Assembly (NCBI GenBank): GCA_020639315.1
Contig: JACKGM010000001.1
Coordinates: 310,767 to 374,766 of the forward strand
Length of the DNA: 64,000 nt
Origin: Candidatus Nomurabacteria bacterium
Lineage (GTDB): Bacteria; Patescibacteriota; Saccharimonadia; JAGOAT01
Direction of reading: 5' to 3'
This document shows positions 1 to 64,000 of this stretch, piece by piece. The position numbers were made by a program, and so were the translations under genes. Within the stretch, counting starts at the first letter, position 1; every line of letters starts with the position of its first letter. Below the pieces are notes generated by a model. The model had not been told where the DNA came from and searched no databases. It saw only the letters and a list, made by a program, of their open reading frames with translations.

Positions 1-1
1 T

Positions 2-277
2 CAGGTTTTGGGACTACTTATCTGGTATATGACTACCTTGGTCAAAATTGGTTTTGTTGAAGATACGAAGGCGCTCGAAGGTCTAGGTGTCAAGGCCTTT
101 AATCACCGACAGTATCAGAAGACAGCTACTAGACTGGGCAAAAAAAACCTAGAAAAACTACTAGACCAATTGATATCAGCTGACAAGCTCCATAAAAGTT
201 CTTCAGTTGAGGTTCGCTTTGCGGTAGAAAGATTCGTCTTCGAATTTCAGCAAATTCTCAGCAATCAACCAATCTGA
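2..277 (+). CDS. 3' end of a gene cut by the window edge; its C-terminus resembles DNA polymerase III delta subunit (HolA)
   Basis: The frame is open from position 2 to the TGA at 275-277. The pattern LEKLLDQLISADKLHKSS..VRFAVERF looks HolA-C-like by eye only. Confidence 0.35.
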   Translation, partial: QVLGLLIWYMTTLVKIGFVEDTKALEGLGVKAFNHRQYQKTATRLGKKNLEKLLDQLISADKLHKSSSVEVRFAVERFVFEFQQILSNQPI

Positions 278-336
278 TCAGTATATTAGATATTTTTTCA
301 CCTCAAAAAATCGGCCAGGAATCGACCAGGTCGACC

Positions 337-423
337 AGGTGTCACCGTACAAAGTAGCTAACTTATTGCATAATTAAGATATGGAAGCAATTTTAAGGCT
401 AAAAAATGGCTTGAGGTGTCACC
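337..423 (+). repeat. 87-bp element, copy A, bounded by two GGTGTCACC palindromes (338-346 and 415-423)
   Basis: Its block structure is the same length as the copy at 30329-30415: conserved AGGTGTCACCGTACAAA, 9 variable nt, conserved TTATKGCATAATT, 36 variable nt, conserved TGAGGTGTCACC. Confidence 0.6.
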
Positions 424-451
424 TTGCATGAGGTGGGTAGGCATAAGAGGG

Positions 452-480
452 TTGGAGAGACTTGTAAAGTCTAGTAAAAT
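452..480 (+). promoter_or_regulatory. Putative promoter TTGGAG-N17-TAAAAT; the -10 box ends 6 nt before the ATG at 487, implying a leaderless mRNA
   Basis: Hexamers at 452-457 and 475-480. There is no Shine-Dalgarno sequence before 487. Confidence 0.35.
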
Positions 481-486
481 GGTAGT

Positions 487-1233
487 ATGGGTCAATACAA
501 GGTGCCTCAAAATGTGGAAAGTGAAGATAAGATTGTCGGTCCTCTTTCGCTTAAGCAACTAATTTATGTCTTGATTGGGCTGGCGATTATTGGGTTGGCT
601 TGGTTTACTATTGCTGATCCTACAGGAAACTACATATTGTTTGCAATTATCGCTTTGTTTTTGGGTGGGCCTTTTTTGGCTTTGGGATTTCTCAATCGCG
701 AAGAACAAAGCTTTGAAAACTATATGGTAGCTTGGATTAGATTTGTCGCAATTCCTCGTAAGAGGATTTGGCTCAAACAGTCAGTTGAAGACATTGTTAT
801 CACTAACACTCAGCCGGAACAAGTTGACAGTAGTGATCAGCCAGAGGTTGAGAAGGGTCAGCTAGCCAAACTAGCCATGATTGTAGATACACGAGGGGGT
901 ACTAGAAAAAATCCTACTATTCAGATAGAAGATCAAGCATCTGACCAGTTGGCAGCCCGGGTCAATGGCCCAATCAGCCAGGCAAGCAATACGCCGGAAG
1001 TATTCCCTGGAGATGATCTACTCGATATTGAAGGACACAGACAGACTGGCAAGGTCGATCAGATGCTAGCAGTGGCAAACCAGAATCGGATAAGTAACCT
1101 TGAAAAACAGTTGTCAGCTAATAGCAATACAGCTTATCAACCCGAGACCAATCATTCTCCAGATCTTCAGCAGTATATTGCCAAAGACGCCTTGACAGTA
1201 GAGCAATTATCGAGACAATTAAATAATGGCTAA
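487..1233 (+). CDS. PrgI-family / VirB3-like T4SS membrane protein
   Basis: The N-terminus YKVPQNVESEDKIVGPLSLKQLIYVLIG is followed by two TM helices, typical of PrgI-family proteins encoded just upstream of VirB4 in Gram-positive-type T4SS. Confidence 0.6.
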   Translation: MGQYKVPQNVESEDKIVGPLSLKQLIYVLIGLAIIGLAWFTIADPTGNYILFAIIALFLGGPFLALGFLNREEQSFENYMVAWIRFVAIPRKRIWLKQSVEDIVITNTQPEQVDSSDQPEVEKGQLAKLAMIVDTRGGTRKNPTIQIEDQASDQLAARVNGPISQASNTPEVFPGDDLLDIEGHRQTGKVDQMLAVANQNRISNLEKQLSANSNTAYQPETNHSPDLQQYIAKDALTVEQLSRQLNNG

Positions 1234-2014
1234 ACAAAGTCAAACTCAACAATCTAGTAGCCAACAGCTCAAAAGCACCCAGAGTCATTTGCCATTTTCT
1301 GAGATTAAGGACAATCTAGTGATTATGAAAGACGGCTCGATGCGTTCAATCATTCTTGCTTCACCTGTCAACTTTGACTTGATGAGTCCACAAGAGCGAG
1401 ATAGTGTCGAGTACGCTTATCAAGGATTTTTGAATGGACTCCACTTTCCAGTCCAGATTATAATTCGCTCTAGACATGTGGATCTGGATGGTTATCTAGA
1501 AAAACTTGAGCAAATCAAAAGCCAACATTACAATCTATTGCTAGCGGACTTGATGGGGGAATACATCTATAATATTCGTTTGTTGCTCGAACAAGTCAAT
1601 ATTATGCGTAAGGAGTTTTATGTAATTGTCCCTTATTATATCGACGGAGTTGCTAAAGCTAGGGACAATGTATTGACCAAGATTAGTTCAATCTTCAAGC
1701 CAAATCAGCAAGTCAGTCAAACTAGTCAAGAATATCAAGAGCATCGAAGGGATTTGGTTCAAAGAACCAATATGGTTAGTCAAAATCTAGCCCAGATGGG
1801 GATTAGAACTGCTACTCTGAATACCCGTGAAATTATCGAACTATTCTATAGCTCCTATAACCCCGATGAGGCAAGAAGTCAAGAACTAACCGCACCAGAA
1901 GAATTGACCGGGGATTATGTAGCCCGCAAGAGCAACCTTGAGAAGCCAGCAAGTCAACCTCTGGTCAGGGAGCCAGATGACTTATTTGAAGCAGCGAGGT
2001 CAAAAAATGGCTAA
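1226..2014 (+). CDS. Hypothetical T4SS-cluster protein; its N-terminal half resembles the N-domain of Gram-positive VirB4/TrsE-like ATPases
   Basis: The start overlaps the upstream stop as ATGGCTAA. The segment LPFSEIKDNLVIMKDGSMRSIILASPVNFDLMSPQERDSVEYAYQGFLNGL fits the VirB4 N-domain pattern. No ATPase motifs are present. Confidence 0.5.
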   Translation: MAKQSQTQQSSSQQLKSTQSHLPFSEIKDNLVIMKDGSMRSIILASPVNFDLMSPQERDSVEYAYQGFLNGLHFPVQIIIRSRHVDLDGYLEKLEQIKSQHYNLLLADLMGEYIYNIRLLLEQVNIMRKEFYVIVPYYIDGVAKARDNVLTKISSIFKPNQQVSQTSQEYQEHRRDLVQRTNMVSQNLAQMGIRTATLNTREIIELFYSSYNPDEARSQELTAPEELTGDYVARKSNLEKPASQPLVREPDDLFEAARSKNG

Positions 2015-3806
2015 GAATAAGACAGCCCAATCAAGACCCGATCAGAAAATGATCGATCGTAAGCTCGCGAGGCAGGCAAGGGCTAAACAGATCTACGAAA
2101 AAGGGATGCTCGGTATTAGGGATATCATTGCCCCTTCTTCATTTGAGATAGAGAGTAATCATATTCGTTTGGGTAAGGTGATGATTAGGACAATTTTTAT
2201 CTTTGGCTATCCACGGTCACTTTTTACAGGTTGGTTGTCCCCGATAATCAATCTAGATGAGATAGTTGACATTAGCCTCAATATTGTACCAGTCGAGACC
2301 AAGGTCGTTTTGACTAATCTCAAGAAAAAAGTTGCCCAGCTCGAGGCCAGCTATAATATTAATCGAGAGAAAGGTCGAGTCAGAGATCCTCAGCTCGAGG
2401 CTTCGATCCAGGATGCCGAAGAATTAAGAGACAGATTGCAGATCGGGGAAGAAAGATTTTACCGGTTTGGATTATATATCACAATCTATGGTAAAGATTT
2501 GGAGGAATTGGATTTTATCTCTAGAAGGATAGAAAGTATTTTGGCCAATAGTCTAGTCTATACCAAGCCAGCTACTATTCAAATGGAACAAGGGTTCAAC
2601 TCGACATTGCCAATCGGGAGTGATCAGATGGGGATTTATCGCAATATGAATACTGGCGCTTTATCGACTTGTTTCCCTTTTACAACTGCGGAGCTTAGTC
2701 ATAATGATGGGATACTCTATGGGATCAACCGTCACAACAATGGCCTAGTGTTATTCAATCGATTTGCCTTAGAAAACTACAATATGGTAGTATTTGCGAC
2801 TTCTGGTGCGGGTAAGAGTTTTGCCGTCAAGCTTGAGGCACTGAGACAGCTAATGATGGGAACAGAGATTATCGTAATTGATCCCGAGAACGAATATGCT
2901 GGACTTTGTGAAGCAGTCGGAGGAAGCTTTATCAAGGTCTCACTTGCTAGCGATAGTCAGATTAATCCATTTGATCTTCCTCAGGTGGTAGATAGCGAGG
3001 AGGCAGACAATGCTTTGAGAGCTAATATTATTATGCTGCATGGGATGCTCAGGCTGATGATGGGGGAAATGACCTCAAATGAGGAGGCTGACTTGGACTT
3101 AGCCCTCATCAACACTTATGCTCACAAGGGGATTACCAATGACCCATTGACTCATCAGAGTCAGCCACCAACAATCATTGATCTTTATAATGTACTCGCA
3201 TCGATGCAAGGCTCGACAGGCCCACAGCTAGCAGCTAAGCTCAGACGCTACGTCGAAGGAACATTTTCTGGGATATTTTCTCATCAGTCCAATGTCGATA
3301 TGAATAACAACTTTGTGGTATTTAATATTCGTGACCTTGAGGATGAACTGAGGCCAATCGCGATGTATATCATCCTTAACTTTATCTGGAACAAGGTCAA
3401 ATCTGAGTCCAAGCGAAGGATCTTGGTCGTGGATGAAGCTTGGATTATGATGCAGTATCAGGATTCAGCTCAATTTTTGTTTTCGGTAGCCAAAAGAGCT
3501 AGGAAGTACAACCTAGGCCTTACTACTATTTCTCAAGATGTTGAAGACTTCTTGAGTACCAGACTAGGTCGGGCAATCGTCAGTAACGCTTCTTTGCAAC
3601 TTTTGCTCAAGCAAAATCCAAGCTCGGTGGATATTATCGCTGATACTTTCAAGCTAACTAGTGAGGAAAAAAAACGCCTCAGCCAGTTTCCAGTCGGAGA
3701 AGGACTGTTTTTTGCTGGGCTAAGTCATATCGTAATCCAAATCCTAGCGTCGCCGACTGAGGAACAATTTATTACTACAGACCCGAATAAGGGGTGGAAG
3801 GGTTAG
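2007..3806 (+). CDS. virB4: VirB4/TrsE-like T4SS ATPase
   Basis: Walker A is FATSGAGKSFAV and Walker B is RILVVDEAW, with a VirB4-type N-domain (YPRSLFTGWLSPIINL). I prefer the ATG at 2007 (GAGG upstream, ATGGCTAA overlap with the upstream stop) over the ORF-track start at 1938. Confidence 0.85.
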   Translation: MAKNKTAQSRPDQKMIDRKLARQARAKQIYEKGMLGIRDIIAPSSFEIESNHIRLGKVMIRTIFIFGYPRSLFTGWLSPIINLDEIVDISLNIVPVETKVVLTNLKKKVAQLEASYNINREKGRVRDPQLEASIQDAEELRDRLQIGEERFYRFGLYITIYGKDLEELDFISRRIESILANSLVYTKPATIQMEQGFNSTLPIGSDQMGIYRNMNTGALSTCFPFTTAELSHNDGILYGINRHNNGLVLFNRFALENYNMVVFATSGAGKSFAVKLEALRQLMMGTEIIVIDPENEYAGLCEAVGGSFIKVSLASDSQINPFDLPQVVDSEEADNALRANIIMLHGMLRLMMGEMTSNEEADLDLALINTYAHKGITNDPLTHQSQPPTIIDLYNVLASMQGSTGPQLAAKLRRYVEGTFSGIFSHQSNVDMNNNFVVFNIRDLEDELRPIAMYIILNFIWNKVKSESKRRILVVDEAWIMMQYQDSAQFLFSVAKRARKYNLGLTTISQDVEDFLSTRLGRAIVSNASLQLLLKQNPSSVDIIADTFKLTSEEKKRLSQFPVGEGLFFAGLSHIVIQILASPTEEQFITTDPNKGWKG

Positions 3807-6800
3807 ATGTCAACACAAGATAATAAAAGTCAAGACACTGGTTTAGGATATTCTTATATCGAACCTTCATCTAGAGGTAAGGGGGGAGGGAATACAAAAG
3901 ACCAAAACCATTCTCCTTTTGAGCCTACACCTCTCCCTGAGCCTACGCCTCTCCCTGAAAATGAACCGATAGTGCCCATTGCGGGAAGGCAATCTAGTAG
4001 AAATAAAAAAAAAGAACAAACTAATATAGTTGAATCTGAAGATAGTCAAGAAGAAGACAAACCTCTTAGTCGAAAGATAGCTGATGGGGTATGGAAGCGC
4101 AAAAAAGGATTGGCATATGGGGGGCTTAGTGCACTAACGGTGCCGGGACTATTTACCTTAATGTTTACGCTTATGTTACCTTTTAAGTTACTTCACCTTA
4201 AAGAGAACTTTGAAGATTATGTTGGTCAAAAATTACAAGAAATTGTCCAGACTAGGATGGAAAGATTTGTAATTAAGCATGCGCTTTCGGGTTTTACAGG
4301 ACAAGGCTCAAGAAAAACAGGGCATCCTATCAGAGACTTAGTTTATAACTATCGTACAAATAAGATGGAAGCTACTCTTAAGAGTAGAGGGGTAGATATA
4401 GAACTCAATAGAGATGGCACTCTGAGTTCTATTATTGATAATACAGATCCTCATAACCCAATTCGTCATGATTATATTCCGGATGAAGGAGTTAAAGTTG
4501 GTCATGAGAGAAGTGCAGAAAAAAAATTTATTAATAATTTACTAGAAGAAACAAACCTTGATGTCAACATTGGTTCTAGTATAAGGAATGAAGAAAGGCT
4601 TCTTAAGAAGGTACACCATCGTCTGCGGTGGCAAAAAATATTTTTTCCTAAGACGCGTGCAAAGATCCATGCGGCTAAAGTTAATATAGCTGAAAATATT
4701 AAAAGTTTTATTAAAGGTAAGCCGATTTTAGATTTTTTACCAGATGTTTTAACGGAAAGCTCTGAGGGTGGTAAGAAAAACTTGTCGTCTAGGGTAGCTG
4801 ATCGGATAGCTGCTAAGAGTCCAATTTTACAAAAACTTGTAAAGGTAATCAGTGTTGGGGCTGTTGCCACAAAGGTTGTTGGATTTTTTTGTTCCCTAGT
4901 GAACGGAGTGCAGCATATTGTTGACGAAGTAGAAAGTAATCAGTTTGAAGCACTAGCCAACTCTGCAGCAGTACTTTTGACTGGAGCCGATCAAGTAATC
5001 GCAGGTGATGCTAGGTCTGAAGATGTAGGTGCACTAGTTAGTAGATATGTCGGGTCAAGTTTCGATACTAGTGTAGGTACAAAAACTATAATGACACGGG
5101 GAAAAGCAGAGGTTAGTGAGGATGAGCTTAATCCAGCAGCAAATCTAAAGTCAGAAACCGGAGTCAAACAAATACTAGATGGTTTCCTTACATTTATAGA
5201 TGCTGTAAAGCATCCAAAGGGTTTTTTCGCGAGCATTCCAGGGGTTGGATGGATTCTAGATCTTCCTGGTATCGGCGCATTTGCAGGTGCATTATTAGAT
5301 TTTAATGGTTTTATCATTAACCTGGTACTAGATCAGGGCTGTTCTATTTATAATAACAGTATTGGTAAAGGAGAAGAGTTTGTGTCAAATCAGCTGGAAA
5401 AGATTCCAGGTATTAAGCAGGCTTTGGGTTTTGTTAAATCGATAGGAGAAAAAGGGTTTGATATGGTTGTACATGCAGCAACAGGTGATATGTTTGATTT
5501 TGATAATGCTACAGACGAAGAAGCTAGTGATTACATGGGCAGTGCATTTCTTATAGGGGGAGATATTGGAACACAACAAAGTATTAAGGCAACTGGTGGA
5601 TATAAAATTGAGGGACAAGATTTGGAGCAATACAGTGATAGGGTAATAACTAGAATTTTAGATGAAGAGCGCCAAGCAAGTATTGCTGAAAGAATCTTTG
5701 CCATTGATAAACCATACTCTCTAACTGCTACTTTGTTATTTAGTTTACCAACAAGCTGGGGGCAAATGCTTGGAAGTTTACCTGGTATGACCAATGGCAT
5801 ATTCAAGCTGAGTTTTTATACTGGGTTTATTAATCAATTTAAATCTATTATCGTACCAGATTACAATCTTGCGTATGCTACCGCTTACGCCTATCCATTC
5901 AATGACATGGTACCACAGTATGGTATGAGAGTAGATGTTTTAGACTATATTAGCTCAGATGATATAGAAGAAGCATTTGGCTTAGTTGATCGTGTAGACC
6001 AGGCAGAGGCCAATCAGCAGAAGATAGATGCTATATATAGTAAGTATCATAGTTGTTTTAGCGAAGAGATAGACAAGCCGTTATTGAAATACTCAGAAGG
6101 GTGTCAAAAGTTAATAGATAATTCACCTACTATCTTTGATAAGGCAGTTATAGATGACGATGGGAACACTAAGCAAGTAAAGGCTACAGAGTTTGAGCTG
6201 GCTTCATTGTATTGTGTTGACTTGTCCTTGACTATATCTTCCCTCAGTATTAGTGCAGAATCAGACGCCCATGGAACGAAAGACCCATGTATCAGGGAAG
6301 ATATAGAGGAAGATAGGATAGTCAATACTATCTCTGCAGGTTCTGGATTGTTGGTTGAAGATGGTGGTTTGACTAGTACTGGCAATAAAGTAATTGATAA
6401 AAGTCTGGTAGACCCTGATGATATCGTGACAGTCTCAGGCGGGGGTAAGGTTAACGCTAGTATTGCAACCAATATAGAGAAATTACTAGCTGCTGCTAAG
6501 GATGATGGGATTAATTTTGTTGTGGGTGGATATAGGACTGCTGCAGCTCAGATTGAACTTAGAAAGGCCCATTGTGGTACAACTCAATATGATATTTACG
6601 AAAAGCCCTCTAAGCAATGTAATCCCCCTACTGCCCGCCCTGGTCAATCTAACCACGAAAAAGGGTTAGCTATTGACTTTGGCATTGTGGGGGGTCGTAC
6701 TTTGTGCTATGGAAAGACTACCTGTGGGCCGGGTGACCCCGAGAAAGAGGTTGAGGCATATAATTGGCTTGTCAATAATGCAGCAAAATACGGTTTATAT

Positions 6801-6845
6801 AAGCTTAAGGCTGAGGCTTGGCATTGGTCAGTGGATGGTAGGTAG
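3807..6845 (+). CDS. Large polytopic T4SS-associated protein with a C-terminal M15B/VanY-type peptidoglycan peptidase domain
   Basis: Several hydrophobic segments are present (LSALTVPGLFTLMFTLMLPF, VISVGAVATKVVGFFCSLV, GVGWILDLPGIGAFAGALLDF). The C-terminus has GQSNHEKGLAIDF and EAWHW, matching the SxHxxGxAxD and ExxH zinc-peptidase motifs. Confidence 0.65.
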   Translation: MSTQDNKSQDTGLGYSYIEPSSRGKGGGNTKDQNHSPFEPTPLPEPTPLPENEPIVPIAGRQSSRNKKKEQTNIVESEDSQEEDKPLSRKIADGVWKRKKGLAYGGLSALTVPGLFTLMFTLMLPFKLLHLKENFEDYVGQKLQEIVQTRMERFVIKHALSGFTGQGSRKTGHPIRDLVYNYRTNKMEATLKSRGVDIELNRDGTLSSIIDNTDPHNPIRHDYIPDEGVKVGHERSAEKKFINNLLEETNLDVNIGSSIRNEERLLKKVHHRLRWQKIFFPKTRAKIHAAKVNIAENIKSFIKGKPILDFLPDVLTESSEGGKKNLSSRVADRIAAKSPILQKLVKVISVGAVATKVVGFFCSLVNGVQHIVDEVESNQFEALANSAAVLLTGADQVIAGDARSEDVGALVSRYVGSSFDTSVGTKTIMTRGKAEVSEDELNPAANLKSETGVKQILDGFLTFIDAVKHPKGFFASIPGVGWILDLPGIGAFAGALLDFNGFIINLVLDQGCSIYNNSIGKGEEFVSNQLEKIPGIKQALGFVKSIGEKGFDMVVHAATGDMFDFDNATDEEASDYMGSAFLIGGDIGTQQSIKATGGYKIEGQDLEQYSDRVITRILDEERQASIAERIFAIDKPYSLTATLLFSLPTSWGQMLGSLPGMTNGIFKLSFYTGFINQFKSIIVPDYNLAYATAYAYPFNDMVPQYGMRVDVLDYISSDDIEEAFGLVDRVDQAEANQQKIDAIYSKYHSCFSEEIDKPLLKYSEGCQKLIDNSPTIFDKAVIDDDGNTKQVKATEFELASLYCVDLSLTISSLSISAESDAHGTKDPCIREDIEEDRIVNTISAGSGLLVEDGGLTSTGNKVIDKSLVDPDDIVTVSGGGKVNASIATNIEKLLAAAKDDGINFVVGGYRTAAAQIELRKAHCGTTQYDIYEKPSKQCNPPTARPGQSNHEKGLAIDFGIVGGRTLCYGKTTCGPGDPEKEVEAYNWLVNNAAKYGLYKLKAEAWHWSVDGR

Positions 6846-6847
6846 GG

Positions 6848-7801
6848 ATGCGTAGCAATAGATTGCTGATCACTACTATGATAATAGTAGGGTTGATTAG
6901 TATTGGTATTACAATTTTTAATAGGTCTGATAATGATCATAATGTAAGTTTAAGTCGGCATGTGGGAGATTTAAAAGTTGGTCTAGTTACTGATGGGGTG
7001 GATAGGCTTGTCGGAACTTACGAAGAATATATGGTTTACCAGACGTTAGATGTGGTAACCGTATATTCGTTATTCGGACAACAAATAATTAATCAAATAG
7101 ATGGTATAGCTGACTCTTGGTTATTAGGGGACGGTAGGGTTGTTGCAAATTTAATATCAGGTGGTTCTGTAATGATTAAAGAGGGTGTTGTTAGTAAAAG
7201 TGACCGAGAAGTTATCGTACTGTCAGGTACTATGTTTTACCGGGTATACGCAGATTTGGATAATGAAGATTATGGCTATCTTGTAAATCTATATTTTGAA
7301 GATGGCAGACTATTTCTTGACGGTATTCTTACAGATGAACATGGAAAACCCCAGTTATTACTTACTAAATTTAAAAATGGATATATTTATACAACTGATA
7401 ATGTCCAGGCAGATTATTTTTACTGGCATATTCTGGATAGTGAATTTAGGGAAGTTGATGATATTGAGGCAGACTTTGTTAGGGACCAAAAGTTGATTAA
7501 GGGGGTTGGTTTATTGGTTGATATTGGTAATGTTTATTATAAACTGGATCAAGATTATAATCTGGTAAGATTTGATTGGCCCAATAAAGACCTAGACTTT
7601 GAGAGTTTCTTTGAGAATCTATACCTAGACACCAGTAAAGACAACTCTGGTATTTATAACTTTTCAAGTGATAATCCGGTTACTACTAGAATGGAGCTAA
7701 CTTTAGCATCAGGACTAGTATTATCCGATATTACAGATGTAAAAGAATATCAAGAAGGGTATTTATATTTGGCAAAAGGAGCAGTATGGTACACAAGATA
7801 G
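6848..7801 (+). CDS. Hypothetical membrane-anchored protein (single N-terminal TM helix)
   Basis: 317-aa ORF tightly packed in the operon, with the N-terminal helix LLITTMIIVGLISIGITIF. Confidence 0.5.
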   Translation: MRSNRLLITTMIIVGLISIGITIFNRSDNDHNVSLSRHVGDLKVGLVTDGVDRLVGTYEEYMVYQTLDVVTVYSLFGQQIINQIDGIADSWLLGDGRVVANLISGGSVMIKEGVVSKSDREVIVLSGTMFYRVYADLDNEDYGYLVNLYFEDGRLFLDGILTDEHGKPQLLLTKFKNGYIYTTDNVQADYFYWHILDSEFREVDDIEADFVRDQKLIKGVGLLVDIGNVYYKLDQDYNLVRFDWPNKDLDFESFFENLYLDTSKDNSGIYNFSSDNPVTTRMELTLASGLVLSDITDVKEYQEGYLYLAKGAVWYTR

Positions 7802-8706
7802 TGATTTCAATCTTGGTTCTAGTAAACATCTTTATCTATTTTTTTGCAAAAAACTATATTCAACCGGTTAAAGCTGATGTCGAGTTGTGTGGGGAAGCGG
7901 GTAGAGTTAATCGAATCAACCTTGGTATCGAGTATTATGATTGCGAGGATGAATTGCCAGAAATACCACAAAAGGTAGAGAATACAGTTACTTTTGTCGA
8001 GGGCATTCCGCAGCTTTATGATAAAGAAAATAATCTTATCGAATTTGATCAGGACGGGTATCCCTTAGGTGTGGTTGATTATACAAATGTTGCAGACCCA
8101 CAAGCTTTCACTGAGGATGGTAAACCTGTGGTAATTTATGGTATTGACGCATTATATATTGTAACAGGAGGAGGCATTGTGGAGGACGGTATACCAGCAA
8201 AGTTAAGCGATGTGGTTGTCGTAGGTGCTAACGCTTGTACTACTCCCCTAATGCCAAATATTATTGAGACACAAAAGTTAGCTGATGTCATTAATGAATA
8301 CATCAAGTCAAAAAATCCAGGATCGCCATTTGTCGGTTTTGGGTCAGATTTTGTTCAGGCAGGAATGGATTATCAGGTTAACCCGTTGTTAATTGTAGCC
8401 CACGCATTTATTGAAACAAATTTTGGTCAAGCAGGGTCTGGTATTTCTAATGGTAGCCATAATGCTTTTGGTAGGACTGCTGGAGAAGGGCAACCATCGG
8501 CAGGTGGTTTTTATAAGTACGATAGTTTCCAGGAGAGCCTATATCAACAGGCTTATTATATGAAGAAAAAGTATATTGATATAGGGTTATCAAGTTTAGA
8601 ATTATATCTAAAGGAATATGCAGAAGGATGGCGAGAATATATACCTAAGGCTACAAAAGTAATGAATGAAGTAGCTAAAAATGCGGAGATGACTTGTGAC
8701 GATTAA
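7786..8706 (+). CDS. Membrane-anchored protein with a GH73-like (glucosaminidase) peptidoglycan hydrolase domain
   Basis: It has an N-terminal TM helix. The C-terminal pattern NPLLIVAHAFIETNFGQ...HNAFGR...YKYDSFQESL resembles the GH73 catalytic-Glu region. Confidence 0.45.
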   Translation: MVHKIVISILVLVNIFIYFFAKNYIQPVKADVELCGEAGRVNRINLGIEYYDCEDELPEIPQKVENTVTFVEGIPQLYDKENNLIEFDQDGYPLGVVDYTNVADPQAFTEDGKPVVIYGIDALYIVTGGGIVEDGIPAKLSDVVVVGANACTTPLMPNIIETQKLADVINEYIKSKNPGSPFVGFGSDFVQAGMDYQVNPLLIVAHAFIETNFGQAGSGISNGSHNAFGRTAGEGQPSAGGFYKYDSFQESLYQQAYYMKKKYIDIGLSSLELYLKEYAEGWREYIPKATKVMNEVAKNAEMTCDD

Positions 8707-9946
8707 TAAACACAGTGCAATAATTATGGCTGGAGTAATTTCTTTAGTCACAATAACTCTTGTTGGTTATTGGATAGGTCAACCCAAAGGAATTTTAGAT
8801 ATCCAATCACTTGATTTAGGTGATGGGGTTTTAGGTTTGGTTAATTCAGATAGTCAGATTGAATGGCAATTTTATGATGAGTCTCGATTAATAGGGTTTA
8901 ATGGTAGAAGTTTTTTTATTTATAATTTCAATGATAAGACTTTTGATAAATTAGTAGTAGACCAATTTTTGCCAAAGATTAATAACTACTCACTCTCTCC
9001 TGATAAACAGTTTATAATATTTGAATCTAGTGGAGACCTACTTGGTAGCTTAATGTATAATATCTTGGATCAAAAATTTTTAAATAAGGCTGTGAATTAC
9101 CTCTGGACTCTAAATATTCAGACCGGTGAGTATCAGTTGATTGGAGACAATCGAGTAATCGACTGGGTCTGGTCTGATAACCATACAATCTACTACACCC
9201 TGGATCAAGGTAGCTCTATGAATATTATTTATAATCTAGATTTAGAGAGGGGTACCAGGGAAGAGCTAACAAGGGTGGCAAGAGTTCAAAGTTTGGGTAA
9301 GTTGAATAATAAACTTGTTATATATAGACTGTCAGTTGAGGGTCAGGCTGTTACCAGCTTGATAGAAGGTGGCCAAGAGACAATCCTATTTAAGGATAAA
9401 TACGTAGAATTCTCAAAGTATCCCAGTAGGTACTATCTCGAAGAAAAAAATAACAAGCAGTATCACTTGAATAGTTTGGGTCAGGATAAAGGGGTTCTAG
9501 ATACAGGTATTGTTATTGATAATCAGAATTTTTCATTTGTGGGCTTAGACTTGATTAGCTATGATCAAAAATCAAATAAACTTTTAGTATATCAGTTAGC
9601 GAATCATATCTTAGTCGAATACCCCCTGCAGGATAAAATATCAGACCCAGACAGTATATTTGTATTTGATGGTAGTGTACTTATATACACTGAGGATGAT
9701 AATTTATGGCATACAAACCTCGATTTACCAGTTGATAAATTTGAGCCCAAAGAGAGTATTGATAGACAGGGTTACCTGATAGAGTACTATCAAGACAAAC
9801 CAGATTTACAGTTTCTAACCAAAGATATTAGCGAAGTAATGGACGATTTTGATAACTTTTTATCTGATCAAGGAGTGAACCCACTACTTGTACCGATTAC
9901 TGGTTTGCTATCAGATAGTATTTATTACGATCAGTCAATTCTGTAA
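8696..9946 (+). CDS. Hypothetical membrane-anchored protein, possibly beta-propeller-like
   Basis: 416-aa ORF with a GTG start (alternative ATG at 8726). It has an N-terminal TM helix and a repetitive beta-rich sequence. Confidence 0.45.
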   Translation: MTINKHSAIIMAGVISLVTITLVGYWIGQPKGILDIQSLDLGDGVLGLVNSDSQIEWQFYDESRLIGFNGRSFFIYNFNDKTFDKLVVDQFLPKINNYSLSPDKQFIIFESSGDLLGSLMYNILDQKFLNKAVNYLWTLNIQTGEYQLIGDNRVIDWVWSDNHTIYYTLDQGSSMNIIYNLDLERGTREELTRVARVQSLGKLNNKLVIYRLSVEGQAVTSLIEGGQETILFKDKYVEFSKYPSRYYLEEKNNKQYHLNSLGQDKGVLDTGIVIDNQNFSFVGLDLISYDQKSNKLLVYQLANHILVEYPLQDKISDPDSIFVFDGSVLIYTEDDNLWHTNLDLPVDKFEPKESIDRQGYLIEYYQDKPDLQFLTKDISEVMDDFDNFLSDQGVNPLLVPITGLLSDSIYYDQSIL

Positions 9947-10215
9947 ATTAACTCGGAAAACTTCTGACCGGTCCGAATTTCAACTTCTTGAAGCACTTTT
10001 TTCTCAACTAAACGTAGCTCGTTAGCGATGATTGGGCTTGATACCTGGATAATCAGCTTTGACCTATTGGTCTTAATCTGCTTGATTCCAACCCCATCCG
10101 TAAAAGCCAGAATGATTTTACGGATATCTTGATATGGAACAAAGCCAGGTTGCCTAGGAGGAATAATTAAGCTAGCTGAAATATGTTTCATAGTCTTTAT
10201 CTTACCAAAGTTCAA
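9931..10215 (-). CDS. DUF721/DciA-like small protein
   Basis: The pattern KLIIQVSSPIIANELRLVEKKVLQEV is DUF721-like. The true start may be the internal Met at 10191. Confidence 0.4.
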   Translation of the reverse strand: MNFGKIKTMKHISASLIIPPRQPGFVPYQDIRKIILAFTDGVGIKQIKTNRSKLIIQVSSPIIANELRLVEKKVLQEVEIRTGQKFSELIYRID

Positions 10216-10300
10216 AGTTTATCAAAAATAACCCTTCATGCCTGGTCTCAAAAATCAAAAACTGTTTTTTCTTCTTGTTATCTGACGCATAAAAACTGTT

Positions 10301-10328
10301 TTGGTTAAGAGGTGATATCAGGTATAAT
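10301..10328 (+). promoter_or_regulatory. Putative promoter TTGGTT-N16-TATAAT for the giant gene
   Basis: Hexamers at 10301-10306 and 10323-10328. The in-frame ATG at 10339 lies 10 nt after the -10 box. Confidence 0.35.
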
Positions 10329-10338
10329 GATAAGCAGT

Positions 10339-13300
10339 ATGGAGGGAGTTAAAAAGTTTTTTAGTCTGGATAGGCTATTTGATAAATGGCATCTTGTTTT
10401 GCTAGTAAGCTTTAGCTTGGTGATTGCTTATTTTCTGGTAAGGTTTTTGGACAATCAAAATCCGGTAGTCTTGCAGGTTGGGAATCAGGAGCTGAGGGTG
10501 GAAGACCTTCGTCAAAAGTTAGAGCTAGGACTAGATTACGGTAATCAGCCAGAGGACACTGCAAATGCGATAATAGATATGGAGGCGATTAGGCAAGTCA
10601 ATGCTGGGCTTGGGATAATCCCAACAGAATCAGATATAGAACAATACCTTGGCAATTATACGGACAAGGCACTAGCAGAGAATATCGTACTTCAAAAAAA
10701 TCTTTACAAGTATGCTACCGAGAGTAGAATGCTCAAGCAATACTATGGAGAATATCAGGGTCAGGTCTTTATTTTCCCCTTTGATACCATGGATGGTAGT
10801 CTTGATCAAGAGCGGAAGGATTATGCCTACACAAAAGCTCAAGAGTATTTTACAGAGATTCAGACTGGGGAGAATCCAAATCAAGTACTAGCTGCAATAA
10901 AGGCAGATACCAGACTTCAGCCTGGCTCAGATTCGGATAATTCTAGTGCTAGCTTAGATATCGATTCTAGTGAAAACCTCGAAGATATTTATGGGATTAA
11001 CTACCCAGAGATATTAGATGAACTTTGGAGACTAGATAGTCCAGGTTTAAAAGATATTGTAATGATTAGCCAAGTTGATTCGGAATCTGGTGAGGAATAT
11101 TATAGTCAATATTTTTATTTTATTAATATTACAAATTTTAAAGCTCCGAGACTTGATATACAATCAGAGTATCAGCAGGCAATTGACAAGCTGTTAACTG
11201 AAAGCTATAATTTTGAACCGGATAAAATTAAGCAAATTGGATTTAGTGGTCTTAATAACATTGCTGGTAGACTAAAAGGGTCATTAATACCCAATGTTTA
11301 TGCAAGTGCCGCCAAGAATCATCAGGCAGGTCCTAGTATATTCAAGCAAATTACTAAATATAAGACTAAAAGATCTAAGATTCTCAAAACTTTTGGGGAT
11401 ATTAGTGGCCGAGTCCTGGATCCTGACGGTTATGCGGCACCGGGCTCAATAGTTAGACTCAAATATAAGAATGTCGAGAATCCAAACTGCTTGAAGTGTG
11501 ATAGCGCATTTGTAGATATTGGCAAAGCAGGCAGTACTAAAGGTAAAGGATTAGGTGATGAGTCTGCACCCAGGGTAGATTATCGTAAAGTAAATGCTGG
11601 GGTTCTCTATAACACCACTGAGATGCAAGGATATCATGATTATGTCGAATTAATTACCGATAGTAATGGATATTATTCCCTTAGCTCGATTGATTTATTG
11701 ATTGATTGCAATCGTCATATCACAGAGCATGGAGGGGGTATAGCAGTAGAGATTGCGGTTGAAGTAGTAAATCAATATAAGGACGAACTTACTCTTAACC
11801 AGCCAGTTCAAACGATGCAGGTAGGGGGATCTAGCAAATTGAGATTTACCCAAACAAACCAAAAAAAGTCTAATTTAGCATCAAAGCTCCTTAAGGGTTT
11901 AGAATTTAAATTGGGCAAGAGAGTAGAGGCTGCTGATAATAATCAGGTATTAGTATTTGGTGACTCGATTGCCAATGGCATAAGTAGTGTACTGGATGAA
12001 TATTTACCCGAAGGTTGGTCTATGACTGAAGACTCTGATGATTTACTCTCAAAAGATGGTAGGCATGCGTACAATACATCTGATAACCCTAGCCTTAGCG
12101 GGCTTGCTAATGCTGAGACTGTGGTAGCTAGTGACGCTGGCGAACAGGCAGATGTGGTAGTCATATCCTTAGGGGCGAATGATGTTCCAGCAGATGCTAG
12201 TGATCTGTCAGGTAGTAATGGTTATGCTAATGCCATGCAAGACATTATCAGCTTGTTTATCGACAAACAGATTATACTTGTGGGTTTGTATTATGAAGGT
12301 AGTAATTATAATAATACAGTCAATGCTTATTTAGAGGGCATAGCAGAGGCTAATGAAGGTATTAGCTATATTGATTGGGATAGTATGGTTAGCGAGGATA
12401 GTAGCCTAGGTCAAGGTAGGGATCCTCACCCCAGTCCTGCTGGTTATAAGCAGATTGCTCAAGCGATCGGAGATTATCTTAATAATACTACACCGACTGA
12501 AGCTGGCGCCGAAGAGATAGAAGCGATTGAAGTCTCTGGAGTCTCGGCGGAAGCTTTAAATGATATTCCCGAAACAATGCTTTGGAGATACAAAAAGTAT
12601 TCTGAAGAGTACTGTCCCGGTTTGGATTGGACTGTGATTGCTGGAATGTATAAAAAAGAAAGCAATCATGGACGTTACCCAAATAATACCGTGGCCGCTG
12701 ATGGCACAGTATCGAATCCTATCATTGGAGATGTTTTAACTAGGTCTGGGGAAAGGGCTATTGGGCCTGGACAGTTCTTGCCTTCTACTTGGTCTAGTGT
12801 TGGGTTTGATGCAGACGGGGATGGTGAAGTTAATGCCCAGGATGCGGATGACGCAATAGCCAGTAGTGTAAGATACATTTGCCCAGGTGTGGGTAAAAAC
12901 GATAATTACAAATCTGCAGTTGCGATTTATAATGGCTCAAGTTCTTATTATACAGGTGTCATGAACTGGTCTAGCAGATATAAGGGTACTTTAAGTGAGT
13001 CGTTATCAATCACATCAGCTGCAGATGCAGGTGGTTCTTCTGTCAATGAAGGGACTAGTTCTGCAGATGTTAAGTCTAATAATGATCATGTGGTCAAAGC
13101 ACCAGCAATAGCGACCCGCACAAGAACGACTCCAAGGGAAACACCCTCGGGCACTTCTTTTAATTCACGTAATTCAATCAATCCTGATCTAGGTGGTAAG
13201 CCTGAGGATAAGCCAGACCCAGACCCAAATCCTCCTGAGACTCCTGATATCGAGGGTAAACTTCCACCCCTCGAACGCCCCGTCATCTCGATCAAAAAAT

Positions 13301-16300
13301 ACGTCGGTCACAGCACTGATGATCTCAGTGATGCCCAAGACTCAGCTACAGCTGTCAAGTTCTATCCTGGTCAATCGATAGTCTATCAAGTAGTAATTAC
13401 TCATCAGTCTGGAGCAGATGCGACCAAAGTAGTCTGGTCTGACGAAAACCTTGATGGATTTGTCTCAGGTGGACTGATGGAACTAGGAGATTGGACTAGT
13501 GATACTCAAGTAGATGACATCTTCTCATTCCCTCTCAAACAAGGAGAAGAGATCACCTTCTTAAGAGAAGGCACAATCTCCCTAGATGCTGGTCTCTTCG
13601 GTCTAGACCAAGAATCAGTTCTTAACTCAACTGCTGCCCTTGAAAACATCGCCAGTGTCGATGAACTCAATGATGCTGATCCTGGGATTGCTAGTGGTGA
13701 TCCTGCTAATATCTTGCCGACGATAGCCGAAGTCAAGCTCGATAAGCTAGTCAGCAATATTAGTGACAATATCTTGGATCAGCCAGCCGATGACTTAGAA
13801 CATACTGTCTTTTTCGGTCCTGGAGAAGAAATCGAATACAAAATGGTCATCACCAACGAGGGTCCAGACGGAGCAGTCGGTCTGATTTGGGCTGATGATA
13901 GTCTGCCGACTTTTGCTACCTTTGAAGGCTGGAAGCTTGAGGATGGCTCAGATGCTCCCGAGATGCTATTTGACCCTTCAGTATCAGAAGATACACTAGA
14001 GTCAGGAGAATCAATTACCCTGATCAACCGTGGTCGGATCAATCCTGATGCTGGAGACTTCGGAGTCGGTACTAGCCTAGACCCCCGGGGTGGCTATGAG
14101 AATATAGCCTCAGTCGATCCTCTGACCCACGATAGCAACCTAGAAAACAATACCAACCCAGCCTGGATCTCCCCCAAGCTAGTCGACCTCACCATCAAAA
14201 AACAAGTCTCCAACCTCACCGAAACCCCATTCCTCTCCCCAGGCACAAGTCCCTACTACCTCAGTGATGGTCCTATCTACTATGATGCAGATAGTATAGA
14301 CAATGCAGTCTCCTTCGGTCCTAGTGAAGAGATAGAGTACCGTATAGAGATAATAAACAACGGTCCAGACGAAGCCACCTCTATCAGCTTCACTGATCCT
14401 GATCTCCCAGATGAGCTAGTAGACTGGGAGTCAGACGGCTGGATCAACGCTGAGACTGGTGAAACCGTATCCTCAGGAGATACCATCTTCCCAATCCCAG
14501 CCGAAGGAGCTCCGACTGAATTCCTCTGGCCTGAAGAGTCCAAGACGATTGATCCTGAGACCAAAGCAGAAACCACAGTCAACAATATCACTGAAGGTAA
14601 GAGAGTCAGAATAGTCCTAACCAAGAAAGGTAGAATCAAGAACGACCTAGCTAATACCGATTGGTTCCAGTCTAATACTGCTCACCAAAACACTGCAGAA
14701 GTCTCTACTATCAATCCAGAAACCAACTATGACAACAATACCAACGATGCCTACATCGACCCCAAGGTCACAGACATCATCATCGGTAAAGTCGGTCAGA
14801 CTGGTAATGACACTGGTCTAGCAGGTAAAGAACTAACTTGGACGATTAGAGTAGTCAACAATGGTAAAGACTCAGCTATCTCTCTCGTAGACAATGGAGG
14901 AATCAAGCTAACCGACTACCTCAACCTCAAAGACACCTACAATGAAACAGTTACCTATCAATGTGTCCCTGCCTATGCCTGCAGTGTCCCAACCGGAGAA
15001 ATCAACTCCACTGACAATCCCGAAGGTATCCTAGACCTAGAACTCTACCTCGGCCCTGGCTTTGGAGACATGGAGCAAGTAGACTTCATCGATATCCTCT
15101 CAGATGAGGAGCTGTCAGCCAACCAAACCGACACTACCAACAACAACACCACCACCAACAACAACACTAACACCACTAACACCAATAACACCAACACCAC
15201 CACCAACACTAACACTACCAACAACACTACCAACAACACTGACACCACCCAAACCACCAATACTGATCTAACCACCCTCCCCGTCTGTGAGACTGGTAGA
15301 TTCATCGGTATTAACAAGGCTACTGACACTACTACAGGCTTCAACCCCGATATCAACGAGGATGGCAATGGAGACCTCTATGTTCTCTTCAATACCAATT
15401 GCTTTAGCTCCTACCCTGACCTCAGCCACTTCGAGCTAACAGACCTCTCCCTTAGCAGTGATGAAGTAGTCAACTACCTCACCCAGTATCAAGGTGGTAA
15501 AATTGCTTACTATCAAACCCCTACTCACCTAAACACCACCAATCAAGTAGACATCCAAATCACCGCTAGACTAGCTGACCATGTCACCTATGGTGATGAT
15601 GTCACTACTCAAGCAGTAGATGAGATCTGTAATCCTAGTGACAAGAACAACCCTGATCAAAAAGTCCATGTCGAAAAGACCGAAACCGTAGCCTGGGAAT
15701 TGTCACTAGACAATAACACCGCTCCCCTAAGATGTATCCCAGTAATGCTCTGTTACAACGAAGATGGTCAAGCCTTAGCTAGCTATCCCGGTAAAGAAGG
15801 AGAAGACTTCTATCTCTCATTCGTCGGAGTAGACAATGAAGGTAACAAACTCTATGATCAATCTCTAGATGAACTAATCGCTAGAGATGACTTAGCAGGA
15901 CTAGATGTGATCTGTCGTAAGCCTACTACCTGTGAGCTTAAAGTAACGCGGACGATAGTACTAGCCAATGGTACAGAAGAAACCACTGATGTCGAAGTCA
16001 CCGAACTATTTGATGGCTCAGCTGCTGGTGCTGATACCACTGACCTCGGATACTACAACTTTAGCCTAGAGTGTCAAAACCTCGAAGACGGACAATCCCC
16101 CAACCTCACGATTGAAGTCATCCGCCGTCTCTTCGGTCCCTACTTCGCGATCGAAGATGGTTCAGCCACAGTGCTCGGAGAAATAGTCAAAGGTGTCTAT
16201 CCTGAAGACAATGACCTAGACATCACTCGTCATACCCACATCCTGACCGCTACCAATGAAATCTCTTCAATCTTCTGCTCACTAACCGAGATCATGGCAG

Positions 16301-17109
16301 CCGGAGAGAGTGTAGACTGTACTAGTCCTAGTGACCTAGCTGGAGCCGGATACCCAATCCGTCTAGACGGAGGTAGCAAGGACAACTTTGTCAATGTACT
16401 TGACTCAATAGAGAGTCTAATCGCAGAACCAGACTCCTCCCCCTATGAAGTAGTTACTATTAACAACCTAAACCAAATCCCCCTTGACCTCAGTGATGGT
16501 AAGAGCCCAGACTTCGAACCTGATCCCAACTCCACCACTACCCCAGTCCCTTACCCCACCCTCTATGTCTATGATGGAGATCTAGAGATCTCAGCTAGTC
16601 AAGCTATGCACTACAATGCAGGTCTAGCTACTATCTACGTCAGGGGTAATGTCTACATCAATGGAGACATCATCAGAGATGACAATACAGTGATAGAAGA
16701 CATAGATGAGTATCCCAACCTAGGTATTATCTCTACTGGCAATATCTACATCAGACCAGACACCTCCAAATCAGTAGAGACTCCCCAAGTAATTGACGCC
16801 AGTCTCTTCGCCCAAGGTATGATCGAAACAGCCTACCGTCAAACCACTCAAACCCCAATCCCCGAATACTATACCAACCAACCCCTAATCTTCCATGGTA
16901 CAGTAGCCTCCAAGGGAGATGAGAGTGTCCCAGGAGTCAAAGACCCAATCACCAATCAAGTCTATGCCTTCAAACTAAACAGGACCAATGTCTCAGTCAC
17001 CCTAGGACAAGACTGTAACAATACTCAAGTCTCTGAATGCTTTGCACCAGACAACTCAATCTTTATTGCTACTCCTCCGGGGTTTGAGGATCGGCTTAGC
17101 TCGGAGTGA
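10339..17109 (+). CDS. Giant surface protein (about 2250 aa): N-terminal TM anchor, SGNH/GDSL hydrolase, lytic transglycosylase, four DUF11-type repeats, an Asn/Thr tract and a large C-terminal region
   Basis: One uninterrupted ORF; the ORF track starts it at GTG 10312. SGNH blocks are VLVFGDSIANG, ISLGANDV and DPHPSPAGY (about 11940-12480). Transglycosylase motifs are YKKESNHG, IGPGQFLPSTW, DADGDGEVNAQDADDAI and AIYNGSS (about 12580-12960). Repeats end in ENIASVD or NTAEV...DNNTND. Confidence 0.8.
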   Translation: MEGVKKFFSLDRLFDKWHLVLLVSFSLVIAYFLVRFLDNQNPVVLQVGNQELRVEDLRQKLELGLDYGNQPEDTANAIIDMEAIRQVNAGLGIIPTESDIEQYLGNYTDKALAENIVLQKNLYKYATESRMLKQYYGEYQGQVFIFPFDTMDGSLDQERKDYAYTKAQEYFTEIQTGENPNQVLAAIKADTRLQPGSDSDNSSASLDIDSSENLEDIYGINYPEILDELWRLDSPGLKDIVMISQVDSESGEEYYSQYFYFINITNFKAPRLDIQSEYQQAIDKLLTESYNFEPDKIKQIGFSGLNNIAGRLKGSLIPNVYASAAKNHQAGPSIFKQITKYKTKRSKILKTFGDISGRVLDPDGYAAPGSIVRLKYKNVENPNCLKCDSAFVDIGKAGSTKGKGLGDESAPRVDYRKVNAGVLYNTTEMQGYHDYVELITDSNGYYSLSSIDLLIDCNRHITEHGGGIAVEIAVEVVNQYKDELTLNQPVQTMQVGGSSKLRFTQTNQKKSNLASKLLKGLEFKLGKRVEAADNNQVLVFGDSIANGISSVLDEYLPEGWSMTEDSDDLLSKDGRHAYNTSDNPSLSGLANAETVVASDAGEQADVVVISLGANDVPADASDLSGSNGYANAMQDIISLFIDKQIILVGLYYEGSNYNNTVNAYLEGIAEANEGISYIDWDSMVSEDSSLGQGRDPHPSPAGYKQIAQAIGDYLNNTTPTEAGAEEIEAIEVSGVSAEALNDIPETMLWRYKKYSEEYCPGLDWTVIAGMYKKESNHGRYPNNTVAADGTVSNPIIGDVLTRSGERAIGPGQFLPSTWSSVGFDADGDGEVNAQDADDAIASSVRYICPGVGKNDNYKSAVAIYNGSSSYYTGVMNWSSRYKGTLSESLSITSAADAGGSSVNEGTSSADVKSNNDHVVKAPAIATRTRTTPRETPSGTSFNSRNSINPDLGGKPEDKPDPDPNPPETPDIEGKLPPLERPVISIKKYVGHSTDDLSDAQDSATAVKFYPGQSIVYQVVITHQSGADATKVVWSDENLDGFVSGGLMELGDWTSDTQVDDIFSFPLKQGEEITFLREGTISLDAGLFGLDQESVLNSTAALENIASVDELNDADPGIASGDPANILPTIAEVKLDKLVSNISDNILDQPADDLEHTVFFGPGEEIEYKMVITNEGPDGAVGLIWADDSLPTFATFEGWKLEDGSDAPEMLFDPSVSEDTLESGESITLINRGRINPDAGDFGVGTSLDPRGGYENIASVDPLTHDSNLENNTNPAWISPKLVDLTIKKQVSNLTETPFLSPGTSPYYLSDGPIYYDADSIDNAVSFGPSEEIEYRIEIINNGPDEATSISFTDPDLPDELVDWESDGWINAETGETVSSGDTIFPIPAEGAPTEFLWPEESKTIDPETKAETTVNNITEGKRVRIVLTKKGRIKNDLANTDWFQSNTAHQNTAEVSTINPETNYDNNTNDAYIDPKVTDIIIGKVGQTGNDTGLAGKELTWTIRVVNNGKDSAISLVDNGGIKLTDYLNLKDTYNETVTYQCVPAYACSVPTGEINSTDNPEGILDLELYLGPGFGDMEQVDFIDILSDEELSANQTDTTNNNTTTNNNTNTTNTNNTNTTTNTNTTNNTTNNTDTTQTTNTDLTTLPVCETGRFIGINKATDTTTGFNPDINEDGNGDLYVLFNTNCFSSYPDLSHFELTDLSLSSDEVVNYLTQYQGGKIAYYQTPTHLNTTNQVDIQITARLADHVTYGDDVTTQAVDEICNPSDKNNPDQKVHVEKTETVAWELSLDNNTAPLRCIPVMLCYNEDGQALASYPGKEGEDFYLSFVGVDNEGNKLYDQSLDELIARDDLAGLDVICRKPTTCELKVTRTIVLANGTEETTDVEVTELFDGSAAGADTTDLGYYNFSLECQNLEDGQSPNLTIEVIRRLFGPYFAIEDGSATVLGEIVKGVYPEDNDLDITRHTHILTATNEISSIFCSLTEIMAAGESVDCTSPSDLAGAGYPIRLDGGSKDNFVNVLDSIESLIAEPDSSPYEVVTINNLNQIPLDLSDGKSPDFEPDPNSTTTPVPYPTLYVYDGDLEISASQAMHYNAGLATIYVRGNVYINGDIIRDDNTVIEDIDEYPNLGIISTGNIYIRPDTSKSVETPQVIDASLFAQGMIETAYRQTTQTPIPEYYTNQPLIFHGTVASKGDESVPGVKDPITNQVYAFKLNRTNVSVTLGQDCNNTQVSECFAPDNSIFIATPPGFEDRLSSE
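15121..15270 (+). repeat. Low-complexity ACC/AAC/ACT codon tract encoding an Asn/Thr-only linker inside the giant CDS
   Basis: It translates to TDTTNNNTTTNNNTNTTNTNNTNTTTNTNTTNNTTNNTDTTQTTNTD. Confidence 0.9.
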
Positions 17110-17140
17110 TTTTCTGGAATCAGGCTAATGAGGGGGGTAT

Positions 17141-17310
17141 TGTCATCCTCCAGTTAAATACTGGATCTCCGGTATTACCCTCCGGGTAATCCGAAGATGA
17201 CAGGAGGAGGGCATTGTCATCCTCCGAAGTTCGGAGAACTTACGGGGGATCCAGTATCTTGCATCGTGCATTGTCATCCTCCGAATTCTCCTTGTCCTGT
17301 CATTCTCCAA
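17141..17310. repeat. REP/BIME-like hairpin repeat cluster A
   Basis: There is a full forward unit at 17216-17257 (GTCATCCTCCGAA-hairpin-TTACGGGGGATCCAGTAT) and a reverse subtype-2 unit at 17158-17202. Half units GTCATCCTCC are also present. Confidence 0.8.
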
Positions 17311-17385
17311 AATCCCCTATTCCCCTTGCCAAGACTATGGCGGTTGTGGTTAAATGAAATAGTAGGAATTTGAAAACAAATAAAA

Positions 17386-18426
17386 ATGAAAAATATAGAT
17401 AGCGTCAAGGAATATTTTGGACTGGACATCGGTAACAGTAGTATTAAGCTTGTCCAATTAAAGGCCGGACACCCCAAGCCCGAGCTGGTGACCATTGGTA
17501 GTGCTCAGACCCCAGATGGATTGATTGGTAGAGATACTCCGGAGTCAAAGAGGGAGGTAGCTAAGTTAATTGTAAAATTAGTCAAAGATAGTCAGGTCAC
17601 TTCTAATAATGTGATAGCCTCACTCCCCAATTCGATAGTTTCAGCCAATATTGTCAGGGCGCCCAAGCTCAAAAAACAAGAATTAGATCAGTCTATTAAG
17701 TTTCAGGCTGAGAAATATATTCCAATTCCAATTGACCAAGCCAAGATTGATTGGGCTCATTTGGGGGAGACCCCAGACGGTAAAGAAGTAGAAGTGCTTT
17801 TGGTAGCTGCTCCTTTGGAAAAAGCTAATAAATATCTAGATATTTTGCAGTTAGCCGGGCTTGAGCTGTTGGCTCTGGAGATTAACCCATTAGCCCATAT
17901 TAGATGCTTTAGTAGTGTTAAGAATAGTAGATATTGCATAGTCGATCTTGGCATGAGTGAGACTGGGATTACGATTGTTGATAACCATATACCGAAGCTT
18001 ATTAGATCAGTCAATATTGGTATTCGTAATTTGATCTCTAATCTTGCAGAAAATCTTAATCTTCCACCGGATCAGGCCAATAACTACCTTTGGCGGTTAG
18101 GCATCGGACAGAGCCAGATGCAGAGCCAGATCTTTTCCAGTGTTCAGCAACTTAGCGATACTATAATCCAAGAGATTAGCCGCTCGATTAACTTTTATAA
18201 TAATCAAGTCGGAGCTGAGGCGGTCAAAAAATTAATCTTTACTGGTGGGGGTATTAGTGTACCCGGACTAGTTAGCTACTATAGTGGCAGTCTAAAAATA
18301 CCTACCGAATATGGTAATCCATGGCAACATATTAGCTATAGTCCATCACGAAAACAATATATCGATAAGACTATCCCAACCTTTGCTACAGCAGTTGGTC
18401 TAGCGATGAGGAATCTAATCGAATGA
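17386..18426 (+). CDS. pilM: Type IV pilus assembly protein PilM (actin-like ATPase fold)
   Basis: It has FGLDIGNSSIKLVQLK near the N-terminus, is 346 aa long and is followed by pilN and pilO. Confidence 0.8.
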   Translation: MKNIDSVKEYFGLDIGNSSIKLVQLKAGHPKPELVTIGSAQTPDGLIGRDTPESKREVAKLIVKLVKDSQVTSNNVIASLPNSIVSANIVRAPKLKKQELDQSIKFQAEKYIPIPIDQAKIDWAHLGETPDGKEVEVLLVAAPLEKANKYLDILQLAGLELLALEINPLAHIRCFSSVKNSRYCIVDLGMSETGITIVDNHIPKLIRSVNIGIRNLISNLAENLNLPPDQANNYLWRLGIGQSQMQSQIFSSVQQLSDTIIQEISRSINFYNNQVGAEAVKKLIFTGGGISVPGLVSYYSGSLKIPTEYGNPWQHISYSPSRKQYIDKTIPTFATAVGLAMRNLIE

Positions 18427-19022
18427 ACATTATTATCAACCTTTTGCCTGAAGTCTATCAAAATCATCTCAAGGAAAAATTTTATCGTCGCTTGATTTTT
18501 AGTGGGGCGGTTGTGGCAACTATTGTGATGGCAACAATCAACCTTGCTCTTAGTAGCCTATTTATCTCCAGTAAGCTAGAGCTTGATAACGCCAAAGAGA
18601 ATATTAGCGCCAAACAGGAGATAATCAGTCAAAACCAAGATTTGATCAATCAGACTACTACTCTGCAACATAATTTAGACGCAGCCTATCAGCTTGATCT
18701 CAATCGGGCTCATCATTCCAAGCTGGTAGATAAGATTTTTAACATCTTACCTTCAGGGATTCGTCCAGCTTCAATTAAGATTAAAGATGATCTGGAAATA
18801 AGTATTGTCGGAAGGGCAAATTCGACTGAAGAGGTAGCGGATAAACTGGTTGGAAACTTACGAGATGCTAAAGATTCAAACTCGGGAGAAGACTTGTTTA
18901 CGGATATTAAGACTGAGTCAGTCTCGAGCTCTACTGGTAGTAGCCAAGTGGGATTCGAAATCGTTTTTACAGCTAATCCAGTGATATTACAAGTACAGGA
19001 AGAGGTAGTAGGTGGCAGTTGA
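18423..19022 (+). CDS. pilN: PilN-like pilus assembly protein
   Basis: INLLPE start motif, a single TM helix and an ATGA overlap with pilM. Confidence 0.65.
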   Translation: MNIIINLLPEVYQNHLKEKFYRRLIFSGAVVATIVMATINLALSSLFISSKLELDNAKENISAKQEIISQNQDLINQTTTLQHNLDAAYQLDLNRAHHSKLVDKIFNILPSGIRPASIKIKDDLEISIVGRANSTEEVADKLVGNLRDAKDSNSGEDLFTDIKTESVSSSTGSSQVGFEIVFTANPVILQVQEEVVGGS

Positions 19023-19707
19023 TTTTAAAAATCTTACTAGTAAGCAAGTGACACTTGATGATATTAAGCATCTCAAGTTCAATCTGACTGCGGCCTTTGT
19101 GATTTGGTTAGTTATCGTAGTGGCAGTTGGTCTAGTTGGGATTACCCAGTTCGCTTCTCTTAGTGTTAAAAACCAGAAAGAAACTGAAGCCCTAGCAATA
19201 ACTGGTCAAGATTTGGATAAGAATATTGCAAATCTTGATGCACTTAAGCAGTCTTATCAGAAGCTTACTGATTCTGGGCTGGCCTCCAATCAGACAGATG
19301 AAGAATTAATCTTATCGGCTCTCCCGACAGAATTCGATGAGAATGATATCTATCTGATCATGAATCAACTAGCCAGACAAAGCTCGGTCGAACTGGGAAA
19401 TGCTTTTACTGAAAACAAAAATTCCAAGGAGGCACTAATCAATGTCCCGCCAAAAGGGGTTCAGACGATTAGTTTCTCAAGTAAGATCAATGATGCTTCG
19501 ATCGGTAATTTCTTGAAATTTTTAGAAAACTCAGAAGGCTCACTAAGAACCTTGGATATTACTAGTATGGATATTGCTATTTCAGATAATTCTGGTGTTC
19601 AGTCTAGTAGCTACAAACTTAGTGACCAGTCAGTCAAGGTCAAGCTCAATTTGACTGCTTACTTCAGTCCGGCGATTACGCCAAAGTCGACTACGGAGGT
19701 CTTATAA
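19012..19707 (+). CDS. pilO: PilO-like pilus assembly protein
   Basis: GTG start, a TM helix then a coiled-coil region, and its position after pilN. Confidence 0.5.
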   Translation: MAVDFKNLTSKQVTLDDIKHLKFNLTAAFVIWLVIVVAVGLVGITQFASLSVKNQKETEALAITGQDLDKNIANLDALKQSYQKLTDSGLASNQTDEELILSALPTEFDENDIYLIMNQLARQSSVELGNAFTENKNSKEALINVPPKGVQTISFSSKINDASIGNFLKFLENSEGSLRTLDITSMDIAISDNSGVQSSSYKLSDQSVKVKLNLTAYFSPAITPKSTTEVL

Positions 19708-19892
19708 TGAAATCTACCAAACAACTCATTATCGTGATTGCTGGCTCAGCTCTCATAACAATTGCGATATTTGTTTATATTAGATTCTTTGGTCCAAACT
19801 CAGGCATTACTGTAGAAAGACCTTACCAATTTAAGACTGAATTTGACACGGAGACGATCAGGTATCTAAGGGGCCTGATTGATTATAGTTGA
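19707..19892 (+). CDS. Small single-TM protein in the pilus operon
   Basis: 61-aa ORF with TAATG coupling upstream and TGATG coupling downstream. Its TM helix is LIIVIAGSALITIAIFVYI. Confidence 0.4.
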   Translation: MKSTKQLIIVIAGSALITIAIFVYIRFFGPNSGITVERPYQFKTEFDTETIRYLRGLIDYS

Positions 19893-21673
19893 TGTTATCT
19901 AGAGAGGTTGAGACCCAGATTGTCAACTATCTAGTCTCACAAAAAATCCTGACCAATCAATCACTTGAAGAGCAAAAACAGCTTGCTAATGTCAAGCGCC
20001 GAGGATTACTTCAACAACTGATTGACAGTCAGATTATCAGTGAGAATGATAGTGTTAAATTGCTAGCAAGTGCTACTAAGACCCCCTATGTAGAGCTAAT
20101 AGACAAAAATATTCCCCAGGAAGCCTTGCTCAAGATACCGAAGCAATTGGCCAAAGAGTATATGGCGGCTCCCTTTGGGATAGTTGATCGTAACCTTAAT
20201 ATTGCCATGCTCGATCCGAGCAATCTTCACGCAATTGATTTCTTGGCTAAGCGGACTGGGATGCATATCAATGCCTATATGGCAAATCGTCAGAGTATTG
20301 ATTATGTAATCAATAAGATGAGTGATAATATTGACCAGGAAGTCACGAAGGCATTTGGAGGAGACTCGGGAGGTCAAAAGGAGGGTGACCCGATCGATCA
20401 AGAAACCCTTTCTCAGCTCGAGGGGACTGATATCGTTCAAGATGCCCCGATTACTCGCGCTCTCAATGGAATACTCGAAAGCGCGATTGAGCAAAAAGCT
20501 TCAGACATTCATATTGAGCCACGAGAGCATAACCTGAAGATCAGATTTAGAATTGATGGACTACTCAAAGAAGTAATGACTTTGCCCAAAAATGTTGAGC
20601 CAGCTCTGATTTCAAGGATCAAAATTATGTCCAAGCTCAAGATTGATGAACATAGAATACCCCAGGATGGTCAAGCTCAAATCAATGTGGCTGATCGTGA
20701 CGTTGATTTGCGGATTGCAATTGCTCCAATCACTTATGGTGAACAAGTGGTAATCAGAATCTTGGATAAAGGTAGCTTGTCAATCGAGCTTAGCAAGCTG
20801 GGATTTAGGGGGATGGCGCTTGAAAGAATTTATGAAGGAATTAGACAACCACATGGGATGGTGCTCTCGACTGGTCCGACTGGTTCGGGTAAGTCGACTA
20901 CACTCTATGCTGTCTTAAATCAAGTCAAAGATGAGACTGTCAATATCGTGACCCTTGAAGATCCTGTAGAATATAAAATGGATGGGATCAATCAGACCCA
21001 GATCAATACAGCGGTCGGCCTGACCTTTGCTTCGGGCTTAAGGTCTATCCTTCGTCAAGATCCCAATATCATTATGGTCGGAGAAATTCGTGACCGAGAA
21101 ACAGCTGATTTGGCGGTCCAATCAGCCTTGACTGGACACTTAGTGCTTTCAACCTTACACACCAATTCAGCCGCCGGTGTATTGCCAAGATTTCTTGATA
21201 TGGAAATCGAGCCATTTTTAATCGCTTCTACTGTCAATACGGTAATTGGTCAGAGGTTGGTCAGGAAAATTTGTGAAAAATGTAAGGTTAGCTATCAGGC
21301 TGATCCAGCGGCAGTTGAGATTATTAATAAAACCCTAGAGACAATCTTGGCCAAAGATAGCCAAGACCTTGAGCGAGTAGCGCAGTGGACTGGCTATCAG
21401 GATTTGCCTCTATTTAGTAATACATATCAAGTCTACAAAGGACAAGGGTGCAATAATTGCAGTAATGGCTATAAGGGTAGATTAGGTATCTGCGAAGTAT
21501 ACAGTATGACTCAAACGCTTGAAGAAATGCTACTGAAGCGCGCAACTACAGCCGAAATCCAAGACCAGACCATAAGTGAGGGAATGATTACAATGCAACA
21601 AGACGGTTATCTAAAAGCCCTAGTCGGGATGACAACTATTGAGGAGGTAGAGCGTGTCGCCTCAGAATTTTGA
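19892..21673 (+). CDS. pilB: Type IV pilus assembly ATPase PilB (GspE family)
   Basis: Walker A is GPTGSGKSTTLYA. A tetracysteine motif CEKCK...CNNC is present, with GspE-type N-terminal domains. Confidence 0.9.
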   Translation: MLSREVETQIVNYLVSQKILTNQSLEEQKQLANVKRRGLLQQLIDSQIISENDSVKLLASATKTPYVELIDKNIPQEALLKIPKQLAKEYMAAPFGIVDRNLNIAMLDPSNLHAIDFLAKRTGMHINAYMANRQSIDYVINKMSDNIDQEVTKAFGGDSGGQKEGDPIDQETLSQLEGTDIVQDAPITRALNGILESAIEQKASDIHIEPREHNLKIRFRIDGLLKEVMTLPKNVEPALISRIKIMSKLKIDEHRIPQDGQAQINVADRDVDLRIAIAPITYGEQVVIRILDKGSLSIELSKLGFRGMALERIYEGIRQPHGMVLSTGPTGSGKSTTLYAVLNQVKDETVNIVTLEDPVEYKMDGINQTQINTAVGLTFASGLRSILRQDPNIIMVGEIRDRETADLAVQSALTGHLVLSTLHTNSAAGVLPRFLDMEIEPFLIASTVNTVIGQRLVRKICEKCKVSYQADPAAVEIINKTLETILAKDSQDLERVAQWTGYQDLPLFSNTYQVYKGQGCNNCSNGYKGRLGICEVYSMTQTLEEMLLKRATTAEIQDQTISEGMITMQQDGYLKALVGMTTIEEVERVASEF

Positions 21674-22724
21674 TATCAATTTCTTACTTGGTGAAGTAGT
21701 TAGAGTCCAGGCTAGTGACTTGCATCTTCAAATCAATTTGCCACCAATTATTAGAAAACATGGTCATCTGTCCCCAATTTCTAATCTAGACCCTTTGGAT
21801 CAAAATACCGTTAGCAGTTTGATTTTCTCGACCTTGACTAGTGATCAGCAACAAATCTTGCAGACAGATCGCGAGCTAGATTATTCAATTAGCTACGGAG
21901 ATATTGCCAGGTTTCGAGTCAACGCTTTTTATGAGCGCAGCAATCTAGCAGCTGCTTTTCGCCTAATTCCGACTAAGATCCCGGTATTGTCTGAGCTTGG
22001 GTTGCCACGATCTGTCCAACAATTTGCCAATATGACTCAAGGATTAATCCTGTTTACTGGGCCGACCGGATCTGGTAAATCAACGACAATGGCAGCCCTA
22101 ATCGATAATATCAATACCAATCGTACCACTAGAATTATTACAATCGAGGATCCAGTCGAATTTGTTCATCAAAATAAGCGTTCGATTATTGCCCAAAGAG
22201 AAGTTAACTTTGATACAAAGTCATTTGAAAAAGCGCTCAAGTCTTGCTTGCGGGAAGATATAGATGTCGTGCTAATCGGTGAAATGAGGGATCTTGAGAC
22301 GATAGCAGCTGCGATGACTATCGCTGAAACAGGGCACTTGGTCTTTGCTACCCTCCATACTAATTCTGCAGCCCAAACTATTGACCGGATTATTGATGTA
22401 TTTCCGGCTGATCAACAAGGCCAGATTAGGACTCAGCTTTCAATGATCTTAGCGGGTATTGTCTCTCAGAGATTAGTCCCCAACAATGAAGGCAAGCGCA
22501 GTCTAGCGACAGAGGTATTGCTGGCTACTTCAGCAATTAGCAACCTGATTAGGGAGTCTAAGACTTATCAGATCGACTCTGCAATCTCGACTGGAGCTGC
22601 TATGGGGATGCAATCAATGAATCGCTCTTTGGTAGATCTGATCAGGGCGGGTAAGATTACGGCCAATCAAGCCAAAGATTATAGTATTAATCCAAGTGAA
22701 TTAGAAAGGTTAATGAGGTCATAA
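21654..22724 (+). CDS. pilT: Twitching-motility retraction ATPase PilT
   Basis: 356 aa, with Walker A GPTGSGKSTTMAA and GHLVFATLHTNSA. Confidence 0.85.
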   Translation: MSPQNFDINFLLGEVVRVQASDLHLQINLPPIIRKHGHLSPISNLDPLDQNTVSSLIFSTLTSDQQQILQTDRELDYSISYGDIARFRVNAFYERSNLAAAFRLIPTKIPVLSELGLPRSVQQFANMTQGLILFTGPTGSGKSTTMAALIDNINTNRTTRIITIEDPVEFVHQNKRSIIAQREVNFDTKSFEKALKSCLREDIDVVLIGEMRDLETIAAAMTIAETGHLVFATLHTNSAAQTIDRIIDVFPADQQGQIRTQLSMILAGIVSQRLVPNNEGKRSLATEVLLATSAISNLIRESKTYQIDSAISTGAAMGMQSMNRSLVDLIRAGKITANQAKDYSINPSELERLMRS

Positions 22725-22725
22725 T

Positions 22726-23946
22726 ATGCAAGAGTTTAGTTATTTAGCCAAAGATTTGGCAACTGGTCAACAAATCAAAGGGGATATTTCAGCTGAGAGT
22801 GAGATTGCGGCAGCCAGACTCCTTAATGAGCGTAATTTGTACCCAATCAGTATTAAACTAAAATCTAGTCGATCAGGATTTAGCTTCAATCGTGGTGTCA
22901 AGGTCAAGGCTAAAGAAAAGGTACTCTTTACTAGGCAATTAGCTACCCTGATCAATGCCGGGTTGCCGATTACCACTGCGATTTCGACTGCAGCTGAACA
23001 GCTGAGCAACCAAGGGTTTAGAGATATTGTAGATAAGATAGAAGCTATGATCCAGGGGGGTAGCAGTATTTCGGAAGCTTTTGCCCAATTCCCAAAAGTC
23101 TTTGATAATATCTATATCAGTATGCTTAGTGCAGGTGAAGCTTCTGGTACTCTTGACCAATCGTTAGATAGATTATCTCAGCAATTAGAGAATCAAGAAC
23201 AGATTAATTCTAAGGTCAAGGGAGCAATGGTCTATCCGATGGTTGTCTTGGTGGTGATTGGTGGGGTCTTAGTATTTATGCTTACAGCTGTCTTGCCTCA
23301 AGTCGCAACTCTTTACGATGACTTGGGGGCAGAATTGCCAGCCTTGACTCAGGCCTTGCAGAGTCTTGGGGTTTTTATGACTGATTCTTGGTTTTTTGCA
23401 ATCTTAATCTTTGCGGGGATTGTTTTGGGGATTAGGGCATTTATCAAGTCTCCGTTGGGTCATGGTATGGTTGACCAGCTCAAGGTTCGGATGCCAGTGT
23501 TTAAGGATTTGGTTTATAAGATGTACATGGCGACTTTTTGTCGTACTCTTAGCTCACTGATCAAGAGTGGGGTGCAGATTTTGGATGCTTTGGCAATCAC
23601 CAAGCAAGCTTTGACCAACAAAATCTTACAAGATGAGCTCGATGAGGTGATTGTCAAGGTGCGTGGTGGGGTACCAATGAGTCAGACCCTCAAGGAGCAA
23701 GAGCACTTCTTGCCCCTAGTCAGTCAGATGACCAGGATCGGTGAGGAGTCAGGTACCCTAGGAGAGATGCTTGAAAAGGTCGCAAACTTTTATGAGGAAG
23801 AGGTCAATCAGACTGTCAAAAATATCTCGACTTTGATCGAACCTGCGATGATGGTGATTATGGGGGTGATTGTGATGGGGATTATTGGGGCAATCCTTTA
23901 CCCAATCTATAGCTTGGTCGGGCAGGGATTTGATTCGGGCGTTTAG
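22726..23946 (+). CDS. pilC: Type IV pilus platform protein PilC (GspF family)
   Basis: 406 aa with two GspF-type repeats and three TM segments. Confidence 0.85.
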   Translation: MQEFSYLAKDLATGQQIKGDISAESEIAAARLLNERNLYPISIKLKSSRSGFSFNRGVKVKAKEKVLFTRQLATLINAGLPITTAISTAAEQLSNQGFRDIVDKIEAMIQGGSSISEAFAQFPKVFDNIYISMLSAGEASGTLDQSLDRLSQQLENQEQINSKVKGAMVYPMVVLVVIGGVLVFMLTAVLPQVATLYDDLGAELPALTQALQSLGVFMTDSWFFAILIFAGIVLGIRAFIKSPLGHGMVDQLKVRMPVFKDLVYKMYMATFCRTLSSLIKSGVQILDALAITKQALTNKILQDELDEVIVKVRGGVPMSQTLKEQEHFLPLVSQMTRIGEESGTLGEMLEKVANFYEEEVNQTVKNISTLIEPAMMVIMGVIVMGIIGAILYPIYSLVGQGFDSGV

Positions 23947-23949
23947 CTA

Positions 23950-23978
23950 TTGACTTAAATCGCTAGTTAAAATAAACT
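23950..23978 (+). promoter_or_regulatory. Putative promoter TTGACT-N17-TAAACT upstream of the major pilin gene
   Basis: Hexamers at 23950-23955 and 23973-23978. The pilin ATG at 24033 has a strong AAGGAG Shine-Dalgarno sequence. Confidence 0.45.
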
Positions 23979-24032
23979 ATAGACATAAGGGGTATCACTA
24001 ATAATTTAATAAAACAAAACTAAGGAGTAATA

Positions 24033-24494
24033 ATGCAAACGGCAAAAAAAGGTTTTACCCTGATCGAAGTAATCATTGTTTTGGCTATTGCGGCTTTGAT
24101 TATGGTAGTAGTATTCAATTCAGTAGGGGGTGCTCAGAAATCTCAAAGGGATAGTCAGAGAAGAACAGACTTGGGGTATTTGGTGTCTCAGCTTGAACAA
24201 TATGCAGGTAACAACAATGGGGACTATCCTGACCCAGGAGACCTCAGTAACTTTACTGCTAACTATATCGATAACAATGATAAGAGTTTTAGGGATCCTG
24301 TAGCGGGTGAGCATTATGTCTTGGAAGAAAATACCACCCTGGAGTCCCAAGAGAGCCCTAGTGGCTTATGTGGGGGTGGTGAAGACCTTACTGAAAGTGG
24401 ATATCAACCTGTCTACTACAACCGATTGAGCCGTAGAAGTTTTGTGGTAGAAATTTGTTTAGAGAGCGGTAACTACGTTCAAACCAACAAGTAG
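24033..24494 (+). CDS. pilA: Type IV pilin (major pilin candidate)
   Basis: The class III signal MQTAKKG|FTLIEVIIVLAIAALI has Glu at +5. The gene has its own promoter and a strong SD. Confidence 0.8.
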   Translation: MQTAKKGFTLIEVIIVLAIAALIMVVVFNSVGGAQKSQRDSQRRTDLGYLVSQLEQYAGNNNGDYPDPGDLSNFTANYIDNNDKSFRDPVAGEHYVLEENTTLESQESPSGLCGGGEDLTESGYQPVYYNRLSRRSFVVEICLESGNYVQTNK

Positions 24495-24503
24495 GCGGTT
24501 ACC

Positions 24504-25292
24504 TTGGCTAGGTCTAAAATCAAGTTAGGCCGTCATCCTATGCTAAGCTCAGGAATGAGCTTGGTCGAAGTGATGATAGTACTGGCAATCTCGATGGGAG
24601 TGGCGGCTTCGGTTTATGCCAATTTTGGGCCTCAGAGAGATCGGGTATCATTCGATAATTCTATTCGTAGTACAGAGGCTATATTTGCTGGCATCAAAAA
24701 TGAGGTTCGTGCTGGAGTCTGGACTGGAGGAGATACCGAAAATCAGACTAGCTGTAGTGATGTAGAGCTTGGTAATAACCTTTCACTCGGTCAAGATCAA
24801 ATATTTGGTAGAAGTATTACGATTGAAGAATATAGTAATGGTGAGTATTATCTAGATAGCTCGGTACTTCGTTTGGTGGCTAATACTGCTGAAGGATTCA
24901 ATCAATACTACGAACAACTTTGTAGTTATCAGCCAGAGAGGGTTAATCTGCCGAAGGGCTTAATCCCTTTTTTGCCCAATCCGGATCCAGATGATCTCGA
25001 TTATCCAGCTAAGGACCCGACTAGGATTAGGATTGTTTTTCAAGCTCAACCCAATGAGATATGGTGGTGGGAGGATAAGTATGATCAAGACTACTTGGAT
25101 ATTACCAATTATGGGTCAAGTAGGGCCAATGGTCAGCTAGGTGATCGGTCGAATTTTGCTTTGTATTTTAAAGATCTTGATTTTTTGGATAAACAAGATT
25201 TGCGTCTGAGTGCCGGCGAGGATCAGGTTAAGATTTGGGGAAAGCTCAAGTTTACACCTGCTAATAATAATCTTGAGCTTGAGATCAACTAA
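24504..25292 (+). CDS. Prepilin-type protein (minor pilin candidate)
   Basis: It contains SSG|MSLVEVMIVLAISMGV. The TTG at 24504 and the ATG at 24540 are both possible starts. Confidence 0.6.
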   Translation: MARSKIKLGRHPMLSSGMSLVEVMIVLAISMGVAASVYANFGPQRDRVSFDNSIRSTEAIFAGIKNEVRAGVWTGGDTENQTSCSDVELGNNLSLGQDQIFGRSITIEEYSNGEYYLDSSVLRLVANTAEGFNQYYEQLCSYQPERVNLPKGLIPFLPNPDPDDLDYPAKDPTRIRIVFQAQPNEIWWWEDKYDQDYLDITNYGSSRANGQLGDRSNFALYFKDLDFLDKQDLRLSAGEDQVKIWGKLKFTPANNNLELEIN

Positions 25293-25795
25293 TGAGCAGA
25301 CAGGTTAAAAGAGGTGATACAATTTTAGAGGTCTTAATTGCCTTGGTAATTCTTGGCTCGATTTTGGCAATTGCCATCGTCAGCGTGACTAGGTCAGTCC
25401 GGCAGACTAGGGCAGCTCGAGAGAGGATTCAGGTCGACTTGCTGATAGAAGAACAGGCCGAATACTTGGACTTTTTGGTCAGAAGCTTGCCTTGGGACAC
25501 TAATGATATCCCGGTGGGAAAGACTGCTCAAGATTATCCATTTTTTATCGGGGATCGGGTCGATGGCTGTGGTCAGAAATGCTATATTGAAAAGTCAGAG
25601 AGTAGTGATGCTCTCTCAGTGAAGAGTGGAGAATATACCGAGATAGCTCCATATAGGATTTATTTTCAAAAAAAGGATTACCCAAGCGCTTTTCAAACTA
25701 CCGAGTCAATGCTGGTAGCGATTCAGGCAGAGTGGATTGACCCTAATAATGAGACCCAGTACACAGTAATTACCAAGGAATACAGCAAGAGATGA
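25292..25795 (+). CDS. Prepilin-type protein (minor pilin candidate)
   Basis: N-terminus KRG|DTILEVLIALVILG. Confidence 0.6.
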   Translation: MSRQVKRGDTILEVLIALVILGSILAIAIVSVTRSVRQTRAARERIQVDLLIEEQAEYLDFLVRSLPWDTNDIPVGKTAQDYPFFIGDRVDGCGQKCYIEKSESSDALSVKSGEYTEIAPYRIYFQKKDYPSAFQTTESMLVAIQAEWIDPNNETQYTVITKEYSKR

Positions 25796-26550
25796 TAAAC
25801 GATAAAAAAACCATAAAACATCAAAAAGGTTTTACTCTAGTAGAGCTTTTGATAGCCTCATCGATATTTTCTTTTCTCTTGGCGATTAGTCTAGCTGGAT
25901 TTATGAATATTACCAATCTTTTTCGTCAGGCTGCCACAATGCGAGCTTTGCAACAGGATACTGATGAGATTATTAACGAGATTAGAGATGACATCAATAG
26001 TGCTAGGGGGGTCAAGATTTGCCGGGCAGGAGAGGATTATATCAATATCGATAACCCGGTGGAAAACTGTATGGAGGGGTTAGAAGAAAATCGAGCGACC
26101 TACCTCAATGATCCTGAAGATCTAATCAATATCGATAGTGACTTGCTTTGTCTGAAGGGAGATAGAGAAGGCCAGGATATTGTTTATCGGACTGAACTAG
26201 TAGATAATAATGAACTAATCGAAAATACCCCTACGACAGTTTTGGTCAAATATACCAATGTCACTCATTGTAACCTCAGTGTTACTGGTGGAGTGAGAAC
26301 CCCTCAGGTTATCACTAGTCAGAGGAATAGAATCTATAGTTTAAACTTTAGTCGGGTACATGGGGTAGAAAAGAGAGGGAAGTTGGAGATTGATTCAATC
26401 GAGATTATGCTTGATATTAGACAGGCTCGGATTTTGGAAAAAGCTTCAAGTAGTGGGGCAAGGGCATTTACTGCTAGCCTTTATCTAGAGACCTCGGCTA
26501 ATACTCGAGGTTGCTATGCTGGCACTACCACTTGTCCACCTGCCAATTAG
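25792..26550 (+). CDS. Prepilin-type protein (minor pilin candidate)
   Basis: N-terminus HQKG|FTLVELLIASSIF. Confidence 0.65.
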   Translation: MINDKKTIKHQKGFTLVELLIASSIFSFLLAISLAGFMNITNLFRQAATMRALQQDTDEIINEIRDDINSARGVKICRAGEDYINIDNPVENCMEGLEENRATYLNDPEDLINIDSDLLCLKGDREGQDIVYRTELVDNNELIENTPTTVLVKYTNVTHCNLSVTGGVRTPQVITSQRNRIYSLNFSRVHGVEKRGKLEIDSIEIMLDIRQARILEKASSSGARAFTASLYLETSANTRGCYAGTTTCPPAN

Positions 26551-26560
26551 TAGCCCTATT

Positions 26561-26664
26561 CTGTCGTCCTCCGAATTCTAAACCTGTATTGTCATCCTCT
26601 GAAACCTACTACTCTTCTGTCATCCTCCAAAGCTCAGAGAGCTTACGGGGGATCCAGTATTTGA
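26561..26664. repeat. REP/BIME-like hairpin repeat cluster B
   Basis: Half units start at 26563 and 26591. A full forward unit lies at 26619-26660. Confidence 0.75.
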
Positions 26665-26724
26665 ATTATAGAACGATTTATTTCGAGTTTGCCATAGCTG
26701 TGTTAAAATATCCTACAGGCATAT

Positions 26725-26800
26725 GCCCGTGTAGCTCAGCGGATAGAGCAGTGGTTTTCTAAACCATTGGTCGGGAGTTCGATTCTCTCCACGGGTACCA
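26725..26800 (+). tRNA. tRNA-Arg (anticodon TCT) with an encoded CCA
   Basis: A manual cloverleaf gives acceptor GCCCGTG/CACGGGT, D arm GCTC/GAGC, anticodon stem GTGGT/ACCAT with loop TTTCTAA, and T arm GGGAG-TTCGATT-CTCTC. Confidence 0.85.
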
Positions 26801-26812
26801 TTAAATGTCTAT

Positions 26813-26889
26813 GGTGGACGTAGCTCAGTTGGTAGAGCGCCGGGTTGTGGTCCCGTAGGTCGTGGGTTCGAGACCCATCGTCCACACCA
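26813..26889 (+). tRNA. tRNA-His (anticodon GTG) with an encoded G-1 and CCA
   Basis: A manual cloverleaf gives acceptor GTGGACG/CGTCCAC preceded by G, anticodon loop TTGTGGT, T arm GTGGG-TTCGAGA-CCCAT and discriminator A. Confidence 0.8.
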
Positions 26890-26902
26890 TTTCTCACAAT
26901 TT

Positions 26903-28591
26903 ATGACAATTGATAAACTCAATCAAAATATTGCCGAAGCTTTAAATATTCCTTTAGAGGATTTGGTTTGGAAGCTAGATCAGGCTAAGTTTAAGGCTGA
27001 TTTAGTCTTGGTTTTGGCTCCCTTACTATCAAAGTATCATCTAGGGATCAAAGAGTTGCAGAATAGTCTGATCGAGGTCTTGGAAGATTATTCGGATGAT
27101 CTGAGCTATAACTTCGTAGGGGCTTATCTTAATATTCAGCTCAAATTAGAAGTTCAAATCAATCTTTTGATTGAAAAGTTGAGACAGGCAAACGGTTTGG
27201 GCTTGGAGTATGGACAAGCTCCCGCTAAAGGCCAGCTGGCGATAGTTGATTTTATTGGTCTAAATATAGCTAAGCCGTTTTCGGTAGGGCATCTTAGGCC
27301 GACGGTTCAAGGTTGGGCAATTATTCAGATCTTAAGAAATGCTGGCTATCAAGTGATTGGGGACAATCATCTGGGGGATTGGGGGACCCCCTTCGGGATG
27401 TGGGTTTATGCCTATTTGCATTGGGGGAGTAAAGAAGCGATTGAAAAGCGAGGGGTCTATGAACTTAATGACTTATATATCAAATTTCGCCAAGCACTTA
27501 AAAAGAAGCCAGAGTTAATCGAGGAAGCGAAATTAATCTTGCGTAAGCTAGAGAACGGTGATCCAAAAGTCAAAGAGCTTTATGACTGGTTTTATCAATT
27601 ATCAGTCAAGGATATGGATCAAATGCTATCTACGCTTGGGGTCAAGGCTGATCAGACGATTGGTGAGTCATTTTACCAAGATCGAGCCAATCGGATGGTC
27701 GAGGAATTGCTTCAATCGGGGGTTGCTAGGAAGGGAGACGGTGGAGCAGTCATTGTAGAGCTTGACGACCAAGGGATTGAGACACCGATCATGCTCAAGA
27801 AATCAGACGGTAGCAACTTATACAGTACTAGTGATCTGGCCACTATTGATTACCGTCTTGAGCATTGGCATCCAGATCGGATTATTTATGTAGTATCTAC
27901 AGAACAAAGCTTTCACTTTAATCAGCTATTTGCTCTAGCCAAAAAATTAGGCTTAGATCAGGCCAAACTAATCCATGCCGGATTTGGCAATATCGATGAA
28001 ATCACGGATGGTAAGCGGGCAAAGATCTCCTCTCGTAAAGGGGTGATCCTGCTCAAGGACTTGATTAGCCAAGTCTTGGAGTATACCAAGCAACAATTCT
28101 CAAATGATCAGCTCTCAGATCAGGACTATAGCAAGATTGCGATTGGGGCGATCAAGTTTGCCGATCTAGCCCAACATCGCAAGACTAGTATCCTCTATGA
28201 TTTTGATAAGATGTTTGCACTCAATGGCTATTCATCAGTATATTTACAATATACCGTAGTCAGACTGAGGTCTCTAATTAATAAAGCTGGTATAGACACA
28301 AGTATTAAAGATTTATCAAAATTGGATCAAAATGCTAAGTCAGTTGTAGTTGAGCTGTCACGCTTCGGTCAGGTACTAGAAGATAGTGCCAATGAACTAT
28401 TGCCTCATCGGGTATCAGAGTATCTCTATGGACTAGCCAAAGAAGCTAACCGACTCTATGAGCATTCTAGAGTATTATCAGAAGATAACTTAGAGCTTAA
28501 AAGAGCCAAGCTCAAACTATTCGGATTGTCAGCTCAGGTAATTACTAGGGGGCTTGAGCTTCTAGGAATCGAAGTCCCTGACAGGATGTAG
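26903..28591 (+). CDS. argS: Arginyl-tRNA synthetase
   Basis: 562 aa with the FSVGHLRP (HIGH-like) motif, GDNHLGDWG, KISSRKG (KMSKS-like) and a DALR-type C-terminus. Confidence 0.9.
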   Translation: MTIDKLNQNIAEALNIPLEDLVWKLDQAKFKADLVLVLAPLLSKYHLGIKELQNSLIEVLEDYSDDLSYNFVGAYLNIQLKLEVQINLLIEKLRQANGLGLEYGQAPAKGQLAIVDFIGLNIAKPFSVGHLRPTVQGWAIIQILRNAGYQVIGDNHLGDWGTPFGMWVYAYLHWGSKEAIEKRGVYELNDLYIKFRQALKKKPELIEEAKLILRKLENGDPKVKELYDWFYQLSVKDMDQMLSTLGVKADQTIGESFYQDRANRMVEELLQSGVARKGDGGAVIVELDDQGIETPIMLKKSDGSNLYSTSDLATIDYRLEHWHPDRIIYVVSTEQSFHFNQLFALAKKLGLDQAKLIHAGFGNIDEITDGKRAKISSRKGVILLKDLISQVLEYTKQQFSNDQLSDQDYSKIAIGAIKFADLAQHRKTSILYDFDKMFALNGYSSVYLQYTVVRLRSLINKAGIDTSIKDLSKLDQNAKSVVVELSRFGQVLEDSANELLPHRVSEYLYGLAKEANRLYEHSRVLSEDNLELKRAKLKLFGLSAQVITRGLELLGIEVPDRM

Positions 28592-28622
28592 TATTATTGG
28601 GCTTGTTCTCTAATATTTGTAT

Positions 28623-28954
28623 TATAGCAAGTTAAAAACAAAACCAGACTTTTGACCCAACTCTAGAGTCTATAACCCTGTTGCCATATAAACTTGCGAG
28701 GTCAAAGCTGATGATTTTTATTCCAGAATACCAAAACACGACAAAGCATAACAGGAGTTACGCTGCGAAGTGTTTTGCTAGTCTGGGGCAAAAATGGCAG
28801 TTTTGAAGCCGTGAGGTTATATGGCAACAGGGTTAGTTTATCAAGCTAGTTTTCTTACTCACCATATCTATGGATATGGCTCTTAAGAAGAACTACCTTT
28901 CTAGTTCTCTATAGTACAGCTCAAATTGTCTGGTTTTGGTTTGAGCTTGCTATA
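28623..28954. mobile_element. MITE-like element family 1, long copy (332 bp), carrying a nested palindromic insertion at 28674-28834
   Basis: The terminal inverted repeats are TATAGCAAGTTAAAAACAAAACCAGAC and GTCTGGTTTTGGTTTGAGCTTGCTATA. The internal element is bounded by a perfect 18-bp inverted repeat, AACCCTGTTGCCATATAA / TTATATGGCAACAGGGTT. Confidence 0.75.
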
Positions 28955-28963
28955 GATCCATGG

Positions 28964-29210
28964 TAATGCGGAGATACTGGATCCCCCGTAATCCTCTTCA
29001 TAGGATTCGGAGGATGACAATGCACCTCTCTCCTGTCATCTTCGGATTTCTCTAAAAGAGAAATACCGGAGATCCAGTATTTGAATTTGGTATTAAAGTA
29101 ATGCGGAGATACTGGTTCCCCCGTAAGTTCTCCGAACTTCGGAGGATGACAAGATAAGGGACGGGTTTCGGAGGATGACAATGCCCGGGTTGGTTCTAGG
29201 AGGATGAGAA
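28964..29210. repeat. REP/BIME-like hairpin repeat cluster C, with units in alternating orientation
   Basis: Units lie at 28974-29018 (reverse), about 29036-29080 (forward, subtype 2) and about 29109-29150 (reverse). Half units are also present. Confidence 0.8.
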
Positions 29211-29219
29211 CTTCTGGAA

Positions 29220-29663
29220 CTAGGCTGCGACGACTTTGATCTTGCGAACTTTTTCTTGAGCAACCTTTGGAATCTTGATAGTTACTACACCGTTTTCCAT
29301 TTTGGCTTCTGCCTTATCGGCAATTGCAGGGGTAGGTAAGATTACCGATCTCGAGAAAGATCCCCAGAAACACTCTTGGATATAGTAGTCTCGACCTTTG
29401 GTCTGAGAGGACTCCTCTCGACTTCCCCTGATAGTTACTACATCGTCGCTAATCGCAATGTCAAGCTTGTCTGGGCTAATCCCAGCAATCGGAGCCATAA
29501 TGACCACATGGGTCTTGGTCTGATAGACATCTACATTGAGCTGTCCTTCAACATCATCATCTCCATCAATCCAGCCATCATTGTCGGTTTCATCCATATC
29601 AAGAAATGAATCATCTACTACCAAATCATCGTCATCTTGAACTATTGTACTTTTTCTAGCCAC
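29220..29663 (-). CDS. Small heat-shock protein (Hsp20/alpha-crystallin family) with an acidic N-terminal extension
   Basis: The alpha-crystallin core is VDVYQTKTHVVIMAPIAGISPDKLDIAISDDVVTIRG...ENGVVTIKIPK. The gene has a GTG start preceded by GGAGG. Confidence 0.85.
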   Translation of the reverse strand: MARKSTIVQDDDDLVVDDSFLDMDETDNDGWIDGDDDVEGQLNVDVYQTKTHVVIMAPIAGISPDKLDIAISDDVVTIRGSREESSQTKGRDYYIQECFWGSFSRSVILPTPAIADKAEAKMENGVVTIKIPKVAQEKVRKIKVVAA

Positions 29664-29722
29664 TCTCCTCCTTTGCGCGGTTGCTACTAGCTTAATTGTT
29701 ATAAGATTTTGTTTACAATCTG

Positions 29723-29751
29723 ATTATACTTGAGTAATTATAGATAGTAAA
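29723..29751 (-). promoter_or_regulatory. Putative hsp20 promoter TTTACT-N17-TATAAT (minus strand), back-to-back with the rpsT promoter
   Basis: Reverse complement of 29746-29751 and 29723-29728. Confidence 0.4.
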
Positions 29752-29753
29752 GC

Positions 29754-29782
29754 TTTACATTTCTTAATTTATAAGGTAATAT
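29754..29782 (+). promoter_or_regulatory. Putative rpsT promoter TTTACA-N17-TAATAT; the -10 box ends 7 nt before the ATG (leaderless geometry)
   Basis: Hexamers at 29754-29759 and 29777-29782. The ATG is at 29790 and has no SD. Confidence 0.45.
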
Positions 29783-29789
29783 AACCATT

Positions 29790-30200
29790 ATGCCAATTAT
29801 AAAGTCAGCAATCAAGCGTTCCAAGCAGGAAGTAAGAAGACGAGCCAATAATCGCCTGGTCAAATCTGAATTTCGAGGACTAACTAAGGAGTTTATGATT
29901 GAAGTGAAGGCTGGCAAATACGATCAAGAGCAATTTAAGAAGGTAATTTCTAGTTTAGATCGAGCTGTCAAGAAGGGAGTGTTACACCGTAACACAGCAG
30001 CCCGTAAGAAATCTAGCTTAGCCAAGCTAGCTAATACTGTCAAAAAGTCCAGTAATCTAGTAGACGATCAAGCTAAGGTAGTTGCCAGCAAAAAAACTGA
30101 AGCTCCAAAGAAAGCTGTCAAGAAAAGTACCAAAACTCCTACTGCTGATACTAAGAAAACTCCAGTCAAAAAGACTTCAGCCAAGAAAACAACTGCTTAG
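29790..30200 (+). CDS. rpsT: 30S ribosomal protein S20 with a Lys/Ala/Thr-rich C-terminal extension
   Basis: The N-terminus MPIIKSAIKRSKQEVRRRANNRL is typical of S20. Residues from about 88 to 136 form a basic low-complexity tail. Confidence 0.85.
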   Translation: MPIIKSAIKRSKQEVRRRANNRLVKSEFRGLTKEFMIEVKAGKYDQEQFKKVISSLDRAVKKGVLHRNTAARKKSSLAKLANTVKKSSNLVDDQAKVVASKKTEAPKKAVKKSTKTPTADTKKTPVKKTSAKKTTA

Positions 30201-30201
30201 T

Positions 30202-30310
30202 TATAGCAAGTTAAAAACAAAACCAGACTTTTGACCCAACTCAGGAGTCTATAAAGCTAATTTTCTATAGTACAGCTCAAATTGTCCGGTTTTGTTTTGA
30301 GCTTGCTATA
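30202..30310. mobile_element. MITE-like element family 1, short copy (109 bp)
   Basis: It has the same terminal inverted repeats as 28623-28954 with most of the interior missing. It starts 1 nt after the rpsT stop codon. Confidence 0.75.
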
Positions 30311-30328
30311 CTTAGCTCTTCTTTTCCA

Positions 30329-30415
30329 AGGTGTCACCGTACAAATCAAGTGAATTATGGCATAATTCAGGTCAATAGTATCTTTTTGTGTTAAAAATAA
30401 CTGTGAGGTGTCACC
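30329..30415 (+). repeat. 87-bp element, copy B, with GGTGTCACC palindromes at 30330-30338 and 30407-30415
   Basis: It has the same block lengths and the same 77-bp palindrome spacing as copy A at 337-423. Confidence 0.6.
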
Positions 30416-30445
30416 CCGATGACGACCCAGATGACGATGAAGGTC

Positions 30446-30860
30446 AAATACTGGATCCCCCGTAAACCCTTCGGGTTTCGGAGGATGACAAGACAAGAGA
30501 GAGTTTCGGAGGATGACAAGACCCTCCCCGTGTCATCTTCGGATTTCTCTAAAAGAGAAATACCGGAGATCCAGTATTTGAATTTGGTATTAAAGTAATG
30601 CGGAGATACTGGTTCCCCCGTAAGTTCTCCGAGCTTCGGAGGATGACGAGAGTTGGGTCACTAAGCCAAAATTTCGCAGGGATTTATGTGAGATCCAGTA
30701 TTTGGGTTAGGAATTAGGACAATGCAGAGATACTGGATCCCCCGTAAACCCTCTGGGTTTCGGAGGATGACAATGCACTATGCCAGATACTGTGTCACCG
30801 TAAGTTTTTTGAACTTCGGAGGATGACAAGACAGGTGGCAGGTTTCGAGGGACGACAAAA
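30446..30860. repeat. REP/BIME-like hairpin repeat cluster D, the largest cluster
   Basis: Reverse units lie at about 30448-30490, 30606-30647, 30730-30772 and 30787-30828. A forward subtype-2 unit lies at about 30533-30577. The segment 30531-30650 differs from 29034-29153 at only 2 of 120 positions. Confidence 0.8.
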
Positions 30861-30883
30861 TAGGGGTGGCACAGATTAAGGCT

Positions 30884-31237
30884 CTAACCGCCAATACTCT
30901 TTAGAACAAAGCCGATAATCGCGTAAGACAGTAGGGCAATCACTATCCCAATGATTGCATAGAGAATAGTATTTCTAGCAGATTCAAATGCCTTGGGGTC
31001 TCCTTGAGACAGTATCATCCTCAGCCCAGCAATAATAATCACTATCACTGACGCGATGCCGATGATTACTAAAAGAACTTGGGTAACCTTAGAAAAGGTT
31101 GTGTCAATACTCTTGCCTTCAAGATCAGTTCCATTAGCAGCACAGCTTGCTCCACCTGCAATACTTGAGAAATCTGTACACGCAGCGTAAACTTTCCAGC
31201 TAAATAGTCCAAGTGTGTTATATATAAAATCTATCAA
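30884..31237 (-). CDS. VirB2/TrbC-like T4SS pilin paralog 1 (no obvious signal peptide, TTG start)
   Basis: It has a Cys-X12-Cys loop followed by two TM helices, VLLVIIGIASVIVIIIAGL and ILYAIIGIVIALLSYAIIGFV, flanking QGDPKAFESARN. Confidence 0.6.
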   Translation of the reverse strand: MIDFIYNTLGLFSWKVYAACTDFSSIAGGASCAANGTDLEGKSIDTTFSKVTQVLLVIIGIASVIVIIIAGLRMILSQGDPKAFESARNTILYAIIGIVIALLSYAIIGFVLKSIGG

Positions 31238-31242
31238 AATAT

Positions 31243-31596
31243 TTACCCAATACTAGTCAAGACAAAGTTGATAATCGCGTAAGACAGTAGGGCAATCACT
31301 ATCCCAATGATTGCATAGAGAATAGTATTTCTAGCAGATTCAAATGCCTTGGGGTCTCCTTGAGAGAAGACCATTCTCAGCCCAGCAATAATAATCACTA
31401 TCACTGACGCGATGCCGATCACTACCAAAAGTACTTGGGTAACACTCGAAAATACTTCACCAATAGTCTTACTCTTATCAATGTCTTCAACATTATTTAC
31501 AGCACAGTTAACTCCACCTTGAATAGTCCCACCACAAAGATCAGCAAAACTGCCATGAAAAAGATTACTAAGCATATTGGCAATACTAGAAAACAT
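31243..31596 (-). CDS. VirB2/TrbC-like T4SS pilin paralog 2 (no obvious signal peptide)
   Basis: Its C-terminal half matches paralog 1, including an identical DNA stretch of about 95 nt. The N-terminal part has diverged and carries a Cys-X10-Cys loop. Confidence 0.6.
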   Translation of the reverse strand: MFSSIANMLSNLFHGSFADLCGGTIQGGVNCAVNNVEDIDKSKTIGEVFSSVTQVLLVVIGIASVIVIIIAGLRMVFSQGDPKAFESARNTILYAIIGIVIALLSYAIINFVLTSIG

Positions 31597-31604
31597 CTGC
31601 CCTT

Positions 31605-32003
31605 CTAGTTGCCAGTTTCAAATTGACCGACGACGAATCGAACGATTGCAAAGGCAAGTATGGCGATCACGATCCCAATAATTGCGTAGAGAATAGTATT
31701 TCTGGCAGATTCGGCAGCCTTTTGATCACCTTGACTCAGGACATAACGAAAGCCCCCAATGATCAGCATGATGACCGAGACCACCCCGATAGCATATAGT
31801 AAGAAATTGGTAATGTTTTCGATATTGACTGTTAAGTCTGATTGTTGTGAATCATCTTTGGCTTGACAGGCGCCTTGCAGAATTGGGTTACCACCGCTAC
31901 TATCACAATCAGCACCTGAGCTAGGTGCGGCGTAAGCCATATGCACAGCCAGGAAGCTGGAGGCACTAGCAAGTGAGTAGTTAATTTTATTTAATAGTGT
32001 CAT
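31605..32003 (-). CDS. VirB2/TrbC-like T4SS pilin paralog 3 (has a signal peptide and a strong SD)
   Basis: I prefer the ATG at 32003, preceded by AGGAGA, over the ORF-track start at 32078. The signal-like N-terminus is MTLLNKINYSLASASSFLAVHMAYA, followed by a Cys-X13-Cys loop and two TM helices. Confidence 0.65.
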   Translation of the reverse strand: MTLLNKINYSLASASSFLAVHMAYAAPSSGADCDSSGGNPILQGACQAKDDSQQSDLTVNIENITNFLLYAIGVVSVIMLIIGGFRYVLSQGDQKAAESARNTILYAIIGIVIAILAFAIVRFVVGQFETGN

Positions 32004-32115
32004 TTGATCTCCTATGATTATACTTTTATTGACCTTAAGCATTATTGTACCAAGTTTTATGATTTCTGCAAGGGGCAAATAATCACAAGCAAAATTTTGT
32101 GCTATGCTAGTTTTG

Positions 32116-33933
32116 ATGCAGATTAAACAATTCTTCTCCGACCATCATCGTTTGGTTTCCTTTATAGCTGGAAGCCTGATTGGAGGCTTAGTTTTTGTCA
32201 AAGTTTTTGGGCTACTGGTTCTAAACCCGACCAATGTTGGCTGGCTACTAAATGGTAATGATTTGGCGCAACATTACTTGGGCTGGGCATTTTATCAGCA
32301 GTCTCCCGTAAGCTTTCCGCTTGGGTCTATTGGTAATTTGGCCTATCCCTTACCTATGTCAATAGTATTTCTAGATTCTATTCCGTTGCTCGCTATCCCT
32401 CTAAAGCTTCTAACCTCTTGGGTCCAGACTCCTATTCAGTACTTTGGGATCTGGGGATTGGTTAGCTTTGGTTTGCAGGGTGGTATTGCAGCTTTGATAG
32501 TGTCGCGCTGGACAAAGAACCAGTTGGTTACTAGTCTAGCAGGACTAATTATCGTAATGTCACCGATTATGCTCGCTAGGATGTTTGTTCATACCGCACT
32601 AGGTGGACAGTGGATATTGCTATTGGGATTACTGGTGGCATTAGAGGCTAGACTTGATTTACGCAAAATCCCTAAGTCCTCAGGATCGCCTCCGAAGTCC
32701 GAACTACTTTTTAATGCTGTCACCGATGCATCAGCATCGCTCCCATTAGATAAAAGGACTTTCAAGTCTGCGGAAGGCAAGCCTGGAGTATCTGAGGTTT
32801 TGCGTAAGTCGAGTAGACACTGGAGGTTAACGGTTGCAGTGAGTGTCTGGACAATGGTTTTGGTTTTATCATCTATGATCCATCCATATTTTACACTGAT
32901 GATAGGGGTATTATACTTGACCTGGTTGATATTGCAGCCGATCTCATGGGTTAAGAAATTACTTAGCTTGATTATTGCAATCAGTATTGTAGCAATCAGC
33001 TTTTGGATTATCGGTGGATTTATGGTCAAGAATGTGGAGGGTACTGGACTGGGCAACTTTTCGTATACCCTAATCTCGTTTATAGATAGTGCAGGTTGGT
33101 CTAGATTTTTGCAACCAATGGGTACCAAACCTGAGGGTATGGGGTATGCTGGCTTGGGGGTAATCATGCTGACGGTTGTATCGTCTATGATTCTGGCTTT
33201 TCAATCAAAGGAGACTGCAAAACTACTAAATTGGCGCAATATCTTAGCGTCGATACCGCTGATAGGGTTGATGATTTTTGCGCTTGGGCCTGTGATTAAG
33301 ATGGGATCACAAGATTTATGGGCTTACTCAGTTCCAGGTATGGTTGAGGGTATTTGGTCGATCTTTAGAGCCACAGGGCGAATGGCATGGGTTCATTATT
33401 ATCTGGTTACTTTTAGTGCAATCTGGGTGATTTGTAGGAGACTTCGATATCCTATGGTCATCCTTGTATTATTTATAAGTGCCGGAGTGTTACAAACTAT
33501 TGATATATCTGGATCGGCTCAATGGCTCAACAAGTCCAGTCAAATCAAGGAACGTTCTATGATCAAGGATTTACCAATAGTATCAGAAGAATGGGATCAG
33601 ATATCAAAAAACAGACAACATATTATATATTTGGGTAAATTGGTTGACCCACAGTATTTTACCGAGGTTAGTAGTGTTGCCCTCAAGTATCACCTTACTT
33701 TAAACACAGGATATTTTGCCCGAACACCGAGTGACATGATTCAAACAGGAATTGATTCAGCAATAGCATCCCTAGAGGAAGGGAATGCTCAGATTGATAC
33801 CATCTACATGACCAGGGACCAAGGATTAACTGACTCATTGACCGGAGTGCGGGGGTTAAAAATTACTAAAGTCGATAGCTATTGGGTCATTACTAATATA
33901 GCTAATATAGCTCCCGAAAAACAAAATCTGTAA
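32116..33933 (+). CDS. Polytopic membrane protein (DUF6311-like, likely glycan-assembly related) carrying an in-frame palindromic-element insertion
   Basis: The protein has many TM helices. I prefer the ATG at 32116, which lies 7 nt after TGcTATGCT (32100-32108); the ORF track starts at 32104. Residues LDLRKIPKSS...EVLRKSSRH are encoded by the element at 32653-32813. Confidence 0.6.
   Translation: MQIKQFFSDHHRLVSFIAGSLIGGLVFVKVFGLLVLNPTNVGWLLNGNDLAQHYLGWAFYQQSPVSFPLGSIGNLAYPLPMSIVFLDSIPLLAIPLKLLTSWVQTPIQYFGIWGLVSFGLQGGIAALIVSRWTKNQLVTSLAGLIIVMSPIMLARMFVHTALGGQWILLLGLLVALEARLDLRKIPKSSGSPPKSELLFNAVTDASASLPLDKRTFKSAEGKPGVSEVLRKSSRHWRLTVAVSVWTMVLVLSSMIHPYFTLMIGVLYLTWLILQPISWVKKLLSLIIAISIVAISFWIIGGFMVKNVEGTGLGNFSYTLISFIDSAGWSRFLQPMGTKPEGMGYAGLGVIMLTVVSSMILAFQSKETAKLLNWRNILASIPLIGLMIFALGPVIKMGSQDLWAYSVPGMVEGIWSIFRATGRMAWVHYYLVTFSAIWVICRRLRYPMVILVLFISAGVLQTIDISGSAQWLNKSSQIKERSMIKDLPIVSEEWDQISKNRQHIIYLGKLVDPQYFTEVSSVALKYHLTLNTGYFARTPSDMIQTGIDSAIASLEEGNAQIDTIYMTRDQGLTDSLTGVRGLKITKVDSYWVITNIANIAPEKQNL
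32653..32813. mobile_element. Palindromic element family 2, copy a (about 161 bp), inside a CDS with the reading frame preserved
   Basis: Its termini are CTTGATTTACGCAAAATCC and GGTTTTGCGTAAGTCGAG. It is homologous to the intergenic copy at 63043-63204 in reverse orientation. Confidence 0.7.
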
Positions 33934-33975
33934 TTTTGACTGTACTGTATCATAATGTTAGCGAATAACTGTGAA

Positions 33976-34010
33976 AATCCTGGGGATTCAGGGATTTTGT
34001 GTAATTCGAG
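33976..34010. repeat. Partial copy (right end) of palindromic element family 2
   Basis: TTCAGGGATTTTGTGTAATTCGAG matches the right terminus seen at 37673-37696 and 63181-63204. Confidence 0.5.
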
Positions 34011-34022
34011 TATAATAACAAC

Positions 34023-34817
34023 ATGGCATTTAAAAGACATGATTTAGCAATCTTAAGAGAGCTAGTGATCACTGATTTTAAACTTCGTTACCAAGGCTCT
34101 AGCTTGGGTTATTTGTGGTCATTGATGCGGCCATTAACTTTATTCACTATTTATTACCTAGTTTTTACCAAATTTTTGAGATTCGGTGATTCGATGGAAC
34201 ATTATACTACCTATCTATTGTCTGGTATTATGCTTTGGAGCTTTTTTAGCGAAGCTACGGTAGTCGGGATGCAGTCAATCGTCAGTCGTGCTGGGTTGAT
34301 TAGGAAATTGAATATCAATAAATCAGTGATTGTAATCTCGACCATTGTTTCAGCTCTAATCAATTTGCTAATCAATCTTCTGGTATTGGGGTTATTTCTT
34401 TGGTTGACTGGAGGGACGTATTTCGCGGGGATTTCGGTGATACTGGTGCCAGTGTATTTAGCTGGGCTAGTAATGCTAACGGTGGCAGTGGCATTTATCT
34501 TGGCTACCGGATATGTTTATTATCGTGATATTGGGCATTTGTGGGAAGTAGGCCTGCAGGCAATTTTTTATCTCACACCATTTATTTACCCAGTCAGTAT
34601 TATTCCTGAGCATTTTCGTAAGGTGATTATGCTGAGCCCATTAGCTTGTTTTGTCCAGGGTATACGAGAGCTGACAATTACCGATCAAGTGATTACTAGC
34701 TATCAAGTGGGTGGGTGGACCTATCTTGGGATAATAGGATTACTGATGGTAGCTATTATTGGGTTTGCTTGGATGATATTTGCTAAACAATCAAAGAAGT
34801 TTGCGGAGAATATATGA
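34023..34817 (+). CDS. ABC-2 type polysaccharide/teichoic-acid export permease (Wzm/TagG-like), copy 1
   Basis: It has six TM segments and the family-typical N-terminus ILRELVITDFKLRYQGSSLGYLWSLMRPL. TATAAT at 34011-34016 ends 6 nt before the ATG. Confidence 0.8.
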   Translation: MAFKRHDLAILRELVITDFKLRYQGSSLGYLWSLMRPLTLFTIYYLVFTKFLRFGDSMEHYTTYLLSGIMLWSFFSEATVVGMQSIVSRAGLIRKLNINKSVIVISTIVSALINLLINLLVLGLFLWLTGGTYFAGISVILVPVYLAGLVMLTVAVAFILATGYVYYRDIGHLWEVGLQAIFYLTPFIYPVSIIPEHFRKVIMLSPLACFVQGIRELTITDQVITSYQVGGWTYLGIIGLLMVAIIGFAWMIFAKQSKKFAENI

Positions 34818-36037
34818 CAAATAGTAAGCATCAAATATCCGTACAAGACTTGGTCAAGAGATTTAAGGTTCCGATCGATAAACCAAATTCTTTGAGGGGG
34901 AGAGCTTTGACGCTGGGCAAGCTTGATCAACGCGAGTTTTTGGCTTTGGATAAGGTCAGCTTTGGAATTAAGCGGGGAGAGTTCGTGGGGATAGTCGGCA
35001 AAAATGGTAGTGGCAAGTCTACCTTGCTTAAACTCATTGCTGGGATTTATCAACCCAGCTCTGGCAAAGTCAAGGTTAGGGGGCATTTGATACCTTTTAT
35101 CGAGCTAGGAGTGGGGTTCAATCTTGAACTGACTGGGAGAGAAAATGTTTATCTCAATGCCACCTTGATGGGCCTTAGCCATCAGTCGATTGATCGATTG
35201 TATGATCAAATAGTAGAATTTGCAGAGCTAGGGGACTTCATGGAGCAGAAGCTCAAAAATTATTCATCAGGTATGCAGGTTCGTTTGGCATTTTCAATTG
35301 CGATCAGGGCCAATGCAGACATCTTGCTGATCGATGAGGTTTTGGCAGTCGGAGATAGTAGTTTCCAGCAGAAATGTTTGGATTATTTTTATCAAGTTAA
35401 GCAATCAGATACTACTGTGATCCTAGTCACACACGATATGAGTATTGTTGAACAGTTTTGTGACCGAGCAATCCTCTTAGATCAGGGTAAGGTTAGTAAA
35501 GTAGGTAGTCCAAAGGAAATATCTTTGAGCTACCAAGCACTTAATTTTGGCTTAAGGCTAGAAGATCAGACCGTATCAGGTAAGCATCACCTTGTGAGCA
35601 ATAGATTGAAAGCCAAAAATGATCAAGGTGATGAGGTCAGTATTATCACTGGCGGAGTAGTAGTCGATAATCAGTACTGTAACCAAGTTCAATTTGGTCA
35701 ATCAATTTCGCTGAGGCTGGAGTGCCTTAGTAGTGTTTCGCAACAATGCTCGATTGGGATTGGTATTTATGATAGTAAGAATCAGTATCTGATTGATTTG
35801 AATTCAAAACATACCAAACGGGCTTTAGATTTAAAGAAGGGTAGGATAATAGTAGACATTAATCCTGAGGGCTTACAGCTCAACCCAGGTAAATATCGGA
35901 TAGCAGTTGGTGTTTATAATAGCTCTGGTTTGACCTTTGATTATGTGGAAAATCTATTTGAATTTATAGTGTTAGGGGCTGAAAGATGGGGGCTAATTAG
36001 TGTGGATAGTGTTTGGGAGCTAAACTCCAATGTCTAG
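34814..36037 (+). CDS. ABC export ATP-binding protein (Wzt/TagH-like) with an extra C-terminal domain, copy 1
   Basis: Walker A is GKNGSGKSTLLK, the signature is YSSGMQVRLAFS and Walker B is ILLIDEVLAVGD. About 150 extra C-terminal residues follow. Confidence 0.85.
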   Translation: MTNSKHQISVQDLVKRFKVPIDKPNSLRGRALTLGKLDQREFLALDKVSFGIKRGEFVGIVGKNGSGKSTLLKLIAGIYQPSSGKVKVRGHLIPFIELGVGFNLELTGRENVYLNATLMGLSHQSIDRLYDQIVEFAELGDFMEQKLKNYSSGMQVRLAFSIAIRANADILLIDEVLAVGDSSFQQKCLDYFYQVKQSDTTVILVTHDMSIVEQFCDRAILLDQGKVSKVGSPKEISLSYQALNFGLRLEDQTVSGKHHLVSNRLKAKNDQGDEVSIITGGVVVDNQYCNQVQFGQSISLRLECLSSVSQQCSIGIGIYDSKNQYLIDLNSKHTKRALDLKKGRIIVDINPEGLQLNPGKYRIAVGVYNSSGLTFDYVENLFEFIVLGAERWGLISVDSVWELNSNV

Positions 36038-37061
36038 TACTGACAGAATACTAGTAATTATTCCGAATTGGAATGGAGCAGACTGGATCGGGGATTGCCT
36101 AAGATCACTTTCAAAGATTAATAAACCAGAAAATACAATAGTAGATACTGTAGTGGTAGACAATGGCTCGACTGATAATTCTCTCAAGCTGATTGATAGA
36201 TATTATTCAGAAGTAAAGGTTTTGAAGCTGGACTCCAATCAGGGTTTTACCGGCGGCGTAAATGTTGGTCTTAATTATGCTATCTCTGAGAGCTATCAAT
36301 TTGCAGCAGTACTCAATAATGACGCAATAGTTGATACGAATTGGATTGTAGAACTATATCAGACATTTTTTGATTCTGAGGATATTGCTGCAGTTGCACC
36401 AAAAACCCTGATGACTCGTAAGTCTTCAGGCAAATATTTAATCGATAGTGCTGGAGATCACTATTCAATCTGGGGGGTTGCCTTCCCTAGGGGAAGAGGA
36501 CAAGAAGACAATTCTCAGTTTGACCAAAAGATCGAAGTTTTTGCAGCTAGTGGTTGTGCTAGTATGTTCAGGGTCAGTGCCTTACTAGAAGTCGGGCTAT
36601 TAGATCAAAAATTCTTTGCTTATTATGAGGATGTAGATTTGTCTTTCAGGTTAAGATTAGCAGGATACAAAGTGCTTTACCAGCCAAAAGCAGTAGTCTA
36701 TCATTACCTAAGTAAAACTTCTGGTCAGGGAATGAATAGCTTTAAGCAGTATCATGCAATCAAAAATATGCTCTATGTTTATAATAAAGATATGCCAGGC
36801 TGGCTGTGGGCCAAATACTTACCAAGATTTGGGTTGTTAAATCTGATCTGGTTAGTTGGGGCTACAAGGAGGGGGTTATTTATCCCAACCATTAGAGCCT
36901 ACTTGGTTGCTAGTTTTAATCTACCCTATATCATCAGCAAAAGATCAATCTATCAGAGTAAAAGAATTGTGAATAGCCAAGATATTGAAGTACTACTAGA
37001 TCGAGAATATTATCGGCCATTTGCCAGTATCATAGGCAAACTAAAGGGTAAGAGGAGTTAA
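36030..37061 (+). CDS. Family 2 glycosyltransferase
   Basis: Motifs VIIPNWNG, VVDNGSTDNS, NQGFTGGVN and an ED-containing acceptor region. Confidence 0.75.
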   Translation: MSSTDRILVIIPNWNGADWIGDCLRSLSKINKPENTIVDTVVVDNGSTDNSLKLIDRYYSEVKVLKLDSNQGFTGGVNVGLNYAISESYQFAAVLNNDAIVDTNWIVELYQTFFDSEDIAAVAPKTLMTRKSSGKYLIDSAGDHYSIWGVAFPRGRGQEDNSQFDQKIEVFAASGCASMFRVSALLEVGLLDQKFFAYYEDVDLSFRLRLAGYKVLYQPKAVVYHYLSKTSGQGMNSFKQYHAIKNMLYVYNKDMPGWLWAKYLPRFGLLNLIWLVGATRRGLFIPTIRAYLVASFNLPYIISKRSIYQSKRIVNSQDIEVLLDREYYRPFASIIGKLKGKRS

Positions 37062-37064
37062 AGA

Positions 37065-38480
37065 TTGGAAAATAAGAAGAAATTTGTAGTTATCTCAATG
37101 GATCAGGTCAATAAGATCATGTCTGGTCCTGGGCAAAGGGCCTGGGAACTGGCCATAAGGCTATCAGAGCAGTATCAGGTCACATTGTATACACCAAACA
37201 TTTCAGATCTAACAAGTGAGCAATTCCAGATAAAAAGTTTTGATTTGTTGAACCCGATTGAGCTTAGGGCTGATTGCGGGAGTGCAGATTATATATTGTA
37301 TCAGACTGTCAGGTTGTATCTAAGGGAGTGGGCTGGCAAGGATACCAAGATCATTGCAGACCTTTTTGACCCAATATTTTTAGAGGCACTTGAAGTCTAT
37401 AAGTATAAGAGTCTAAAGTACCAATCTGAGATTCATCAGGCACTCATTGAGGAGATCAAACAAACTATTATCAATTCGGACTATTTCATCTGTGCCAATC
37501 AGCGTCAAAAAGATCTATGGTTAGGATTTATTTTTTTACTAGGTAAGACTAATCCTGCTAGCTACCATGATTATCCTAACCTGGAAAATTTGATTACGAT
37601 TGTCCCATTTGGCTTGCCAGAGAAACTCGACTTACGCAAAACCTCGAATACTCCAGGCTTGCCTTCCAAAGATTCAGGGATTTTGCGTAATTCGAGTAAA
37701 GGAAATCTCAACAGTAAGGCTAGTCTCCGCAAGAAATTCGGCTTTTCGGATCATGATAAGTTAGTAGTCTGGACAGGAGGTCTCTGGAACTGGTTTGATA
37801 CGGAGATTATCATCGAGGCGTTTAAGATAATTAGCCAGACCAGACGAGATATCAAGATGGTTTTTTATGGTTATAAACTTGTCAATACCGATATGGGATC
37901 TGAGGTCACGATGTCTGCGGATAAGGCCTACGCCTTAGCAAAAAAATACAGGCTACTTGATAGCGCGGTATTTTATTATCCTGATTGGATTAGCCCTTCT
38001 GAGATGCTTAATCACCTCGAAGAAGCTGACATTGGGATTAGTACCCACTATGACAACCTTGAGACTAGGTTTTCCAATCGGACTAGGGCTTTATATTTCA
38101 TTAAGGCAAGATTGCCTTTTATTACGACCAAGGGTGACATCTTTGCTGAGTTAGTGGAGCAAAAACAGCTTGGTCGCGTGGTAGATCAGGGCGATACTAA
38201 TCAGCTGGCTAATACGATAATCGAATTGCTAGACTCGGACTTGAATTCGATTAAAGGTCAATTTGATCTGATAGACCAAGAGTTAAGCTGGGATCAGGGA
38301 GTAGCCAACCTTAATCAAATGCTTGCAATAGACAATACCAAGTATCAACAGTTTAAATTGAAGCCCAAAAAAGATACCAAACTCAAGTACTTGATCAGAG
38401 AAACCCTAAGAAAGCTGGGTTTACTAGGTATTGTTAGGTCACTTCGGATTAAGGTTAAAGAGAGGCAAATAAATGAATAG
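37065..38480 (+). CDS. GT-B fold (GT4-like) glycosyltransferase with an in-frame palindromic-element insertion
   Basis: TTG start. Residues LDLRKTSNTPGLPSKDSGILRNSS, encoded at 37626-37696, sit between the two Rossmann-like halves. Confidence 0.6.
   Translation: MENKKKFVVISMDQVNKIMSGPGQRAWELAIRLSEQYQVTLYTPNISDLTSEQFQIKSFDLLNPIELRADCGSADYILYQTVRLYLREWAGKDTKIIADLFDPIFLEALEVYKYKSLKYQSEIHQALIEEIKQTIINSDYFICANQRQKDLWLGFIFLLGKTNPASYHDYPNLENLITIVPFGLPEKLDLRKTSNTPGLPSKDSGILRNSSKGNLNSKASLRKKFGFSDHDKLVVWTGGLWNWFDTEIIIEAFKIISQTRRDIKMVFYGYKLVNTDMGSEVTMSADKAYALAKKYRLLDSAVFYYPDWISPSEMLNHLEEADIGISTHYDNLETRFSNRTRALYFIKARLPFITTKGDIFAELVEQKQLGRVVDQGDTNQLANTIIELLDSDLNSIKGQFDLIDQELSWDQGVANLNQMLAIDNTKYQQFKLKPKKDTKLKYLIRETLRKLGLLGIVRSLRIKVKERQINE
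37626..37696. mobile_element. Palindromic element family 2, copy b (about 71 bp, short form), inside a CDS with the frame preserved
   Basis: The sequence is CTCGACTTACGCAAAACCTCGAATACTCCAGGCTTGCCTTCC...GGGATTTTGCGTAATTCGAG. Its left 42 nt match the reverse complement of 32772-32813 apart from two substitutions. Confidence 0.7.
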
Positions 38481-40194
38481 ATACCCAGATGACTATTCAC
38501 CTAAGGTATCATTTGTGGTTTTGAGCTATAATTCCTCTCAGTATTTGGAGGCTTGCCTAAAGTCTATTAAACGTCAAACCTATCAAAACTGGGAACTTAT
38601 CGTAGTCGATAATAACTCTAGTGATGACTCTTCTCGGATTGTGAAAGAGTTAGATTTCGTCGATAGTTTTTACCAAAATACTGCCAACTCTGGCTATGCC
38701 GAAGGTCAACGGATTGCTTTAGGGTTAATTAGTCCAAAGTCAGAGTGGGTAGCCCTGATCAATGCTGATAGTATTTTGGATGAGCAGTGGCTAATGTCTC
38801 TAATAGATTTTTTAAGAGGCAAGCAGTATATTGGAGCAATTAGAGGTGCCTCATACCCCTACCAAGATCACTTTAAGTCAGCTAAAAGGACTGATCCCAA
38901 AGCAAGGATTTCTTACCAATCAATCGATCCTCTGACTGCTTACACTAGTATGATATCAGATGACGGGTCCAGACTCAGTGTCAATAACCTTGCAGGGGAC
39001 GCTGTACTCGTCAATCTTTCTGTCTCTCAGATCTTGGGATATTTTGACTCGGATTTTTTTGCTTACTATGAGGAGACCGATTTGTTTGCTAGGATCAAAC
39101 GCCATGGCTGGAACTTGTCTTATACACCAGAGGCAGCTAGCTGGCATTTGGGTAGAGGGAGCAATATATCAGATGAGTTTTATTATTATCTAATTCAACG
39201 CAATAGATTTAGGTATGCAGTCAAAAACTTTGACACAAGCTATCTAGTCAGGTTTTTATTTTACTATTACCTGGAAACATTTTATTTTCTGAGGATTATT
39301 TATCATAATCATCGAGATAAATATGCAATCGCTAGCTTGAGAGCGATTGCTGTCAATACATTGAGATTTTTTACTACCCTAAGGTCAAGGAAAGAAGTGG
39401 TGGATTATGGCTATAGTTATTCAACTATTCTGGAGATTGAGGCAATGGCTGATATTACAATTGTAATTACTTGCTATAATAAGGCAAGCTATATCAAGCA
39501 AGCAATTGATAGTGCGCTTAGTCAGTCTTATGCTCCAGCCGAGGTGATAGTGATCGATGATTGCTCGACTGATAGCTCCAGGGATCTGATTCAAGAATTT
39601 CAAGGTAGGGTTACGATCATAGATAATGCTAAGAATCTTGGCGTGTCTAAGGTTAAAAATATGGCAATTGATCAAGCAAAGACCAAATATCTTGTGATTC
39701 TAGACGGGGATGATTATTTGGAGCCGGATTATCTTAGGCAACTGGGATATAAGATCAAACATGAAACTCTAGATGTGGTCTATAGTGCTGCTTGGCATAA
39801 GGGAGAAAGAGATAATATTTCACCAATCCCAGCAACAACTTCAATTTTGAAATTGTTAGAGCGTAATTACATTAATAGTAGTGCACTCTTAAACCTCGAG
39901 TTTGTTAAGGGGATGAATATTAGATTTGATCAGGATATGAAGCTCGGAGCAGAGGATTGGGAATTTTTCTTGCAGATGATGAAGTCTGGGGCAAGGTTTG
40001 GTTCGCTAGGACAAGCTCTAATCAATATTAGAATCAATAGTCAGGGGGTAAACTCAAAATTTGTCAAAAACTTTGAACAGGTCAATGACTATATCAAGGG
40101 TAAGCACCGCTTATTGTTTGGATTAAGGGGACTGTATGTACCAGTCATTTATCTAAGAAGGGGGTTAGCTCATTGGCTATTTTTATATAGGTAG
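38473..40194 (+). CDS. Bifunctional glycosyltransferase with two GT2 domains
   Basis: The two GT2 N-terminal signatures are VSFVVLSYNS...VVDNNSSDDS and ITIVITCYNK...VIDDCSTDSS. Confidence 0.75.
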   Translation: MNRYPDDYSPKVSFVVLSYNSSQYLEACLKSIKRQTYQNWELIVVDNNSSDDSSRIVKELDFVDSFYQNTANSGYAEGQRIALGLISPKSEWVALINADSILDEQWLMSLIDFLRGKQYIGAIRGASYPYQDHFKSAKRTDPKARISYQSIDPLTAYTSMISDDGSRLSVNNLAGDAVLVNLSVSQILGYFDSDFFAYYEETDLFARIKRHGWNLSYTPEAASWHLGRGSNISDEFYYYLIQRNRFRYAVKNFDTSYLVRFLFYYYLETFYFLRIIYHNHRDKYAIASLRAIAVNTLRFFTTLRSRKEVVDYGYSYSTILEIEAMADITIVITCYNKASYIKQAIDSALSQSYAPAEVIVIDDCSTDSSRDLIQEFQGRVTIIDNAKNLGVSKVKNMAIDQAKTKYLVILDGDDYLEPDYLRQLGYKIKHETLDVVYSAAWHKGERDNISPIPATTSILKLLERNYINSSALLNLEFVKGMNIRFDQDMKLGAEDWEFFLQMMKSGARFGSLGQALINIRINSQGVNSKFVKNFEQVNDYIKGKHRLLFGLRGLYVPVIYLRRGLAHWLFLYR

Positions 40195-40215
40195 TAGTCG
40201 TATATAATGATTAGT

Positions 40216-41742
40216 ATGGATTTGATTAATAGCTTGTCTTACAGTCCTCAAGAACTAAGCTTTGGAACATCTGGACTGAGGGGTCTAGTGGCAGACATGA
40301 CTGATTTGGAATGCTATATCAATACTATGGGGTTTATTGATTATCTAAAAAAAACCGATCAAGATATCAAAAAGATTGCAATAGCAGGAGATCTGAGGAG
40401 CTCAACTCCTAGAATTCTTGAGGCAATCGTGGTAGCAATCACTGATCAAGGAATAGAATATGATTATTGTGGCTTAATTCCAACCCCGGCATTAGCTTAT
40501 TATGCAATCAATCAATCAACACCATCAATCATGGTCACCGGGTCCCATATCCCCGATGATCGCAATGGAATCAAATATTACAAGTCTGATGGTGAAATTT
40601 TAAAATCAGATGAAGCTGAAATCAAGCAGTCGGTAGCCAGGGTTCGATCACGACTTTATAGTAGTACTAGCTTTGATTTTGATTCTATGGGTAGATTGAA
40701 AACCAGACCAACCTTGCCCGAGCCAAATCTTGAGGCTGAGACTATATACAAACAGCGTTATTTAGACTTTTTTGACAGTCAGGCTTTGGCTGGAAGACAA
40801 ATTGTTTTTTATCAGCATTCAGCTGTCGGCAGAGAGCTAATTCCAGAAATCTTGACTGGGCTGGGAGCTGAGGTGATTACAGTAGGTCTTTCAGAAGAAT
40901 TTATCCCGGTGGATTCAGAGAATATTGATATTAAAAAACAGAAATTTTACCACCAAATCGCTGATCAGTACCCAGATGCCTTTGCGATTGTCTCAACAGA
41001 CGGAGACAGTGATCGCCCGCTGGTCTTCGATCAGGATGGTAATTTTCAGATGGGAGATATCTTAGGTCTGGCAGTCGCTAGAGAGCTGGGGGCTAGGGTA
41101 GTAGCTTTCCCAGTTAGTTCCAATAGCGCGCTTGCGAATTATTGCCAAGATAATGATATTAACTATCAATTGACCAAGATAGGATCGCCTTATGTGATTA
41201 AGAGTCTGGAAGACAGCGAGGGTCAAGTAATCAAGGCTGGCTGGGAGGTCAATGGGGGATTTATCTTAGGCTCAGATATATCTGAGGCGGGAAGGCAACT
41301 CAAGGCTTTGCTGACTAGAGACGCAACCTTACCAATCATCGTCAGTCTACTTGCAAGTATCAATCAAGGTCAATCAGTCTCAGAGTATTTCAAAAGGCTC
41401 ACAACTAGCTATACCCAGGTAGGGTTAATTGATAATTTCCCAGTAACTAGTAGTCAAGCTATTGTGGAGCTGTTATCTAGCCGATCAGATAATAGCAGTA
41501 AGATTATCGAGCAGATTTTTAGCCAAGAGCATGGATTCGGCAAGTATCAGTCTATTGATTTAACCGATGGAGTTAGGATATTATTTGATAATGGAGAGAT
41601 AGCCCACATCAGACCATCTGGAAACGCACCTCAGCTCAGGATTTATAGCAATGCCACTTCTCAGGCTAGGGCTAATCAGATCGTCGAGCTGGGGATCAAA
41701 GAACCCGATGGGTTGCTCAGGCAGCTAGAGCAAGAGATCTAG
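40216..41742 (+). CDS. Phosphomannomutase/phosphoglucomutase family enzyme
   Basis: The active-site loop is TGSHIPDDRNGIKYY and the metal loop is STDGDSDRP. The ORF track starts at 40207; I prefer the ATG at 40216, which lies 7 nt after TATAAT (40203-40208). Confidence 0.8.
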   Translation: MDLINSLSYSPQELSFGTSGLRGLVADMTDLECYINTMGFIDYLKKTDQDIKKIAIAGDLRSSTPRILEAIVVAITDQGIEYDYCGLIPTPALAYYAINQSTPSIMVTGSHIPDDRNGIKYYKSDGEILKSDEAEIKQSVARVRSRLYSSTSFDFDSMGRLKTRPTLPEPNLEAETIYKQRYLDFFDSQALAGRQIVFYQHSAVGRELIPEILTGLGAEVITVGLSEEFIPVDSENIDIKKQKFYHQIADQYPDAFAIVSTDGDSDRPLVFDQDGNFQMGDILGLAVARELGARVVAFPVSSNSALANYCQDNDINYQLTKIGSPYVIKSLEDSEGQVIKAGWEVNGGFILGSDISEAGRQLKALLTRDATLPIIVSLLASINQGQSVSEYFKRLTTSYTQVGLIDNFPVTSSQAIVELLSSRSDNSSKIIEQIFSQEHGFGKYQSIDLTDGVRILFDNGEIAHIRPSGNAPQLRIYSNATSQARANQIVELGIKEPDGLLRQLEQEI

Positions 41743-41818
41743 GCATGTTATAATAATGGTTGTAAAGCTGTATGGCAACCGGATTGGTTTAGTTGTCAGA
41801 TAAAATGGAGGGTGAATT

Positions 41819-42859
41819 ATGATAAAAAAGGCATTGATTACGGGCGTAGCGGGTCAGGATGGCAGACATCTAGCGAAGTTGCTAGATAAAAAAGGTTATC
41901 AGGTATTTGGAACACTCAGAGGGCAGCTTGAGGCTAGTCACCCTCGGTACCAGGGAGTTCAAAGAGATATGCCATTCCTTAAGATTATGATTGCAGATTC
42001 CTTGGATCTGAGTGCTCTGACTAGGGCGGTTAAGGAAATCAAACCAGATGAGGTTTATAATCTTGCTGCGATTAGCCATGTGGGTTATTCTTTTCATAAC
42101 CCCTTGTTGACGGCTGATGTTACAGCCAAGGGGGTATTAAATATCCTAGAGGCAATTAGATTGGCTGGCCTTCAAGATAAAACAAGATTTTATCAAGCCT
42201 CAACCTCAGAAATGTTTGGAGGGCTAGAGTATAATCGTCCAGACCAAGGATATGATGAAAGCGCAGCATTTCATCCTCGTAGTCCCTATGGTGTTGCCAA
42301 ATTATATGGGTATTGGATTACGAGAAATTATCGAGAGAGCTATGGTATGTATGCGACCAATGGTATTCTTTTTAACCACGAAGGGGAGAATCGAGGCCCA
42401 GAATTTGTGACTAGGAAGATTAGTCTAGCAGTAGCTAGAATTAAGGCAGGGGATCAGGAATATCTGGAGCTAGGCAATCTAGATGCTAAGCGTGATTGGG
42501 GTTATGCTGGAGATTATGTAGAGGGAATGTGGCGAATCTTGCAGCAAGATCAGCCTGAAGATTACGTTTTAGCAACTGGAGAGACCCATTCAGTCAGGGA
42601 TTTTTGTAATCTAGCTTTCCAGGTTATTGGCTTGACAATAACCTGGAAAGGAGAGGGAGAAGATGAGGTTGGCTTAGATCAAGATGGCATTATGCGTATT
42701 AAGATTAATTCAGAATACTATCGTCCAGCTGAAGTTGATCTTTTACTTGGAGATCCGAGTAAAGCAGAGCAGAAGCTTGGCTGGAGTAGACATACTAGCT
42801 TTGGCGATCTAGTCAAGTTGATGGTAGATAAAGATCTAGAGAGATTATCTGCTAGCTAA
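41819..42859 (+). CDS. gmd: GDP-mannose 4,6-dehydratase
   Basis: Motifs ALITGVAGQDGRHLAKLL, FYQASTSEMFG and SPYGVAKLYGYWITRNYRESYG...LFNHEGENRG. The SD is GGAGGG. Confidence 0.9.
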   Translation: MIKKALITGVAGQDGRHLAKLLDKKGYQVFGTLRGQLEASHPRYQGVQRDMPFLKIMIADSLDLSALTRAVKEIKPDEVYNLAAISHVGYSFHNPLLTADVTAKGVLNILEAIRLAGLQDKTRFYQASTSEMFGGLEYNRPDQGYDESAAFHPRSPYGVAKLYGYWITRNYRESYGMYATNGILFNHEGENRGPEFVTRKISLAVARIKAGDQEYLELGNLDAKRDWGYAGDYVEGMWRILQQDQPEDYVLATGETHSVRDFCNLAFQVIGLTITWKGEGEDEVGLDQDGIMRIKINSEYYRPAEVDLLLGDPSKAEQKLGWSRHTSFGDLVKLMVDKDLERLSAS

Positions 42860-43759
42860 ATAGTCTCTAATAGTTTGTTTGATAGTATATTTTGGCTGCC
42901 AGTTGTATTCATTGACTAGCCTAAGATTATTACCCCTGATCTCGGGTATATCATTGGGTCTAATCAGGGATTGCTCTACTATAATGCTTGGCATTTTGAT
43001 CTTAAGCAAATGAACGATGTAGTTTAAAATCTCTTCGCCGCTATAACTAACCCCAGAGCAAACATTATATAGGAAATGGTTAGGTAGCTTATCCGCTGCA
43101 ATAATCAATCTATAGGCTCTTACTACGTCACGCACATCAGTATAATCCCGTTTTGTGGTTAAGTTCCCCACTGTAATCTCGTTTGACCCATTATCTGATT
43201 TGATTATCCGATCTGTCAAATCTGGTATTAGAAATCCCAAACCTTGTTCCGGTCCAATGTGATTGAAGGGTCGGACTACGGTACAATGCATCCCTCTGGA
43301 GTTGTAGTACTGAGCCTGGTTCTCTAATAGCACTTTGCTTACACTATAAGGGGAAGTGAAGACAACTGGAGAGGTTTCATCAATCGGCATTGGCTGGTGG
43401 GGATCATAAATAGATGCACTGCTGACGACAAGTATTCTTGGATCTTCGTTTTTACCTAGGTAGTACTCGCAGATATTGGTAAAAATTGCCGAATTAATTG
43501 AAATATAAGCTTGAGGTTGGTCAAAAGATGGACCAACTGCTGCTAACCCTGCTAGATGAATAATCGCGTCAATTCGATGACTTGAGGGTGGAAATTTCCT
43601 AGATAGATCAGCGGATTGATAATCGGCAATCAAGGATTCAATTTGTTGATTTGGTAGATCTTCAGTACCAATTCCGTAGACTTGATGACCAAAGTTAACT
43701 AACTCTTTAGTCAGGTGTTTCCCCACAAACCCATTAATACCCGTTATCAAAATATTCAT
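42845..43759 (-). CDS. NAD-dependent epimerase/reductase, a candidate GDP-4-keto-6-deoxy-D-mannose reductase (Rmd-like)
   Basis: Motifs ILITGINGFVGKHL, SPYSVSKVLLE and RPFNHIGPEQ. The gene is convergent with gmd and overlaps it by 15 bp. Confidence 0.55.
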   Translation of the reverse strand: MNILITGINGFVGKHLTKELVNFGHQVYGIGTEDLPNQQIESLIADYQSADLSRKFPPSSHRIDAIIHLAGLAAVGPSFDQPQAYISINSAIFTNICEYYLGKNEDPRILVVSSASIYDPHQPMPIDETSPVVFTSPYSVSKVLLENQAQYYNSRGMHCTVVRPFNHIGPEQGLGFLIPDLTDRIIKSDNGSNEITVGNLTTKRDYTDVRDVVRAYRLIIAADKLPNHFLYNVCSGVSYSGEEILNYIVHLLKIKMPSIIVEQSLIRPNDIPEIRGNNLRLVNEYNWQPKYTIKQTIRDYLASR

Positions 43760-43816
43760 ATACTAATCTTGCCATAAGACTAGGGAGTAAGGCAACCAGT
43801 ACATATAGCTTTGACA

Positions 43817-43825
43817 TGCTATAAT
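43817..43825 (+). promoter_or_regulatory. Extended -10 element TGCTATAAT, ending 7 nt before the ATG at 43833 (leaderless geometry)
   Basis: Read directly from the sequence; there is no SD before 43833. Confidence 0.4.
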
Positions 43826-43832
43826 AAACAAG

Positions 43833-44654
43833 ATGAATAAGTATCAAACTATCAGGCAGCGCTACCATTACCCCATGATAATTCTCAAGCAAATGGTAGT
43901 AACTGATTTTCAACTTCGTTATCAGGGTTCGGCCCTAGGGTATGCTTGGTCACTGCTCAAGCCACTATTCATGTTTGCGATTTTATATGGAGTATTTGGG
44001 TTTGTCTTAAAAACTGGTGGTAGTGTGGATAATTTTCCGGTCTATTTATTGCTTGGAATACTACTGTGGAATTTTTTTGCCGAAGTAACGACAATTAGTG
44101 TCGGGGCAATCGTCGGTAAGGGTGATATCATTCGCAAATTGAATTTTCCCAAGTTTGTCTTAATACTCTCAGGGGTATTTAGTGCTATGATCAATCTCGG
44201 GATTAGCTTTATCGTAATGATTGTTTTTATGGCTATTAGCCATGTACATATTAGTAATCTAGCATTTCTTTTCCCTTTACTGATTATAGAATTAGTAATA
44301 TTCGCTTTTAGTATTGGCTTAATATTGAGTGCGATGTTTGTTAGGTATCGTGATATTAGCTATATCTGGGAGATCTTTTTGCAAATATTTTTTTATTTAA
44401 CCCCAATCATTTATACTGTAGATTATGTCAGTAACCAATCTAGGCTACTAGCTAAGATACAAATGGTTAATCCCCTAGCCCAGATTATCCAAGATTCTCG
44501 TCACTTGTTAGTAACACCACAAGCTCAAACAGGGGTGACAATATTTGGTTCTTATACCTATTACCTAGTACCAATATCCATAGTAATATTAGCGATGATT
44601 TTCGGGGTATCGTATTTTAGAAAAAAAGCCCCAAGATTTGCTGAGGAGGTTTGA
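43833..44654 (+). CDS. ABC-2 type export permease (Wzm/TagG-like), copy 2
   Basis: Paralog of 34023-34817, with ILKQMVVTDFQLRYQGSALGYAWSLLKPL. Confidence 0.8.
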   Translation: MNKYQTIRQRYHYPMIILKQMVVTDFQLRYQGSALGYAWSLLKPLFMFAILYGVFGFVLKTGGSVDNFPVYLLLGILLWNFFAEVTTISVGAIVGKGDIIRKLNFPKFVLILSGVFSAMINLGISFIVMIVFMAISHVHISNLAFLFPLLIIELVIFAFSIGLILSAMFVRYRDISYIWEIFLQIFFYLTPIIYTVDYVSNQSRLLAKIQMVNPLAQIIQDSRHLLVTPQAQTGVTIFGSYTYYLVPISIVILAMIFGVSYFRKKAPRFAEEV

Positions 44655-45901
44655 TAATGAGTAAAAAGATTGCAGTTAATGTCAAAGGTGTTTCAAAACA
44701 GTTTATCTTGCCACACGAGAAAATTAATACAATCAAGTCAACCTTTACAGGAATATTAAAAAAACGAGTTTCGCATAGCACTTCGATCCAGCAGGCCTTA
44801 AAGGATATTAGCTTTGAGGTCAAGGAAGGAGAATTTTTTGGTATAGTAGGACGCAATGGTTCGGGCAAAAGTACACTCCTTAAGATAATTGCTGGGATTT
44901 ACCAGCCTACGAGTGGAATAGTTAAGCAAGATGGAAGATTGGTACCTTTTATTGAGCTTGGTGTAGGGTTTAATCCAGAATTAACGGGTCGTCAAAATGT
45001 TTACCTCAATGGTGCATTACTCGGTTATTCCTCAAAAGAAGTAGATAGTATATATAGTGACATTGTCGATTTTGCTGAGCTAGAAGACTTCATGGATCAA
45101 AAGCTGAAAAATTACTCATCAGGTATGCAGGTTAGATTGGCATTTTCGGTAGCTACTAGAGCAAAGGCAGATATCCTCTTGATTGATGAGGTGCTTGCTG
45201 TCGGTGATGCTGACTTTCAGAAGAAGTGCTTTAGCTATTTTAGGAAACTAAAAAAGATGGGGAAGACTGTGATTTTTGTAAGCCATGACATGGATGCTGT
45301 TCGTGAATACTGTGATCGAGCTATTTTGATAGAGAATAGCAAGCTAGTAAAAGAAGGTAATTCGGAAGAAATTGCTAAGGAATATACCAAATTATTTATC
45401 CCAACTTTGCCCAAGGAACAACAGGATGCTATTCAAGCAGAGAGTCACAATCAAGAGCATGCCAAGGTGGGCGATTCGGGTGTGTGGGGTGTAGGCGGGG
45501 TCAAGATAGTGAATCTCAAGACAGATAAGGGTTACTACGAAGAGATTGATCAAAAGATTGAGTTATCATTTGGAGTTTTGGCAGACAAGGATTTTGAGGA
45601 TGAGATTATCCCTGGGTTTACGATTAAGGATCAAACAGGGCAAGCGATTTTGGGTACAAATACGCAAATTCTTCGAGTAGATAAAGGCCGGGTTACAATT
45701 AAGCCAAAAGAGAAGATTATCGTCAAATGGATTATACCGAATATTTTTAGTGACGGTACATATATTGTAGAACCAGCAGTGCTTTCCGGATCAATTTTAG
45801 AAACCTTGCAGTGGTGGGATAATGCCTTGAGTTTTGAAGTGAAAAATCAATATAATACACCCCATATCACTAGTCCCGAGATTGAAGTTACTATTAGTTA
45901 A
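44651..45901 (+). CDS. ABC export ATP-binding protein (Wzt/TagH-like) with an extra C-terminal domain, copy 2
   Basis: Motifs GRNGSGKSTLLK, YSSGMQVRLAFS and ILLIDEVLAVGD. Its C-terminal extension of about 170 aa is unrelated in sequence to that of copy 1. Confidence 0.85.
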   Translation: MIMSKKIAVNVKGVSKQFILPHEKINTIKSTFTGILKKRVSHSTSIQQALKDISFEVKEGEFFGIVGRNGSGKSTLLKIIAGIYQPTSGIVKQDGRLVPFIELGVGFNPELTGRQNVYLNGALLGYSSKEVDSIYSDIVDFAELEDFMDQKLKNYSSGMQVRLAFSVATRAKADILLIDEVLAVGDADFQKKCFSYFRKLKKMGKTVIFVSHDMDAVREYCDRAILIENSKLVKEGNSEEIAKEYTKLFIPTLPKEQQDAIQAESHNQEHAKVGDSGVWGVGGVKIVNLKTDKGYYEEIDQKIELSFGVLADKDFEDEIIPGFTIKDQTGQAILGTNTQILRVDKGRVTIKPKEKIIVKWIIPNIFSDGTYIVEPAVLSGSILETLQWWDNALSFEVKNQYNTPHITSPEIEVTIS

Positions 45902-47114
45902 AGCTATCTTTTAGCTGTTGTGTAAAGTTTGACCAGCTATACTGTGTGACTTCTTGGTAACCAGCTTGGATCATAGCCTCACGCCTATCTTGATCAAAAA
46001 GCTGGTTGATAGCTTCTGCAATCTCTTGGTATGACCCTGTTTTGACGAGCAATGCAGAGTTTTTCCCAATTTCAGCAATCGCAGAGTTTTTATAGGCAAC
46101 CACTGGACACCCCAAGAGATTGGCTTCAAGTATAGGCAACCCAAAACCTTCATATCTAGATGCCAGAATAAAGGCATGGGCATTTTGGTAGATAAATTTT
46201 TTGTCTTGTTCTGACAAGTAGCCTAGTAGATGTATTTGGTCTCGATAAGGGCTATTAGTAATTGCCTGCCTGATAGTATGGTTGGGTATCATTTTCAGTG
46301 ACTTTAGCTCATTGCCGACAAGGACTAGGTCTAGCTTTCTCCCCCTTCCATTGACAAGGTTTAACGCATAGATGATATCCTCGATCGATTTCCTACTATC
46401 TGTGCCACCCAAATAAAAGATATAAGGATTTTGAAAGTGGTAGTCACTCTTGATAGTGGTATCAGCTGAGTCACTTCTGACCGCGGGAGCTTCATAGGAT
46501 ACTTCAATTTTTTCTGGGTTAACTTTTAAGATATCTATCAGGGAATCACGTGTAGAATTGGAGATTGCTAATACTTTATCTGATCGCTTGAATAGTTTAT
46601 AGCTTCTCTTAGCTCTTTGCTGGTAATAAATTGCTCTTAAAAAATATTTGAGCTTTTGTTTTTTGCCGTGACCACGAGATGCGGCAAGACTTGGGCTGGG
46701 AAGATAGATATTTGGCATAATTAGTGGTATTAGGTCATGGGCAATACTAATCAATTTGATTTTTCTGAATCTAGGAGCGCCTAGGTTGAAATCAAATTGA
46801 ACAAAGTAGTCAGGCTTAAAGGGTTTGAGCTCATTAAATCGGTGAAAGATCAGCTTTAGAACATTTGGTATATCGCTAATCTTCTTTATATTAATCTTGA
46901 GGTAGGGAGTTGTGACAATTGTGTAATTAAGTTGGTTAAGGTTAATCCCCAGATCACCAATCGGATTTGAGCTATCAAACATATAGAGCAAGTAGTGATT
47001 GTTGTCATCCTTAAGGTTTTCAAGAGCATTGATTATAACCATACCCACACCTCTACTCTCGTGACCTATCTGCAGGGCTCTCAGATCTATTACAATTGTT
47101 TTTGACTTACTCAT
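45894..47114 (-). CDS. GT4-family (GT-B) glycosyltransferase
   Basis: The C-terminal EX7E-type region is SRYEGFGLPILEANLLGCPVV. Confidence 0.75.
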   Translation of the reverse strand: MSKSKTIVIDLRALQIGHESRGVGMVIINALENLKDDNNHYLLYMFDSSNPIGDLGINLNQLNYTIVTTPYLKINIKKISDIPNVLKLIFHRFNELKPFKPDYFVQFDFNLGAPRFRKIKLISIAHDLIPLIMPNIYLPSPSLAASRGHGKKQKLKYFLRAIYYQQRAKRSYKLFKRSDKVLAISNSTRDSLIDILKVNPEKIEVSYEAPAVRSDSADTTIKSDYHFQNPYIFYLGGTDSRKSIEDIIYALNLVNGRGRKLDLVLVGNELKSLKMIPNHTIRQAITNSPYRDQIHLLGYLSEQDKKFIYQNAHAFILASRYEGFGLPILEANLLGCPVVAYKNSAIAEIGKNSALLVKTGSYQEIAEAINQLFDQDRREAMIQAGYQEVTQYSWSNFTQQLKDSFN

Positions 47115-48273
47115 TTGCTACTTCCAAGGTAAGCTCTAGTAGTTTTTCTGCTTGCTCTTGCCATGAGAATTTATCCACTTGTTTATAACCCTCTTCAACC
47201 ATCGTTTGTCTTTTTGCTTGATTCCCTTCTTCAGAGAGTATGTGCTGGATTGTAGTTTGGAGTTGGTCAATTGAATCAGCGTTTACATATTTTGCAGCTT
47301 TACCAGCTGCCTCTGGGAGTGAAGAATTGTCGCTAGTGACTACTGGTACACCGCAAGCCATTGCTTCGACCGGGGGAATCCCAAATCCTTCATACTTACT
47401 TGGGTAGACGAAAAGAGAGGCACCACTATACAAAGCAGCCCGATCCTTATCTTCTACCCAGCCAAGAGGCTGTTGAATAAAATTACCAGCAATTCTTAGG
47501 CGTTCAATGATTTTAAATATCTCATCATCAAGCCAACCTCTAGCTCCAACCAAAAGCAAGGAGTACTCTTTTCGAGTGGATTTGGGTAATTTTTCGTAGG
47601 CTAGAAGTAAGTTTTTAAGATTTTTACGAGGTTCTATATTACCAACAAACAAGATGTATTTGCCATGTATCCCATAGCGAGCCTTTACTTTTGCTATTTC
47701 ATTTTTAGGCCAGCGAAAAAAACTAGATTGGTCTACCCCAGGATAAACAATTTTGATCTTAGATGGATCGAGGTTGTAAAAATCTAGGATCTCCTTTTTG
47801 CTATTTTCCGAAATTGTAACTATCCGGGTTGAGTTTTTGACTGTCTTTTTTACATTGTCACTTAAGAATTTTTGGTTTCGAGGTTCGACATATTCAGAAT
47901 GATATTCAAAAGAAAGGTCATAAATCATAGATATAGATTTGGAAAAAAGTAGTGGCCACGAGGTATAGTTTGGGAAAATATAAATATATCTGCCAAAGAA
48001 TAAATCATAATAAGGTTGTAAGCCTCTGATCTTAAGTCCATTACTGATACGCATCGGGAAAGGAGTTTTACGAAAGCGAAAATTTCTAAATCCATAAGAT
48101 TTAATTTTACCAATATTACGGAAATAAACACCTAGTGTGATTTGGATATCATTTCTATCTTCTATAATGTCATCAAGTGCTCTAAGTAGCTCCAGGGTAT
48201 AGTGACCAATGCCACTAAAATGAGGCACTACTAGTACTTCTGCATCCAGGTAAATTTTTAGTTTCTTTGCCAT
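47107..48273 (-). CDS. GT4-family (GT-B) glycosyltransferase
   Basis: It contains SKYEGFGIPPVEAMACGVPVV. Confidence 0.75.
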   Translation of the reverse strand: MAKKLKIYLDAEVLVVPHFSGIGHYTLELLRALDDIIEDRNDIQITLGVYFRNIGKIKSYGFRNFRFRKTPFPMRISNGLKIRGLQPYYDLFFGRYIYIFPNYTSWPLLFSKSISMIYDLSFEYHSEYVEPRNQKFLSDNVKKTVKNSTRIVTISENSKKEILDFYNLDPSKIKIVYPGVDQSSFFRWPKNEIAKVKARYGIHGKYILFVGNIEPRKNLKNLLLAYEKLPKSTRKEYSLLLVGARGWLDDEIFKIIERLRIAGNFIQQPLGWVEDKDRAALYSGASLFVYPSKYEGFGIPPVEAMACGVPVVTSDNSSLPEAAGKAAKYVNADSIDQLQTTIQHILSEEGNQAKRQTMVEEGYKQVDKFSWQEQAEKLLELTLEVANE

Positions 48274-48337
48274 TATTCAGATATTGATTATACAGATTTA
48301 TTGCAGATATAGCCACATATTATTTAGCTAGGCATGC

Positions 48338-50362
48338 TTAATTGGTAAAAGTTTGAGTACTCCATCTGGCCAACCAAGGGTGTTGTAGGATAAAATATAG
48401 TACTAAATTGCCATCATCTTGCATGACAAGGTTATTGGCATCAGTATTAGGGGTTTTGGTGTGCCAAATTGGTTTCCAGGGGTTGGTAGATTTATTATAT
48501 AAGACCAGGTTGCCGTCAGATTGCATTCTTAGGATATTTGCACCTGATCCAACTGTCCTTGCACTCCAGATAGGCTTCCAGGGTGTTTTGAAGGTGTCAT
48601 AAGTCACCAAGTTACCGTCATCTTGTAAGATTAATCTGAGACGACCATTAGTAGAGGCTATAGTTTGCCCTGTAGTAATAGATTGGTTTGTGCCTAGCAT
48701 TGACTGAGGTCTAGATTCTACATTGAGATTGATGCCACCTATATTGTCATTTACCCATATTATGCCATCTACTACAAAACCGAATTGCTCTGAGTATACA
48801 CCTGGATCATTCGGTGCAGTGATAGAGAAATTAAAGCTACCAGATTGTCCGGGCTGGATATCTCCCTCATTTGCATTACTAGCTCTATTGCTTGACAACC
48901 AACTCTGATCTTTGATTGCGCTAATTCTATTGAGGGGATTTGTAGTAGCGATTCTTGAGATCGACTTTGGAAAAACTTGGTTGCCAGTATTTTTTAGCTT
49001 GATTGATGCATAAAGTTTATTTCCTGCCAAGATCTTAGGACTGTTACCAGATACTGGTAGAGTTCTACTAGCGTCATAATATAAATCAAAATTTTGAATA
49101 CTTACTTGATAGTAAGGAGTAGCTGAAGCAACGGTATAATTAATAGGGATTGAACCTGAAAACCAACGCACGCCATCGTCAACCATACTAAAGGATTCTT
49201 GGTATTGTCCAATGCTACTAGTGACGCTAGCCATAAAGCTAAAGCTACCTAATTCTCCTGGCTTGACGGTAGTTTGATCGATTTTGGTCGGCCGGTTATT
49301 ACTAATCCAAGAGCTATTACTAAGGTCAGAAGGGTGGTTATCGGGGTTGATGGTTCCTAGTCTCAAGGTGTTACTTTGCCAGACCTGATTACCAGTGTTC
49401 TTGACGGTTACCTTGATATAGACATTGGAGCCAGGATTGAGGCTAACAGAATTGACACCTATTTGGGTTGTCTGCTGCGAATCAGAATAGAATTTTACAT
49501 CTTGGAGGCTATAGCTATAGACTTGGCCAGTGTTTGGCTGTCCAAACCAACTAGAGTAGTAAAGGAAAAAGTTACGATTGCCGTAGGCACCACAGTTTGC
49601 AGTACCCCAGCCTGCATCAAGGGCGGCTTGGTTTGGCTGGTAAGGTGTGTAATTGTACAGTGCTTTTGTAGCTCTATTTTGGATATTGACTGTACTTCCG
49701 CCACAGGCGGCATTTGGATTGTATTGGATATAATTATTGCCTAGGATATAAGGTGTATACCAGTTGGGTGAGTCAGTCATGATCGCATTAAACATTGTAG
49801 CTGCCCATTTAATTTGATTGATTAGACCGTAGTATTTCTGATCACAGACGGCAGTATCCGGACAGCCATAGCCAGTGGCAGAACGATATTGTATATTAAA
49901 GGGCCAGGCATCGGTGATTAGGCTTTGTTCCTTTTGAATTAACACCAAAAGAACTTGAGGGTTGATCTGGTATTGTTGGGCAGTGTCGTAGATAACTTGA
50001 GCTGCAGTTCTGCCATCTTCAGCTCTGTAATCCTTGAGGCAAGTAAAAGTGGTCTGATTGTGGTGATATTTACCAAATTCCCAACGCTGGATTTTGCCAT
50101 CGCCATTGTAATCTGGTACACCAGAGTTATTGAGCTCAGAAGTTGCTTGACCCTGGGTATCACAATTAGTAACTTTTGAGTTAAGAAAGTTCTGGATTTG
50201 GGTTGCAGTCATCGAATCTTTTGCAGTCATATTACTGTCAGATATAATATTACCAGCTTGCCAGTTGCTGATAGCCGCCTGACTGACTGGGCTTAAGCCG
50301 AGATTGATCCAGCCAACAATTATCATCAAGCTTACTACGATTAGGTTCAATCGTAATTTCAT
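48338..50362 (-). CDS. Secreted multidomain protein: a Cys-containing N-terminal domain, two Ig-like repeats and a C-terminal bulb-type (beta-prism II) mannose-binding lectin domain
   Basis: It has a signal or TM anchor at the N-terminus. Three lectin subdomain motifs are present: LQDDGNLVTY, MQSDGNLVLY and MQDDGNLVLY. Two repeats match VKNTGNQVW...S.W.S.NR...G..G.F.F. Confidence 0.7.
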   Translation of the reverse strand: MKLRLNLIVVSLMIIVGWINLGLSPVSQAAISNWQAGNIISDSNMTAKDSMTATQIQNFLNSKVTNCDTQGQATSELNNSGVPDYNGDGKIQRWEFGKYHHNQTTFTCLKDYRAEDGRTAAQVIYDTAQQYQINPQVLLVLIQKEQSLITDAWPFNIQYRSATGYGCPDTAVCDQKYYGLINQIKWAATMFNAIMTDSPNWYTPYILGNNYIQYNPNAACGGSTVNIQNRATKALYNYTPYQPNQAALDAGWGTANCGAYGNRNFFLYYSSWFGQPNTGQVYSYSLQDVKFYSDSQQTTQIGVNSVSLNPGSNVYIKVTVKNTGNQVWQSNTLRLGTINPDNHPSDLSNSSWISNNRPTKIDQTTVKPGELGSFSFMASVTSSIGQYQESFSMVDDGVRWFSGSIPINYTVASATPYYQVSIQNFDLYYDASRTLPVSGNSPKILAGNKLYASIKLKNTGNQVFPKSISRIATTNPLNRISAIKDQSWLSSNRASNANEGDIQPGQSGSFNFSITAPNDPGVYSEQFGFVVDGIIWVNDNIGGINLNVESRPQSMLGTNQSITTGQTIASTNGRLRLILQDDGNLVTYDTFKTPWKPIWSARTVGSGANILRMQSDGNLVLYNKSTNPWKPIWHTKTPNTDANNLVMQDDGNLVLYFILQHPWLARWSTQTFTN

Positions 50363-50931
50363 TGGATTTCTACCTCTTGACTAGTAGATCCGGAGTGGGA
50401 TTGGCTACTATAGGTTATAGTGACTGTCCAATGTCCTTGACTAAGGTTTTGTTTGTCTAGATCAAATCCCTGACAAGTGGAAGTATTGGCTAGTGGTTGA
50501 GTTGCGCTAGACTCAGTATAGGTTTCACCTGTATCTTTACGGAGCTCTAGTTTGCACTGACCAGTACTATCCAGATCTTGGATGAGAGCTCGCACCTGTA
50601 GAGTAGTGTCGGTCTGTTGCAGTGCGCTAATCTGGATATCTACGGCTTGATTGTTTTGATTGGTATCATTCACTTCAGACGTATTAGGTTCTACAGTTTC
50701 AGCTTCAGGTTGTTTGATAGCATCTTCACTAGTCTTTTGTTCTTCCGGATCTAGGTTCAGAAGGTCTTCGTTGGTATCACTAATATTTGATTGAGATTCT
50801 TGGTTGTCGGTATTAGAATTATCACTTGATTTATAGTATATAAATCCTAGTGTAGCCAATAGTATGAGCATAAAAGTAGCTATCAGCCATTGTTTGTGAT
50901 ATTTATTTTTGGTGTTTTGCCCTCTTTTCAT
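50359..50931 (-). CDS. Hypothetical membrane-anchored protein with an acidic/polar linker and a small 2-Cys C-terminal domain
   Basis: 190-aa ORF whose stop overlaps the start of the lectin gene. Confidence 0.45.
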   Translation of the reverse strand: MKRGQNTKNKYHKQWLIATFMLILLATLGFIYYKSSDNSNTDNQESQSNISDTNEDLLNLDPEEQKTSEDAIKQPEAETVEPNTSEVNDTNQNNQAVDIQISALQQTDTTLQVRALIQDLDSTGQCKLELRKDTGETYTESSATQPLANTSTCQGFDLDKQNLSQGHWTVTITYSSQSHSGSTSQEVEIQ

Positions 50932-51015
50932 AATAGTTTGCCCTTATCTAATTCCCTAATTAGATAATACTACATAGGTGTTATTGGAGCAAGTTTTATG
51001 GTATCCTACTAAGTA

Positions 51016-53283
51016 ATGAAAAATGATATTGGCCCTGAATTGACCAAATCAGAATCAGTAAAAAAGAATCGATTGGCAGTAGGGCCTTTAGGCACAAAAT
51101 TGTTACTGGTAATACTTGCTATATCATTCTTGATTTTTGTGATTTTTCTTTGGGTTGGATTAGGTTTTGGCGGGCCGGCTTACTTGACCGATGAAATAGG
51201 CTACCTAGTAAAGGCGGCAGCTCTTGCTGGTAGTAAGATCGATTCAACCTCGGCTTGGCATAGTGGATACTCATTTTTTATTGCTCCATTTTTTGTCATC
51301 TTTGATAATCCTCTACGAGTATGGAAAGGGGTAGCATTAATCAATGCGATGTTTTGGGCAGCTAGCTATCTATTGAATGTCTTTGTGTTACGATCAATAT
51401 TTCCTAGCAAATCTGATAAACAGATTATTTTAGCGAGTTTAGTGGCATTCCTTTATCCTAGTTGGTTAAGTATCACCGGATACGCCTTCCCGAGTAGCCT
51501 TTTTACATTTATTTTGATGCTTACTCTTATTTTATACTTAAAAAGTAACCTGGAGTTTAACCGCTATCTAGCTTTGGCATTGGTTCTGAGTGGCTTTCTG
51601 TATTGGGTTCACCCGATTGGTATTATATTTGTCTTTCTTAGCTTGATTGTGGTGAGTTTTGCTGGGTTTACTAGAAAGGAAAAGTTATTTAGATGGTTAT
51701 TATATTTATTGGTGCCTATCGCGGTCACACTGGTATACATGCTAGTCATTAGACCCTTTATAACCGATCTACTCAGTCCAAGTGGGATTATTGAGATAGA
51801 TCACTATACTAGAGATAAAGATAGAATCTTGCAAAACCTTCTTACCTTAGAATTTTATCAAGAAATTTTGATTGTATTAGCTGGACACCTTGGCTATTTA
51901 CTAGTATCAAGTTTTGGGGTGGTAAGTTTCTTGCTAGTATATTTAGTTTCTAGATTAAAAGCAGCAGGACGAAGCCAGAAAAGAATATTTAGTAGTCTAC
52001 TGAATCCAGAACTATATATACCAATTATTAGCTTAATGGGAGTAATTGGGGTGATTATTTTGGTGTCTATTACTTCTTCAGGGACTTCTATATTAAGAAT
52101 TGATCAATGGATCTATGGTCGTTATCTAGAGATGACTTTATTACCAGTGATTGGTATCAGCCTGTTGGTCCCTTGGCAGAAGAATACAGCCTTTATGAGT
52201 GCTACAATACTATTACTAATCGGCATTATTTTAAATCTATTTACAAATTCTCATAATACTACTCCTGTGATTAATGAGGTTAATATCCAATCATTTTGGC
52301 CTTTTGTTATTGCAGGTGATGGAAATTATCTTGATTGGTTTATTTTTGGGGCAGTTGGAGTAGCACTACTTGGATTATTGATTTGGGTCAATAAAAGAAT
52401 ACTAATCTTGCCAATTTTCATCTTGTTAGCAATAGCTTCATTTAATGTTCAAAAAGACTGGCACCAGAGTATAATTAGCAACTATTCATATACAACAGAA
52501 CTTTATCCAATGGTTACTAATCATTTTGCCCCAGACACAACTAGCTGTATTGGATTTGATGACTCAGACCATTCAATTGATCCAGAGAGGGGAGAGAGAC
52601 TGAGGCTATACAGTTTTTATCTCAAAAACTATAGCTTACTTAAGATAGATTTTCAGGAGTGGCTAGATCAATGTAATGGTCCATATTTGACCTATTCATT
52701 AGATGATTTAGATTTTGAGCAAGCTCAGGTAGTAGGCAGAGAAGTTCCTTCGGGTCTTTATTTTGTAGTTAAGAAATCTTCGCTTGATCAGTTTGTAGAC
52801 TATCAAGAACTGGTGCCGACTTCAAATTTTTACTTTAATTTGTCGGATCAAGATTGTGTGATTCAGGGTTGTTTTGATTGGTATGCTCGTGAAGGGGGTC
52901 AGGCTGTTGGTTTCCCGGTAACAGGAGAGTATTATGCTGGTTTACTAATCAGTAAGCCATCTATGCTGCCTACACTCTATGGTCCTTATACTAGGGTCAA
53001 ACAAGGTGAATATCTACTAAGTATATCTGCTCGCTACCTGGATTTTAGTAGTCAGCAGGAGGTGATGCAGGTATCTATAGTATATGATAAAGGACGCAAG
53101 GTTAGTAAGTCGGTAGAAATCAGCAAGCAAGAAATGTTGACCGAGTCTGGGGAGATTAAGATTCCATTTAGCCTGGATAGTGACGTAGAGGATTTGGAGG
53201 TACAGATTGGAGTTATTGACCCAAGACTGATAGACAGAAGTATTTTTGCTCTAGACTCATATAAGGTTGAGATTAGACCCTGA
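51016..53283 (+). CDS. Large polytopic membrane protein, GT-C-like (ArnT/PMT-like) glycosyltransferase candidate with a soluble C-terminal domain
   Basis: 755 aa, with more than 10 predicted TM helices followed by about 270 soluble residues. It lies within the glycan locus. Confidence 0.5.
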   Translation: MKNDIGPELTKSESVKKNRLAVGPLGTKLLLVILAISFLIFVIFLWVGLGFGGPAYLTDEIGYLVKAAALAGSKIDSTSAWHSGYSFFIAPFFVIFDNPLRVWKGVALINAMFWAASYLLNVFVLRSIFPSKSDKQIILASLVAFLYPSWLSITGYAFPSSLFTFILMLTLILYLKSNLEFNRYLALALVLSGFLYWVHPIGIIFVFLSLIVVSFAGFTRKEKLFRWLLYLLVPIAVTLVYMLVIRPFITDLLSPSGIIEIDHYTRDKDRILQNLLTLEFYQEILIVLAGHLGYLLVSSFGVVSFLLVYLVSRLKAAGRSQKRIFSSLLNPELYIPIISLMGVIGVIILVSITSSGTSILRIDQWIYGRYLEMTLLPVIGISLLVPWQKNTAFMSATILLLIGIILNLFTNSHNTTPVINEVNIQSFWPFVIAGDGNYLDWFIFGAVGVALLGLLIWVNKRILILPIFILLAIASFNVQKDWHQSIISNYSYTTELYPMVTNHFAPDTTSCIGFDDSDHSIDPERGERLRLYSFYLKNYSLLKIDFQEWLDQCNGPYLTYSLDDLDFEQAQVVGREVPSGLYFVVKKSSLDQFVDYQELVPTSNFYFNLSDQDCVIQGCFDWYAREGGQAVGFPVTGEYYAGLLISKPSMLPTLYGPYTRVKQGEYLLSISARYLDFSSQQEVMQVSIVYDKGRKVSKSVEISKQEMLTESGEIKIPFSLDSDVEDLEVQIGVIDPRLIDRSIFALDSYKVEIRP

Positions 53284-54415
53284 CCTGGTTGATCAAATCG
53301 ATGATTGATTTTGCCATTGCATTCCAATCGTTGCCGTTGACCTGGAGGTTTTTACTAAGCCTTAGATAATCTTGAGATTTTATCTGATGTAGGAGATCAC
53401 TCAGCGCTTGACTGTTTGGCTCTATTAGCCACCCAGTTTGGTTGGGTATTACTACATCACTAATCCCACCGACTTTTGTAGCAATTACTGGTCGGTTGAG
53501 ATGATAAGCTAGAGGTATAATACCACTACCACTAGCACTCTTATAAGGCAATACGACTATATCAGAATTGTTGATATAGTTGACCATTGATTGGGAAGAG
53601 GCATAGGCTAGATTATGAGAGATACCAAGAGAATCCAATTGTTGAGCTAGTTGAGTTTTGTCTCCCCAGACTTCACCAACTACTTGGAGGTTAATTCTCT
53701 TGCGATCAGATTCTGAGAGTTTGGCATACGCTTCTATCAGAAGGTCTAGCCCTTTATAGGGGCGGATAAATCCGATAAAAAGTAGTTCTAGCTTGTCGCT
53801 AGGTAGCTTCTTACTGGTCGGCTCTGGAAAAGTTGTAGGCGAAGGTAGAGGTTTCTGGACAACTGGTTTTTTGTTTCCGATTATCTTTATCAACTCTTTG
53901 GCGTCTAGCGAACTATGGACAAGATATCCATCAGCTACCTTGAGTAGCCACTTGGAGCTAGTCTTGAGTAGCCGTTCGGGTATTTTGTGGCCAAATATCG
54001 TAATATCGTGGTCATAGAGATTGTGACAGATGAATATTACGGGTATATTAGATCTCTGTAATTTTTTTGAGATATACCAGAAAGCAGGTTGCCAAAATAG
54101 GGTCCACCAGTTGATTAAAAGCACATCTGGATTTTGCTTCTTGATCGTATTGACTGTAGTTTGCCAGGATCTAGGATTGTTGGAGTCTAGGATATAGGAG
54201 ATATCTTGAGCGAAGTCCTCGTCTTCTTGGTTGTTGGTAGCTCCAGGATATAAAAATGTAGGATATTGTCTCTTGAAGGAGATCAAGTCGACCTTAGCGA
54301 GCTTTTTGAGAGTATATGCTAAATCTGTATTATACTGTACTATCCCTCCTCGGTAGGGCAAGGTAGGACCGATGATTGATATTTTTAGTTGAGGTTGCTG
54401 GTTTGTAGATGGCAT
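53273..54415 (-). CDS. GT4-family (GT-B) glycosyltransferase
   Basis: It contains YKSASGSGIIPLAYHLNRPVIATKVGG, within a GT-B architecture. Confidence 0.65.
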   Translation of the reverse strand: MPSTNQQPQLKISIIGPTLPYRGGIVQYNTDLAYTLKKLAKVDLISFKRQYPTFLYPGATNNQEDEDFAQDISYILDSNNPRSWQTTVNTIKKQNPDVLLINWWTLFWQPAFWYISKKLQRSNIPVIFICHNLYDHDITIFGHKIPERLLKTSSKWLLKVADGYLVHSSLDAKELIKIIGNKKPVVQKPLPSPTTFPEPTSKKLPSDKLELLFIGFIRPYKGLDLLIEAYAKLSESDRKRINLQVVGEVWGDKTQLAQQLDSLGISHNLAYASSQSMVNYINNSDIVVLPYKSASGSGIIPLAYHLNRPVIATKVGGISDVVIPNQTGWLIEPNSQALSDLLHQIKSQDYLRLSKNLQVNGNDWNAMAKSIIDLINQVRV

Positions 54416-54420
54416 ATTGG

Positions 54421-55371
54421 TTAATCAGTATTATTTTTTAGTTTACTCGAGGTATTGAAGGGATTGATCTTAGTATAATGTTTTGTAATAAGGATAATTA
54501 GGAAAATCATAAAAAGAAATATTACATAGTATGCTCGATCGATAATGCTAGCTGCAACTATGTCTTGAGTGGATACGCCATGTAAGTTTTGGCTTAGTAC
54601 TAGAAAAGATTCTCGAAATCCAATTGCTCCTGGAGTCAGAGATACAAAGAGGGCTAAGTTTGCTGCTCCAGTGTATACTAGTGACTGTTGATAACTGACA
54701 GCCCCAGCACTCACTGTCGATAATTCTATATAATAAACTAGTGAGCTAGATAAGACTAATAATCCAGTCATTAGGCCAATCATCCAAAGATTCTGGTTGT
54801 AGAGGCTTAGGTTAGTCAGATGGTTCTTTATGGTTTGAGATATCAACTTGTCTTTGTGTAGGTCTACTGTGTAGGCAATAGACAGTATTATGATTGCAGT
54901 TAAGCTTAGGGCGGTCACGATTTTTGGATACTGTGAAAGCCCAGCAATCAGTAAGATTAGACTATTGATCAGGGCAAAGAATAGATAAAATATTAAAGTA
55001 GCACGAATAAAGTGTCGGTATTTTATCTGGTATTTCTTATTGAGGTAGATAGCTCTGAAGCCCGGTCCACTCTGGAGTGGTCCGAAAAAGTTGACTATCG
55101 AAGAATACCCGGTCAGGAAGAGATTATCAGTCAGTGGTGTTTTTTTGTTTAGATAGGAAAGCGTAAAGTGCAGGATGAGGGAGTTCGCTATGATTGTCAT
55201 GATGAAAGCTATAGTCAGCCCAATAGCAGTGATTGGGGAAATATGAATAATAACTGAAAGGGTATTTGGGTTATTATGTAGGTACAATCCAAAGATGCCA
55301 ATCGTCAAGATGATCATCCCTAAAATCACAAGATTGCGAATCTGTTTATTATCGAGCAGTCTTGTAATCAT
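54421..55371 (-). CDS. Flippase-like polytopic membrane protein (UPF0104 / LPG-synthase-TM-like)
   Basis: It has about eight TM helices and is translationally coupled to the upstream GT2 gene, a common pairing. Confidence 0.5.
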   Translation of the reverse strand: MITRLLDNKQIRNLVILGMIILTIGIFGLYLHNNPNTLSVIIHISPITAIGLTIAFIMTIIANSLILHFTLSYLNKKTPLTDNLFLTGYSSIVNFFGPLQSGPGFRAIYLNKKYQIKYRHFIRATLIFYLFFALINSLILLIAGLSQYPKIVTALSLTAIIILSIAYTVDLHKDKLISQTIKNHLTNLSLYNQNLWMIGLMTGLLVLSSSLVYYIELSTVSAGAVSYQQSLVYTGAANLALFVSLTPGAIGFRESFLVLSQNLHGVSTQDIVAASIIDRAYYVIFLFMIFLIILITKHYTKINPFNTSSKLKNNTD

Positions 55372-56315
55372 TTTTGGTCTTTATATTGCAGGTCTTTTAT
55401 TCTTTCAAGTTGATCTTCTAGTAAGGTTCGGTTGGTTTGTAACATGTCAGCAATAATCAATAAAGAGATTGACAAAAGCGATCCGACTAGCATAGTCGAA
55501 CCAAAGACGAGAGATTGGAGATGTCCACTACCTTCACCTTGGATTGCAAACAACCCATAGCGAATAAAAGGTATCCCTCCTAGGATTAAAAATATTATTG
55601 CTAAGCCACCAAATACTTTTTTGGAATGAAACATTATGTAGCTGCGTACTATTGCTGATCCAGATTTGAACATATGTTGCCAAATACTATTGAACAGCCT
55701 GGACTCTCGCGTTTTTGGATTGGTACTAATAGGTATACTGACAATCTTAAGACGTTTGTTGCCAGCCTGGATAATAGTCTCCATGCAGTAGCTAAATTCT
55801 GTAATGATGTTGATTCGATAGAGTGAATAGCGTGAATAGGCTCTAAAGCCACTGGCAGCGTCAGGTAAGTCGGTTTGGGCTGCTTGGTTGACAACCCAAC
55901 TACCAAAGCGTTGCATAATTTTCTTGAAGCCAGAGAAGTGACTAATCTCAGCAGTCTGTCTATCACCGATCACAATTTCTGCTCGTTGATCAATAATTGG
56001 TTTGACCAATTCTCCAATCATTGCCTGGGGGTATTGATTGTCGCCATCCGTATTGACGACAATGTCAGCACCATGCTTTAGTGCATAGTTGACCCCATCG
56101 TGAAAACTACGAGCAAGGCCCATATTGCGTTGGTGTTTGACGAAGTGCCTGACTCCATGGTCTTTTGCTATCTGGATAGTTTGATCAGATGACCCATCAT
56201 CTATGACTAAGATCTCAATCTGGTCTATCCCGGAAATCTTTTTTGGTATGGACTCTAGAACTAGGCCCAGAGTTTTTTCTTCATTGAGGCAAGGTATTTG
56301 GACGAACAGTTTCAT
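55368..56315 (-). CDS. Polyprenol-phosphate glycosyltransferase (GT2; Dpm1/ArnC/GtrB-like)
   Basis: Motifs VQIPCLNEEKTLG, VIDDGSSDQT and NTDGDNQYP, plus two C-terminal TM helices. Confidence 0.75.
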   Translation of the reverse strand: MKLFVQIPCLNEEKTLGLVLESIPKKISGIDQIEILVIDDGSSDQTIQIAKDHGVRHFVKHQRNMGLARSFHDGVNYALKHGADIVVNTDGDNQYPQAMIGELVKPIIDQRAEIVIGDRQTAEISHFSGFKKIMQRFGSWVVNQAAQTDLPDAASGFRAYSRYSLYRINIITEFSYCMETIIQAGNKRLKIVSIPISTNPKTRESRLFNSIWQHMFKSGSAIVRSYIMFHSKKVFGGLAIIFLILGGIPFIRYGLFAIQGEGSGHLQSLVFGSTMLVGSLLSISLLIIADMLQTNRTLLEDQLERIKDLQYKDQK

Positions 56316-56332
56316 ATCTTGTATTATATCAT

Positions 56333-57691
56333 CTAGGATCTTCGTCCGACACCAATATATCTAATATCATACTGAGCTAATGACTTGGGATTATAGGCGT
56401 TGATTGCGTCTACCAGGATGCCTTCTTTACCTAATAGATTGATGATTTGGGTTGGGGTGAAGTTGCAAAACTCTGGCCACTCAGTAGCGATAATTATTGC
56501 GTCAGGGTTTGCAGGTAACTCGGAAATAGAATCAACTATCCGGGTGCTTGTATCAAGCTGATCAAGATCTTCTCGATTAACGATTGGGTCAAATACGGTG
56601 ATACTAGCTTGATTTTTTGCACAAATATTGGCTAGGGCGATACCAGGGGACATTCTAGTGTCGCTGGTCCCTGCTTTAAATGATAATCCTAGGATAATAA
56701 TTTGCTTATTTTTTAGGGTGGTCAATCTAGTTTTAAGTTTATCAATGATGTATCCTGGCATCTTGGCATTGATTTCTTGAGTAGATCGCATTAGCTTGAG
56801 CTCAACACCGTGATCTTGAGCACTCGAGACAAGCCCACTAACATCTTTTGGGAAACAGCCTCCGCCATACCCTCGACCAGCCCTTAGGAAGGCAGTACCT
56901 ATTCTAGGGTCTAATCCAATCCCATCCATTATTTCTACCACATCAGCATCAACTTGATCAGACAAAATAGCAATCGAATTAGCAAAGCTAATCTTCATAG
57001 CCAGGAAGGCGTTGGCCGTGACTTTGATCAATTCTGCACTACTAAGCTCTGTGCTAATATAGCGACAGACTTTGGCTTGGTTAGCGATACCAGATAGCTC
57101 AGCAATTGCTTGACGATTCAATTCTACCCGGCGATAGAGATCGGTCAAGGTACTAATGGCAGCAGAGCTATCTCCACCTATAATAATTCGATCTGGGTAT
57201 AGTGTATCGGCGATAGCAGTACCTTCACGTAAAAATTCAGGATTGGATAGATAGTCAACTTTAAGACCAGACTTAGCAAAGATATCAATCAGACGATTGC
57301 CTGTGCCAACGGGTACAGTGCTTTTTTGGACATAAATGGCCTTTGGTTTCAGGTATTGCAAAGCAGTTTTGGCAGCCTCGAAGACATATTCTAGATTTGG
57401 GCTACCATCCGGGTTGTCTGGTGTACCAACGCAAGAGAAGATTATATCTGACTGTGGTATAGAATGCGCATAGGAATCGGTCGGCAAGAGCATTTTTGTT
57501 TTTAAACCTTTTTCAATCAAGGTATCAAGACCGTCTTCAAAGAAGAATGACCTTCCGGATTTGATAGTAGCCAAACGTTTTTGGTTGGGCTCTATCAAGT
57601 AAGTCTGGTACCCAGCTTGCGCAAGGATTGACCCAGTGGTCAGACCGACATAGCCGGCTCCCAGGATGGTAATCGTCGGTAAGTTATTCAT
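56333..57691 (-). CDS. ugd: UDP-glucose/GDP-mannose dehydrogenase family enzyme (probable UDP-glucose 6-dehydrogenase)
   Basis: The NAD-binding motif is ITILGAGYVGLTTG and the catalytic region is GGGCFPKD. Confidence 0.8.
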   Translation of the reverse strand: MNNLPTITILGAGYVGLTTGSILAQAGYQTYLIEPNQKRLATIKSGRSFFFEDGLDTLIEKGLKTKMLLPTDSYAHSIPQSDIIFSCVGTPDNPDGSPNLEYVFEAAKTALQYLKPKAIYVQKSTVPVGTGNRLIDIFAKSGLKVDYLSNPEFLREGTAIADTLYPDRIIIGGDSSAAISTLTDLYRRVELNRQAIAELSGIANQAKVCRYISTELSSAELIKVTANAFLAMKISFANSIAILSDQVDADVVEIMDGIGLDPRIGTAFLRAGRGYGGGCFPKDVSGLVSSAQDHGVELKLMRSTQEINAKMPGYIIDKLKTRLTTLKNKQIIILGLSFKAGTSDTRMSPGIALANICAKNQASITVFDPIVNREDLDQLDTSTRIVDSISELPANPDAIIIATEWPEFCNFTPTQIINLLGKEGILVDAINAYNPKSLAQYDIRYIGVGRRS

Positions 57692-57724
57692 GTGGGGTAG
57701 GCTTTTTGAATTTAATAATCTACC

Positions 57725-58399
57725 TTAGAGGACTTTATCCTTGATTAAGTGGTAGACGGAAGGGAGGACGGAAATAATAACAATCACAATCGTAGTAGGC
57801 AAGAGATACTCTTCGGCTTGGGGTATAGTACTGCCCAAAATAAAGCCAAGCCAAGTGATTCCGATTGCCCAGAGTACTGCACCGATTAGGTTAAAAATAA
57901 GAAATCTTTTGTAGTGCATTCCGCTTACTCCAGCTAAGATTGGGGCAAAGGTCCGGATGATTGGCATAAATCTAGCGATGATAATTGCTTTGCCGCCATG
58001 TTTTTCATAAAAGCCTTGAGCTTTTATTAGATGAGATTTCTTAAAAATCATTGAGTCTTTACGCTCAAAAATTCTTGGACCGACCCGCTTACCAAAACTA
58101 TAGCCTACGCTATCTCCAGCTACTGCCCCGATAAAAGTTGCAATTGAGAGGAAGAAAATATTAAAAAATCCTTGTGAAGCTAAGAAGCCAGCCGTGAAGA
58201 GTAGACTATCTCCTGGAAGCATGAAACCAATCAGTAAACCAGATTCGGCAAATGCCGTGAAGGCAATGATCAGGACTCCGACAATAGTACCAAACTCCTT
58301 GGCCCTGTCAGCAATGTCAAAGAATTCTAAGGCTGCTAGGGATTGGATAATTTGGTTTAAAATCTGATTTAGGACATTCATCAAACAGTATTTTAGCAT
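57725..58399 (-). CDS. DedA-family membrane protein
   Basis: Motifs LPGDSLLFTAGFLA and GKAIIIARFMPIIRTFAPILAG. Confidence 0.75.
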   Translation of the reverse strand: MLKYCLMNVLNQILNQIIQSLAALEFFDIADRAKEFGTIVGVLIIAFTAFAESGLLIGFMLPGDSLLFTAGFLASQGFFNIFFLSIATFIGAVAGDSVGYSFGKRVGPRIFERKDSMIFKKSHLIKAQGFYEKHGGKAIIIARFMPIIRTFAPILAGVSGMHYKRFLIFNLIGAVLWAIGITWLGFILGSTIPQAEEYLLPTTIVIVIISVLPSVYHLIKDKVL

Positions 58400-58414
58400 A
58401 ACACCTAGATTTGT

Positions 58415-58578
58415 TATAGTAAGCTCAAAACCAAACCGGACAATTTGAGCTGTACTATAGAGAACTAGAAAGGTAGTTCTTCTTAAGAGCCATATCCATA
58501 GATATGGTGAGTAAGAAAACTAGCTTGATAGACTCTAGAGTTGGGTCAAAAGTCTGGTTTTGTTTTTAACTTGCTATA
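58415..58578. mobile_element. MITE-like element family 1, medium copy (164 bp, inverted relative to 28623-28954), between divergent dedA and sortase
   Basis: It has the same terminal inverted repeats and the internal block AGAACTAGAAAGGTAGTTCTTCTTAAGAGCCATATCCATAGATATGGTGAGTAAG. It lacks the nested 161-bp insertion. Confidence 0.75.
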
Positions 58579-58589
58579 TAATATTTGAT

Positions 58590-59276
58590 ATGGCGAAACT
58601 AAGAAAACAAATCACTAGAGTAGAAAAAACGCCAAAGGCAAAATTGACTAAAGGGTATCGATCACTAAGATTTTTTAACGATCTCTTAAGTATCTTAATA
58701 TTTTGCTTGGCGATTTATATCATCATCACACCTTTCTTGCCTGAGTTGAGGCTGAGATTAGACCAATGGCTTCATGGAGATAGTCAGCTAGTCTATCAAA
58801 GTGCTCTAGCTCAAGGTAATAATCAAGATTTGCTCCCAGTACCAGAAGTCAATACGCTGGTCATCCCGAAGATCGGTGTCAATGGGGAGGTTTACGAAGG
58901 AGCTGATGCTAGTACCTTGGAGCTTGGTATTTGGCGTCGACCCAATACTTCGACTCCAGATCAGGGGGGAAATACAGTAATAGTCGCCCATAGGTTTATG
59001 TATACCAATGGACCAAAGACTTTCTACCACTTAGACAAGCTTGAGGATGGAGATAAGATCCAAGTTTACTGGGAAGGACAAGAGTATATTTATCAAGTCT
59101 ACGAAACTGAAGTGGTTGCACCGACGGCGGTAGAGGTCGAGGATCCAAGTGATCAGCCAATCTTAACACTCTATACCTGTACTCCTTTGTGGACAGCCAA
59201 GGATCGATTGGTTGTCCGCGCTAAATTGATTTATGGACCAGATACCAATTTGATTGAGTCAGAGGAGGGGCTATGA
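58590..59276 (+). CDS. Sortase-family transpeptidase
   Basis: The catalytic motifs are VIVAHR (His), TLYTCTP (Cys) and RLVVRA (Arg). I prefer the ATG at 58590, because the ORF-track start at 58560 lies inside the MITE terminus. Confidence 0.8.
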   Translation: MAKLRKQITRVEKTPKAKLTKGYRSLRFFNDLLSILIFCLAIYIIITPFLPELRLRLDQWLHGDSQLVYQSALAQGNNQDLLPVPEVNTLVIPKIGVNGEVYEGADASTLELGIWRRPNTSTPDQGGNTVIVAHRFMYTNGPKTFYHLDKLEDGDKIQVYWEGQEYIYQVYETEVVAPTAVEVEDPSDQPILTLYTCTPLWTAKDRLVVRAKLIYGPDTNLIESEEGL

Positions 59277-59392
59277 TTAAAAAAGAAGCGATTAGGCTGG
59301 TGCTACTAATACTATTGTTAGTGATAACGATCGGAGTGATAGTCTTGATGCAAAGGGGTTATGATGCAAACTTTACAGAAACATTTAGTTAA
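59273..59392 (+). CDS. Small (39 aa) single-TM protein, below the ORF-track length cutoff
   Basis: ATGA overlap with the sortase stop, with GAGGAGGGG immediately upstream. It translates to MIKKEAIRLVLLILLLVITIGVIVLMQRGYDANFTETFS. Confidence 0.4.
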   Translation: MIKKEAIRLVLLILLLVITIGVIVLMQRGYDANFTETFS

Positions 59393-59401
59393 GGTTCATT
59401 G

Positions 59402-61135
59402 ATGAGCCAAGCCGTAGAGCAAGTAAAGTCCCGGCTTGATTTAGTAGAGTTTCTTGCTCGTTATCTTAGTCTCAAAAAAGCTGGCTCAAGCTACAAGGGA
59501 TTGTCCCCCTTCAATCCAGAAAAAACTCCAAGCTTTGTCGTCAACCCAGATAAAGGCGTTTGGTATGATTTTTCAGCTGGTTTCGGTGGGGATATCTTTG
59601 ATTTTGTGATGCGGATTGAAGGAGTTGATTTTTATCAAGCCCTGAAACAACTTGCAGAGATTGCCGGAGTGGAAATAGAGCCTACCTTGATCAGCAAGGG
59701 CAAGCAGGTCAATAAAAAATTGCTTTACGAGCTCAATCAATTAGCCAGAAACTTTTATCAGCATAGGTTACTCAAAACTGATCAAGCACTAGAGTATTTG
59801 AAACAGCGAGGGATTAATCGACAAGCAATTATTGACTTTGGGATTGGTTATGCTCCAGCTAGTGGTCAGGAACTATATAAATTTTTATTGGCCAAAGGCT
59901 ACAAGTCAGAGGATTTGTTGGAGGTAAGCCTGGTCGGCAAAAGTAGTCGTGGGTATTATGATTTTTTCAGAGATAGGATTACTTTGCCAGTCAATGATTT
60001 GCAGGGTCGGGTGATTGGATTTTCGGCTAGGCTAATAAAGCCTAAAGATGGAGTAGGTAAATATATCAATACTTCCAATAACCCTATCTACCAGAAATCT
60101 GAGGCAATCTATGGAATTGTTCAGGCAAGAGAGGAGATCAAGCGAGAGGATCAAGTGATCGTAGTCGAGGGCAACTTGGATGTGATTAGCCTCAGTCAGG
60201 CTGGCGTCAAGAATGTGGTCGCTGGGTCTGGAACAGCGGTTGGTAGGGGACAGATTAAATTACTCTCCAGATATACATCGAATATCACCCTCTGCTTTGA
60301 TGGTGATCGGGCAGGGAGAGAAGCTACTGACAAGCTGATCAAGGCAGTTTTTGATCTAGAGCTCAATTTGAAGATCGTTTTTATGCCAGATGGAGAAGAT
60401 CCAGATTCCTTGGTCGGTCAAGGGTTGGAAGCTTGGCAGAAAGTGGTAGATCAGGCAGTAAGCCTTGAAGACTATCTACTTAAGCTCAAGCCACGGGATT
60501 TTGATTTGGCAGATTTGAGATCAAGACTAAGCTACATCAAGTATATTTTTGGATTTTTGGAGTGTAGTAAAAGCCAATCGGAAGTCGAGAGTTATATCCA
60601 AGCCCTAGCGAAGGTAACCAGACTATCGAGAGCCAGTGTATTACGAGATTTCAAAGCCTATCTCAAGGGGCAACCCCCTCAGTCAAACGATCAGGAAGTA
60701 GCTTCAGCTAAAGCTGAGGCAAAGGCAGCAACCCTTGAAGATGATCTGAAGATGTTAATTTTGGGCTACAAAGAGATTTTTGAAGATTTTAAGACCCAAG
60801 ACCTCCTACACTTGGATTTGGATCAGGAGTGGTTTGCCAATATTATCACTGAGGACTTGTCAGATACTAGTAAAGATGTTAATCTATTAATATTGAAAGC
60901 GCAGGAGCGTTTTGTCGCCCTGTCTATGCAAGACGCATTTAGTCAATATCGATTTATTATCGCAAAATTATTTGATCAATGGTATGATCAGCAGTTATCC
61001 GAGCTAAGAAGTAGCTTAAATCAGGCTGAGCTTGAAGGGGATCAAGCTCGTAGCCACCAATTATTGGAAACCTATCAAAAATTATTAAAGGAGAAGAATG
61101 AACGACGACAATCTAGATCTAGGTCAAATTACTGA
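59402..61135 (+). CDS. dnaG: DNA primase DnaG with all four zinc-ribbon ligands substituted
   Basis: The zinc-binding-domain-like N-terminus is [45 protein letters not shown] region is present ([22 protein letters not shown]). Confidence 0.85.
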
Positions 61136-62189
61136 TGCCCTAGTCAAGGTCTACAAAAAAAATAAAAAAGTTACCTACCAAGATATTATTAAAGTTGTTC
61201 CCAATGTCGAGGAGGATATTGAGCTAGTCGATCAAATCTATGCCAATTTACTCGAACAAGGGATTGAGGTTCATGGTAAGAATGAAGATGAACAGGCTGC
61301 GGATTTCTCAGAAGACAATGCCCGAGCAGGTGGCTACTTAACAGAAGAAGATTTCAAGGATATTTCTGACGATTCAATCCGGATGTATCTTAGAGAGATT
61401 GGTAAAATCCCTCTAATCGATTCCGACAAAGAGGTAGAGCTTGCCAAAAGGATTGAGGATGGGGACAGTCGGGCGAAAGCGGAACTAGCTGAAGCTAATA
61501 TGCGCTTGGTCGTCAGTATTGCTAAGCGGTATGTTGGTAGGGGTCTAGATTTATTAGACCTGATCCAAGAGGGTAATATCGGCTTGCTTCGAGCAGTCGA
61601 GAAGTTTGATTACACTCGAGGATTTAAGTTTTCCACCTATGCTACTTGGTGGATTCGCCAAGCAATCACTCGGGCGATAGCTGATCAGGCTAGGACTATT
61701 AGGATTCCTGTACATATGGTCGAGACTATCAACAAGCTAGTCCGTACCCAAAGGAGGATGACTCAAGAGCTTGGACGAGAGCCAACCAACAAGGAGCTGG
61801 GTAAGGCAATGGATATGGATGCTAAGAAAGTTGCTCATATCTTTAAGATTGCCCAAGAGACTGCTTCGCTCGATTCGACGATTGGAGATGATAAGGATTC
61901 GACACTGGGGGACTTTATTGAAGATGGTGATACCTTGAAGCCAGAGGAGGCCACTTCGGCTCAGCTACTCAAGGAGCAATTGCATAGTGCACTTGAGAAG
62001 GTTGTGTCGGATCGTGAGAGGTTGATACTAAGGATGAGGTTTGGCTTGGAGGATGGCAGGAGTCATACTCTGGAAGAAGTAGGGAAGTATTTTGGAGTGA
62101 CTAGAGAGAGAATTCGACAGATTGAAGCTAAGGCTCTTGCACGGCTGCGTAACAACCGCGATACCATCAGGCTCAAAGAGCATCTTTAA
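61098..62189 (+). CDS. rpoD: Primary RNA polymerase sigma factor (sigma-70 family, RpoD)
   Basis: Motifs [41 protein letters not shown] and a region 4 helix-turn-helix, [20 protein letters not shown]. The SD is AAGGAG. Confidence 0.9.
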
Positions 62190-62235
62190 AATCAGACTCT
62201 TTTCCAGCGCAGAATGAGCCTAAACAAGGTTCACC

Positions 62236-62256
62236 TTTTGTTTTTAACTTGCTATA
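62236..62256. repeat. Solo terminal fragment of MITE family 1
   Basis: CTTTTGTTTTTAACTTGCTATA matches the terminus at 58557-58578. Confidence 0.5.
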
Positions 62257-62378
62257 TGCTCTAGGTAAGCTAATTACCCTGTCGGATCCGATCACTTTTG
62301 AGGTGGCCCTACACTCATCAAGCCACCGACAAAGTCGGTGGTGCCTGACTTGTGACATAAAGCCACTAGTCGGTAGCC

Positions 62379-62407
62379 TTGACTATCGACTAATTCGTAC
62401 CTACAAT
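62379..62407 (+). promoter_or_regulatory. Promoter TTGACT-N17-TACAAT; the -10 box ends 8 nt before the mazE-like ATG (leaderless geometry)
   Basis: Hexamers at 62379-62384 and 62402-62407. The ATG is at 62416 and has no SD. Confidence 0.5.
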
Positions 62408-62415
62408 GTAATTAT

Positions 62416-62658
62416 ATGCAGACTTCAATTATTCAGATAGGCAACTCAAAAGGCATAAGAATACCAAAGCCTCTTTTAGAACAAAGTGGTCTTAATAAAG
62501 ATGTAGTAATCAAGGCTGAGAAAGGTAGAATTCTCATAGAGAGACCCCCTTTTTCTGACAAGTTGGATATATCTGAGACAATGTTCCTCAGTCAATCCAG
62601 TCTAGCACTTGACTGGCTTAGGCCAGAAGAGGACGAAGCATGGGAAGACTTAGAGTAG
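62416..62658 (+). CDS. AbrB/MazE-family antitoxin
   Basis: It has the SpoVT/AbrB-type N-terminus MQTSIIQIGNSKGIRIPKPLLEQSGL and overlaps the downstream toxin gene. Confidence 0.7.
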   Translation: MQTSIIQIGNSKGIRIPKPLLEQSGLNKDVVIKAEKGRILIERPPFSDKLDISETMFLSQSSLALDWLRPEEDEAWEDLE

Positions 62659-62966
62659 GAACTGTTTTGTCTTGCAGGTTTCCTTTTACCGATCTTAGCT
62701 CGGATAAGGTAAGGCCGGCGGTTATTGTAGCAAAAGCTGAGCTGGGAGATATCATTTTGTGCCAAATTACTTCAAGGAATTATTCAAGCAAGAAAGCGAT
62801 TGCTCTAAAGTCAACCGATTTCGAATCCGGGGCATTGCCGATTGATAGCTATATCCGACCAGACAAGCTATTTACTGCCAATACTACCATCATAAAAACC
62901 GTTTACGGGGTTATATCAAAAGTAAAGCAAGAGCAACTATCTGATTCTATTAAGAGCTTATTCTAG
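62640..62966 (+). CDS. MazF/PemK-family toxin (endoribonuclease)
   Basis: 108 aa. The pattern GTVLSCRFPFTDLSSDKVRPAVIV...ILCQITS is PemK-like. Confidence 0.65.
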   Translation: MGRLRVGTVLSCRFPFTDLSSDKVRPAVIVAKAELGDIILCQITSRNYSSKKAIALKSTDFESGALPIDSYIRPDKLFTANTTIIKTVYGVISKVKQEQLSDSIKSLF

Positions 62967-63006
62967 CTAACCAGACTTCTTAGGGAAACTACGCACAGAA
63001 ACAAAA

Positions 63007-63037
63007 AACCACTCTCCTCACGATGAGAGAAGTGGTT
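63007..63037 (-). terminator. Hairpin followed by a T-run on the minus strand (intrinsic-terminator-like)
   Basis: AACCACTCTCCTC-ACGA-TGAGAGAAGTGGTT. The plus-strand A-run just 5' of and running into the stem (63003-63008) reads as TTTTTTG just after the stem on the minus strand. No clear minus-strand gene feeds into it. Confidence 0.3.
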
Positions 63038-63042
63038 CTAGG

Positions 63043-63204
63043 CTCGACTTACGCAAAACCTTGGTCTATACAGGGTCACTTTCCAGTGATTCAGAAGTTC
63101 TTTTATCTGATGGAAGCGATACCTTAGTATCGGTGACAGCTTAAAAAAGGAGTTCTGGACGCTGGAGGTGAGTCTGGGAGTTCAGGGATTTTGCGTAAGT
63201 CGAG
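63043..63204. mobile_element. Palindromic element family 2, copy c (162 bp), intergenic, at the compositional boundary
   Basis: Its termini are CTCGACTTACGCAAAACC and GGATTTTGCGTAAGTCGAG. The interior is homologous to 32653-32813. Confidence 0.7.
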
Positions 63205-63453
63205 TAGAGAGACCGTTATGGTGGCCCTACTGAGACACCTCTCGCGACGACCGCCGCAGATTCCGACCACGTCCGTTCAACGGCTGATCGCTGGGACATC
63301 GTGCAATGTCAACCCGAACCCAGCGAAGCACTTTTCGGAAACCGAGACGCAGTGGTATGTAGTTGAAACTGTGCGCAGTCACGCGCTACGAGTCGTCGAG
63401 TGGGGCCCCCATGACCTTGACTAATTGAATTGTTGCTGTATCCTTCTTCTTAG

Positions 63454-63927
63454 ATGGGAAATTTTCAACGTCGGTTACCAAATCCAGTAGTGACCTTCCT
63501 TCCAACTTTTGAAGAAAGGGTTATGCTATATCGACGCCGCGACAGTGAGCGAAACTTTCCAGGACTTTGGGCCTTCCCTGGTGGAAAGGTCGAAATAGGC
63601 GAGACCTTTGTGGACGCTGTTTTCCGAGAGTTGAACGAAGAGACAGGCCTTTCTGCAACGGGTGAGATACTCGTTCTGAATTCGTACTGCTTTGGGACGT
63701 CGACCGGCATGACATTTGGTGTCCGGGTAGCAAGCCCAAAGCTCGGTTTCGGTGCAGAGATCAAAGAGCCGCTCTGGGTAACATCTGTTGCCGATCTTGA
63801 AAGGCTCGACCGAATCCCTGGCATTGATAACCACTATCACGACCTGCGGCGATTGCTTTTCGATCGCCAAGCTTGGATCGACGCCTCTAGCTTTAATTTG
63901 ACATCCGACAAGTACCTGAACACCTGA
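63454..63927 (+). CDS. Nudix hydrolase encoded in GC-rich DNA
   Basis: The Nudix box is [24 protein letters not shown]. Codon usage is visibly GC-richer than in the rest of the window. Confidence 0.7.
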
Positions 63928-64000
63928 AGTCATATTCCAAGCATCGATCTCCCTGCCGTTTCAAGGGCCTCCATTAGACGACGCATGTGGTCGTTCTTCA

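Follow-up and report, generated by a model that had tools for sequence, protein, structure and literature searches.

A VanY-type peptidase module on a putative envelope subunit of a Patescibacteria type IV secretion system

The window analyzed here is a 64-kb stretch of DNA from Candidatus Nomurabacteria bacterium. The original prediction placed a 1012-aa open reading frame at positions 3807 to 6845 of its forward strand, and the ORF call and the translation check bore this out. The gene starts with ATG and was annotated from its ORF, translation and syntenic homologue as encoding an envelope protein of a T4SS operon that ends in a VanY peptidase. Its start codon directly abuts the virB4 stop codon (TAG|ATG), and a Shine-Dalgarno-like stretch, GGGGTGGAAGGG, precedes it. 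A homologue in the same synteny, P0001, is 48% identical to the 1012-aa protein, and the exact protein is present on two further metagenome contigs; the reading frame is therefore a real gene.

The genes ahead of it on the same strand are those of a T4SS. The operon opens with a PrgI/VirB3-like membrane protein (487 to 1233; Pfam PrgI, E 2e-13) that has two TM helices, followed by a TrsD/TraC-like protein (1226 to 2014; NCBIfam TrsD, E 2e-6; PF26593 TraC-like in the precomputed gene calls) and the VirB4 ATPase (1938 to 3806; Pfam P-loop_TraG, E 7e-28, and AAA_10). The true start of VirB4 is probably the ATG at 2007, and the 599-aa version of the protein is 97.5% identical to the orthologue at locus L001. 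Together with the homologues found in the same synteny, these three genes supported the proposed membership of the 1012-aa protein in a T4SS operon. Downstream, still on the forward strand, the genes overlap or abut one another. They encode a 317-aa membrane-anchored protein (6848 to 7801) with an N-terminal TM helix and a 41% identical syntenic orthologue; a 306-aa membrane-anchored peptidoglycan glycosidase of the glucosaminidase family (7786 to 8706; Pfam Glucosaminidase, E 6e-10; PHROG endolysin, E 6.5e-8), likewise with an N-terminal TM helix; and, as the last overlapping gene, a 416-aa membrane-anchored protein (8696 to 9946) with an overlapping start and an N-terminal TM helix. Neither the 317-aa nor the 416-aa protein matched a family in Pfam, NCBIfam or PHROG. 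The glucosaminidase-family protein is likely the partner enzyme of the VanY protein. On the reverse strand, 24 kb away, an array of three VirB2-like pilin genes (30,884 to 32,078; each ORF matching Pfam T4SS_pilin, E 2e-9 to 2e-11) is part of the same secretion system.

An exhaustive HMMER search returned 25 relatives only, giving a family of 26 with the window protein, and the gene has so far been found only in Saccharimonadia-like (Patescibacteria) loci. Wherever the upstream flank was available, namely at L002, which is the window's own contig, and at five loci of relatives (L001, L005, L006, L007 and L009), the order was PrgI, TraC-like/TrsD, VirB4 and then the family member. A wall-hydrolase gene (Phage_lysozyme2, Glucosaminidase or Peptidase_C39_2) lies downstream at L002, L003, L006, L007 and L009, with Phage_lysozyme2 directly after the family member at L003, L006 and L007; L001 and L005 end before any such gene could show. 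At two of the loci, L007 and L009, the order continues into recF-dnaN-dnaA. The C-terminal modules vary and all sit on one conserved N-region: VanY was found in four members, a module of the HxxGxAxD...HxH type, invisible to Pfam, in about 12, NlpC/P60 in one (P0022), and none in about eight. Since about one-third of the members are without a peptidase module, the family's core function must lie outside the peptidase.

The VanY assignment of the window protein was supported by sequence searches. Pfam VanY (PF02557) matched aa 881-1007 (6447 to 6827, forward strand) with 46.8 bits against a cut-off of 25 (E 3.3e-12; profile positions 3-127 of 132), so the VanY domain of the original prediction was recovered by an HMM search. 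Both predicted zinc motifs were located. SNHEKGLAIDF (aa 948-958; 6648 to 6680), carrying S948, H950 and D957, aligns with SEHQLGLAVD of VanY-B, and EAWHW (aa 1003-1007; 6813 to 6827), carrying E1003 and H1006, aligns through its EAWH with EPWH of VanY-B and YodJ. In M15B/VanY enzymes, the ExxH motif supplies the catalytic Glu and the third Zn ligand. The two motifs are invariant in all four VanY-type members, and the alignment gave no sign of a lost triad. A profile built from the four VanY-type modules matched VanY-B (5hnm/5zhf, E ~1e-14) and LdcB/YodJ (4ox3, E 3e-12) in the PDB, and the whole-family profile matched VanY and Hedgehog chains including 6n7g. The top PDB match found by Foldseek for the AF2 model of the C-terminal region (pLDDT 52-84) was the Ply500 EAD (2vo9; probability 1.0, E 0.1, TMt 0.49). 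Collectively, judged by its sequence, the C-terminal ~130 aa form a genuine M15B/VanY domain in which the Zn and catalytic residues are intact.

The original prediction had also called the protein polytopic and a possible channel component, and neither description held. By Kyte-Doolittle analysis, aa ~102-127 form a strong hydrophobic helix, and two further helices (~345-368 and ~473-509) are weak. Only the first is conserved across the 26 family members; its peak is 1.73 in the window protein and 1.6-2.85 at the same alignment position in 24 of 24 full-length relatives (family mean 1.9), whereas the weak segments are patchy, with a family-mean hydropathy of at most 0.96. The conserved helix and the juxtamembrane motif LPFKLxH(I/L) that follows it (family consensus LLPFKLxHI) occupy 4110 to 4199 of the forward strand. 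A KRKK cluster lies immediately before the helix, and all ten Cys lie after it. The predicted topology is thus N-in at TM1 with the VanY domain outside the cell. If the weak segments were true TM helices, the peptidase would be cytoplasmic in those members that have just one of them; in the window protein, a three-TM topology, which may still apply, would likewise put the C-terminus outside.

That the protein fuses a polytopic, VirB6-like channel subunit to a peptidase is extremely improbable and largely refuted. Three hydrophobic segments and the gene's position might suggest it, as Tn916 and ICEBs1 encode a large VirB6-like protein near virB4, and no VirB6/TrbL homologue was detected by Pfam elsewhere in the 64-kb window, which leaves a narrow margin for a channel role in this lineage. 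However, a single TM helix is conserved across the family, the 1012-aa protein has no TrbL/VirB6 Pfam match, and the TrbL_3 protein of L006, compared with the family profile by hhalign, gave a probability of 0.5%. Membership in VirB6/TrbL, for which at least five TM helices were looked for, was rejected on the one strong and two weak segments. The family member is also not the sole VirB6 candidate of its locus, because at L005 and L006 it coexists with a separate TrbL_3 (VirB6-like) gene that lies upstream of prgI; the VirB6-like gene of S. epibionticum is SEML1_0013 (PMC10633639).

The remainder of the protein is made up of an N-terminal tail, a large middle domain and a linker. The tail (aa 1-101; 3807 to 4109, forward strand) is disordered (pLDDT ~30), rich in S, K, P and E, and predicted to be cytoplasmic; its identity to the tail of P0001 is 18-22%. 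Within it, two copies of EPTPLP stem from an 18-bp tandem repeat at 3920 to 3958 (forward strand; 2.2 copies, TRF score 71, 95% match) that encodes EPTPLPEPTPLPE (aa 39-51). The Pro-rich repeat had been predicted, and TRF and a reading of the sequence agreed with it. It is not kept in the alignment with P0001, the closest homologue, and looks like a recent slippage duplication within a disordered tail. The middle domain (aa 128-813; 4188 to 6245, forward strand), about 690 aa of mainly alpha-helical structure predicted to be extracytoplasmic, contains the two weak hydrophobic stretches and six Cys, of which three or more occupy positions conserved in the family. The prediction that about 700 residues lack a recognized motif was sustained, as searches of Pfam, NCBIfam and PHROG gave no family match outside the VanY domain. 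Over the middle region, the family profile had no match among PDB sequences, tblastn of this region found nothing in plasmids or phages, and Foldseek gave no significant match for the domain in two AlphaFold (AF2) models with pLDDT 60-62. Given that these models, built on a shallow alignment of 26 sequences, are only moderate, the term unknown fold is provisional. The linker (aa 814-880; 6246 to 6446, forward strand) was modeled at low confidence (pLDDT <50 at aa 814-827 and 830-886) and is probably flexible.

The product of 3807-6845 is almost certainly not a secretion-channel fusion; it probably belongs to a gene family that is already known to be essential in a cultured relative, with SEML1_0007 as the putative member there. 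We consider that it is a Patescibacteria-specific T4SS envelope subunit that carries an exchangeable peptidase for peptidoglycan and works in the manner of PrgK or TagX, and give this reading a probability of about 70%. The operon linkage, the domain identity, the intact motifs, the single conserved TM helix, the synteny and the swappable modules are observations, and from these we infer the topology, the catalytic activity, the bond cut and whose wall is cut. In this architecture, a disordered cytoplasmic tail of about 100 aa would lead into one N-in TM helix with the conserved LPFKLxH exit motif; outside, a Cys-containing helical ectodomain of about 690 aa would be joined by the flexible linker to a Zn-dependent M15B (VanY/LdcB-like) peptidase. 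The ectodomain, as the conserved structural part, would sit with the VirB3/TrsD/VirB4 core, and the tethered peptidase may cut or trim peptidoglycan stem peptides around the T4SS machine jointly with the membrane-anchored glucosaminidase of the second gene downstream, thereby perhaps letting the secretion system and its VirB2-like pilus pass the wall. By analogy, this would be the job done by two-domain VirB1 analogues (PrgK, TraG of pIP501 and CwlT) and by TagX in the T6SS. Since the nearest solved relatives, VanY and LdcB, are carboxypeptidases that trim stems, a hole-making role would need either endopeptidase activity or cooperation with the glycosidase.

The peptidase may instead be directed at the host, which we regard as unlikely: the long ectodomain and linker would present it to the host wall at the epibiont-host contact, or it might be released by processing, and it would weaken or open the sacculus of the host to let the T4SS or pilus through, with a C-terminal module matched to the peptidoglycan chemotype of the host. 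In favor of this, the family lives in Saccharimonadia-type loci, whose T4SS is essential for epibiotic growth and is without coupling and relaxase proteins, and the C-terminal modules are swapped between lineages. The VanY module shares 50-56% identity with stand-alone M15B enzymes, and of the six relatives with a taxon label, among 83, five come from Actinomycetota, the phylum to which the cultivation hosts of Saccharibacteria belong; one stand-alone relative lies in the chromosomal context gyrA-[M15]-DUF3566. In an NJ tree without support values, the module is nearer these enzymes than the VanY modules of P0007 and P0018. Envelope-exposed operon products diverge in dN about 20-fold faster than VirB4, and TagX is active only as a processed fragment (PMC5061870). 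However, no computed result separates the producer's wall from that of the host, the protein has a membrane anchor but no cleavage site by prediction, and the unsupported tree and the few taxon labels also weigh against this reading. Surface proteins and peptidoglycan hydrolases in general tend to evolve fast and to swap modules, and holA, too, is only 62% identical between the two genomes compared. To our knowledge, the characterized T4SS and T6SS wall hydrolases of this kind all act on the producer's own wall. The fuller proposal, that ectodomain and swappable hydrolase form a device for breaching the host wall, that VanY was acquired from among the small M15B enzymes of Actinomycetota and that module type, be it VanY, HxH-type LAS, NlpC/P60 or none, tracks host chemotype, is still less likely; if true, it would make the protein a determinant of host range and not a housekeeping assembly factor.

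It is very unlikely that the domain is a non-catalytic or regulatory wall-binding module, with the neighboring glycosidase cutting the wall. The LytM and CHAP domains of PrgK are reportedly modules of this kind, about one-third of the family does without a peptidase module, and P0007 has the Arg of the GYRT motif replaced. Against this stand the presence of S948, H950, D957, E1003 and H1006, invariant in four of four VanY-type members, and the fact that, between the window protein and P0001, no other part is as well conserved as the module (58-66% identity).

The T4SS of Saccharibacteria is essential for parasitic, epibiotic growth and has two cell walls to cross. The gene family is an essential but uncharacterized part of this system and offers three handles: one membrane anchor with a large, fast-evolving outside domain that has no fold match, an interchangeable wall-cutting module, and, in the present case, a module of the easily assayed textbook VanY type, whereas the peptidase of the cultured model strain escapes Pfam. 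Because a peptidase gene after virB4 in Patescibacteria has already been published, the finding adds detail and an experimental entry point and no new principle.

The closest known counterpart of the envelope subunit proposed here is SEML1_0007 of Candidatus Southlakia epibionticum ML1, which is essential for epibiotic growth by Tn-seq (Wang et al. 2023, PMC10633639). Its aa 951-1105 were assigned to the ECOD Hedgehog/DD-peptidase group, with structural neighbors annotated as Peptidase M15B and Peptidase M23, and SEML1_0006 combines a lysozyme and a cysteine proteinase (PMC10633639). The gene lies immediately after virB4 and has been discussed as potentially standing in for VirB1 (Quinonero-Coronel et al. 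2025, PMC12102498). Based on position and published annotation, the window gene is the positional equivalent of SEML1_0007. Both encode proteins of about 1000-1100 aa directly after virB4 in a PrgI-TrsD-VirB4 operon that continues with a lysozyme-family gene, and both have, behind an unannotated ~900 aa, a C-terminal ~150 aa assigned to the Hedgehog/DD-peptidase (LAS) group, in the window protein by sequence. The window protein, with 1012 aa, the post-virB4 position and VanY at aa 881-1007, shows these features, and its glycosidase is the glucosaminidase at 7786-8706, one gene further down. L007 and L009 reproduce the SEML1_0007 neighborhood, back to SEML1_0001, down to recF-dnaN-dnaA, and the 6n7g chain matched by the family profile is the template also reported for SEML1_0007. 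The two differ in that the SEML1_0007 peptidase is invisible to Pfam whereas the window protein has a clear PF02557 VanY; the window operon adjoins holA instead of dnaA, lacks VirB6-like genes ahead of prgI and carries the extra 317-aa gene ahead of the glycosidase.

Gram-positive T4SSs use VirB1-like wall hydrolases, namely PrgK (pCF10), TraG (pIP501), CwlT (ICEBs1) and TcpG (pCW3), in which a peptidase is paired with a glycosidase, as needed to pass a thick wall. Like them, the window protein is encoded in a T4SS operon near virB4, with an N-terminal anchor and a wall hydrolase that is here predicted to be extracytoplasmic. Those enzymes unite a glycosidase (SLT, lysozyme or glucosaminidase) and a CHAP or NlpC/P60 peptidase in one polypeptide, whereas in the window the glycosidase has its own gene and the peptidase belongs to M15B; VanY is the sole Pfam domain of the protein, with no SLT, glycosidase, CHAP or NlpC/P60 match. 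The ~690-aa domain, which makes up most of the window protein, is absent from all four. The novelty implied by the original prediction stood insofar as M15B/VanY differs from the SLT, CHAP and NlpC domains of PrgK, TraG and CwlT; the arrangement is less novel than suggested, SEML1_0007 and TagX being known.

The catalytic domain is the same as in VanY-B and LdcB/YodJ (5hnm, 5zhf, 4ox3 and 4ox5), with which SxHxxGxAxD, ExxH and GYR(T/S)xxxQ align in matches that span the full domain (E 1e-14 to 3e-9). These are small housekeeping or resistance DD-/LD-carboxypeptidases with at most a membrane anchor, whereas the window protein, encoded in a T4SS operon, carries the domain as the last tenth of its 1012 aa, and the two motifs are separated there by a Cys-containing insertion. 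TagX of the Acinetobacter T6SS is a functional analogue only. It is a VanY-superfamily endopeptidase, with L-Ala-D-Glu endopeptidase activity shown by experiment, that is required for T6SS transit of the producer's peptidoglycan (Weber et al. 2016, PMC5061870). Both proteins are membrane-anchored, carry a C-terminal Zn peptidase of the LAS/VanY superfamily and are encoded in a secretion-system cluster, and TagX is related to the Ply500 endolysin that was the Foldseek top match of the window protein. However, TagX belongs to the T6SS of a diderm, is small and has two TM helices without a large ectodomain, and its domain is PF13539 (Peptidase_M15_4). The window protein, in its T4SS context, has no PF13539 match in Pfam, and its PF02557 domain is nearest in sequence to carboxypeptidases.

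The ORF at 3807-6845 on the plus strand begins with an ATG at 3807, its stop codon ends at 6845, and it encodes a protein of 1012 aa (hereafter the target), as the original prediction had it. The ATG is placed right behind the TAG of virB4 and is preceded by the purine-rich GGGGTGGAAGGG. Given that the next three ORFs (starts at 6848, 7786, and 8696) abut or overlap, the target and these ORFs were taken as one operon. They encode a 317-aa protein without assigned function, a 306-aa glucosaminidase-family protein, and a 416-aa protein without assigned function, respectively, each with an N-terminal membrane anchor. The predicted 18-bp tandem repeat was also recovered, at 3920-3958 (2.2 copies, 95% match), where it encodes EPTPLPEPTPLPE at aa 39-51. 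A second tandem repeat, at 4152-4182 within the coding region of the first transmembrane segment (TM1), has a period of 12, 2.7 copies, and an 81% match; it corresponds to the peptide FTLMFTLML and is probably trivial.

The presence of a VanY-type peptidase at the C-terminus was borne out. Pfam PF02557, the sole Pfam domain of the protein, was matched at aa 881-1007 with 46.8 bits (curated cut-off 25; E-value 3.3e-12), and the motifs SNHEKGLAIDF and EAWHW lie at aa 948-958 and 1003-1007, respectively. The motif residues are kept: when the family's four modules of VanY type were aligned, S948, H950, G953, A955, D957, E1003, and H1006 were invariant. When the profile of this alignment was compared with PDB, VanY-B (5hnm, 5zhf, and 6a6a) was matched with an E-value of ~1e-14, B. 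subtilis LdcB/YodJ (4ox3) with 3e-12, other LdcB/DacB entries with 3e-11 to 5e-9, and the endolysin endopeptidases LysB4 and Ply500 with only 1e-6 to 4e-6. SxHxxGxAxD, ExxH, and GYR(T/S)xxxQ were in register with VanY-B and YodJ in the profile alignments. These profile matches and the motifs in register make it well supported that the domain belongs to M15B, with an active site that is predicted from sequence to be intact. In a Foldseek search with the full target model, the best match was the Ply500 catalytic domain (probability 1.0, E 0.1). The nearest characterised relatives are DD-/LD-carboxypeptidases and the fold is common to L-Ala-D-Glu endopeptidases, so that sequence does not fix the bond cleaved.

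Upstream of the target, Pfam and NCBIfam matches together with gene calls identified the 3' end of holA, a PrgI/VirB3-like protein (487-1233), a TrsD/TraC-like protein (1226-2014), and VirB4 (1938 or 2007 to 3806). At its longest, the VirB4 ORF begins with a TTG at 1938 and shares 77 nt with the TrsD-like gene; the likelier start is the ATG at 2007, which gives a 599-aa product as in the related locus L001, and VirB4 is 609 aa long in the precomputed gene call of the contig to which the window belongs. Three tandem VirB2-like T4SS pilins (PF18895) were identified by Pfam at 30884-32078 on the minus strand, 24 kb from the virB4 operon, with a type IV pilus cluster and housekeeping genes between; the T4SS genes are thus dispersed in this genome. 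No Pfam match to the VirB6/TrbL family was obtained in the window ORFs scanned (nearly all of at least 100 aa, 1-64000). In the window, holA takes the position upstream of prgI near which the related loci L005 and L006 and Candidatus Southlakia epibionticum have a VirB6-like gene. Patescibacteria, especially Saccharimonadia, have been described as carrying chromosomal MPF-FATA-like T4SSs with PrgI, TrsD, VirB4, and arrays of VirB2-like pilins, the relaxase and coupling protein not being nearby (PMC12102498), and the gene set of the window matches this description.

Directly after the T4SS operon lies a gene (10312-17109, plus strand) for a 2265-aa protein with an N-terminal membrane anchor, a GDSL-lipase segment (aa 548-713), an SLT_2/MltB-like lytic transglycosylase segment (aa ~816-857), and DUF11 repeats. 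In the region of this gene (14-18 kb) the GC content rises to 0.45-0.47 and the GC skew is negative. This surface protein, combining lipase and wall-lytic segments beside a T4SS and type IV pili, could itself be a host-attack factor. It is followed by a complete type IV pilus cluster (17386-26550, plus strand) comprising pilM, two unannotated ORFs, pilB-like and pilT-like ATPases, pilC, and four pilins with N-methyl motifs, and then by tRNA-Arg, tRNA-His, and argS. The remainder of the window holds chromosomal housekeeping genes (argS, rpsT, dnaG, and rpoD) and polysaccharide genes. Two Wzm/Wzt-type ABC-2 polysaccharide exporter pairs (34023-36037 and 43833-45901, plus strand), each with a Wzt C-terminal domain, sit inside a glycosyltransferase/sugar-nucleotide block of ~24 kb, and a PemK/MazF-like toxin gene (62640-62966, plus strand) lies close to the window end.

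Word-indexed homologue searches, with the full target protein and a 26-member family alignment as queries, returned a sole relative, P0001 (970 aa, 48% identity, same synteny). An exhaustive HMMER search of 1.84 billion cluster representatives with aa 90-865, a query without tail and peptidase, yielded only 25 proteins at E<=1e-3, of which 24 are 621-1055 aa long; one family member is annotated as 'Candidatus Saccharimonadia bacterium'. Contig searches of genomes with a single protein or a two-sequence alignment as query found no relatives, and the supplements of the Patescibacteria T4SS survey contained neither the homologue assemblies nor PF02557. The family is narrow and fast-diverging.

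The genomic context was examined for six members and for the window's own protein. Upstream sequence is available in six loci, namely those of five relatives and L002, the contig of the window itself; in all six the order was PrgI, TraC-like/TrsD, VirB4, and then the family member, and on this synteny a housekeeping carboxypeptidase unlinked to the T4SS was rejected. A wall hydrolase gene (Phage_lysozyme2, Glucosaminidase, or Peptidase_C39_2) follows the member in every locus with a downstream flank, that is, L002, L003, L006, L007, and L009. The gene after the member in L006 (10905-13385) fuses Phage_lysozyme2 to a penicillin-binding-like Beta-lactamase2 domain and its counterpart in L009 carries Peptidase_C39_2, so the partner hydrolase is as modular as the peptidase.

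Two of these loci, L007 and L009, run downstream into recF-dnaN-dnaA, exactly as published for S. epibionticum ML1, in which dnaA, dnaN, and recF (SEML1_0001-0003) are followed by 0004, 0005, 0006, 0007, 0008 (VirB4), 0009, and 0010 (PrgI), with the VirB6-like gene, SEML1_0013, further along (PMC10633639). SEML1_0006 has two lysozyme-like domains and a cysteine proteinase, and SEML1_0007 (1113 aa) is essential by Tn-seq; aa 951-1105 form its sole assigned domain, classed by ECOD as a Hedgehog/DD-peptidase fold on the template 6n7g chain C, and UniProt proteins that resemble its full-length structure bear the annotations 'Peptidase M15B domain-containing' and 'Peptidase M23 domain-containing' (PMC10633639). 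Our whole-family profile weakly matched VanY and Hedgehog N-domains (E ~2e-3), this 6n7g template included. Given the same gene order and the LAS-type C-terminus of SEML1_0007, the target is the positional equivalent of a known essential gene, the two being likened by gene order and published domain description.

The target had been described as polytopic with a possible channel component, and neither part of this description held. A Kyte-Doolittle scan revealed one good helix at aa ~102-127 and two marginal ones, at aa ~345-368 and ~473-509, both with charged residues. The same scan of the 26-sequence alignment found reference position ~115 (TM1) strongly hydrophobic in 24 of 24 full-length relatives (KD 1.6-2.85, family mean 1.9), and only TM1 was kept across the family. 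The segment at ~356 exceeded the threshold in only 9 members and that at ~486-555 in about 17; both did so in only 4, and three members have TM1 alone. Since members with one weak segment would have a cytoplasmic peptidase if these spans were true, the segments are argued to be helices of a soluble domain, either buried or amphipathic. Considering that TM1 is preceded by a KRKK cluster and followed by an acidic flank, that all ten Cys lie after it, and that several Cys columns are conserved, a bitopic topology with the N-terminus in and the C-terminus out is most likely. A three-span topology is possible for the target and would likewise leave the C-terminus outside.

Outside VanY, no match was found in Pfam, NCBIfam, or PHROGs, in agreement with the earlier statement that this part bears no recognisable motif. 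AlphaFold2, run with 26 sequences, gave moderate models in which the ~690-aa N-region is mostly helical (mean pLDDT 59.9 for the full length and 61.7 for aa 128-830). Neither two Foldseek searches of PDB nor one of BFVD returned a significant match for the N-region; tape-measure, SMC, and exportin proteins were matched with a probability of at most 0.18 and were dismissed as generic long-helix resemblance. No match beyond the peptidase was obtained with the family profile against PDB sequences, and plasmid and phage sequences gave no tblastn match to the N-region. As a VirB6, the target failed every test: when the family was compared by hhalign with two proteins of related loci, the VirB6-like one and the other large T4SS protein, no relation was detected, and L005 and L006 possess a separate TrbL_3 (VirB6-like) gene upstream of prgI. 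VirB6 was therefore rejected.

Four C-terminal forms were found on the one conserved N-region. The VanY type (SxHxxGxAxD...ExxH) occurs in four members (the window's protein, P0001, P0007, and P0018), a second LAS type (HxxGxAxD...HxH) in about 12, and NlpC/P60 in one (P0022); the module is absent from about 8. The HxH-type C-termini had no Pfam match even at E up to 1, and the absence in P0003 is due to a genuine stop, which the next gene overlaps. As a lone query, the target module retrieved 83 short stand-alone proteins (98-260 aa, 39-56% identity), of which 81 carry a recorded VanY domain and some PG_binding_1; organism names were given for six, five of which belong to Actinomycetota, and one stand-alone relative is flanked by gyrA and a DUF3566 gene. 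When a neighbour-joining tree was built, the modules of the window and P0001 nested among the stand-alone enzymes and those of P0007 and P0018 were distant, which suggests that peptidase modules were gained or replaced more than once; as the tree carries no support values, this is only a lead.

In comparison with L001, VirB4 (window 1938-3806; L001 8201-10000) was 97.5% identical (dN 0.021), TrsD 92%, and PrgI 87%, and the target, the 317-aa protein, and the glucosaminidase were 48%, 41%, and 63% identical, respectively, with a sharp conservation cliff exactly at the virB4 stop. Synonymous sites were saturated in every gene, so that dN/dS is not computable and the contrast of 97.5% with 48% does not speak for positive selection or for a recent replacement. 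Given this saturation and the holA fragment, which is also only 62% identical, diversifying selection on the target was not demonstrated, and the difference is one of constraint: extreme on the cytoplasmic core and ordinary-to-weak on exposed parts. The best-conserved parts of the target (56-66% identity) are the TM/juxtamembrane segment, aa 701-815, and the VanY domain, and the worst (18-30%) are the N-tail and aa 471-560.

Collectively, we consider the target a lineage-specific envelope subunit of the T4SS whose tethered Zn peptidase remodels the wall with the co-operonic glucosaminidase, a reading to which we assign a probability of roughly 0.7. The ectodomain would be a conserved, probably structural part of the subunit; the peptidase would remodel stem peptides adjacent to the machine, and the glucosaminidase would act jointly with it. 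The original prediction raised the possibility of action on the host wall instead. The epibiotic lifestyle, the swapping of C-terminal modules, and the Actinomycetota-like relatives of the module are in line with that idea, each circumstantially, and we regard it as unlikely.

That a LAS/M15-type peptidase gene stands right after virB4 in Patescibacterial T4SS operons and is essential in a cultured model is already published (PMC12102498, PMC10633639), and our addition is modest: the family is most likely bitopic rather than polytopic; outside the family, even exhaustive search detects no relatives of its N-region; its C-terminal hydrolase is interchangeable; and the window genome supplies a canonical, assayable VanY version. 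With regard to known systems, PrgK, TraG, and CwlT do comparable wall remodelling in Gram-positive T4SSs (PMC12102498), and TagX is a membrane-anchored VanY-superfamily L,D-endopeptidase serving the Acinetobacter T6SS (PMC5061870). The function proposed for the target is the same as theirs; however, its polypeptide lacks the glycosidase or CHAP/NlpC domain of PrgK, TraG, and CwlT, and it differs from TagX in lacking a PF13539 domain.

Follow-up and report, generated by a model that had tools for sequence, protein, structure and literature searches.

The 64-kb window analyzed here, a stretch of a metagenome-assembled genome (MAG) of Saccharibacteria (Patescibacteria), carries a family of short hairpin repeats in its intergenic gaps. 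The feature is real and belongs to a known family, the NTS/dRS3 repeats and Ssn-related motifs (SRMs). Within that family it is a long-form, two-tier variant, and the published search pattern misses both its architecture and the phylum in which it occurs. On the combined evidence of conserved positions, covariation, and the biochemistry published for the family, we consider it probable that the units are long-form SRMs recognized as single-stranded DNA (ssDNA) hairpins by an Ssn-type nuclease.

A covariance model built from a 13-copy alignment of the units and run unfiltered on the full window returned 10 intact hairpin units (60 to 75 bits; E values of 1e-13 to 1e-18). Beyond these, it found one decayed unit (36 bits) and one remnant; the rest of the 64 kb was empty. 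Every unit lies inside one of four intergenic gaps between 17.1 and 30.9 kb. The 5′-arm motif TTCGGAGGATGAC occurs 14 times in the window at up to two mismatches, compared with 0.97 times in shuffles. Seven intact copies form subtype 1 (GTC-ATCCTCCG-AA-NNNN-loop-NNNN-TT-A-CGGGGGAT-CCAGTAT) and three form subtype 2 (GTC-ATCTTCGG-inner hairpin-A-CCGGAGAT-CCAGTAT), and subtype 2 is in every case inverted relative to neighboring subtype 1. A preliminary description of this DNA had counted at least ten units in four intergenic clusters and had proposed a covariance model as the check; its count and positions are borne out by the model, but it did not set apart nine units that consist of the 5′ arm alone. 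The full-length, decayed, and remnant units are as follows.

17158 to 17201, minus strand: intact subtype 2, GTC-ATCTTCGG-ATTACCC-gga-GGGTAAT-A-CCGGAGAT-CCAGTAT; 63.8 bits; inverted relative to its subtype 1 neighbors.
17216 to 17257, plus strand: intact subtype 1, GTC-ATCCTCCG-AA-GTTC-gga-GAAC-TT-A-CGGGGGAT-CCAGTAT; ssDNA fold of -9.4 kcal/mol; 73.8 bits.
26619 to 26660, plus strand: intact subtype 1 with inner stem GCTC/GAGC; 69 bits; two 5′ half-units ahead of it.
28974 to 29018, minus strand: intact subtype 1 with inner stem TCCT/AGGA and a 6-nt loop; 66 bits.
29035 to 29080, plus strand: intact subtype 2; 61.3 bits; left half of doublet copy 1.
29109 to 29150, minus strand: intact subtype 1 with inner stem GTTC/GAAC and tail GAACCAG; 72 bits; right half of doublet copy 1.
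30448 to 30489, minus strand: intact subtype 1 with inner stem ACCC/GGGT; 75.3 bits.
30532 to 30577, plus strand: intact subtype 2; 59.9 bits; left half of doublet copy 2.
30606 to 30647, minus strand: subtype 1 with one inner pair broken (GCTC/GAAC); 66 bits; right half of doublet copy 2.
30662 to 30704, plus strand: subtype 2 remnant, of which the 3′ arm and tail (GAGATCCAGTAT) alone survive; 11.1 bits, E = 1.9.
30730 to 30771, minus strand: intact subtype 1 with inner stem ACCC/GGGT and loop AGA; 72.9 bits.
30784 to 30830, minus strand: decayed subtype 1 with the 5′ arm intact and the 3′ arm degenerated; 35.9 bits, E = 3e-7.

The nine 5′ half-units each combine GTCATCCTCCGAA with a pyrimidine-rich spacer of 15 to 16 nt, have a period of 28 to 29 nt, and usually run into a full unit. 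Two full units of opposite subtype are also joined in a 118-nt inverted doublet, present in two copies that differ by 1 nt, lie in unrelated flanks, and share the exact bounds TGTCATC...GATGAC; no target-site duplication was found at either copy. These half-units and doublets are positioned as follows.

17142 to 17154, plus strand: 5′ half-unit (GTCATCCTCCAGT).
17273 to 17311, plus strand: two 5′ half-units (17273 to 17285 and 17299 to 17311), spaced 26 nt apart.
26563 to 26603, plus strand: two 5′ half-units (26563 to 26575 and 26591 to 26603), period 28 nt; the full unit at 26619 lies downstream.
29034 to 29151, no single strand: inverted tail-to-tail doublet, copy 1, composed of subtype 2 (plus), a 28-nt linker, and subtype 1 (minus).
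29167 to 29208, minus strand: two 5′ half-units (29179 to 29167 and 29208 to 29196), period 29 nt; the full unit at 29150 lies downstream.
30505 to 30517, minus strand: 5′ half-unit; the full unit at 30489 lies 28 nt downstream.
30531 to 30648, no single strand: inverted doublet, copy 2, with a 1-nt difference from copy 1.
30844 to 30856, minus strand: degenerate 5′ half-unit (GTCGTCCCTCGAA), 28 nt past the stop codon of a pilin-like gene.

Tandem arrays of 5′ half-units also occur across phyla, at loci L005, L027, L061, L072, L079, and L077; the last, on a metagenome contig, is a 29-nt tandem array and reaches the highest copy number (5.9 half-units). A CRISPR-like reading of such arrays was rejected on the grounds that the repeat is 13 nt long, that there are no cas genes, and that a full hairpin unit ends each array.

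Covariation among the copies shows that the hairpin is maintained. In the alignment of 13 copies—nine distinct units of the window and four from two metagenome contigs—standard pairs occupy 97.3% of cells, compared with 82.7% after column shuffling, and none of 500 shuffles reached the observed value. When the 3′ partners were slid by 1 to 3 columns as a control, pairing was found in just 23 to 56% of cells. Both sides have changed at 9 of the 15 pairs, and a third outer stem, ATATTCCA/TGGGATAT, occurs on metagenome contig L077. No variation occurs in the columns of GTC-AT, of the T.G and C-G pairs, and of A-CCAG. GTC precedes the palindrome in 13 of 13 copies (the base before it is T, or C in one copy), A(T/A)-CCAG is constant in the alignment, and all 10 intact units terminate in GAT- or GAA-CCAG. 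Outer-stem position 5 is a T.G opposition in all 13 copies and the unpaired (bulged) A never varies; both are fixed while other outer-stem pairs covary. Folds calculated with DNA parameters have energies of -8 to -10.4 kcal/mol and adopt the structure as drawn, with the exception of the unit at 30606 to 30647. The GTC strand is more stable than its complement by 0.7 to 2.1 kcal/mol, and the T.G of the GTC strand becomes A.C on the complement.

The structural details in the preliminary description are borne out, and its interpretation is supported in part. It had proposed a REP-like family of intergenic hairpin repeats, which is supported, and had taken the compensatory changes as the signature of a selected single-stranded structure; the signal is real and exceeds both the shuffle and the slide control. 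The constant T/G opposition, the ever-present unpaired A, the three paired swaps that distinguish subtype 1 from subtype 2, and the four inner stems it listed (GTTC/GAAC, GCTC/GAGC, TCCT/AGGA, and ACCC/GGGT) were all correct. Two of its statements need qualification. Complementarity of the inner stem is kept across the listed stems, but one pair is broken in the unit at 30606 to 30647. The 8-bp outer stem keeps its T/G opposition, but it loses the closing A-T pair in two copies in which GAACCAG replaces GATCCAG. The description had also left the choice between an RNA and an ssDNA structure open; the selected hairpin is upheld, and published biochemistry points to ssDNA over RNA (PMC11893778).

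The assignment to a known family follows from the invariant positions. The Neisseria NTS, CGTCATTCCCGCGMAVGCGGGAATCYRG, includes the classical dRS3 repeat, and its generalized form, the SRM, is found across bacteria (PMC11893778, Chenal et al., Nat Commun 2025). The gene ssnA, which encodes a 94-aa single-domain GIY-YIG protein (cd10448), has these repeats on its flanks across bacteria; SsnA binds the hairpin solely in single-stranded form and on one strand, with no binding to double-stranded DNA, RNA, or the reverse strand (PMC11893778). SsnA requires both sequence and hairpin for recognition, with the C directly after the palindrome as the strongest determinant of binding; cleavage falls a few nucleotides upstream of the repeat and needs the three nucleotides ahead of the palindrome, and the enzyme can also cut a stem formed by two separate strands (Fig. 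6b, PMC11893778). Patescibacteria are unnamed in the main text of that study (PMC11893778). The published SRM pattern, HGTCWYN(0-2)YYVSBRHN(0-5)WNVSBRGN(0-2)RNCYNB, has no strict match in the window and misses every copy because the middle of the units exceeds its loop limit. When N(0-5) alone was relaxed to N(0-20), the pattern gave 9 matches, compared with a mean of 0.64 and a maximum of 4 in 100 dinucleotide shuffles, and, loop length aside, 9 of the 10 intact units satisfy all of its positions. Since relaxing the loop alone recovers nine units, we term them a long-form, two-tier SRM variant. Strict searches of the window for dRS3 (ATTCCC-N8-GGGAAT) and for the NTS, the latter at up to 1 mismatch and even at 3, gave no matches. 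The view in the preliminary description that the family was undescribed therefore does not hold, given that the invariant positions match those of Neisseria NTS/dRS3 and the SRM (PMC11893778) and that nine units fit the loop-relaxed pattern.

Long forms are not confined to the window. A pattern scan of reference genomes returned at least 73 loci, about two thirds of which are chance or coding matches; among the matches listed, at least about 17 genomes share the architecture GTCATCC(T/C)C..., a variable middle, and ...GGGGATCCAGTAT. The groups listed with this long-form architecture are Doudnabacteria, Saccharibacteria, Peribacteria, Gracilibacteria, and Roizmanbacteria, together with Rickettsiales, Legionellales, Neisseriaceae, Phycisphaerae, and Caldisericota. 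That the T.G opposition is so widespread in this set is partly forced by the search pattern, and unforced copies have it too. Long forms often lie beside canonical NTS-type units such as GTCATTCCCGCGCAGGCGGGAATCCAG at the same loci. Over the loci fetched, they account for 47 of 83 hairpin units, and none of the 47 passes the strict pattern, compared with 15 of the 36 short units. A metagenome scan for the exact subtype of the window recovered just two short contigs (L077 and L078), and a scan of viral contigs gave 12 loci, all of them chance matches with no hairpin and no ssn.

The nuclease gene accompanies the hairpins where ssn loci were inspected. A Phycisphaerae locus (L005) contains a 95-aa GIY-YIG open reading frame (ORF) about 65 to 200 nt from several units, with more than 8000 homologues that are 70 to 80% identical across phyla. 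All four of the ssn loci inspected—L005, L096, and the Daviesbacteria loci L079 and L097—have hairpins within ~200 nt, which at L079, L097, and L096 are of the NTS type, and the layout of half-unit plus full unit seen in the window recurs at L079 and L005. The pairing of ssn with SRM hairpins thus occurs within Patescibacteria (L079 and L097). Many ssn homologues lie on contigs of under 1 kb, in keeping with a gene that sits among repeats. In the 64-kb window itself, no ssn homologue was found by regular expression or by tblastn (E < 10) for a family that is 70 to 80% identical across phyla. Among published genomes with more than 200 SRMs, 19% have no detectable Ssn (PMC11893778).

The units occupy 4 of the 17 intergenic gaps of the window. 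Cluster 1 lies behind the gene for a 2265-aa surface protein and ahead of pilM, cluster 2 behind the last pilin-like gene of the type IV pilus operon, cluster 3 between argS and hsp20, and cluster 4 between rpsT and three tandem genes for T4SS-pilin-like proteins. All four subtype 1 arrays begin 12 to 33 nt past the stop codon of a co-oriented gene; the array at 29167 to 29208, for example, begins 12 nt past that of hsp20. A Pfam search of window ORFs of at least 100 aa found no transposase, Y1/RAYT (PF01797), IS110, integrase, or GIY-YIG domain, and the window contains no prophage. Among Rfam families, only two tRNAs reach the gathering score, and nothing matches at the units even at E ≤ 1. 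An intrinsic terminator was rejected as an identity for the units: the terminator scan found no T-run after the hairpins, which are followed by CCAGTAT, and reported just incidental small hairpins within linkers. Two further MITE-like families are present in the window.

Comparison with relatives indicates that the repeats have moved. The nearest available relative (ArgRS 72% identical) has conserved gene order; its sites that correspond to clusters 2, 3, and 4 contain no units, and the intergenic lengths there are 263, 133, and 218 nt, compared with 353, 628, and 683 nt in the window. Relatives L092 and L103 lack the whole of cluster 2 at the corresponding site. Given the absence of units at three loci of the relative and the exact copying of the doublet, the family is mobile. 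The repeats behave as non-autonomous mobile DNA in the form of single units, inverted doublets, and 28- to 29-nt half-unit arrays, and they have expanded in this lineage beside pilus and surface-protein genes. Relatives L094 and L095 carry one unit each at the cluster 1 site, in the opposite orientation and anti-oriented to the upstream gene. Between these two, the inner hairpin is wholly different (15 versus 17 nt) while the outer arms are intact and the flanks are ~95% identical, so that turnover is much quicker in the inner hairpin than in the sequence around it. Contigs assembled from short reads of the same strain terminate at the repeats, and in one contig (L098) clusters 4 and 3 are fused through the doublet. 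We treat this junction as an ambiguity of assembly at a direct repeat and reject it as evidence of excision.

The explanation that we favor treats each unit as the substrate of an Ssn nuclease. The strand that reads GTC-stem-CCAG would turn single-stranded during replication, DNA uptake, or recombination, and each unit would then fold into a hairpin on that strand. A small single-domain GIY-YIG Ssn nuclease (cd10448) would bind it via the conserved outer stem and the C that directly follows on the 3′ side and would cut a few nucleotides upstream of GTC. The outer stem and unpaired flanks would be read by sequence, while the middle would merely need to close the hairpin. On this model, the outer stem and flanks barely change because they are read by sequence, and the middle drifts or is replaced while staying complementary because closing the hairpin would be its sole demand. 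The T.G opposition and the bulged A on the 3′ side would introduce an asymmetry between the strands. Natural competence is a trait of Saccharibacteria (PMC10633639), and in a naturally competent host the units would be expected to lower the incorporation of incoming DNA that bears them, as in Neisseria. The source genome presumably encodes an Ssn which, by analogy with SsnA, would bind and cut the long-form units; the manner in which the units spread, and any effect on transformation, we likewise infer. Several points count against the model: the searches of the 64-kb window gave no ssn homologue, the strict SRM, dRS3, and NTS patterns have no match there, 19% of genomes with more than 200 SRMs have no detectable Ssn (PMC11893778), the start of all four subtype 1 arrays shortly past a stop codon would also be predicted by an RNA-level role, and Ssn, as a hydrolytic nuclease, does not account for the spread of the repeats.

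It is also conceivable, though we think it unlikely, that the long-form units are more than a length variant and that a new mechanism underlies the turnover of the inner hairpin, the fixed T.G and bulged A, and the half-unit arrays. Half-units might, for example, pair one after another with a single downstream 3′ arm and thereby create alternative cleavage sites, or the inner hairpin might be replaced from a template. A reduced epibiont genome might also retain the repeats without a resident Ssn.

Other explanations would place the function of the hairpins in RNA or assign their spread to a different enzyme. Hairpins in the 3′ untranslated region of the upstream gene could stabilize mRNA or end transcription, as proposed for the REPs of Escherichia coli. 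The position of all four subtype 1 arrays 12 to 33 nt after the stop codon of a co-oriented gene would fit such a role, as would the T/G opposition, which is a legitimate G.U pair in RNA and on that strand only. The co-orientation has a chance probability of about 0.06 to 0.12, however; subtype 2 units are inverted inside the same clusters, and the unit in L094 and L095 is anti-oriented to its upstream gene. No T-run follows the hairpins and Rfam gives no match. The conserved unpaired flanks (GTC and CCAG) are explained by recognition of ssDNA by a protein, and the RNA version of the hairpin is not bound by SsnA (PMC11893778). An RNA-level element as the primary explanation is accordingly quite improbable, although a secondary RNA-level effect of the units may exist.

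A RAYT-based origin, in which the repeats would be REP/REPIN elements served by an IS200/IS605-like enzyme whose Y1 transposase binds ssDNA hairpins and moves inverted doublets, draws on the BIME/REPIN-like organization of the window (inverted doublets, alternating orientation, and intergenic clusters), on the same analogy made by the authors of the SRM study (PMC11893778), and on a Y1_Tnp gene 1.9 kb from ssn at the Daviesbacteria locus L097. The preliminary description had pointed to such a transposase as the partner. We regard this as very unlikely here: a GTAG-type tetranucleotide lies within 3 nt of the 5′ end of a unit in 0 cases, no Y1_Tnp ORF occurs among window ORFs of at least 100 aa, and the units share their conserved flanks with the SRM family, for which the partner on record is a GIY-YIG nuclease, the ~95-aa Ssn (PMC11893778). 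Inverted ends and block copying of the doublet would also suit MITEs derived from a DDE transposon, with the doublet ends GTCATC...GATGAC as terminal inverted repeats, and there are two other MITE-like families in the window. Neither doublet copy has a target-site duplication, however, doublets are far fewer than single units and half-units, and conservation of the outer stem and flanks extends across phyla and goes along with a specific nuclease gene; we regard a MITE origin as very unlikely. The units could instead be target sites or fossils of a site-specific recombinase, either of the IS110/IS1111 type or phage encoded. IS1111-group elements insert into REP-like hairpins. Moreover, dRS3 is the integration site of Neisseria filamentous prophages and has been reported as a phage recombinase target (PMC11893778). 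In the window, however, there is no IS110 element, integrase, or prophage, and the units are uninterrupted by insertions; such a recombinase would account for the use of the repeats but not for their multiplication, and we give this reading very little weight.

Recognition by an Ssn-type nuclease remains our preferred reading, and it has several implications. The description of the Ssn/SRM system dates only from 2025 and drew mostly on RefSeq Pseudomonadati, and the window shows a version that is invisible to the published pattern. Because that pattern is blind to long forms, SRM counts and host range are probably underestimated. The family is now placed in Saccharibacteria, which are naturally competent, genome-reduced epibionts, and here the repeats lie to either side of the type IV pilus operon and of genes for surface proteins. 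Should the finding in Neisseria apply here as well, they would shape which incoming DNA can replace these genes. The fixed T.G and bulged A, set beside a freely covarying inner hairpin, amount to a natural mutational map that hints at which features are read by an Ssn-type enzyme and which are disregarded, and such a map would be useful for developing these nucleases as ssDNA tools. At a practical level, the repeats break short-read assemblies of this lineage, and one contig (L098) is chimeric across the doublet.

Among known systems, integron attC sites resemble the units in working as a folded single strand with a conserved stem base, a variable center, and extrahelical bases that mark the strand. 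The attC layout has R″/R′ (GTTRRRY) core sites at the stem base. Judged against this layout, the units of the window appear to differ from attC: no core sites were recognized at their stem bases, the window has no integrase, and there is no cassette organization, and the attC reading was rejected on the first two of these points; a loose count of GTTRRRY gave 78 occurrences window-wide and is uninformative about the units. The REP/REPIN/BIME elements of Enterobacteria and Pseudomonas resemble the units as short intergenic imperfect palindromes recognized as ssDNA hairpins, with doublets copied as a block, mosaic alternating clusters, and a single-copy protein gene flanked by its own repeats. 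They differ in that the units have no GTAG-type tetranucleotide and the window no RAYT, and in that the partner of SRMs is a hydrolytic GIY-YIG nuclease rather than an HUH/Y1 transposase. The NTS/dRS3/SRM family is itself departed from in several respects. The middle of the window units is a variable inner hairpin of 14 to 18 nt, compared with an SRM loop of 2 to 7 nt; the fixed T.G at stem position 5 and the bulged A contrast with the perfect stem of the Neisseria NTS; and tandem 28- to 29-nt arrays of 5′ half-units set the window apart from NTS and SRM. Unlike the Neisseria hosts, the host is a Saccharibacteria (Patescibacteria) MAG, with no ssn in the 64-kb window. In their defining features, however, the units and the NTS/dRS3/SRM family agree: they are oriented, with (C/T)GTC directly 5′ of a palindrome that starts and ends with AT and with C and then YRG directly 3′ of it. 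Both are multicopy, intergenic repeats that include inverted pairs, occur in symbiont-type genomes, and cluster by surface and host-interaction genes, with the NTS clusters of Neisseria adjoining membrane and host-interaction genes and the units of the window adjoining surface and pilus genes.

A hairpin unit (the long-form, two-tier variant of NTS/dRS3/SRM repeats) occupies an orthologous site upstream of pilM in two relatives, at positions 1025 to 1072 of contig L094 and 150 to 191 of contig L095. The inner hairpin at this site is wholly different in the two, AAACTCAGAGAGCTT in L094 versus ATTGTCCGAAGGACAAT in L095. The outer arms and ~180 nt of flank, by contrast, are 95 to 97% identical, a pattern suggestive of templated replacement or of a hotspot instead of drift.

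Direct copies of the doublet, a 118-nt inverted pair of units, lie 1,497 nt apart in the window, in cluster 3 (29034-29151) and cluster 4 (30531-30648). The short-read contig L098 (ENA ERZ27309329), compared with window positions 29034 to 30651, runs from rpsT through the cluster 4 doublet and emerges directly in the right side of cluster 3, followed by hsp20. Such a path matches expectation for the collapse of two direct doublet copies, and the junction is probably an assembly artefact, yet recombination between the doublets, yielding a circle or deletion, would look the same.

Two further repeat families share the window. The copies of one are as follows:

28622-28954, 333 nt
30201-30310, 110 nt
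58414-58578, inverted, 165 nt
62236-62257, fragment

Two of its copies directly adjoin hairpin clusters 3 and 4. This family looks MITE-like; its terminal inverted repeats span ~28 nt (TATAGCAAGTTAAAAACAAAACCAGAC ... GTCTGGTTTTGGTTTGAGCTTGCTATA), and the ends are common to the 333-, 110-, and 165-nt copies, with internal length varying. The other family has the ends CTCGACTTACGCAAAA...TTTTGCGTAAGTCGAG and four copies:

32653-32817
33967-34014
37625-37698, within a glycosyltransferase open reading frame (ORF)
63043-63208

When folded with DNA parameters, its 165-nt copies give long hairpins of −30 and −41 kcal/mol. The copies at 32653 and 37625 are contained in long ORFs, the former starting at the exact end of a DUF6311 match, and both may be insertions into genes. 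A MazF/PemK toxin gene is found at 62640-62966.

Cluster 4 is also directly adjoined by three tandem, paralogous type IV secretion system (T4SS)-pilin-like genes (PF18895; 30884-32078, minus strand), which have DNA repeats of 134 to 224 nt in common at 88 to 96% identity. A 2,265-amino-acid ORF at 10312-17109 carries DUF11, GDSL-lipase, and SLT domains and an ACC/AAC-rich tract with a 9-nt period, especially at 15113-15268; GC skew becomes strongly negative at 14 to 16 kb, within this ORF. The probable product is a giant surface protein containing a low-complexity linker. Upstream, positions 1 to 9946 encode a PrgI-like protein, a VirB4/TraG-type ATPase, a 1,012-amino-acid VanY-domain protein, and a glucosaminidase, a set that resembles a Gram-positive-type T4SS or conjugation-like module.

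On the Daviesbacteria contig L097, a Y1_Tnp gene (IS200/IS605 or RAYT type; 6132-6782, minus strand) lies 1.9 kb from ssn, a small GIY-YIG single-stranded DNA nuclease gene, and an rve-type transposase lies 1.1 kb beyond it. This region may be a small mobile-element hotspot.

Orphan 3′ halves of the hairpin unit are rare, with one remnant in the window versus nine 5′ halves (5′ arm and spacer only). Arrays of 5′ half-units were located outside the window at:

L077 (metagenome contig), 1333-1501
L005 (Phycisphaerae), 4080-4154
L027, about 2274
L061, 3199 and 5192
L072, 5717
L079 (Daviesbacteria), 2843-2900

Tandem 5′ half-units with a period of 21 to 29 nt, followed by one full hairpin, are a recurrent arrangement across several lineages, found in Patescibacteria, Neisseriaceae, Caldisericota, Phycisphaerae, and gammaproteobacteria.

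Follow-up and report, generated by a model that had tools for sequence, protein, structure and literature searches.

The CGTC-tagged REP superfamily includes the dRS3/NTS repeats of Neisseria (Di Nocera, De Gregorio & Rocco 2013, PMC3733652) and has its main home in the Alphaproteobacteria. Its members carry the tag CGTC (variants TGTC and CCTC), a stem of 8-9 bp with A/T complementarity at pairs 1-2, a loop of 4-5 nt (atypical in a few families) and an unpaired 3-nt tail of the CCA type; they occur mostly as head-to-head (HH) dimers with spacers of 20-100 bp, tags-inside (TT) junctions and clusters being rare, and they are extragenic, near the 3' end of the upstream ORF, in unidirectional or convergent gaps (PMC3733652). 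A role at the RNA level was inferred by the same authors from this location and from G·T pairs, no enzyme gene flanked by CGTC repeats was seen, and the families were regarded as possibly extinct relics (PMC3733652).

The NTS/dRS3 repeats are cut, as ssDNA only and on one strand, by the small GIY-YIG nuclease SsnA (Chenal 2025, PMC11893778), which acts on neither RNA nor dsDNA and does not bind RNA. Binding depends most on the C following the palindrome and cleavage on the 3 nt preceding it; the identity of the loop is dispensable and lengthening of the stem at the loop position is tolerated, and the enzyme reads the sequence of the palindrome as well as its shape (PMC11893778). Ssn proteins are single-domain GIY-YIG nucleases of ~94 aa (cd10448) encoded in 81% of the genomes with >200 such motifs, the gene is often flanked by repeats, and NTS clusters adjoin membrane and host-interaction genes (PMC11893778). 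In the Neisseria intergenic mosaic elements (NIMEs) the 20-bp dRS3 (ATTCCC-N8-GGGAAT) flanks RS elements of 50-150 bp from >100 RS spacer families; NIMEs have been stated to be absent outside Neisseria, and their arrays can be much longer than those described here (PMC1797815).

Saccharibacteria are naturally competent (PMC10633639), and no earlier report of CGTC-type repeats from Patescibacteria was found in the literature. Here we describe repeats in a 64-kb stretch of saccharibacterial DNA (hereafter the window) that probably constitute a new member of this known superfamily, namely a saccharibacterial family of CGTC-tagged REPs, or Ssn-related motifs, acting as ssDNA with an Ssn-type nuclease.

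Repeat units, clusters and dimers

Units were counted using a covariance model built from the window units, with strong units scoring 57-71 bits. The window holds 12 full units (10 intact or strong, 2 decayed) and nine half units, a form already recognized in the preliminary description, all within four intergenic clusters (A-D, Table 1); outside the clusters the model finds zero units in the 64 kb. The half-unit core TTCGGAGGATGACAA occurs in 13 copies in the window (0.09 expected) and the opposite arm ATACTGGATCCCCCGTAA in 11 (0.04 expected), and neither count was reached by any shuffle. The clusters are mosaics of imperfect palindromes of alternating orientation, in which two stem subtypes alternate as had been described; the half units, eight of nine with GTC, make up slippage-like arrays with a period of 28-29 nt. 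The four clusters sum to 961 nt, in agreement with the earlier figure of nearly 1 kb, or 22% of the intergenic DNA of the window. Short-read assemblies break at the arrays, and every public contig of the organism that was retrieved ended at or near them.

Table 1. Coordinates of repeat clusters, their constituent units and MITEs in the window.
Feature	Position	Strand	Remarks
Cluster A	17139-17313	+	31 nt past stop of 2265-aa surface protein gene (10312-17109, +); upstream of pilM
A, truncated arm	17141-17154	+	
A, subtype-2 unit	17158-17205	-	
A, subtype-1 unit	17212-17257	+	
A, half units	17272-17285 and 17298-17311	+	
Cluster B	26552-26660	+	11 nt past stop of pseudopilin gene (25792-26550, +); upstream of two tRNA genes
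B, half units	26562-26575 and 26590-26603	tag strand +	
B, full unit	26615-26660	tag strand +	
MITE-1	28623-28954	+	same gap as cluster C; 27-nt TIRs TATAGCAAG..AAAACCAGAC; carries nested MITE-2
MITE-2	28674-28834		nested in MITE-1; 18-nt TIR AACCCTGTTGCCATATAA
Cluster C	28963-29215	-	abuts hsp20 stop (hsp20 29220-29663, -)
C, solo subtype-1 unit	28974-29022	-	upper stem AATCCT/AGGATT; 62.8 bits
C, TT junction	29020-29033		between solo unit 28974-29022 and next unit; 14-nt spacer ATGCACCTCTCTCC
C, HH dimer, duplicate copy 1	29031-29154		complete; tags outside
Copy 1, subtype-2 unit	29031-29080	tag strand +	
Copy 1, linker	29081-29108		28 nt
Copy 1, subtype-1 unit	29109-29154	tag strand -	
C, half units	29167-29180 and 29196-29209	-	tag and 5' arm only; 29 nt spacing; adjoin hsp20 stop
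MITE-1 copy	30202-30310	+	internally deleted; same gap as cluster D; inserted at rpsT stop codon
Cluster D	30437-30860	-	ends 26 nt from stop of T4SS pilin gene (30884-31237, -)
D, solo subtype-1 unit	30448-30493	-	70.6 bits
D, half unit	30505-30518	-	
D, HH dimer, duplicate copy 2	30528-30651		98% identical to 29031-29154
D, third HH dimer	30653-30775		in tandem; 65% identical
Third dimer, decayed arm	30653-30701	+	
Third dimer, linker	30702-30729		diverged
Third dimer, intact unit	30730-30775	-	
D, decayed subtype-1 unit	30787-30831	-	3' arm lost; 26.6 bits
D, half unit	30844-30857	-	

On the tag strand the unit reads 5'-(T/C)GTC, AUCCUCCG, upper helix and loop, bulged A, CGGGGGAU, CCA(G)-3'. 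The tag of the hairpin is unpaired, as is its CCA tail, and the 8-bp stem opens with A-T and T-A and contains an invariant T·G pair; the 13-19 nt between the stem halves comprise a second, upper helix of 6-8 bp that is variable in sequence and covarying, a loop of 3-6 nt and the bulged A. Nine of the ten strong units have the tag TGTC and one has CGTC; all ten carry CCA after the stem, and neither the GTC preceding the palindrome nor the C directly following it varies among them; two units read GGTTC, which breaks the first stem pair. The unit is a true hairpin with heavy covariation: 95.1% of cells pair (25-54% in slid controls), compensatory double changes occur at 7 of 14 pairs, and the covariation score was reached by 0 of 500 shuffles. 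Three lower-stem variants are found in the lineage (AUCCUCCG/CGGGGGAU, AUCUUCGG/CCGGAGAU and AUAUUCCA/UGGGAUAU), and all three retain U·G and the bulged A in spite of their different stem sequences.

The 124-bp HH dimer, with its tags on the outside, is conserved better than any other entity. Positions 29034-29153 and 30531-30650 differ, exactly as first reported, at 2 of 120 positions (29136 A/G and 29151 A/G), one of the differences changing the tag from TGTC to CGTC in copy 2. Identity ends sharply at ~29031 and 29154, the extent of one complete dimer. The two dimer loci lie 1.5 kb apart and the adjoining solo units differ; the sequence sharing is recent, as had been concluded, and confined to the dimer. 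The conserved linkers of the preliminary description resolve into two classes, of ~12-14 nt where tags face and ~28 nt where heads face, but TTTGAATTTGGTATTAAAGTAATGCGGAGAT itself occurs solely inside the duplicate (29080-29110 and 30577-30607), its third copy having diverged. In cluster D one motif is tandemly amplified with a period of 124 nt, cluster A holds an HH dimer with one arm deleted, and TT junctions are found in clusters A, C and D. A diversity-generating retroelement, considered on account of both differences being A/G, was rejected, as the repeats are non-coding and there are just two transitions.

The arrays could be relic repeats with no active partner, kept and reshuffled only through slippage, unequal crossing-over and the conversion of short tracts between adjoining clusters. 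The periodic half-unit arrays and the tandem motif of cluster D fit such a history, gene conversion is possible between near-identical dimers so close together, and CGTC families have been proposed as heading to extinction (PMC3733652). However, tag, tail, wobble and bulge are strictly kept across the three covarying stem variants, which argues for ongoing selection by a recognizing factor, and identical upper stems are found at distant loci (17212-17257, 29109-29154 and metagenome contig L017), so that we regard a relic origin as rather improbable.

Gene context, orientation and RNA folding

The gene identities given previously (argS, hsp20, rpsT encoding S20, and the pilins, which are T4SS VirB2/TrbC-like) were upheld. 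A type IV pilus machine is also encoded in the window, and three of the four clusters come after surface or pilus genes. The clusters had been placed at convergent gene ends, which is correct for C and D; A and B lie between co-directional genes. Among the gaps of the window, clusters are present in two of the 5 convergent and two of the 41 co-directional ones but in none of the 5 divergent ones. Nor do C and D fill their two gaps on their own, as had been supposed: MITE-1 (164 nt with 27-nt terminal inverted repeats) is located in both, in one case with MITE-2 nested in it. MITE-1 and MITE-2 are unrelated to the hairpin units and bring the share of the window's intergenic DNA taken up by clusters and MITE families to ~37%.

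All four clusters begin 11-31 nt past a stop codon. For all eight subtype-1 and all nine half units (4 of 4 clusters), the tag strand has the sense of the gene that ends next to the cluster, and subtype-2 units are antisense to that gene in every cluster. GC skew is positive throughout the window, and unit orientation tracks the direction of the genes, not that of replication. Position and orientation are both arguments for a primary role at the RNA level, in which selected 3'-UTR hairpins would halt 3'-to-5' exonucleases, reduce read-through or, if located near the stop codon, stall ribosomes at termination, as shown for E. coli REPs. In gene sense the tag strand bears U·G and not C·A, RNA folding is stronger in sense than in antisense (-19.2 vs. 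-14.6, -20.9 vs. -18.6 and -24.7 vs. -21.0 kcal/mol), the fold of the cluster C RNA reaches -85.5 kcal/mol (z = -3.4), and the inference of Di Nocera et al. from location and G·T pairs was the same (PMC3733652). The RNA of the dimer 29031-29154 folds into a three-arm structure (-46.1 kcal/mol, z = -5.3).

Against a primary RNA role, a pure stability element needs no invariant wobble, bulge, unpaired GTC tag and CCA tail amid changing stems, and the antisense subtype-2 units present in every cluster would carry a C·A mismatch in the transcript. Decayed copies are tolerated, and the main stem lacks the U-tract that an intrinsic terminator requires directly after it, the scanner for such terminators flagging just alternative small hairpins within dimers. 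Searches of Rfam 15 gave only two tRNAs above the gathering threshold in the window and nothing relevant at E <= 5 in positions 28550-30900. Moreover, a syntenic relative (L013, ArgS 72% identical) with the same gene order expresses the same genes without any unit. We therefore consider the RNA-level explanation unlikely as the primary one. Resemblances to a tRNA-like minihelix, a K-turn and a phage coat-protein operator were dropped, the geometry being unsupportive. CUGGAUC/CCUCC also resembles the 3' end of the 16S rRNA and the anti-Shine-Dalgarno sequence, for which family membership is the better explanation.

The three gaps of L013 orthologous to those of clusters B, C and D contain no units, and the clusters are thus lineage-specific insertions. 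Mobility or turnover of the units is supported by this absence together with the 98% dimer identity and the decayed copies. The idea that clusters B and C, being inverted, are the ends of a transposon carrying the tRNAs and argS was rejected, since L013 has the same gene order with zero units.

Relatives outside the window and family assignment

Relatives with the same long-loop unit and HH-dimer layout were found in Alphaproteobacteria MAGs, the dimer length being 115-125 bp across two phyla, and a dRS3-like arm is present at metagenome locus L018. In the genome and metagenome scans, GGATC, GTA, the C·A position, GATGAC and the CC of the tail were constant elements of the search pattern, and these columns are conserved by construction in sequences outside the window. 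About 7 chance matches were expected per scan by a rough estimate, and 9 of 20 matches were hairpin-less chance matches (L007, L008, L010, L011, L015, L016 and L020-L022). The genes around the alphaproteobacterial copies are ordinary housekeeping genes only (e.g., lpxA-lpxI, rnhA, brnQ); an orientation rule for these copies was withdrawn, the copies being symmetric dimers. No unit was detected in the viral contigs scanned, and BLAST of cluster C and one alphaproteobacterial dimer against 72,556 plasmids gave no match.

The TGTC/CGTC tag and the CCA tail, with no GTAG, assign the units to the CGTC-tagged REP superfamily, of which the NIMEs of Neisseria are the clustered form. The window units share with CGTC REPs the tag, the 8-bp stem opening A-T/T-A, the CCA tail, the G·T pairs of the tag strand, the HH dimers, the position near 3' ends and the lack of an adjacent transposase gene, but they replace the 4-5 nt loop by a bulged A and a covarying helix of 6-8 bp, and clusters and TT junctions are the rule. 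Accordingly, the published Ssn-related motif pattern HGTCWYN(0-2)YYVSBRHN(0-5)WNVSBRGN(0-2)RNCYNB has 0 matches in the window, and the same pattern with the loop relaxed to N(0-25) has 9, which are 9 of the 10 strong units (0.62 expected). Compared with the Neisseria NTS (CGTCAT-TCCCGCG-MAV-CGCGGGA-ATCYRG), the unit (TGTCAT-CCTCCG-...-CGGGGG-ATCCAG) agrees in the tag, in the AT at which the stem begins and in the ATCYRG tail, and it is on these positions that cleavage and binding by SsnA depend. In both cases oriented repeats form clusters near genes for pilus, surface or membrane proteins, and the bacterium is naturally transformable; the palindrome sequence of the window unit differs, and its apical part is much longer.

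Like NIMEs (PMC1797815), the arrays consist of CGTC-type inverted repeats with recurring spacer families, lie in intergenic DNA beside genes for surface proteins and pili, differ in length from one relative to another and are intermixed with other small mobile elements. Unlike NIMEs, they have the stem ATCCTCCG/CGGGGGAT, just two linker classes (spacers of 12-14 and 28 nt) and half-unit slippage arrays, so that only the array logic is common. The layout also resembles E. coli BIME-2, and with E. coli REP/BIME and Pseudomonas REPINs (PMC3337134, PMC3479197) the units share alternating imperfect palindromes, conserved short and long linkers, tandem dimer amplification, a doublet better conserved than singlets and an extragenic position downstream of genes. 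The initial designation as BIME-like is hence apt for the architecture but not for the family, which is of the CGTC/NIME type and not of the GTAG/RAYT type of E. coli; the window units have (T/C)GTC, and there is no RAYT among the window ORFs.

These likenesses could also indicate REPIN-type elements moved by an HUH/Y1 tyrosine transposase (RAYT or IS200/IS605 TnpA) that reads an imperfect ssDNA hairpin. The well-conserved inverted doublet with its spacer, the extrahelical base and mismatch in the hairpin, and the lack of visible target-site duplications at the dimer ends, both in the window and at the Alphaproteobacteria loci, agree with such a mechanism. The defining GT(A/G)G tag, however, is missing, (T/C)GTC is the hallmark of the other REP superfamily, which has never been found flanking RAYT genes (PMC3733652), and the Y1_Tnp domain occurs in no window ORF; no transposase gene was detected in the window or the other loci examined. 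Mobilization by a Y1 enzyme is accordingly doubtful. For classical MITEs derived from an insertion sequence with a DDE transposase, the arguments would be the dimer ends 5'-TGT...ACA-3', with terminal inverted repeats beginning TGTCAT (TGTCAT...ATGACA), and the similar dimer length in two phyla. Yet no dimer end inspected has a target-site duplication, each arm is in itself a covarying hairpin whose apical helix differs from that of the other, a feature superfluous for a simple terminal inverted repeat, and neither a matching insertion sequence in the window nor similarity to plasmid records was found; this origin is very improbable.

A putative Ssn-type system and its implications

For the preferred reading, a CGTC-tagged motif acting together with an Ssn-type nuclease, the functional form would be the folded tag strand as ssDNA. 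A small single-domain GIY-YIG nuclease of the Ssn type, from a gene at another place in the genome, may bind this strand and nick it immediately 5' of the tag. Incoming transforming or other transient ssDNA would then be cut beside the arrays, as happens in Neisseria, and these cuts would influence how the adjoining pilus and surface-protein genes recombine. The nuclease or recombination between copies would explain the spread of the units, the homogenization of dimers, the tandem amplification and the slippage arrays of half units. Transcribed units also form stable 3' RNA hairpins, but such effects as these might have on mRNA decay or read-through would be secondary. Stabilization of mRNA, termination and protein binding had been suggested in the preliminary description as possible functions; since the closest characterized system acts as ssDNA and its nuclease lacks RNA binding, RNA effects are a possible side effect and not the best-supported mechanism.

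Several observations weigh against this reading. The acting enzyme is inferred, as no GIY-YIG (Ssn) ORF was found in the 64-kb window or the other loci examined (Pfam on window ORFs and a crude motif scan). SsnA reads the palindrome sequence too, and a cognate enzyme with different specificity must therefore be assumed. The loop is longer than the published 4-5 nt or N0-5, TT junctions are frequent here and rare in the described CGTC families, and Di Nocera et al. saw no enzyme gene flanked by such repeats in families that may be extinct relics (PMC3733652). Finally, the coincidence of tag strand and gene sense (n = 4) is accounted for no less well by a rule tied to transcription or RNA than by one that acts on ssDNA. 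Going further, we tentatively suggest as a possibility that the saccharibacterium runs an Ssn-type system in which an ssDNA-specific GIY-YIG nuclease reads long-stem CGTC hairpins and the arrays behind pilus, secretion-pilin and giant surface-protein genes gate recombination with transforming ssDNA, diversifying or protecting surface genes in a NIME-like manner; the long apical helix might then define a class of Ssn substrates missed by current patterns and also present in Alphaproteobacteria.

The units extend to the candidate phyla radiation (CPR) a recently characterized repeat family on which the first site-specific ssDNA nucleases act. In the CPR natural transformation has only just been shown, and it is the route to genetics in these organisms. 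Published CGTC/SRM search rules (loops <=5 nt) miss the long-stem subclass in at least two phyla, and in a genome supposed to be streamlined the arrays and two MITE families take up more than a third of the window's intergenic DNA. If a cognate nuclease exists, arrays located by pilus and surface genes could restrict allelic exchange or influence its course, an effect that, if true, matters for epibiont biology and for the design of transformation constructs.

Structure and inventory of the hairpin units

The repeat unit is a covarying hairpin with an invariant tag, tail, wobble and bulge. On the tag strand it comprises, in order, an unpaired (T/C)GTC tag, an 8-bp lower stem (AUCCUCCG/CGGGGGAU) whose fifth pair is U·G (T·G), a bulged A, an upper helix of 6-8 bp whose sequence varies among copies while complementarity is kept, a small loop and an unpaired 3' tail CCA(G). 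When 16 distinct units were aligned, 95.1% of the cells were paired and compensatory double changes were found in 7 of 14 pairs; the covariation score was reached by none of 500 shuffles, and pairing was only 25-54% in a slid-partner control. Subtype 2 (AUCUUCGG/CCGGAGAU) has two stem pairs changed on both sides, and a third subtype, found on metagenome contig L017 (AUAUUCCA/UGGGAUAU), has three; wobble and bulge are kept in both. The tag strand folds more strongly than its complement by 2-5 kcal/mol. Because the irregularities stay at fixed positions while the stems covary, these data favour protein recognition over mere hairpin stability as the explanation.

A covariance model made from the units was run unfiltered over the full 64 kb and matched 10 strong units (57-71 bits) and two decayed ones, all within the four intergenic clusters A-D, which also hold nine half units (tag plus 5' arm). 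Of the two arm motifs, the window has 13 and 11 copies, respectively, vs. 0.09 and 0.04 expected from shuffles.

Positions of clusters, dimers and MITEs in the window and in outside loci (L numbers; the long-stem dimers lie in Alphaproteobacteria MAGs and one metagenome contig)
Feature	Sequence	Position	Remark
Cluster A	window	17139-17313	after gene for 2265-aa surface protein
Cluster B	window	26552-26660	after final pseudopilin gene of type IV pilus operon
Cluster C	window	28963-29215	
Cluster D	window	30437-30860	
Tags-outside dimer	window	29031-29154	
Tags-outside dimer	window	30528-30651	
MITE-1, copy 1	window	28623-28954	contains nested MITE-2
MITE-1, internally deleted	window	30202-30310	inserted exactly at rpsT stop codon; CTTAG either side
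MITE-1, full length	window	58415-58578	opposite orientation; between VTT-domain gene and sortase gene
MITE-2	window	28674-28834	
MITE-1	L023	760-835	
MITE-1	L017	1-13	
MITE-2	L023	817-975	
Long-stem dimer	L001	224-342	
Long-stem dimer	L006	6530-6652	
Long-stem dimer	L003	2928-3130	linker longer than in other outside dimers
Long-stem dimer	L005	6993-7129	linker longer than in other outside dimers
Long-stem dimer	L018	4239-4374	one arm dRS3-like
CGTC-type cluster	L019	143-1102 (with abutting insertion sequence)	

Architecture, orientation and surroundings of the clusters

The best-conserved entity is a head-to-head dimer with tags outside. The near-identical duplicate noted in the preliminary description was recovered, 29034-29153 and 30531-30650 differing only at 29136 and 29151 (both A/G), and corresponds to one complete dimer of a subtype-2 and a subtype-1 unit; identity drops sharply just beyond 29031 and 29154. 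The long linker within the dimer is 28 nt and A/T-rich, and its GCGGAGATAC looks like a shortened 3' arm (TCGGAGGATGAC). In a terminator scan the subtype-1 3' arm CGGGGG could alternatively pair with CUCCG of this linker (29104-29123 and 30601-30620, minus strand). Cluster D carries a third dimer copy in tandem (65% identical, period 124 nt). Junctions with facing tags have a second conserved spacer, which reads ATGCACCTCTCTCC in cluster C, ATGCCCTCCTCC in cluster A and AGACCCTCCCCG in cluster D. Since both spacer classes recur, A, C, D and metagenome contig L023 are all laid out as unit, short spacer, unit, long linker and unit. Half units have a 28-29-nt period beside the stop codon, with six consecutive copies on L017. 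Copying or conversion of dimers, together with tandem duplication and slippage, would account for growth of the arrays.

The placement just after stop codons is lineage-specific. In every cluster the subtype-1 units (eight of eight) and half units (nine of nine) have a tag strand that coincides with the sense strand of the gene ending 11-31 nt away, and the four subtype-2/3 units are all antisense to the gene ending beside the cluster. GC skew is positive throughout the window, and unit orientation therefore tracks transcription, not replication. With four clusters, this sense-strand rule is suggestive, not established. It keeps alive the main rival explanation, an RNA-level role of the units. 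Stable RNA hairpins will form in the 3' UTRs in any case (single units at -19 to -25 kcal/mol, a dimer at -46 and cluster C at -85), although the fixed irregularities amid covarying stems point to protein recognition.

The flanking genes described previously (argS, hsp20, rpsT and three VirB2/TrbC-like pilins) were borne out. The arrays are not confined to convergent gene ends: clusters occupy two of five convergent but also two of 41 co-directional gaps, and none of five divergent gaps. Unit arrays do lie in both convergent gaps described earlier, although MITE-1, also present in both, had not been told apart from them. MITE-1 (164 nt; three window copies) has 27-nt terminal inverted repeats, TATAGCAAGyTmAAAACAAAACCAGAC, and TA at both flanks. 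MITE-2 (161 nt) has 18-nt terminal inverted repeats, AACCCTGTTGCCATATAA, and is nested likewise at a different locus on L023. Unique sequence separates MITE-1 from cluster D (30311-30436); within it GGTGTCACC and GATGACGA occur twice each and may be further decayed tag fragments. Intergenic DNA of the window amounts to 4276 nt, with 961 nt in unit clusters and 605 nt in the MITE-1 copies.

Among other window genes, three tandem paralogous T4SS pilin genes (30884-32078, minus strand; 117, 117 and 157 aa) adjoin cluster D, and T4SS genes (PrgI, TraC-like, VirB4-like) lie at the window start. A type II toxin-antitoxin pair lies downstream of rpoD (62416-62966, plus strand), in which the genes for a MazE-like antitoxin (80 aa) and a PemK-family toxin (108 aa) overlap.

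Relatives and outside occurrences

ArgS of the window matches, at 100% identity, an NCBI protein assigned to a Candidatus Saccharibacteria bacterium. In the next relative by ArgS (72% identical), represented by contig L013, the genes are arranged as in the window (pseudopilin, two tRNAs, argS, hsp20, rpsT, pilin, pilin). None of its three orthologous gaps contains units, and gap sizes are 133 and 219 nt vs. 628 and 683 nt in the window. Because this relative keeps the gene order without units, the clusters are, as judged from sequence comparison, lineage-specific insertions that would be dispensable for expressing the adjoining genes. All short-read contigs retrieved for the organism (L016, L030, L012, L024-L029) end at or near a repeat cluster, e.g., an hsp20-rpsT contig of 1072 bp and the 2157-bp argS contig of GCA_020428505.1; the arrays thus interrupt assemblies, and MAG collections probably under-represent them.

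The search pattern applied to public collections itself prescribed the tag, some of the tail, the bulge and the position of the wobble; in outside sequences the only independent evidence is the upper helix, the covariation (Y-R and S-S), the base preceding GGATC and the presence of a partner arm. When 185,579 species genomes were scanned with the exact pattern, no Saccharibacterium was matched. The scan identified seven Alphaproteobacteria MAG loci (including three in a Rickettsiales MAG and one Rhizobiaceae MAG) with the unit as in the window and a perfect, unrelated upper helix; four further matches were chance hits without a hairpin. The Alphaproteobacteria loci contain a tags-outside dimer of 115-125 bp amid ordinary housekeeping genes, e.g., lpxA and lpxI, and show no target-site duplication. 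The metagenome scan yielded two same-lineage contigs (L017 and L023), the dimer with a dRS3-like arm on L018 and a further contig, L019.

A related CGTC-type cluster was found in a different low-GC organism (L019, Ga0214923_10219147, GC 29%), comprising one unit, two reversed half units and one loop-only unit. An IS4/IS5-family insertion sequence (241-aa DDE_Tnp_1 plus DUF4096, inverted repeats GGCTCCGTTGACATTT) lies immediately next to this cluster. Insertion sequences are known to land in REP clusters of other bacteria.

Family assignment and putative mode of action

Two superfamilies of prokaryotic REPs are distinguished, one tagged GTAG and the other CGTC (Di Nocera et al., PMC3733652), and the literature settles the units as CGTC-tagged REPs (CGTC/NTS). 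The earlier term "BIME-like mosaic" is a fair account of the layout, but the family is not that of E. coli REPs. CGTC REPs have unpaired CCA-fitting tails and G·T pairs, form mostly head-to-head dimers with tags outside, occupy gaps of unidirectional or convergent gene pairs near the upstream ORF's 3' end, are commonest in Alphaproteobacteria and have no dedicated transposase (PMC3733652). The window units agree in all these features and differ in the loop, which is 4-5 nt in described families. We found no earlier report of a CGTC-type unit in Patescibacteria. Domain search and motif scans detected no transposase, Y1 or GIY-YIG domain in the window ORFs; RAYT-type mobilisation of the units and their interpretation as a DDE MITE are both less likely, as is the view that they are relics without a partner. 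A SsnA-sized 94-aa ORF in the gap before the giant surface-protein gene (9931-10215, minus strand) has no GIY-YIG motif; it gave a weak match to DciA (helicase loader; E = 0.004).

Neisseria dRS3 repeats are CGTC-1 and were extended to the oriented, 28-nt NTS, CGTCATTCCCGCGMAVGCGGGAATCYRG (Chenal et al., 2025, PMC11893778). SsnA, a 94-aa single-domain GIY-YIG protein, binds and cuts NTS on this strand alone, and solely in the form of ssDNA. The C that follows the palindrome is the main determinant of binding, and the three bases that precede the palindrome are the main determinant of cleavage; the loop sequence does not matter, and lengthening of the stem at the loop is tolerated (PMC11893778). 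SsnA also reduces integration of transforming DNA carrying NTS, and "Ssn-related motifs" flank ssn genes across phyla (PMC11893778). An action of the units as ssDNA rather than mRNA is the best-supported reading. By family membership, an Ssn-type nuclease encoded beyond the window would act on the folded tag strand as ssDNA, and this would affect how incoming ssDNA recombines close to the arrays. Natural competence is a trait of Saccharibacteria (PMC10633639), and a type IV pilus machine is encoded in the window.

The published Ssn-related motif pattern had no match in the window; once loops of up to 25 nt instead of 5 nt were allowed, it matched nine of the 10 strong units vs. 0.62 expected. 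The published search pattern (loop ≤5 nt) would miss this long-stem/long-loop subclass, the Alphaproteobacteria copies included.
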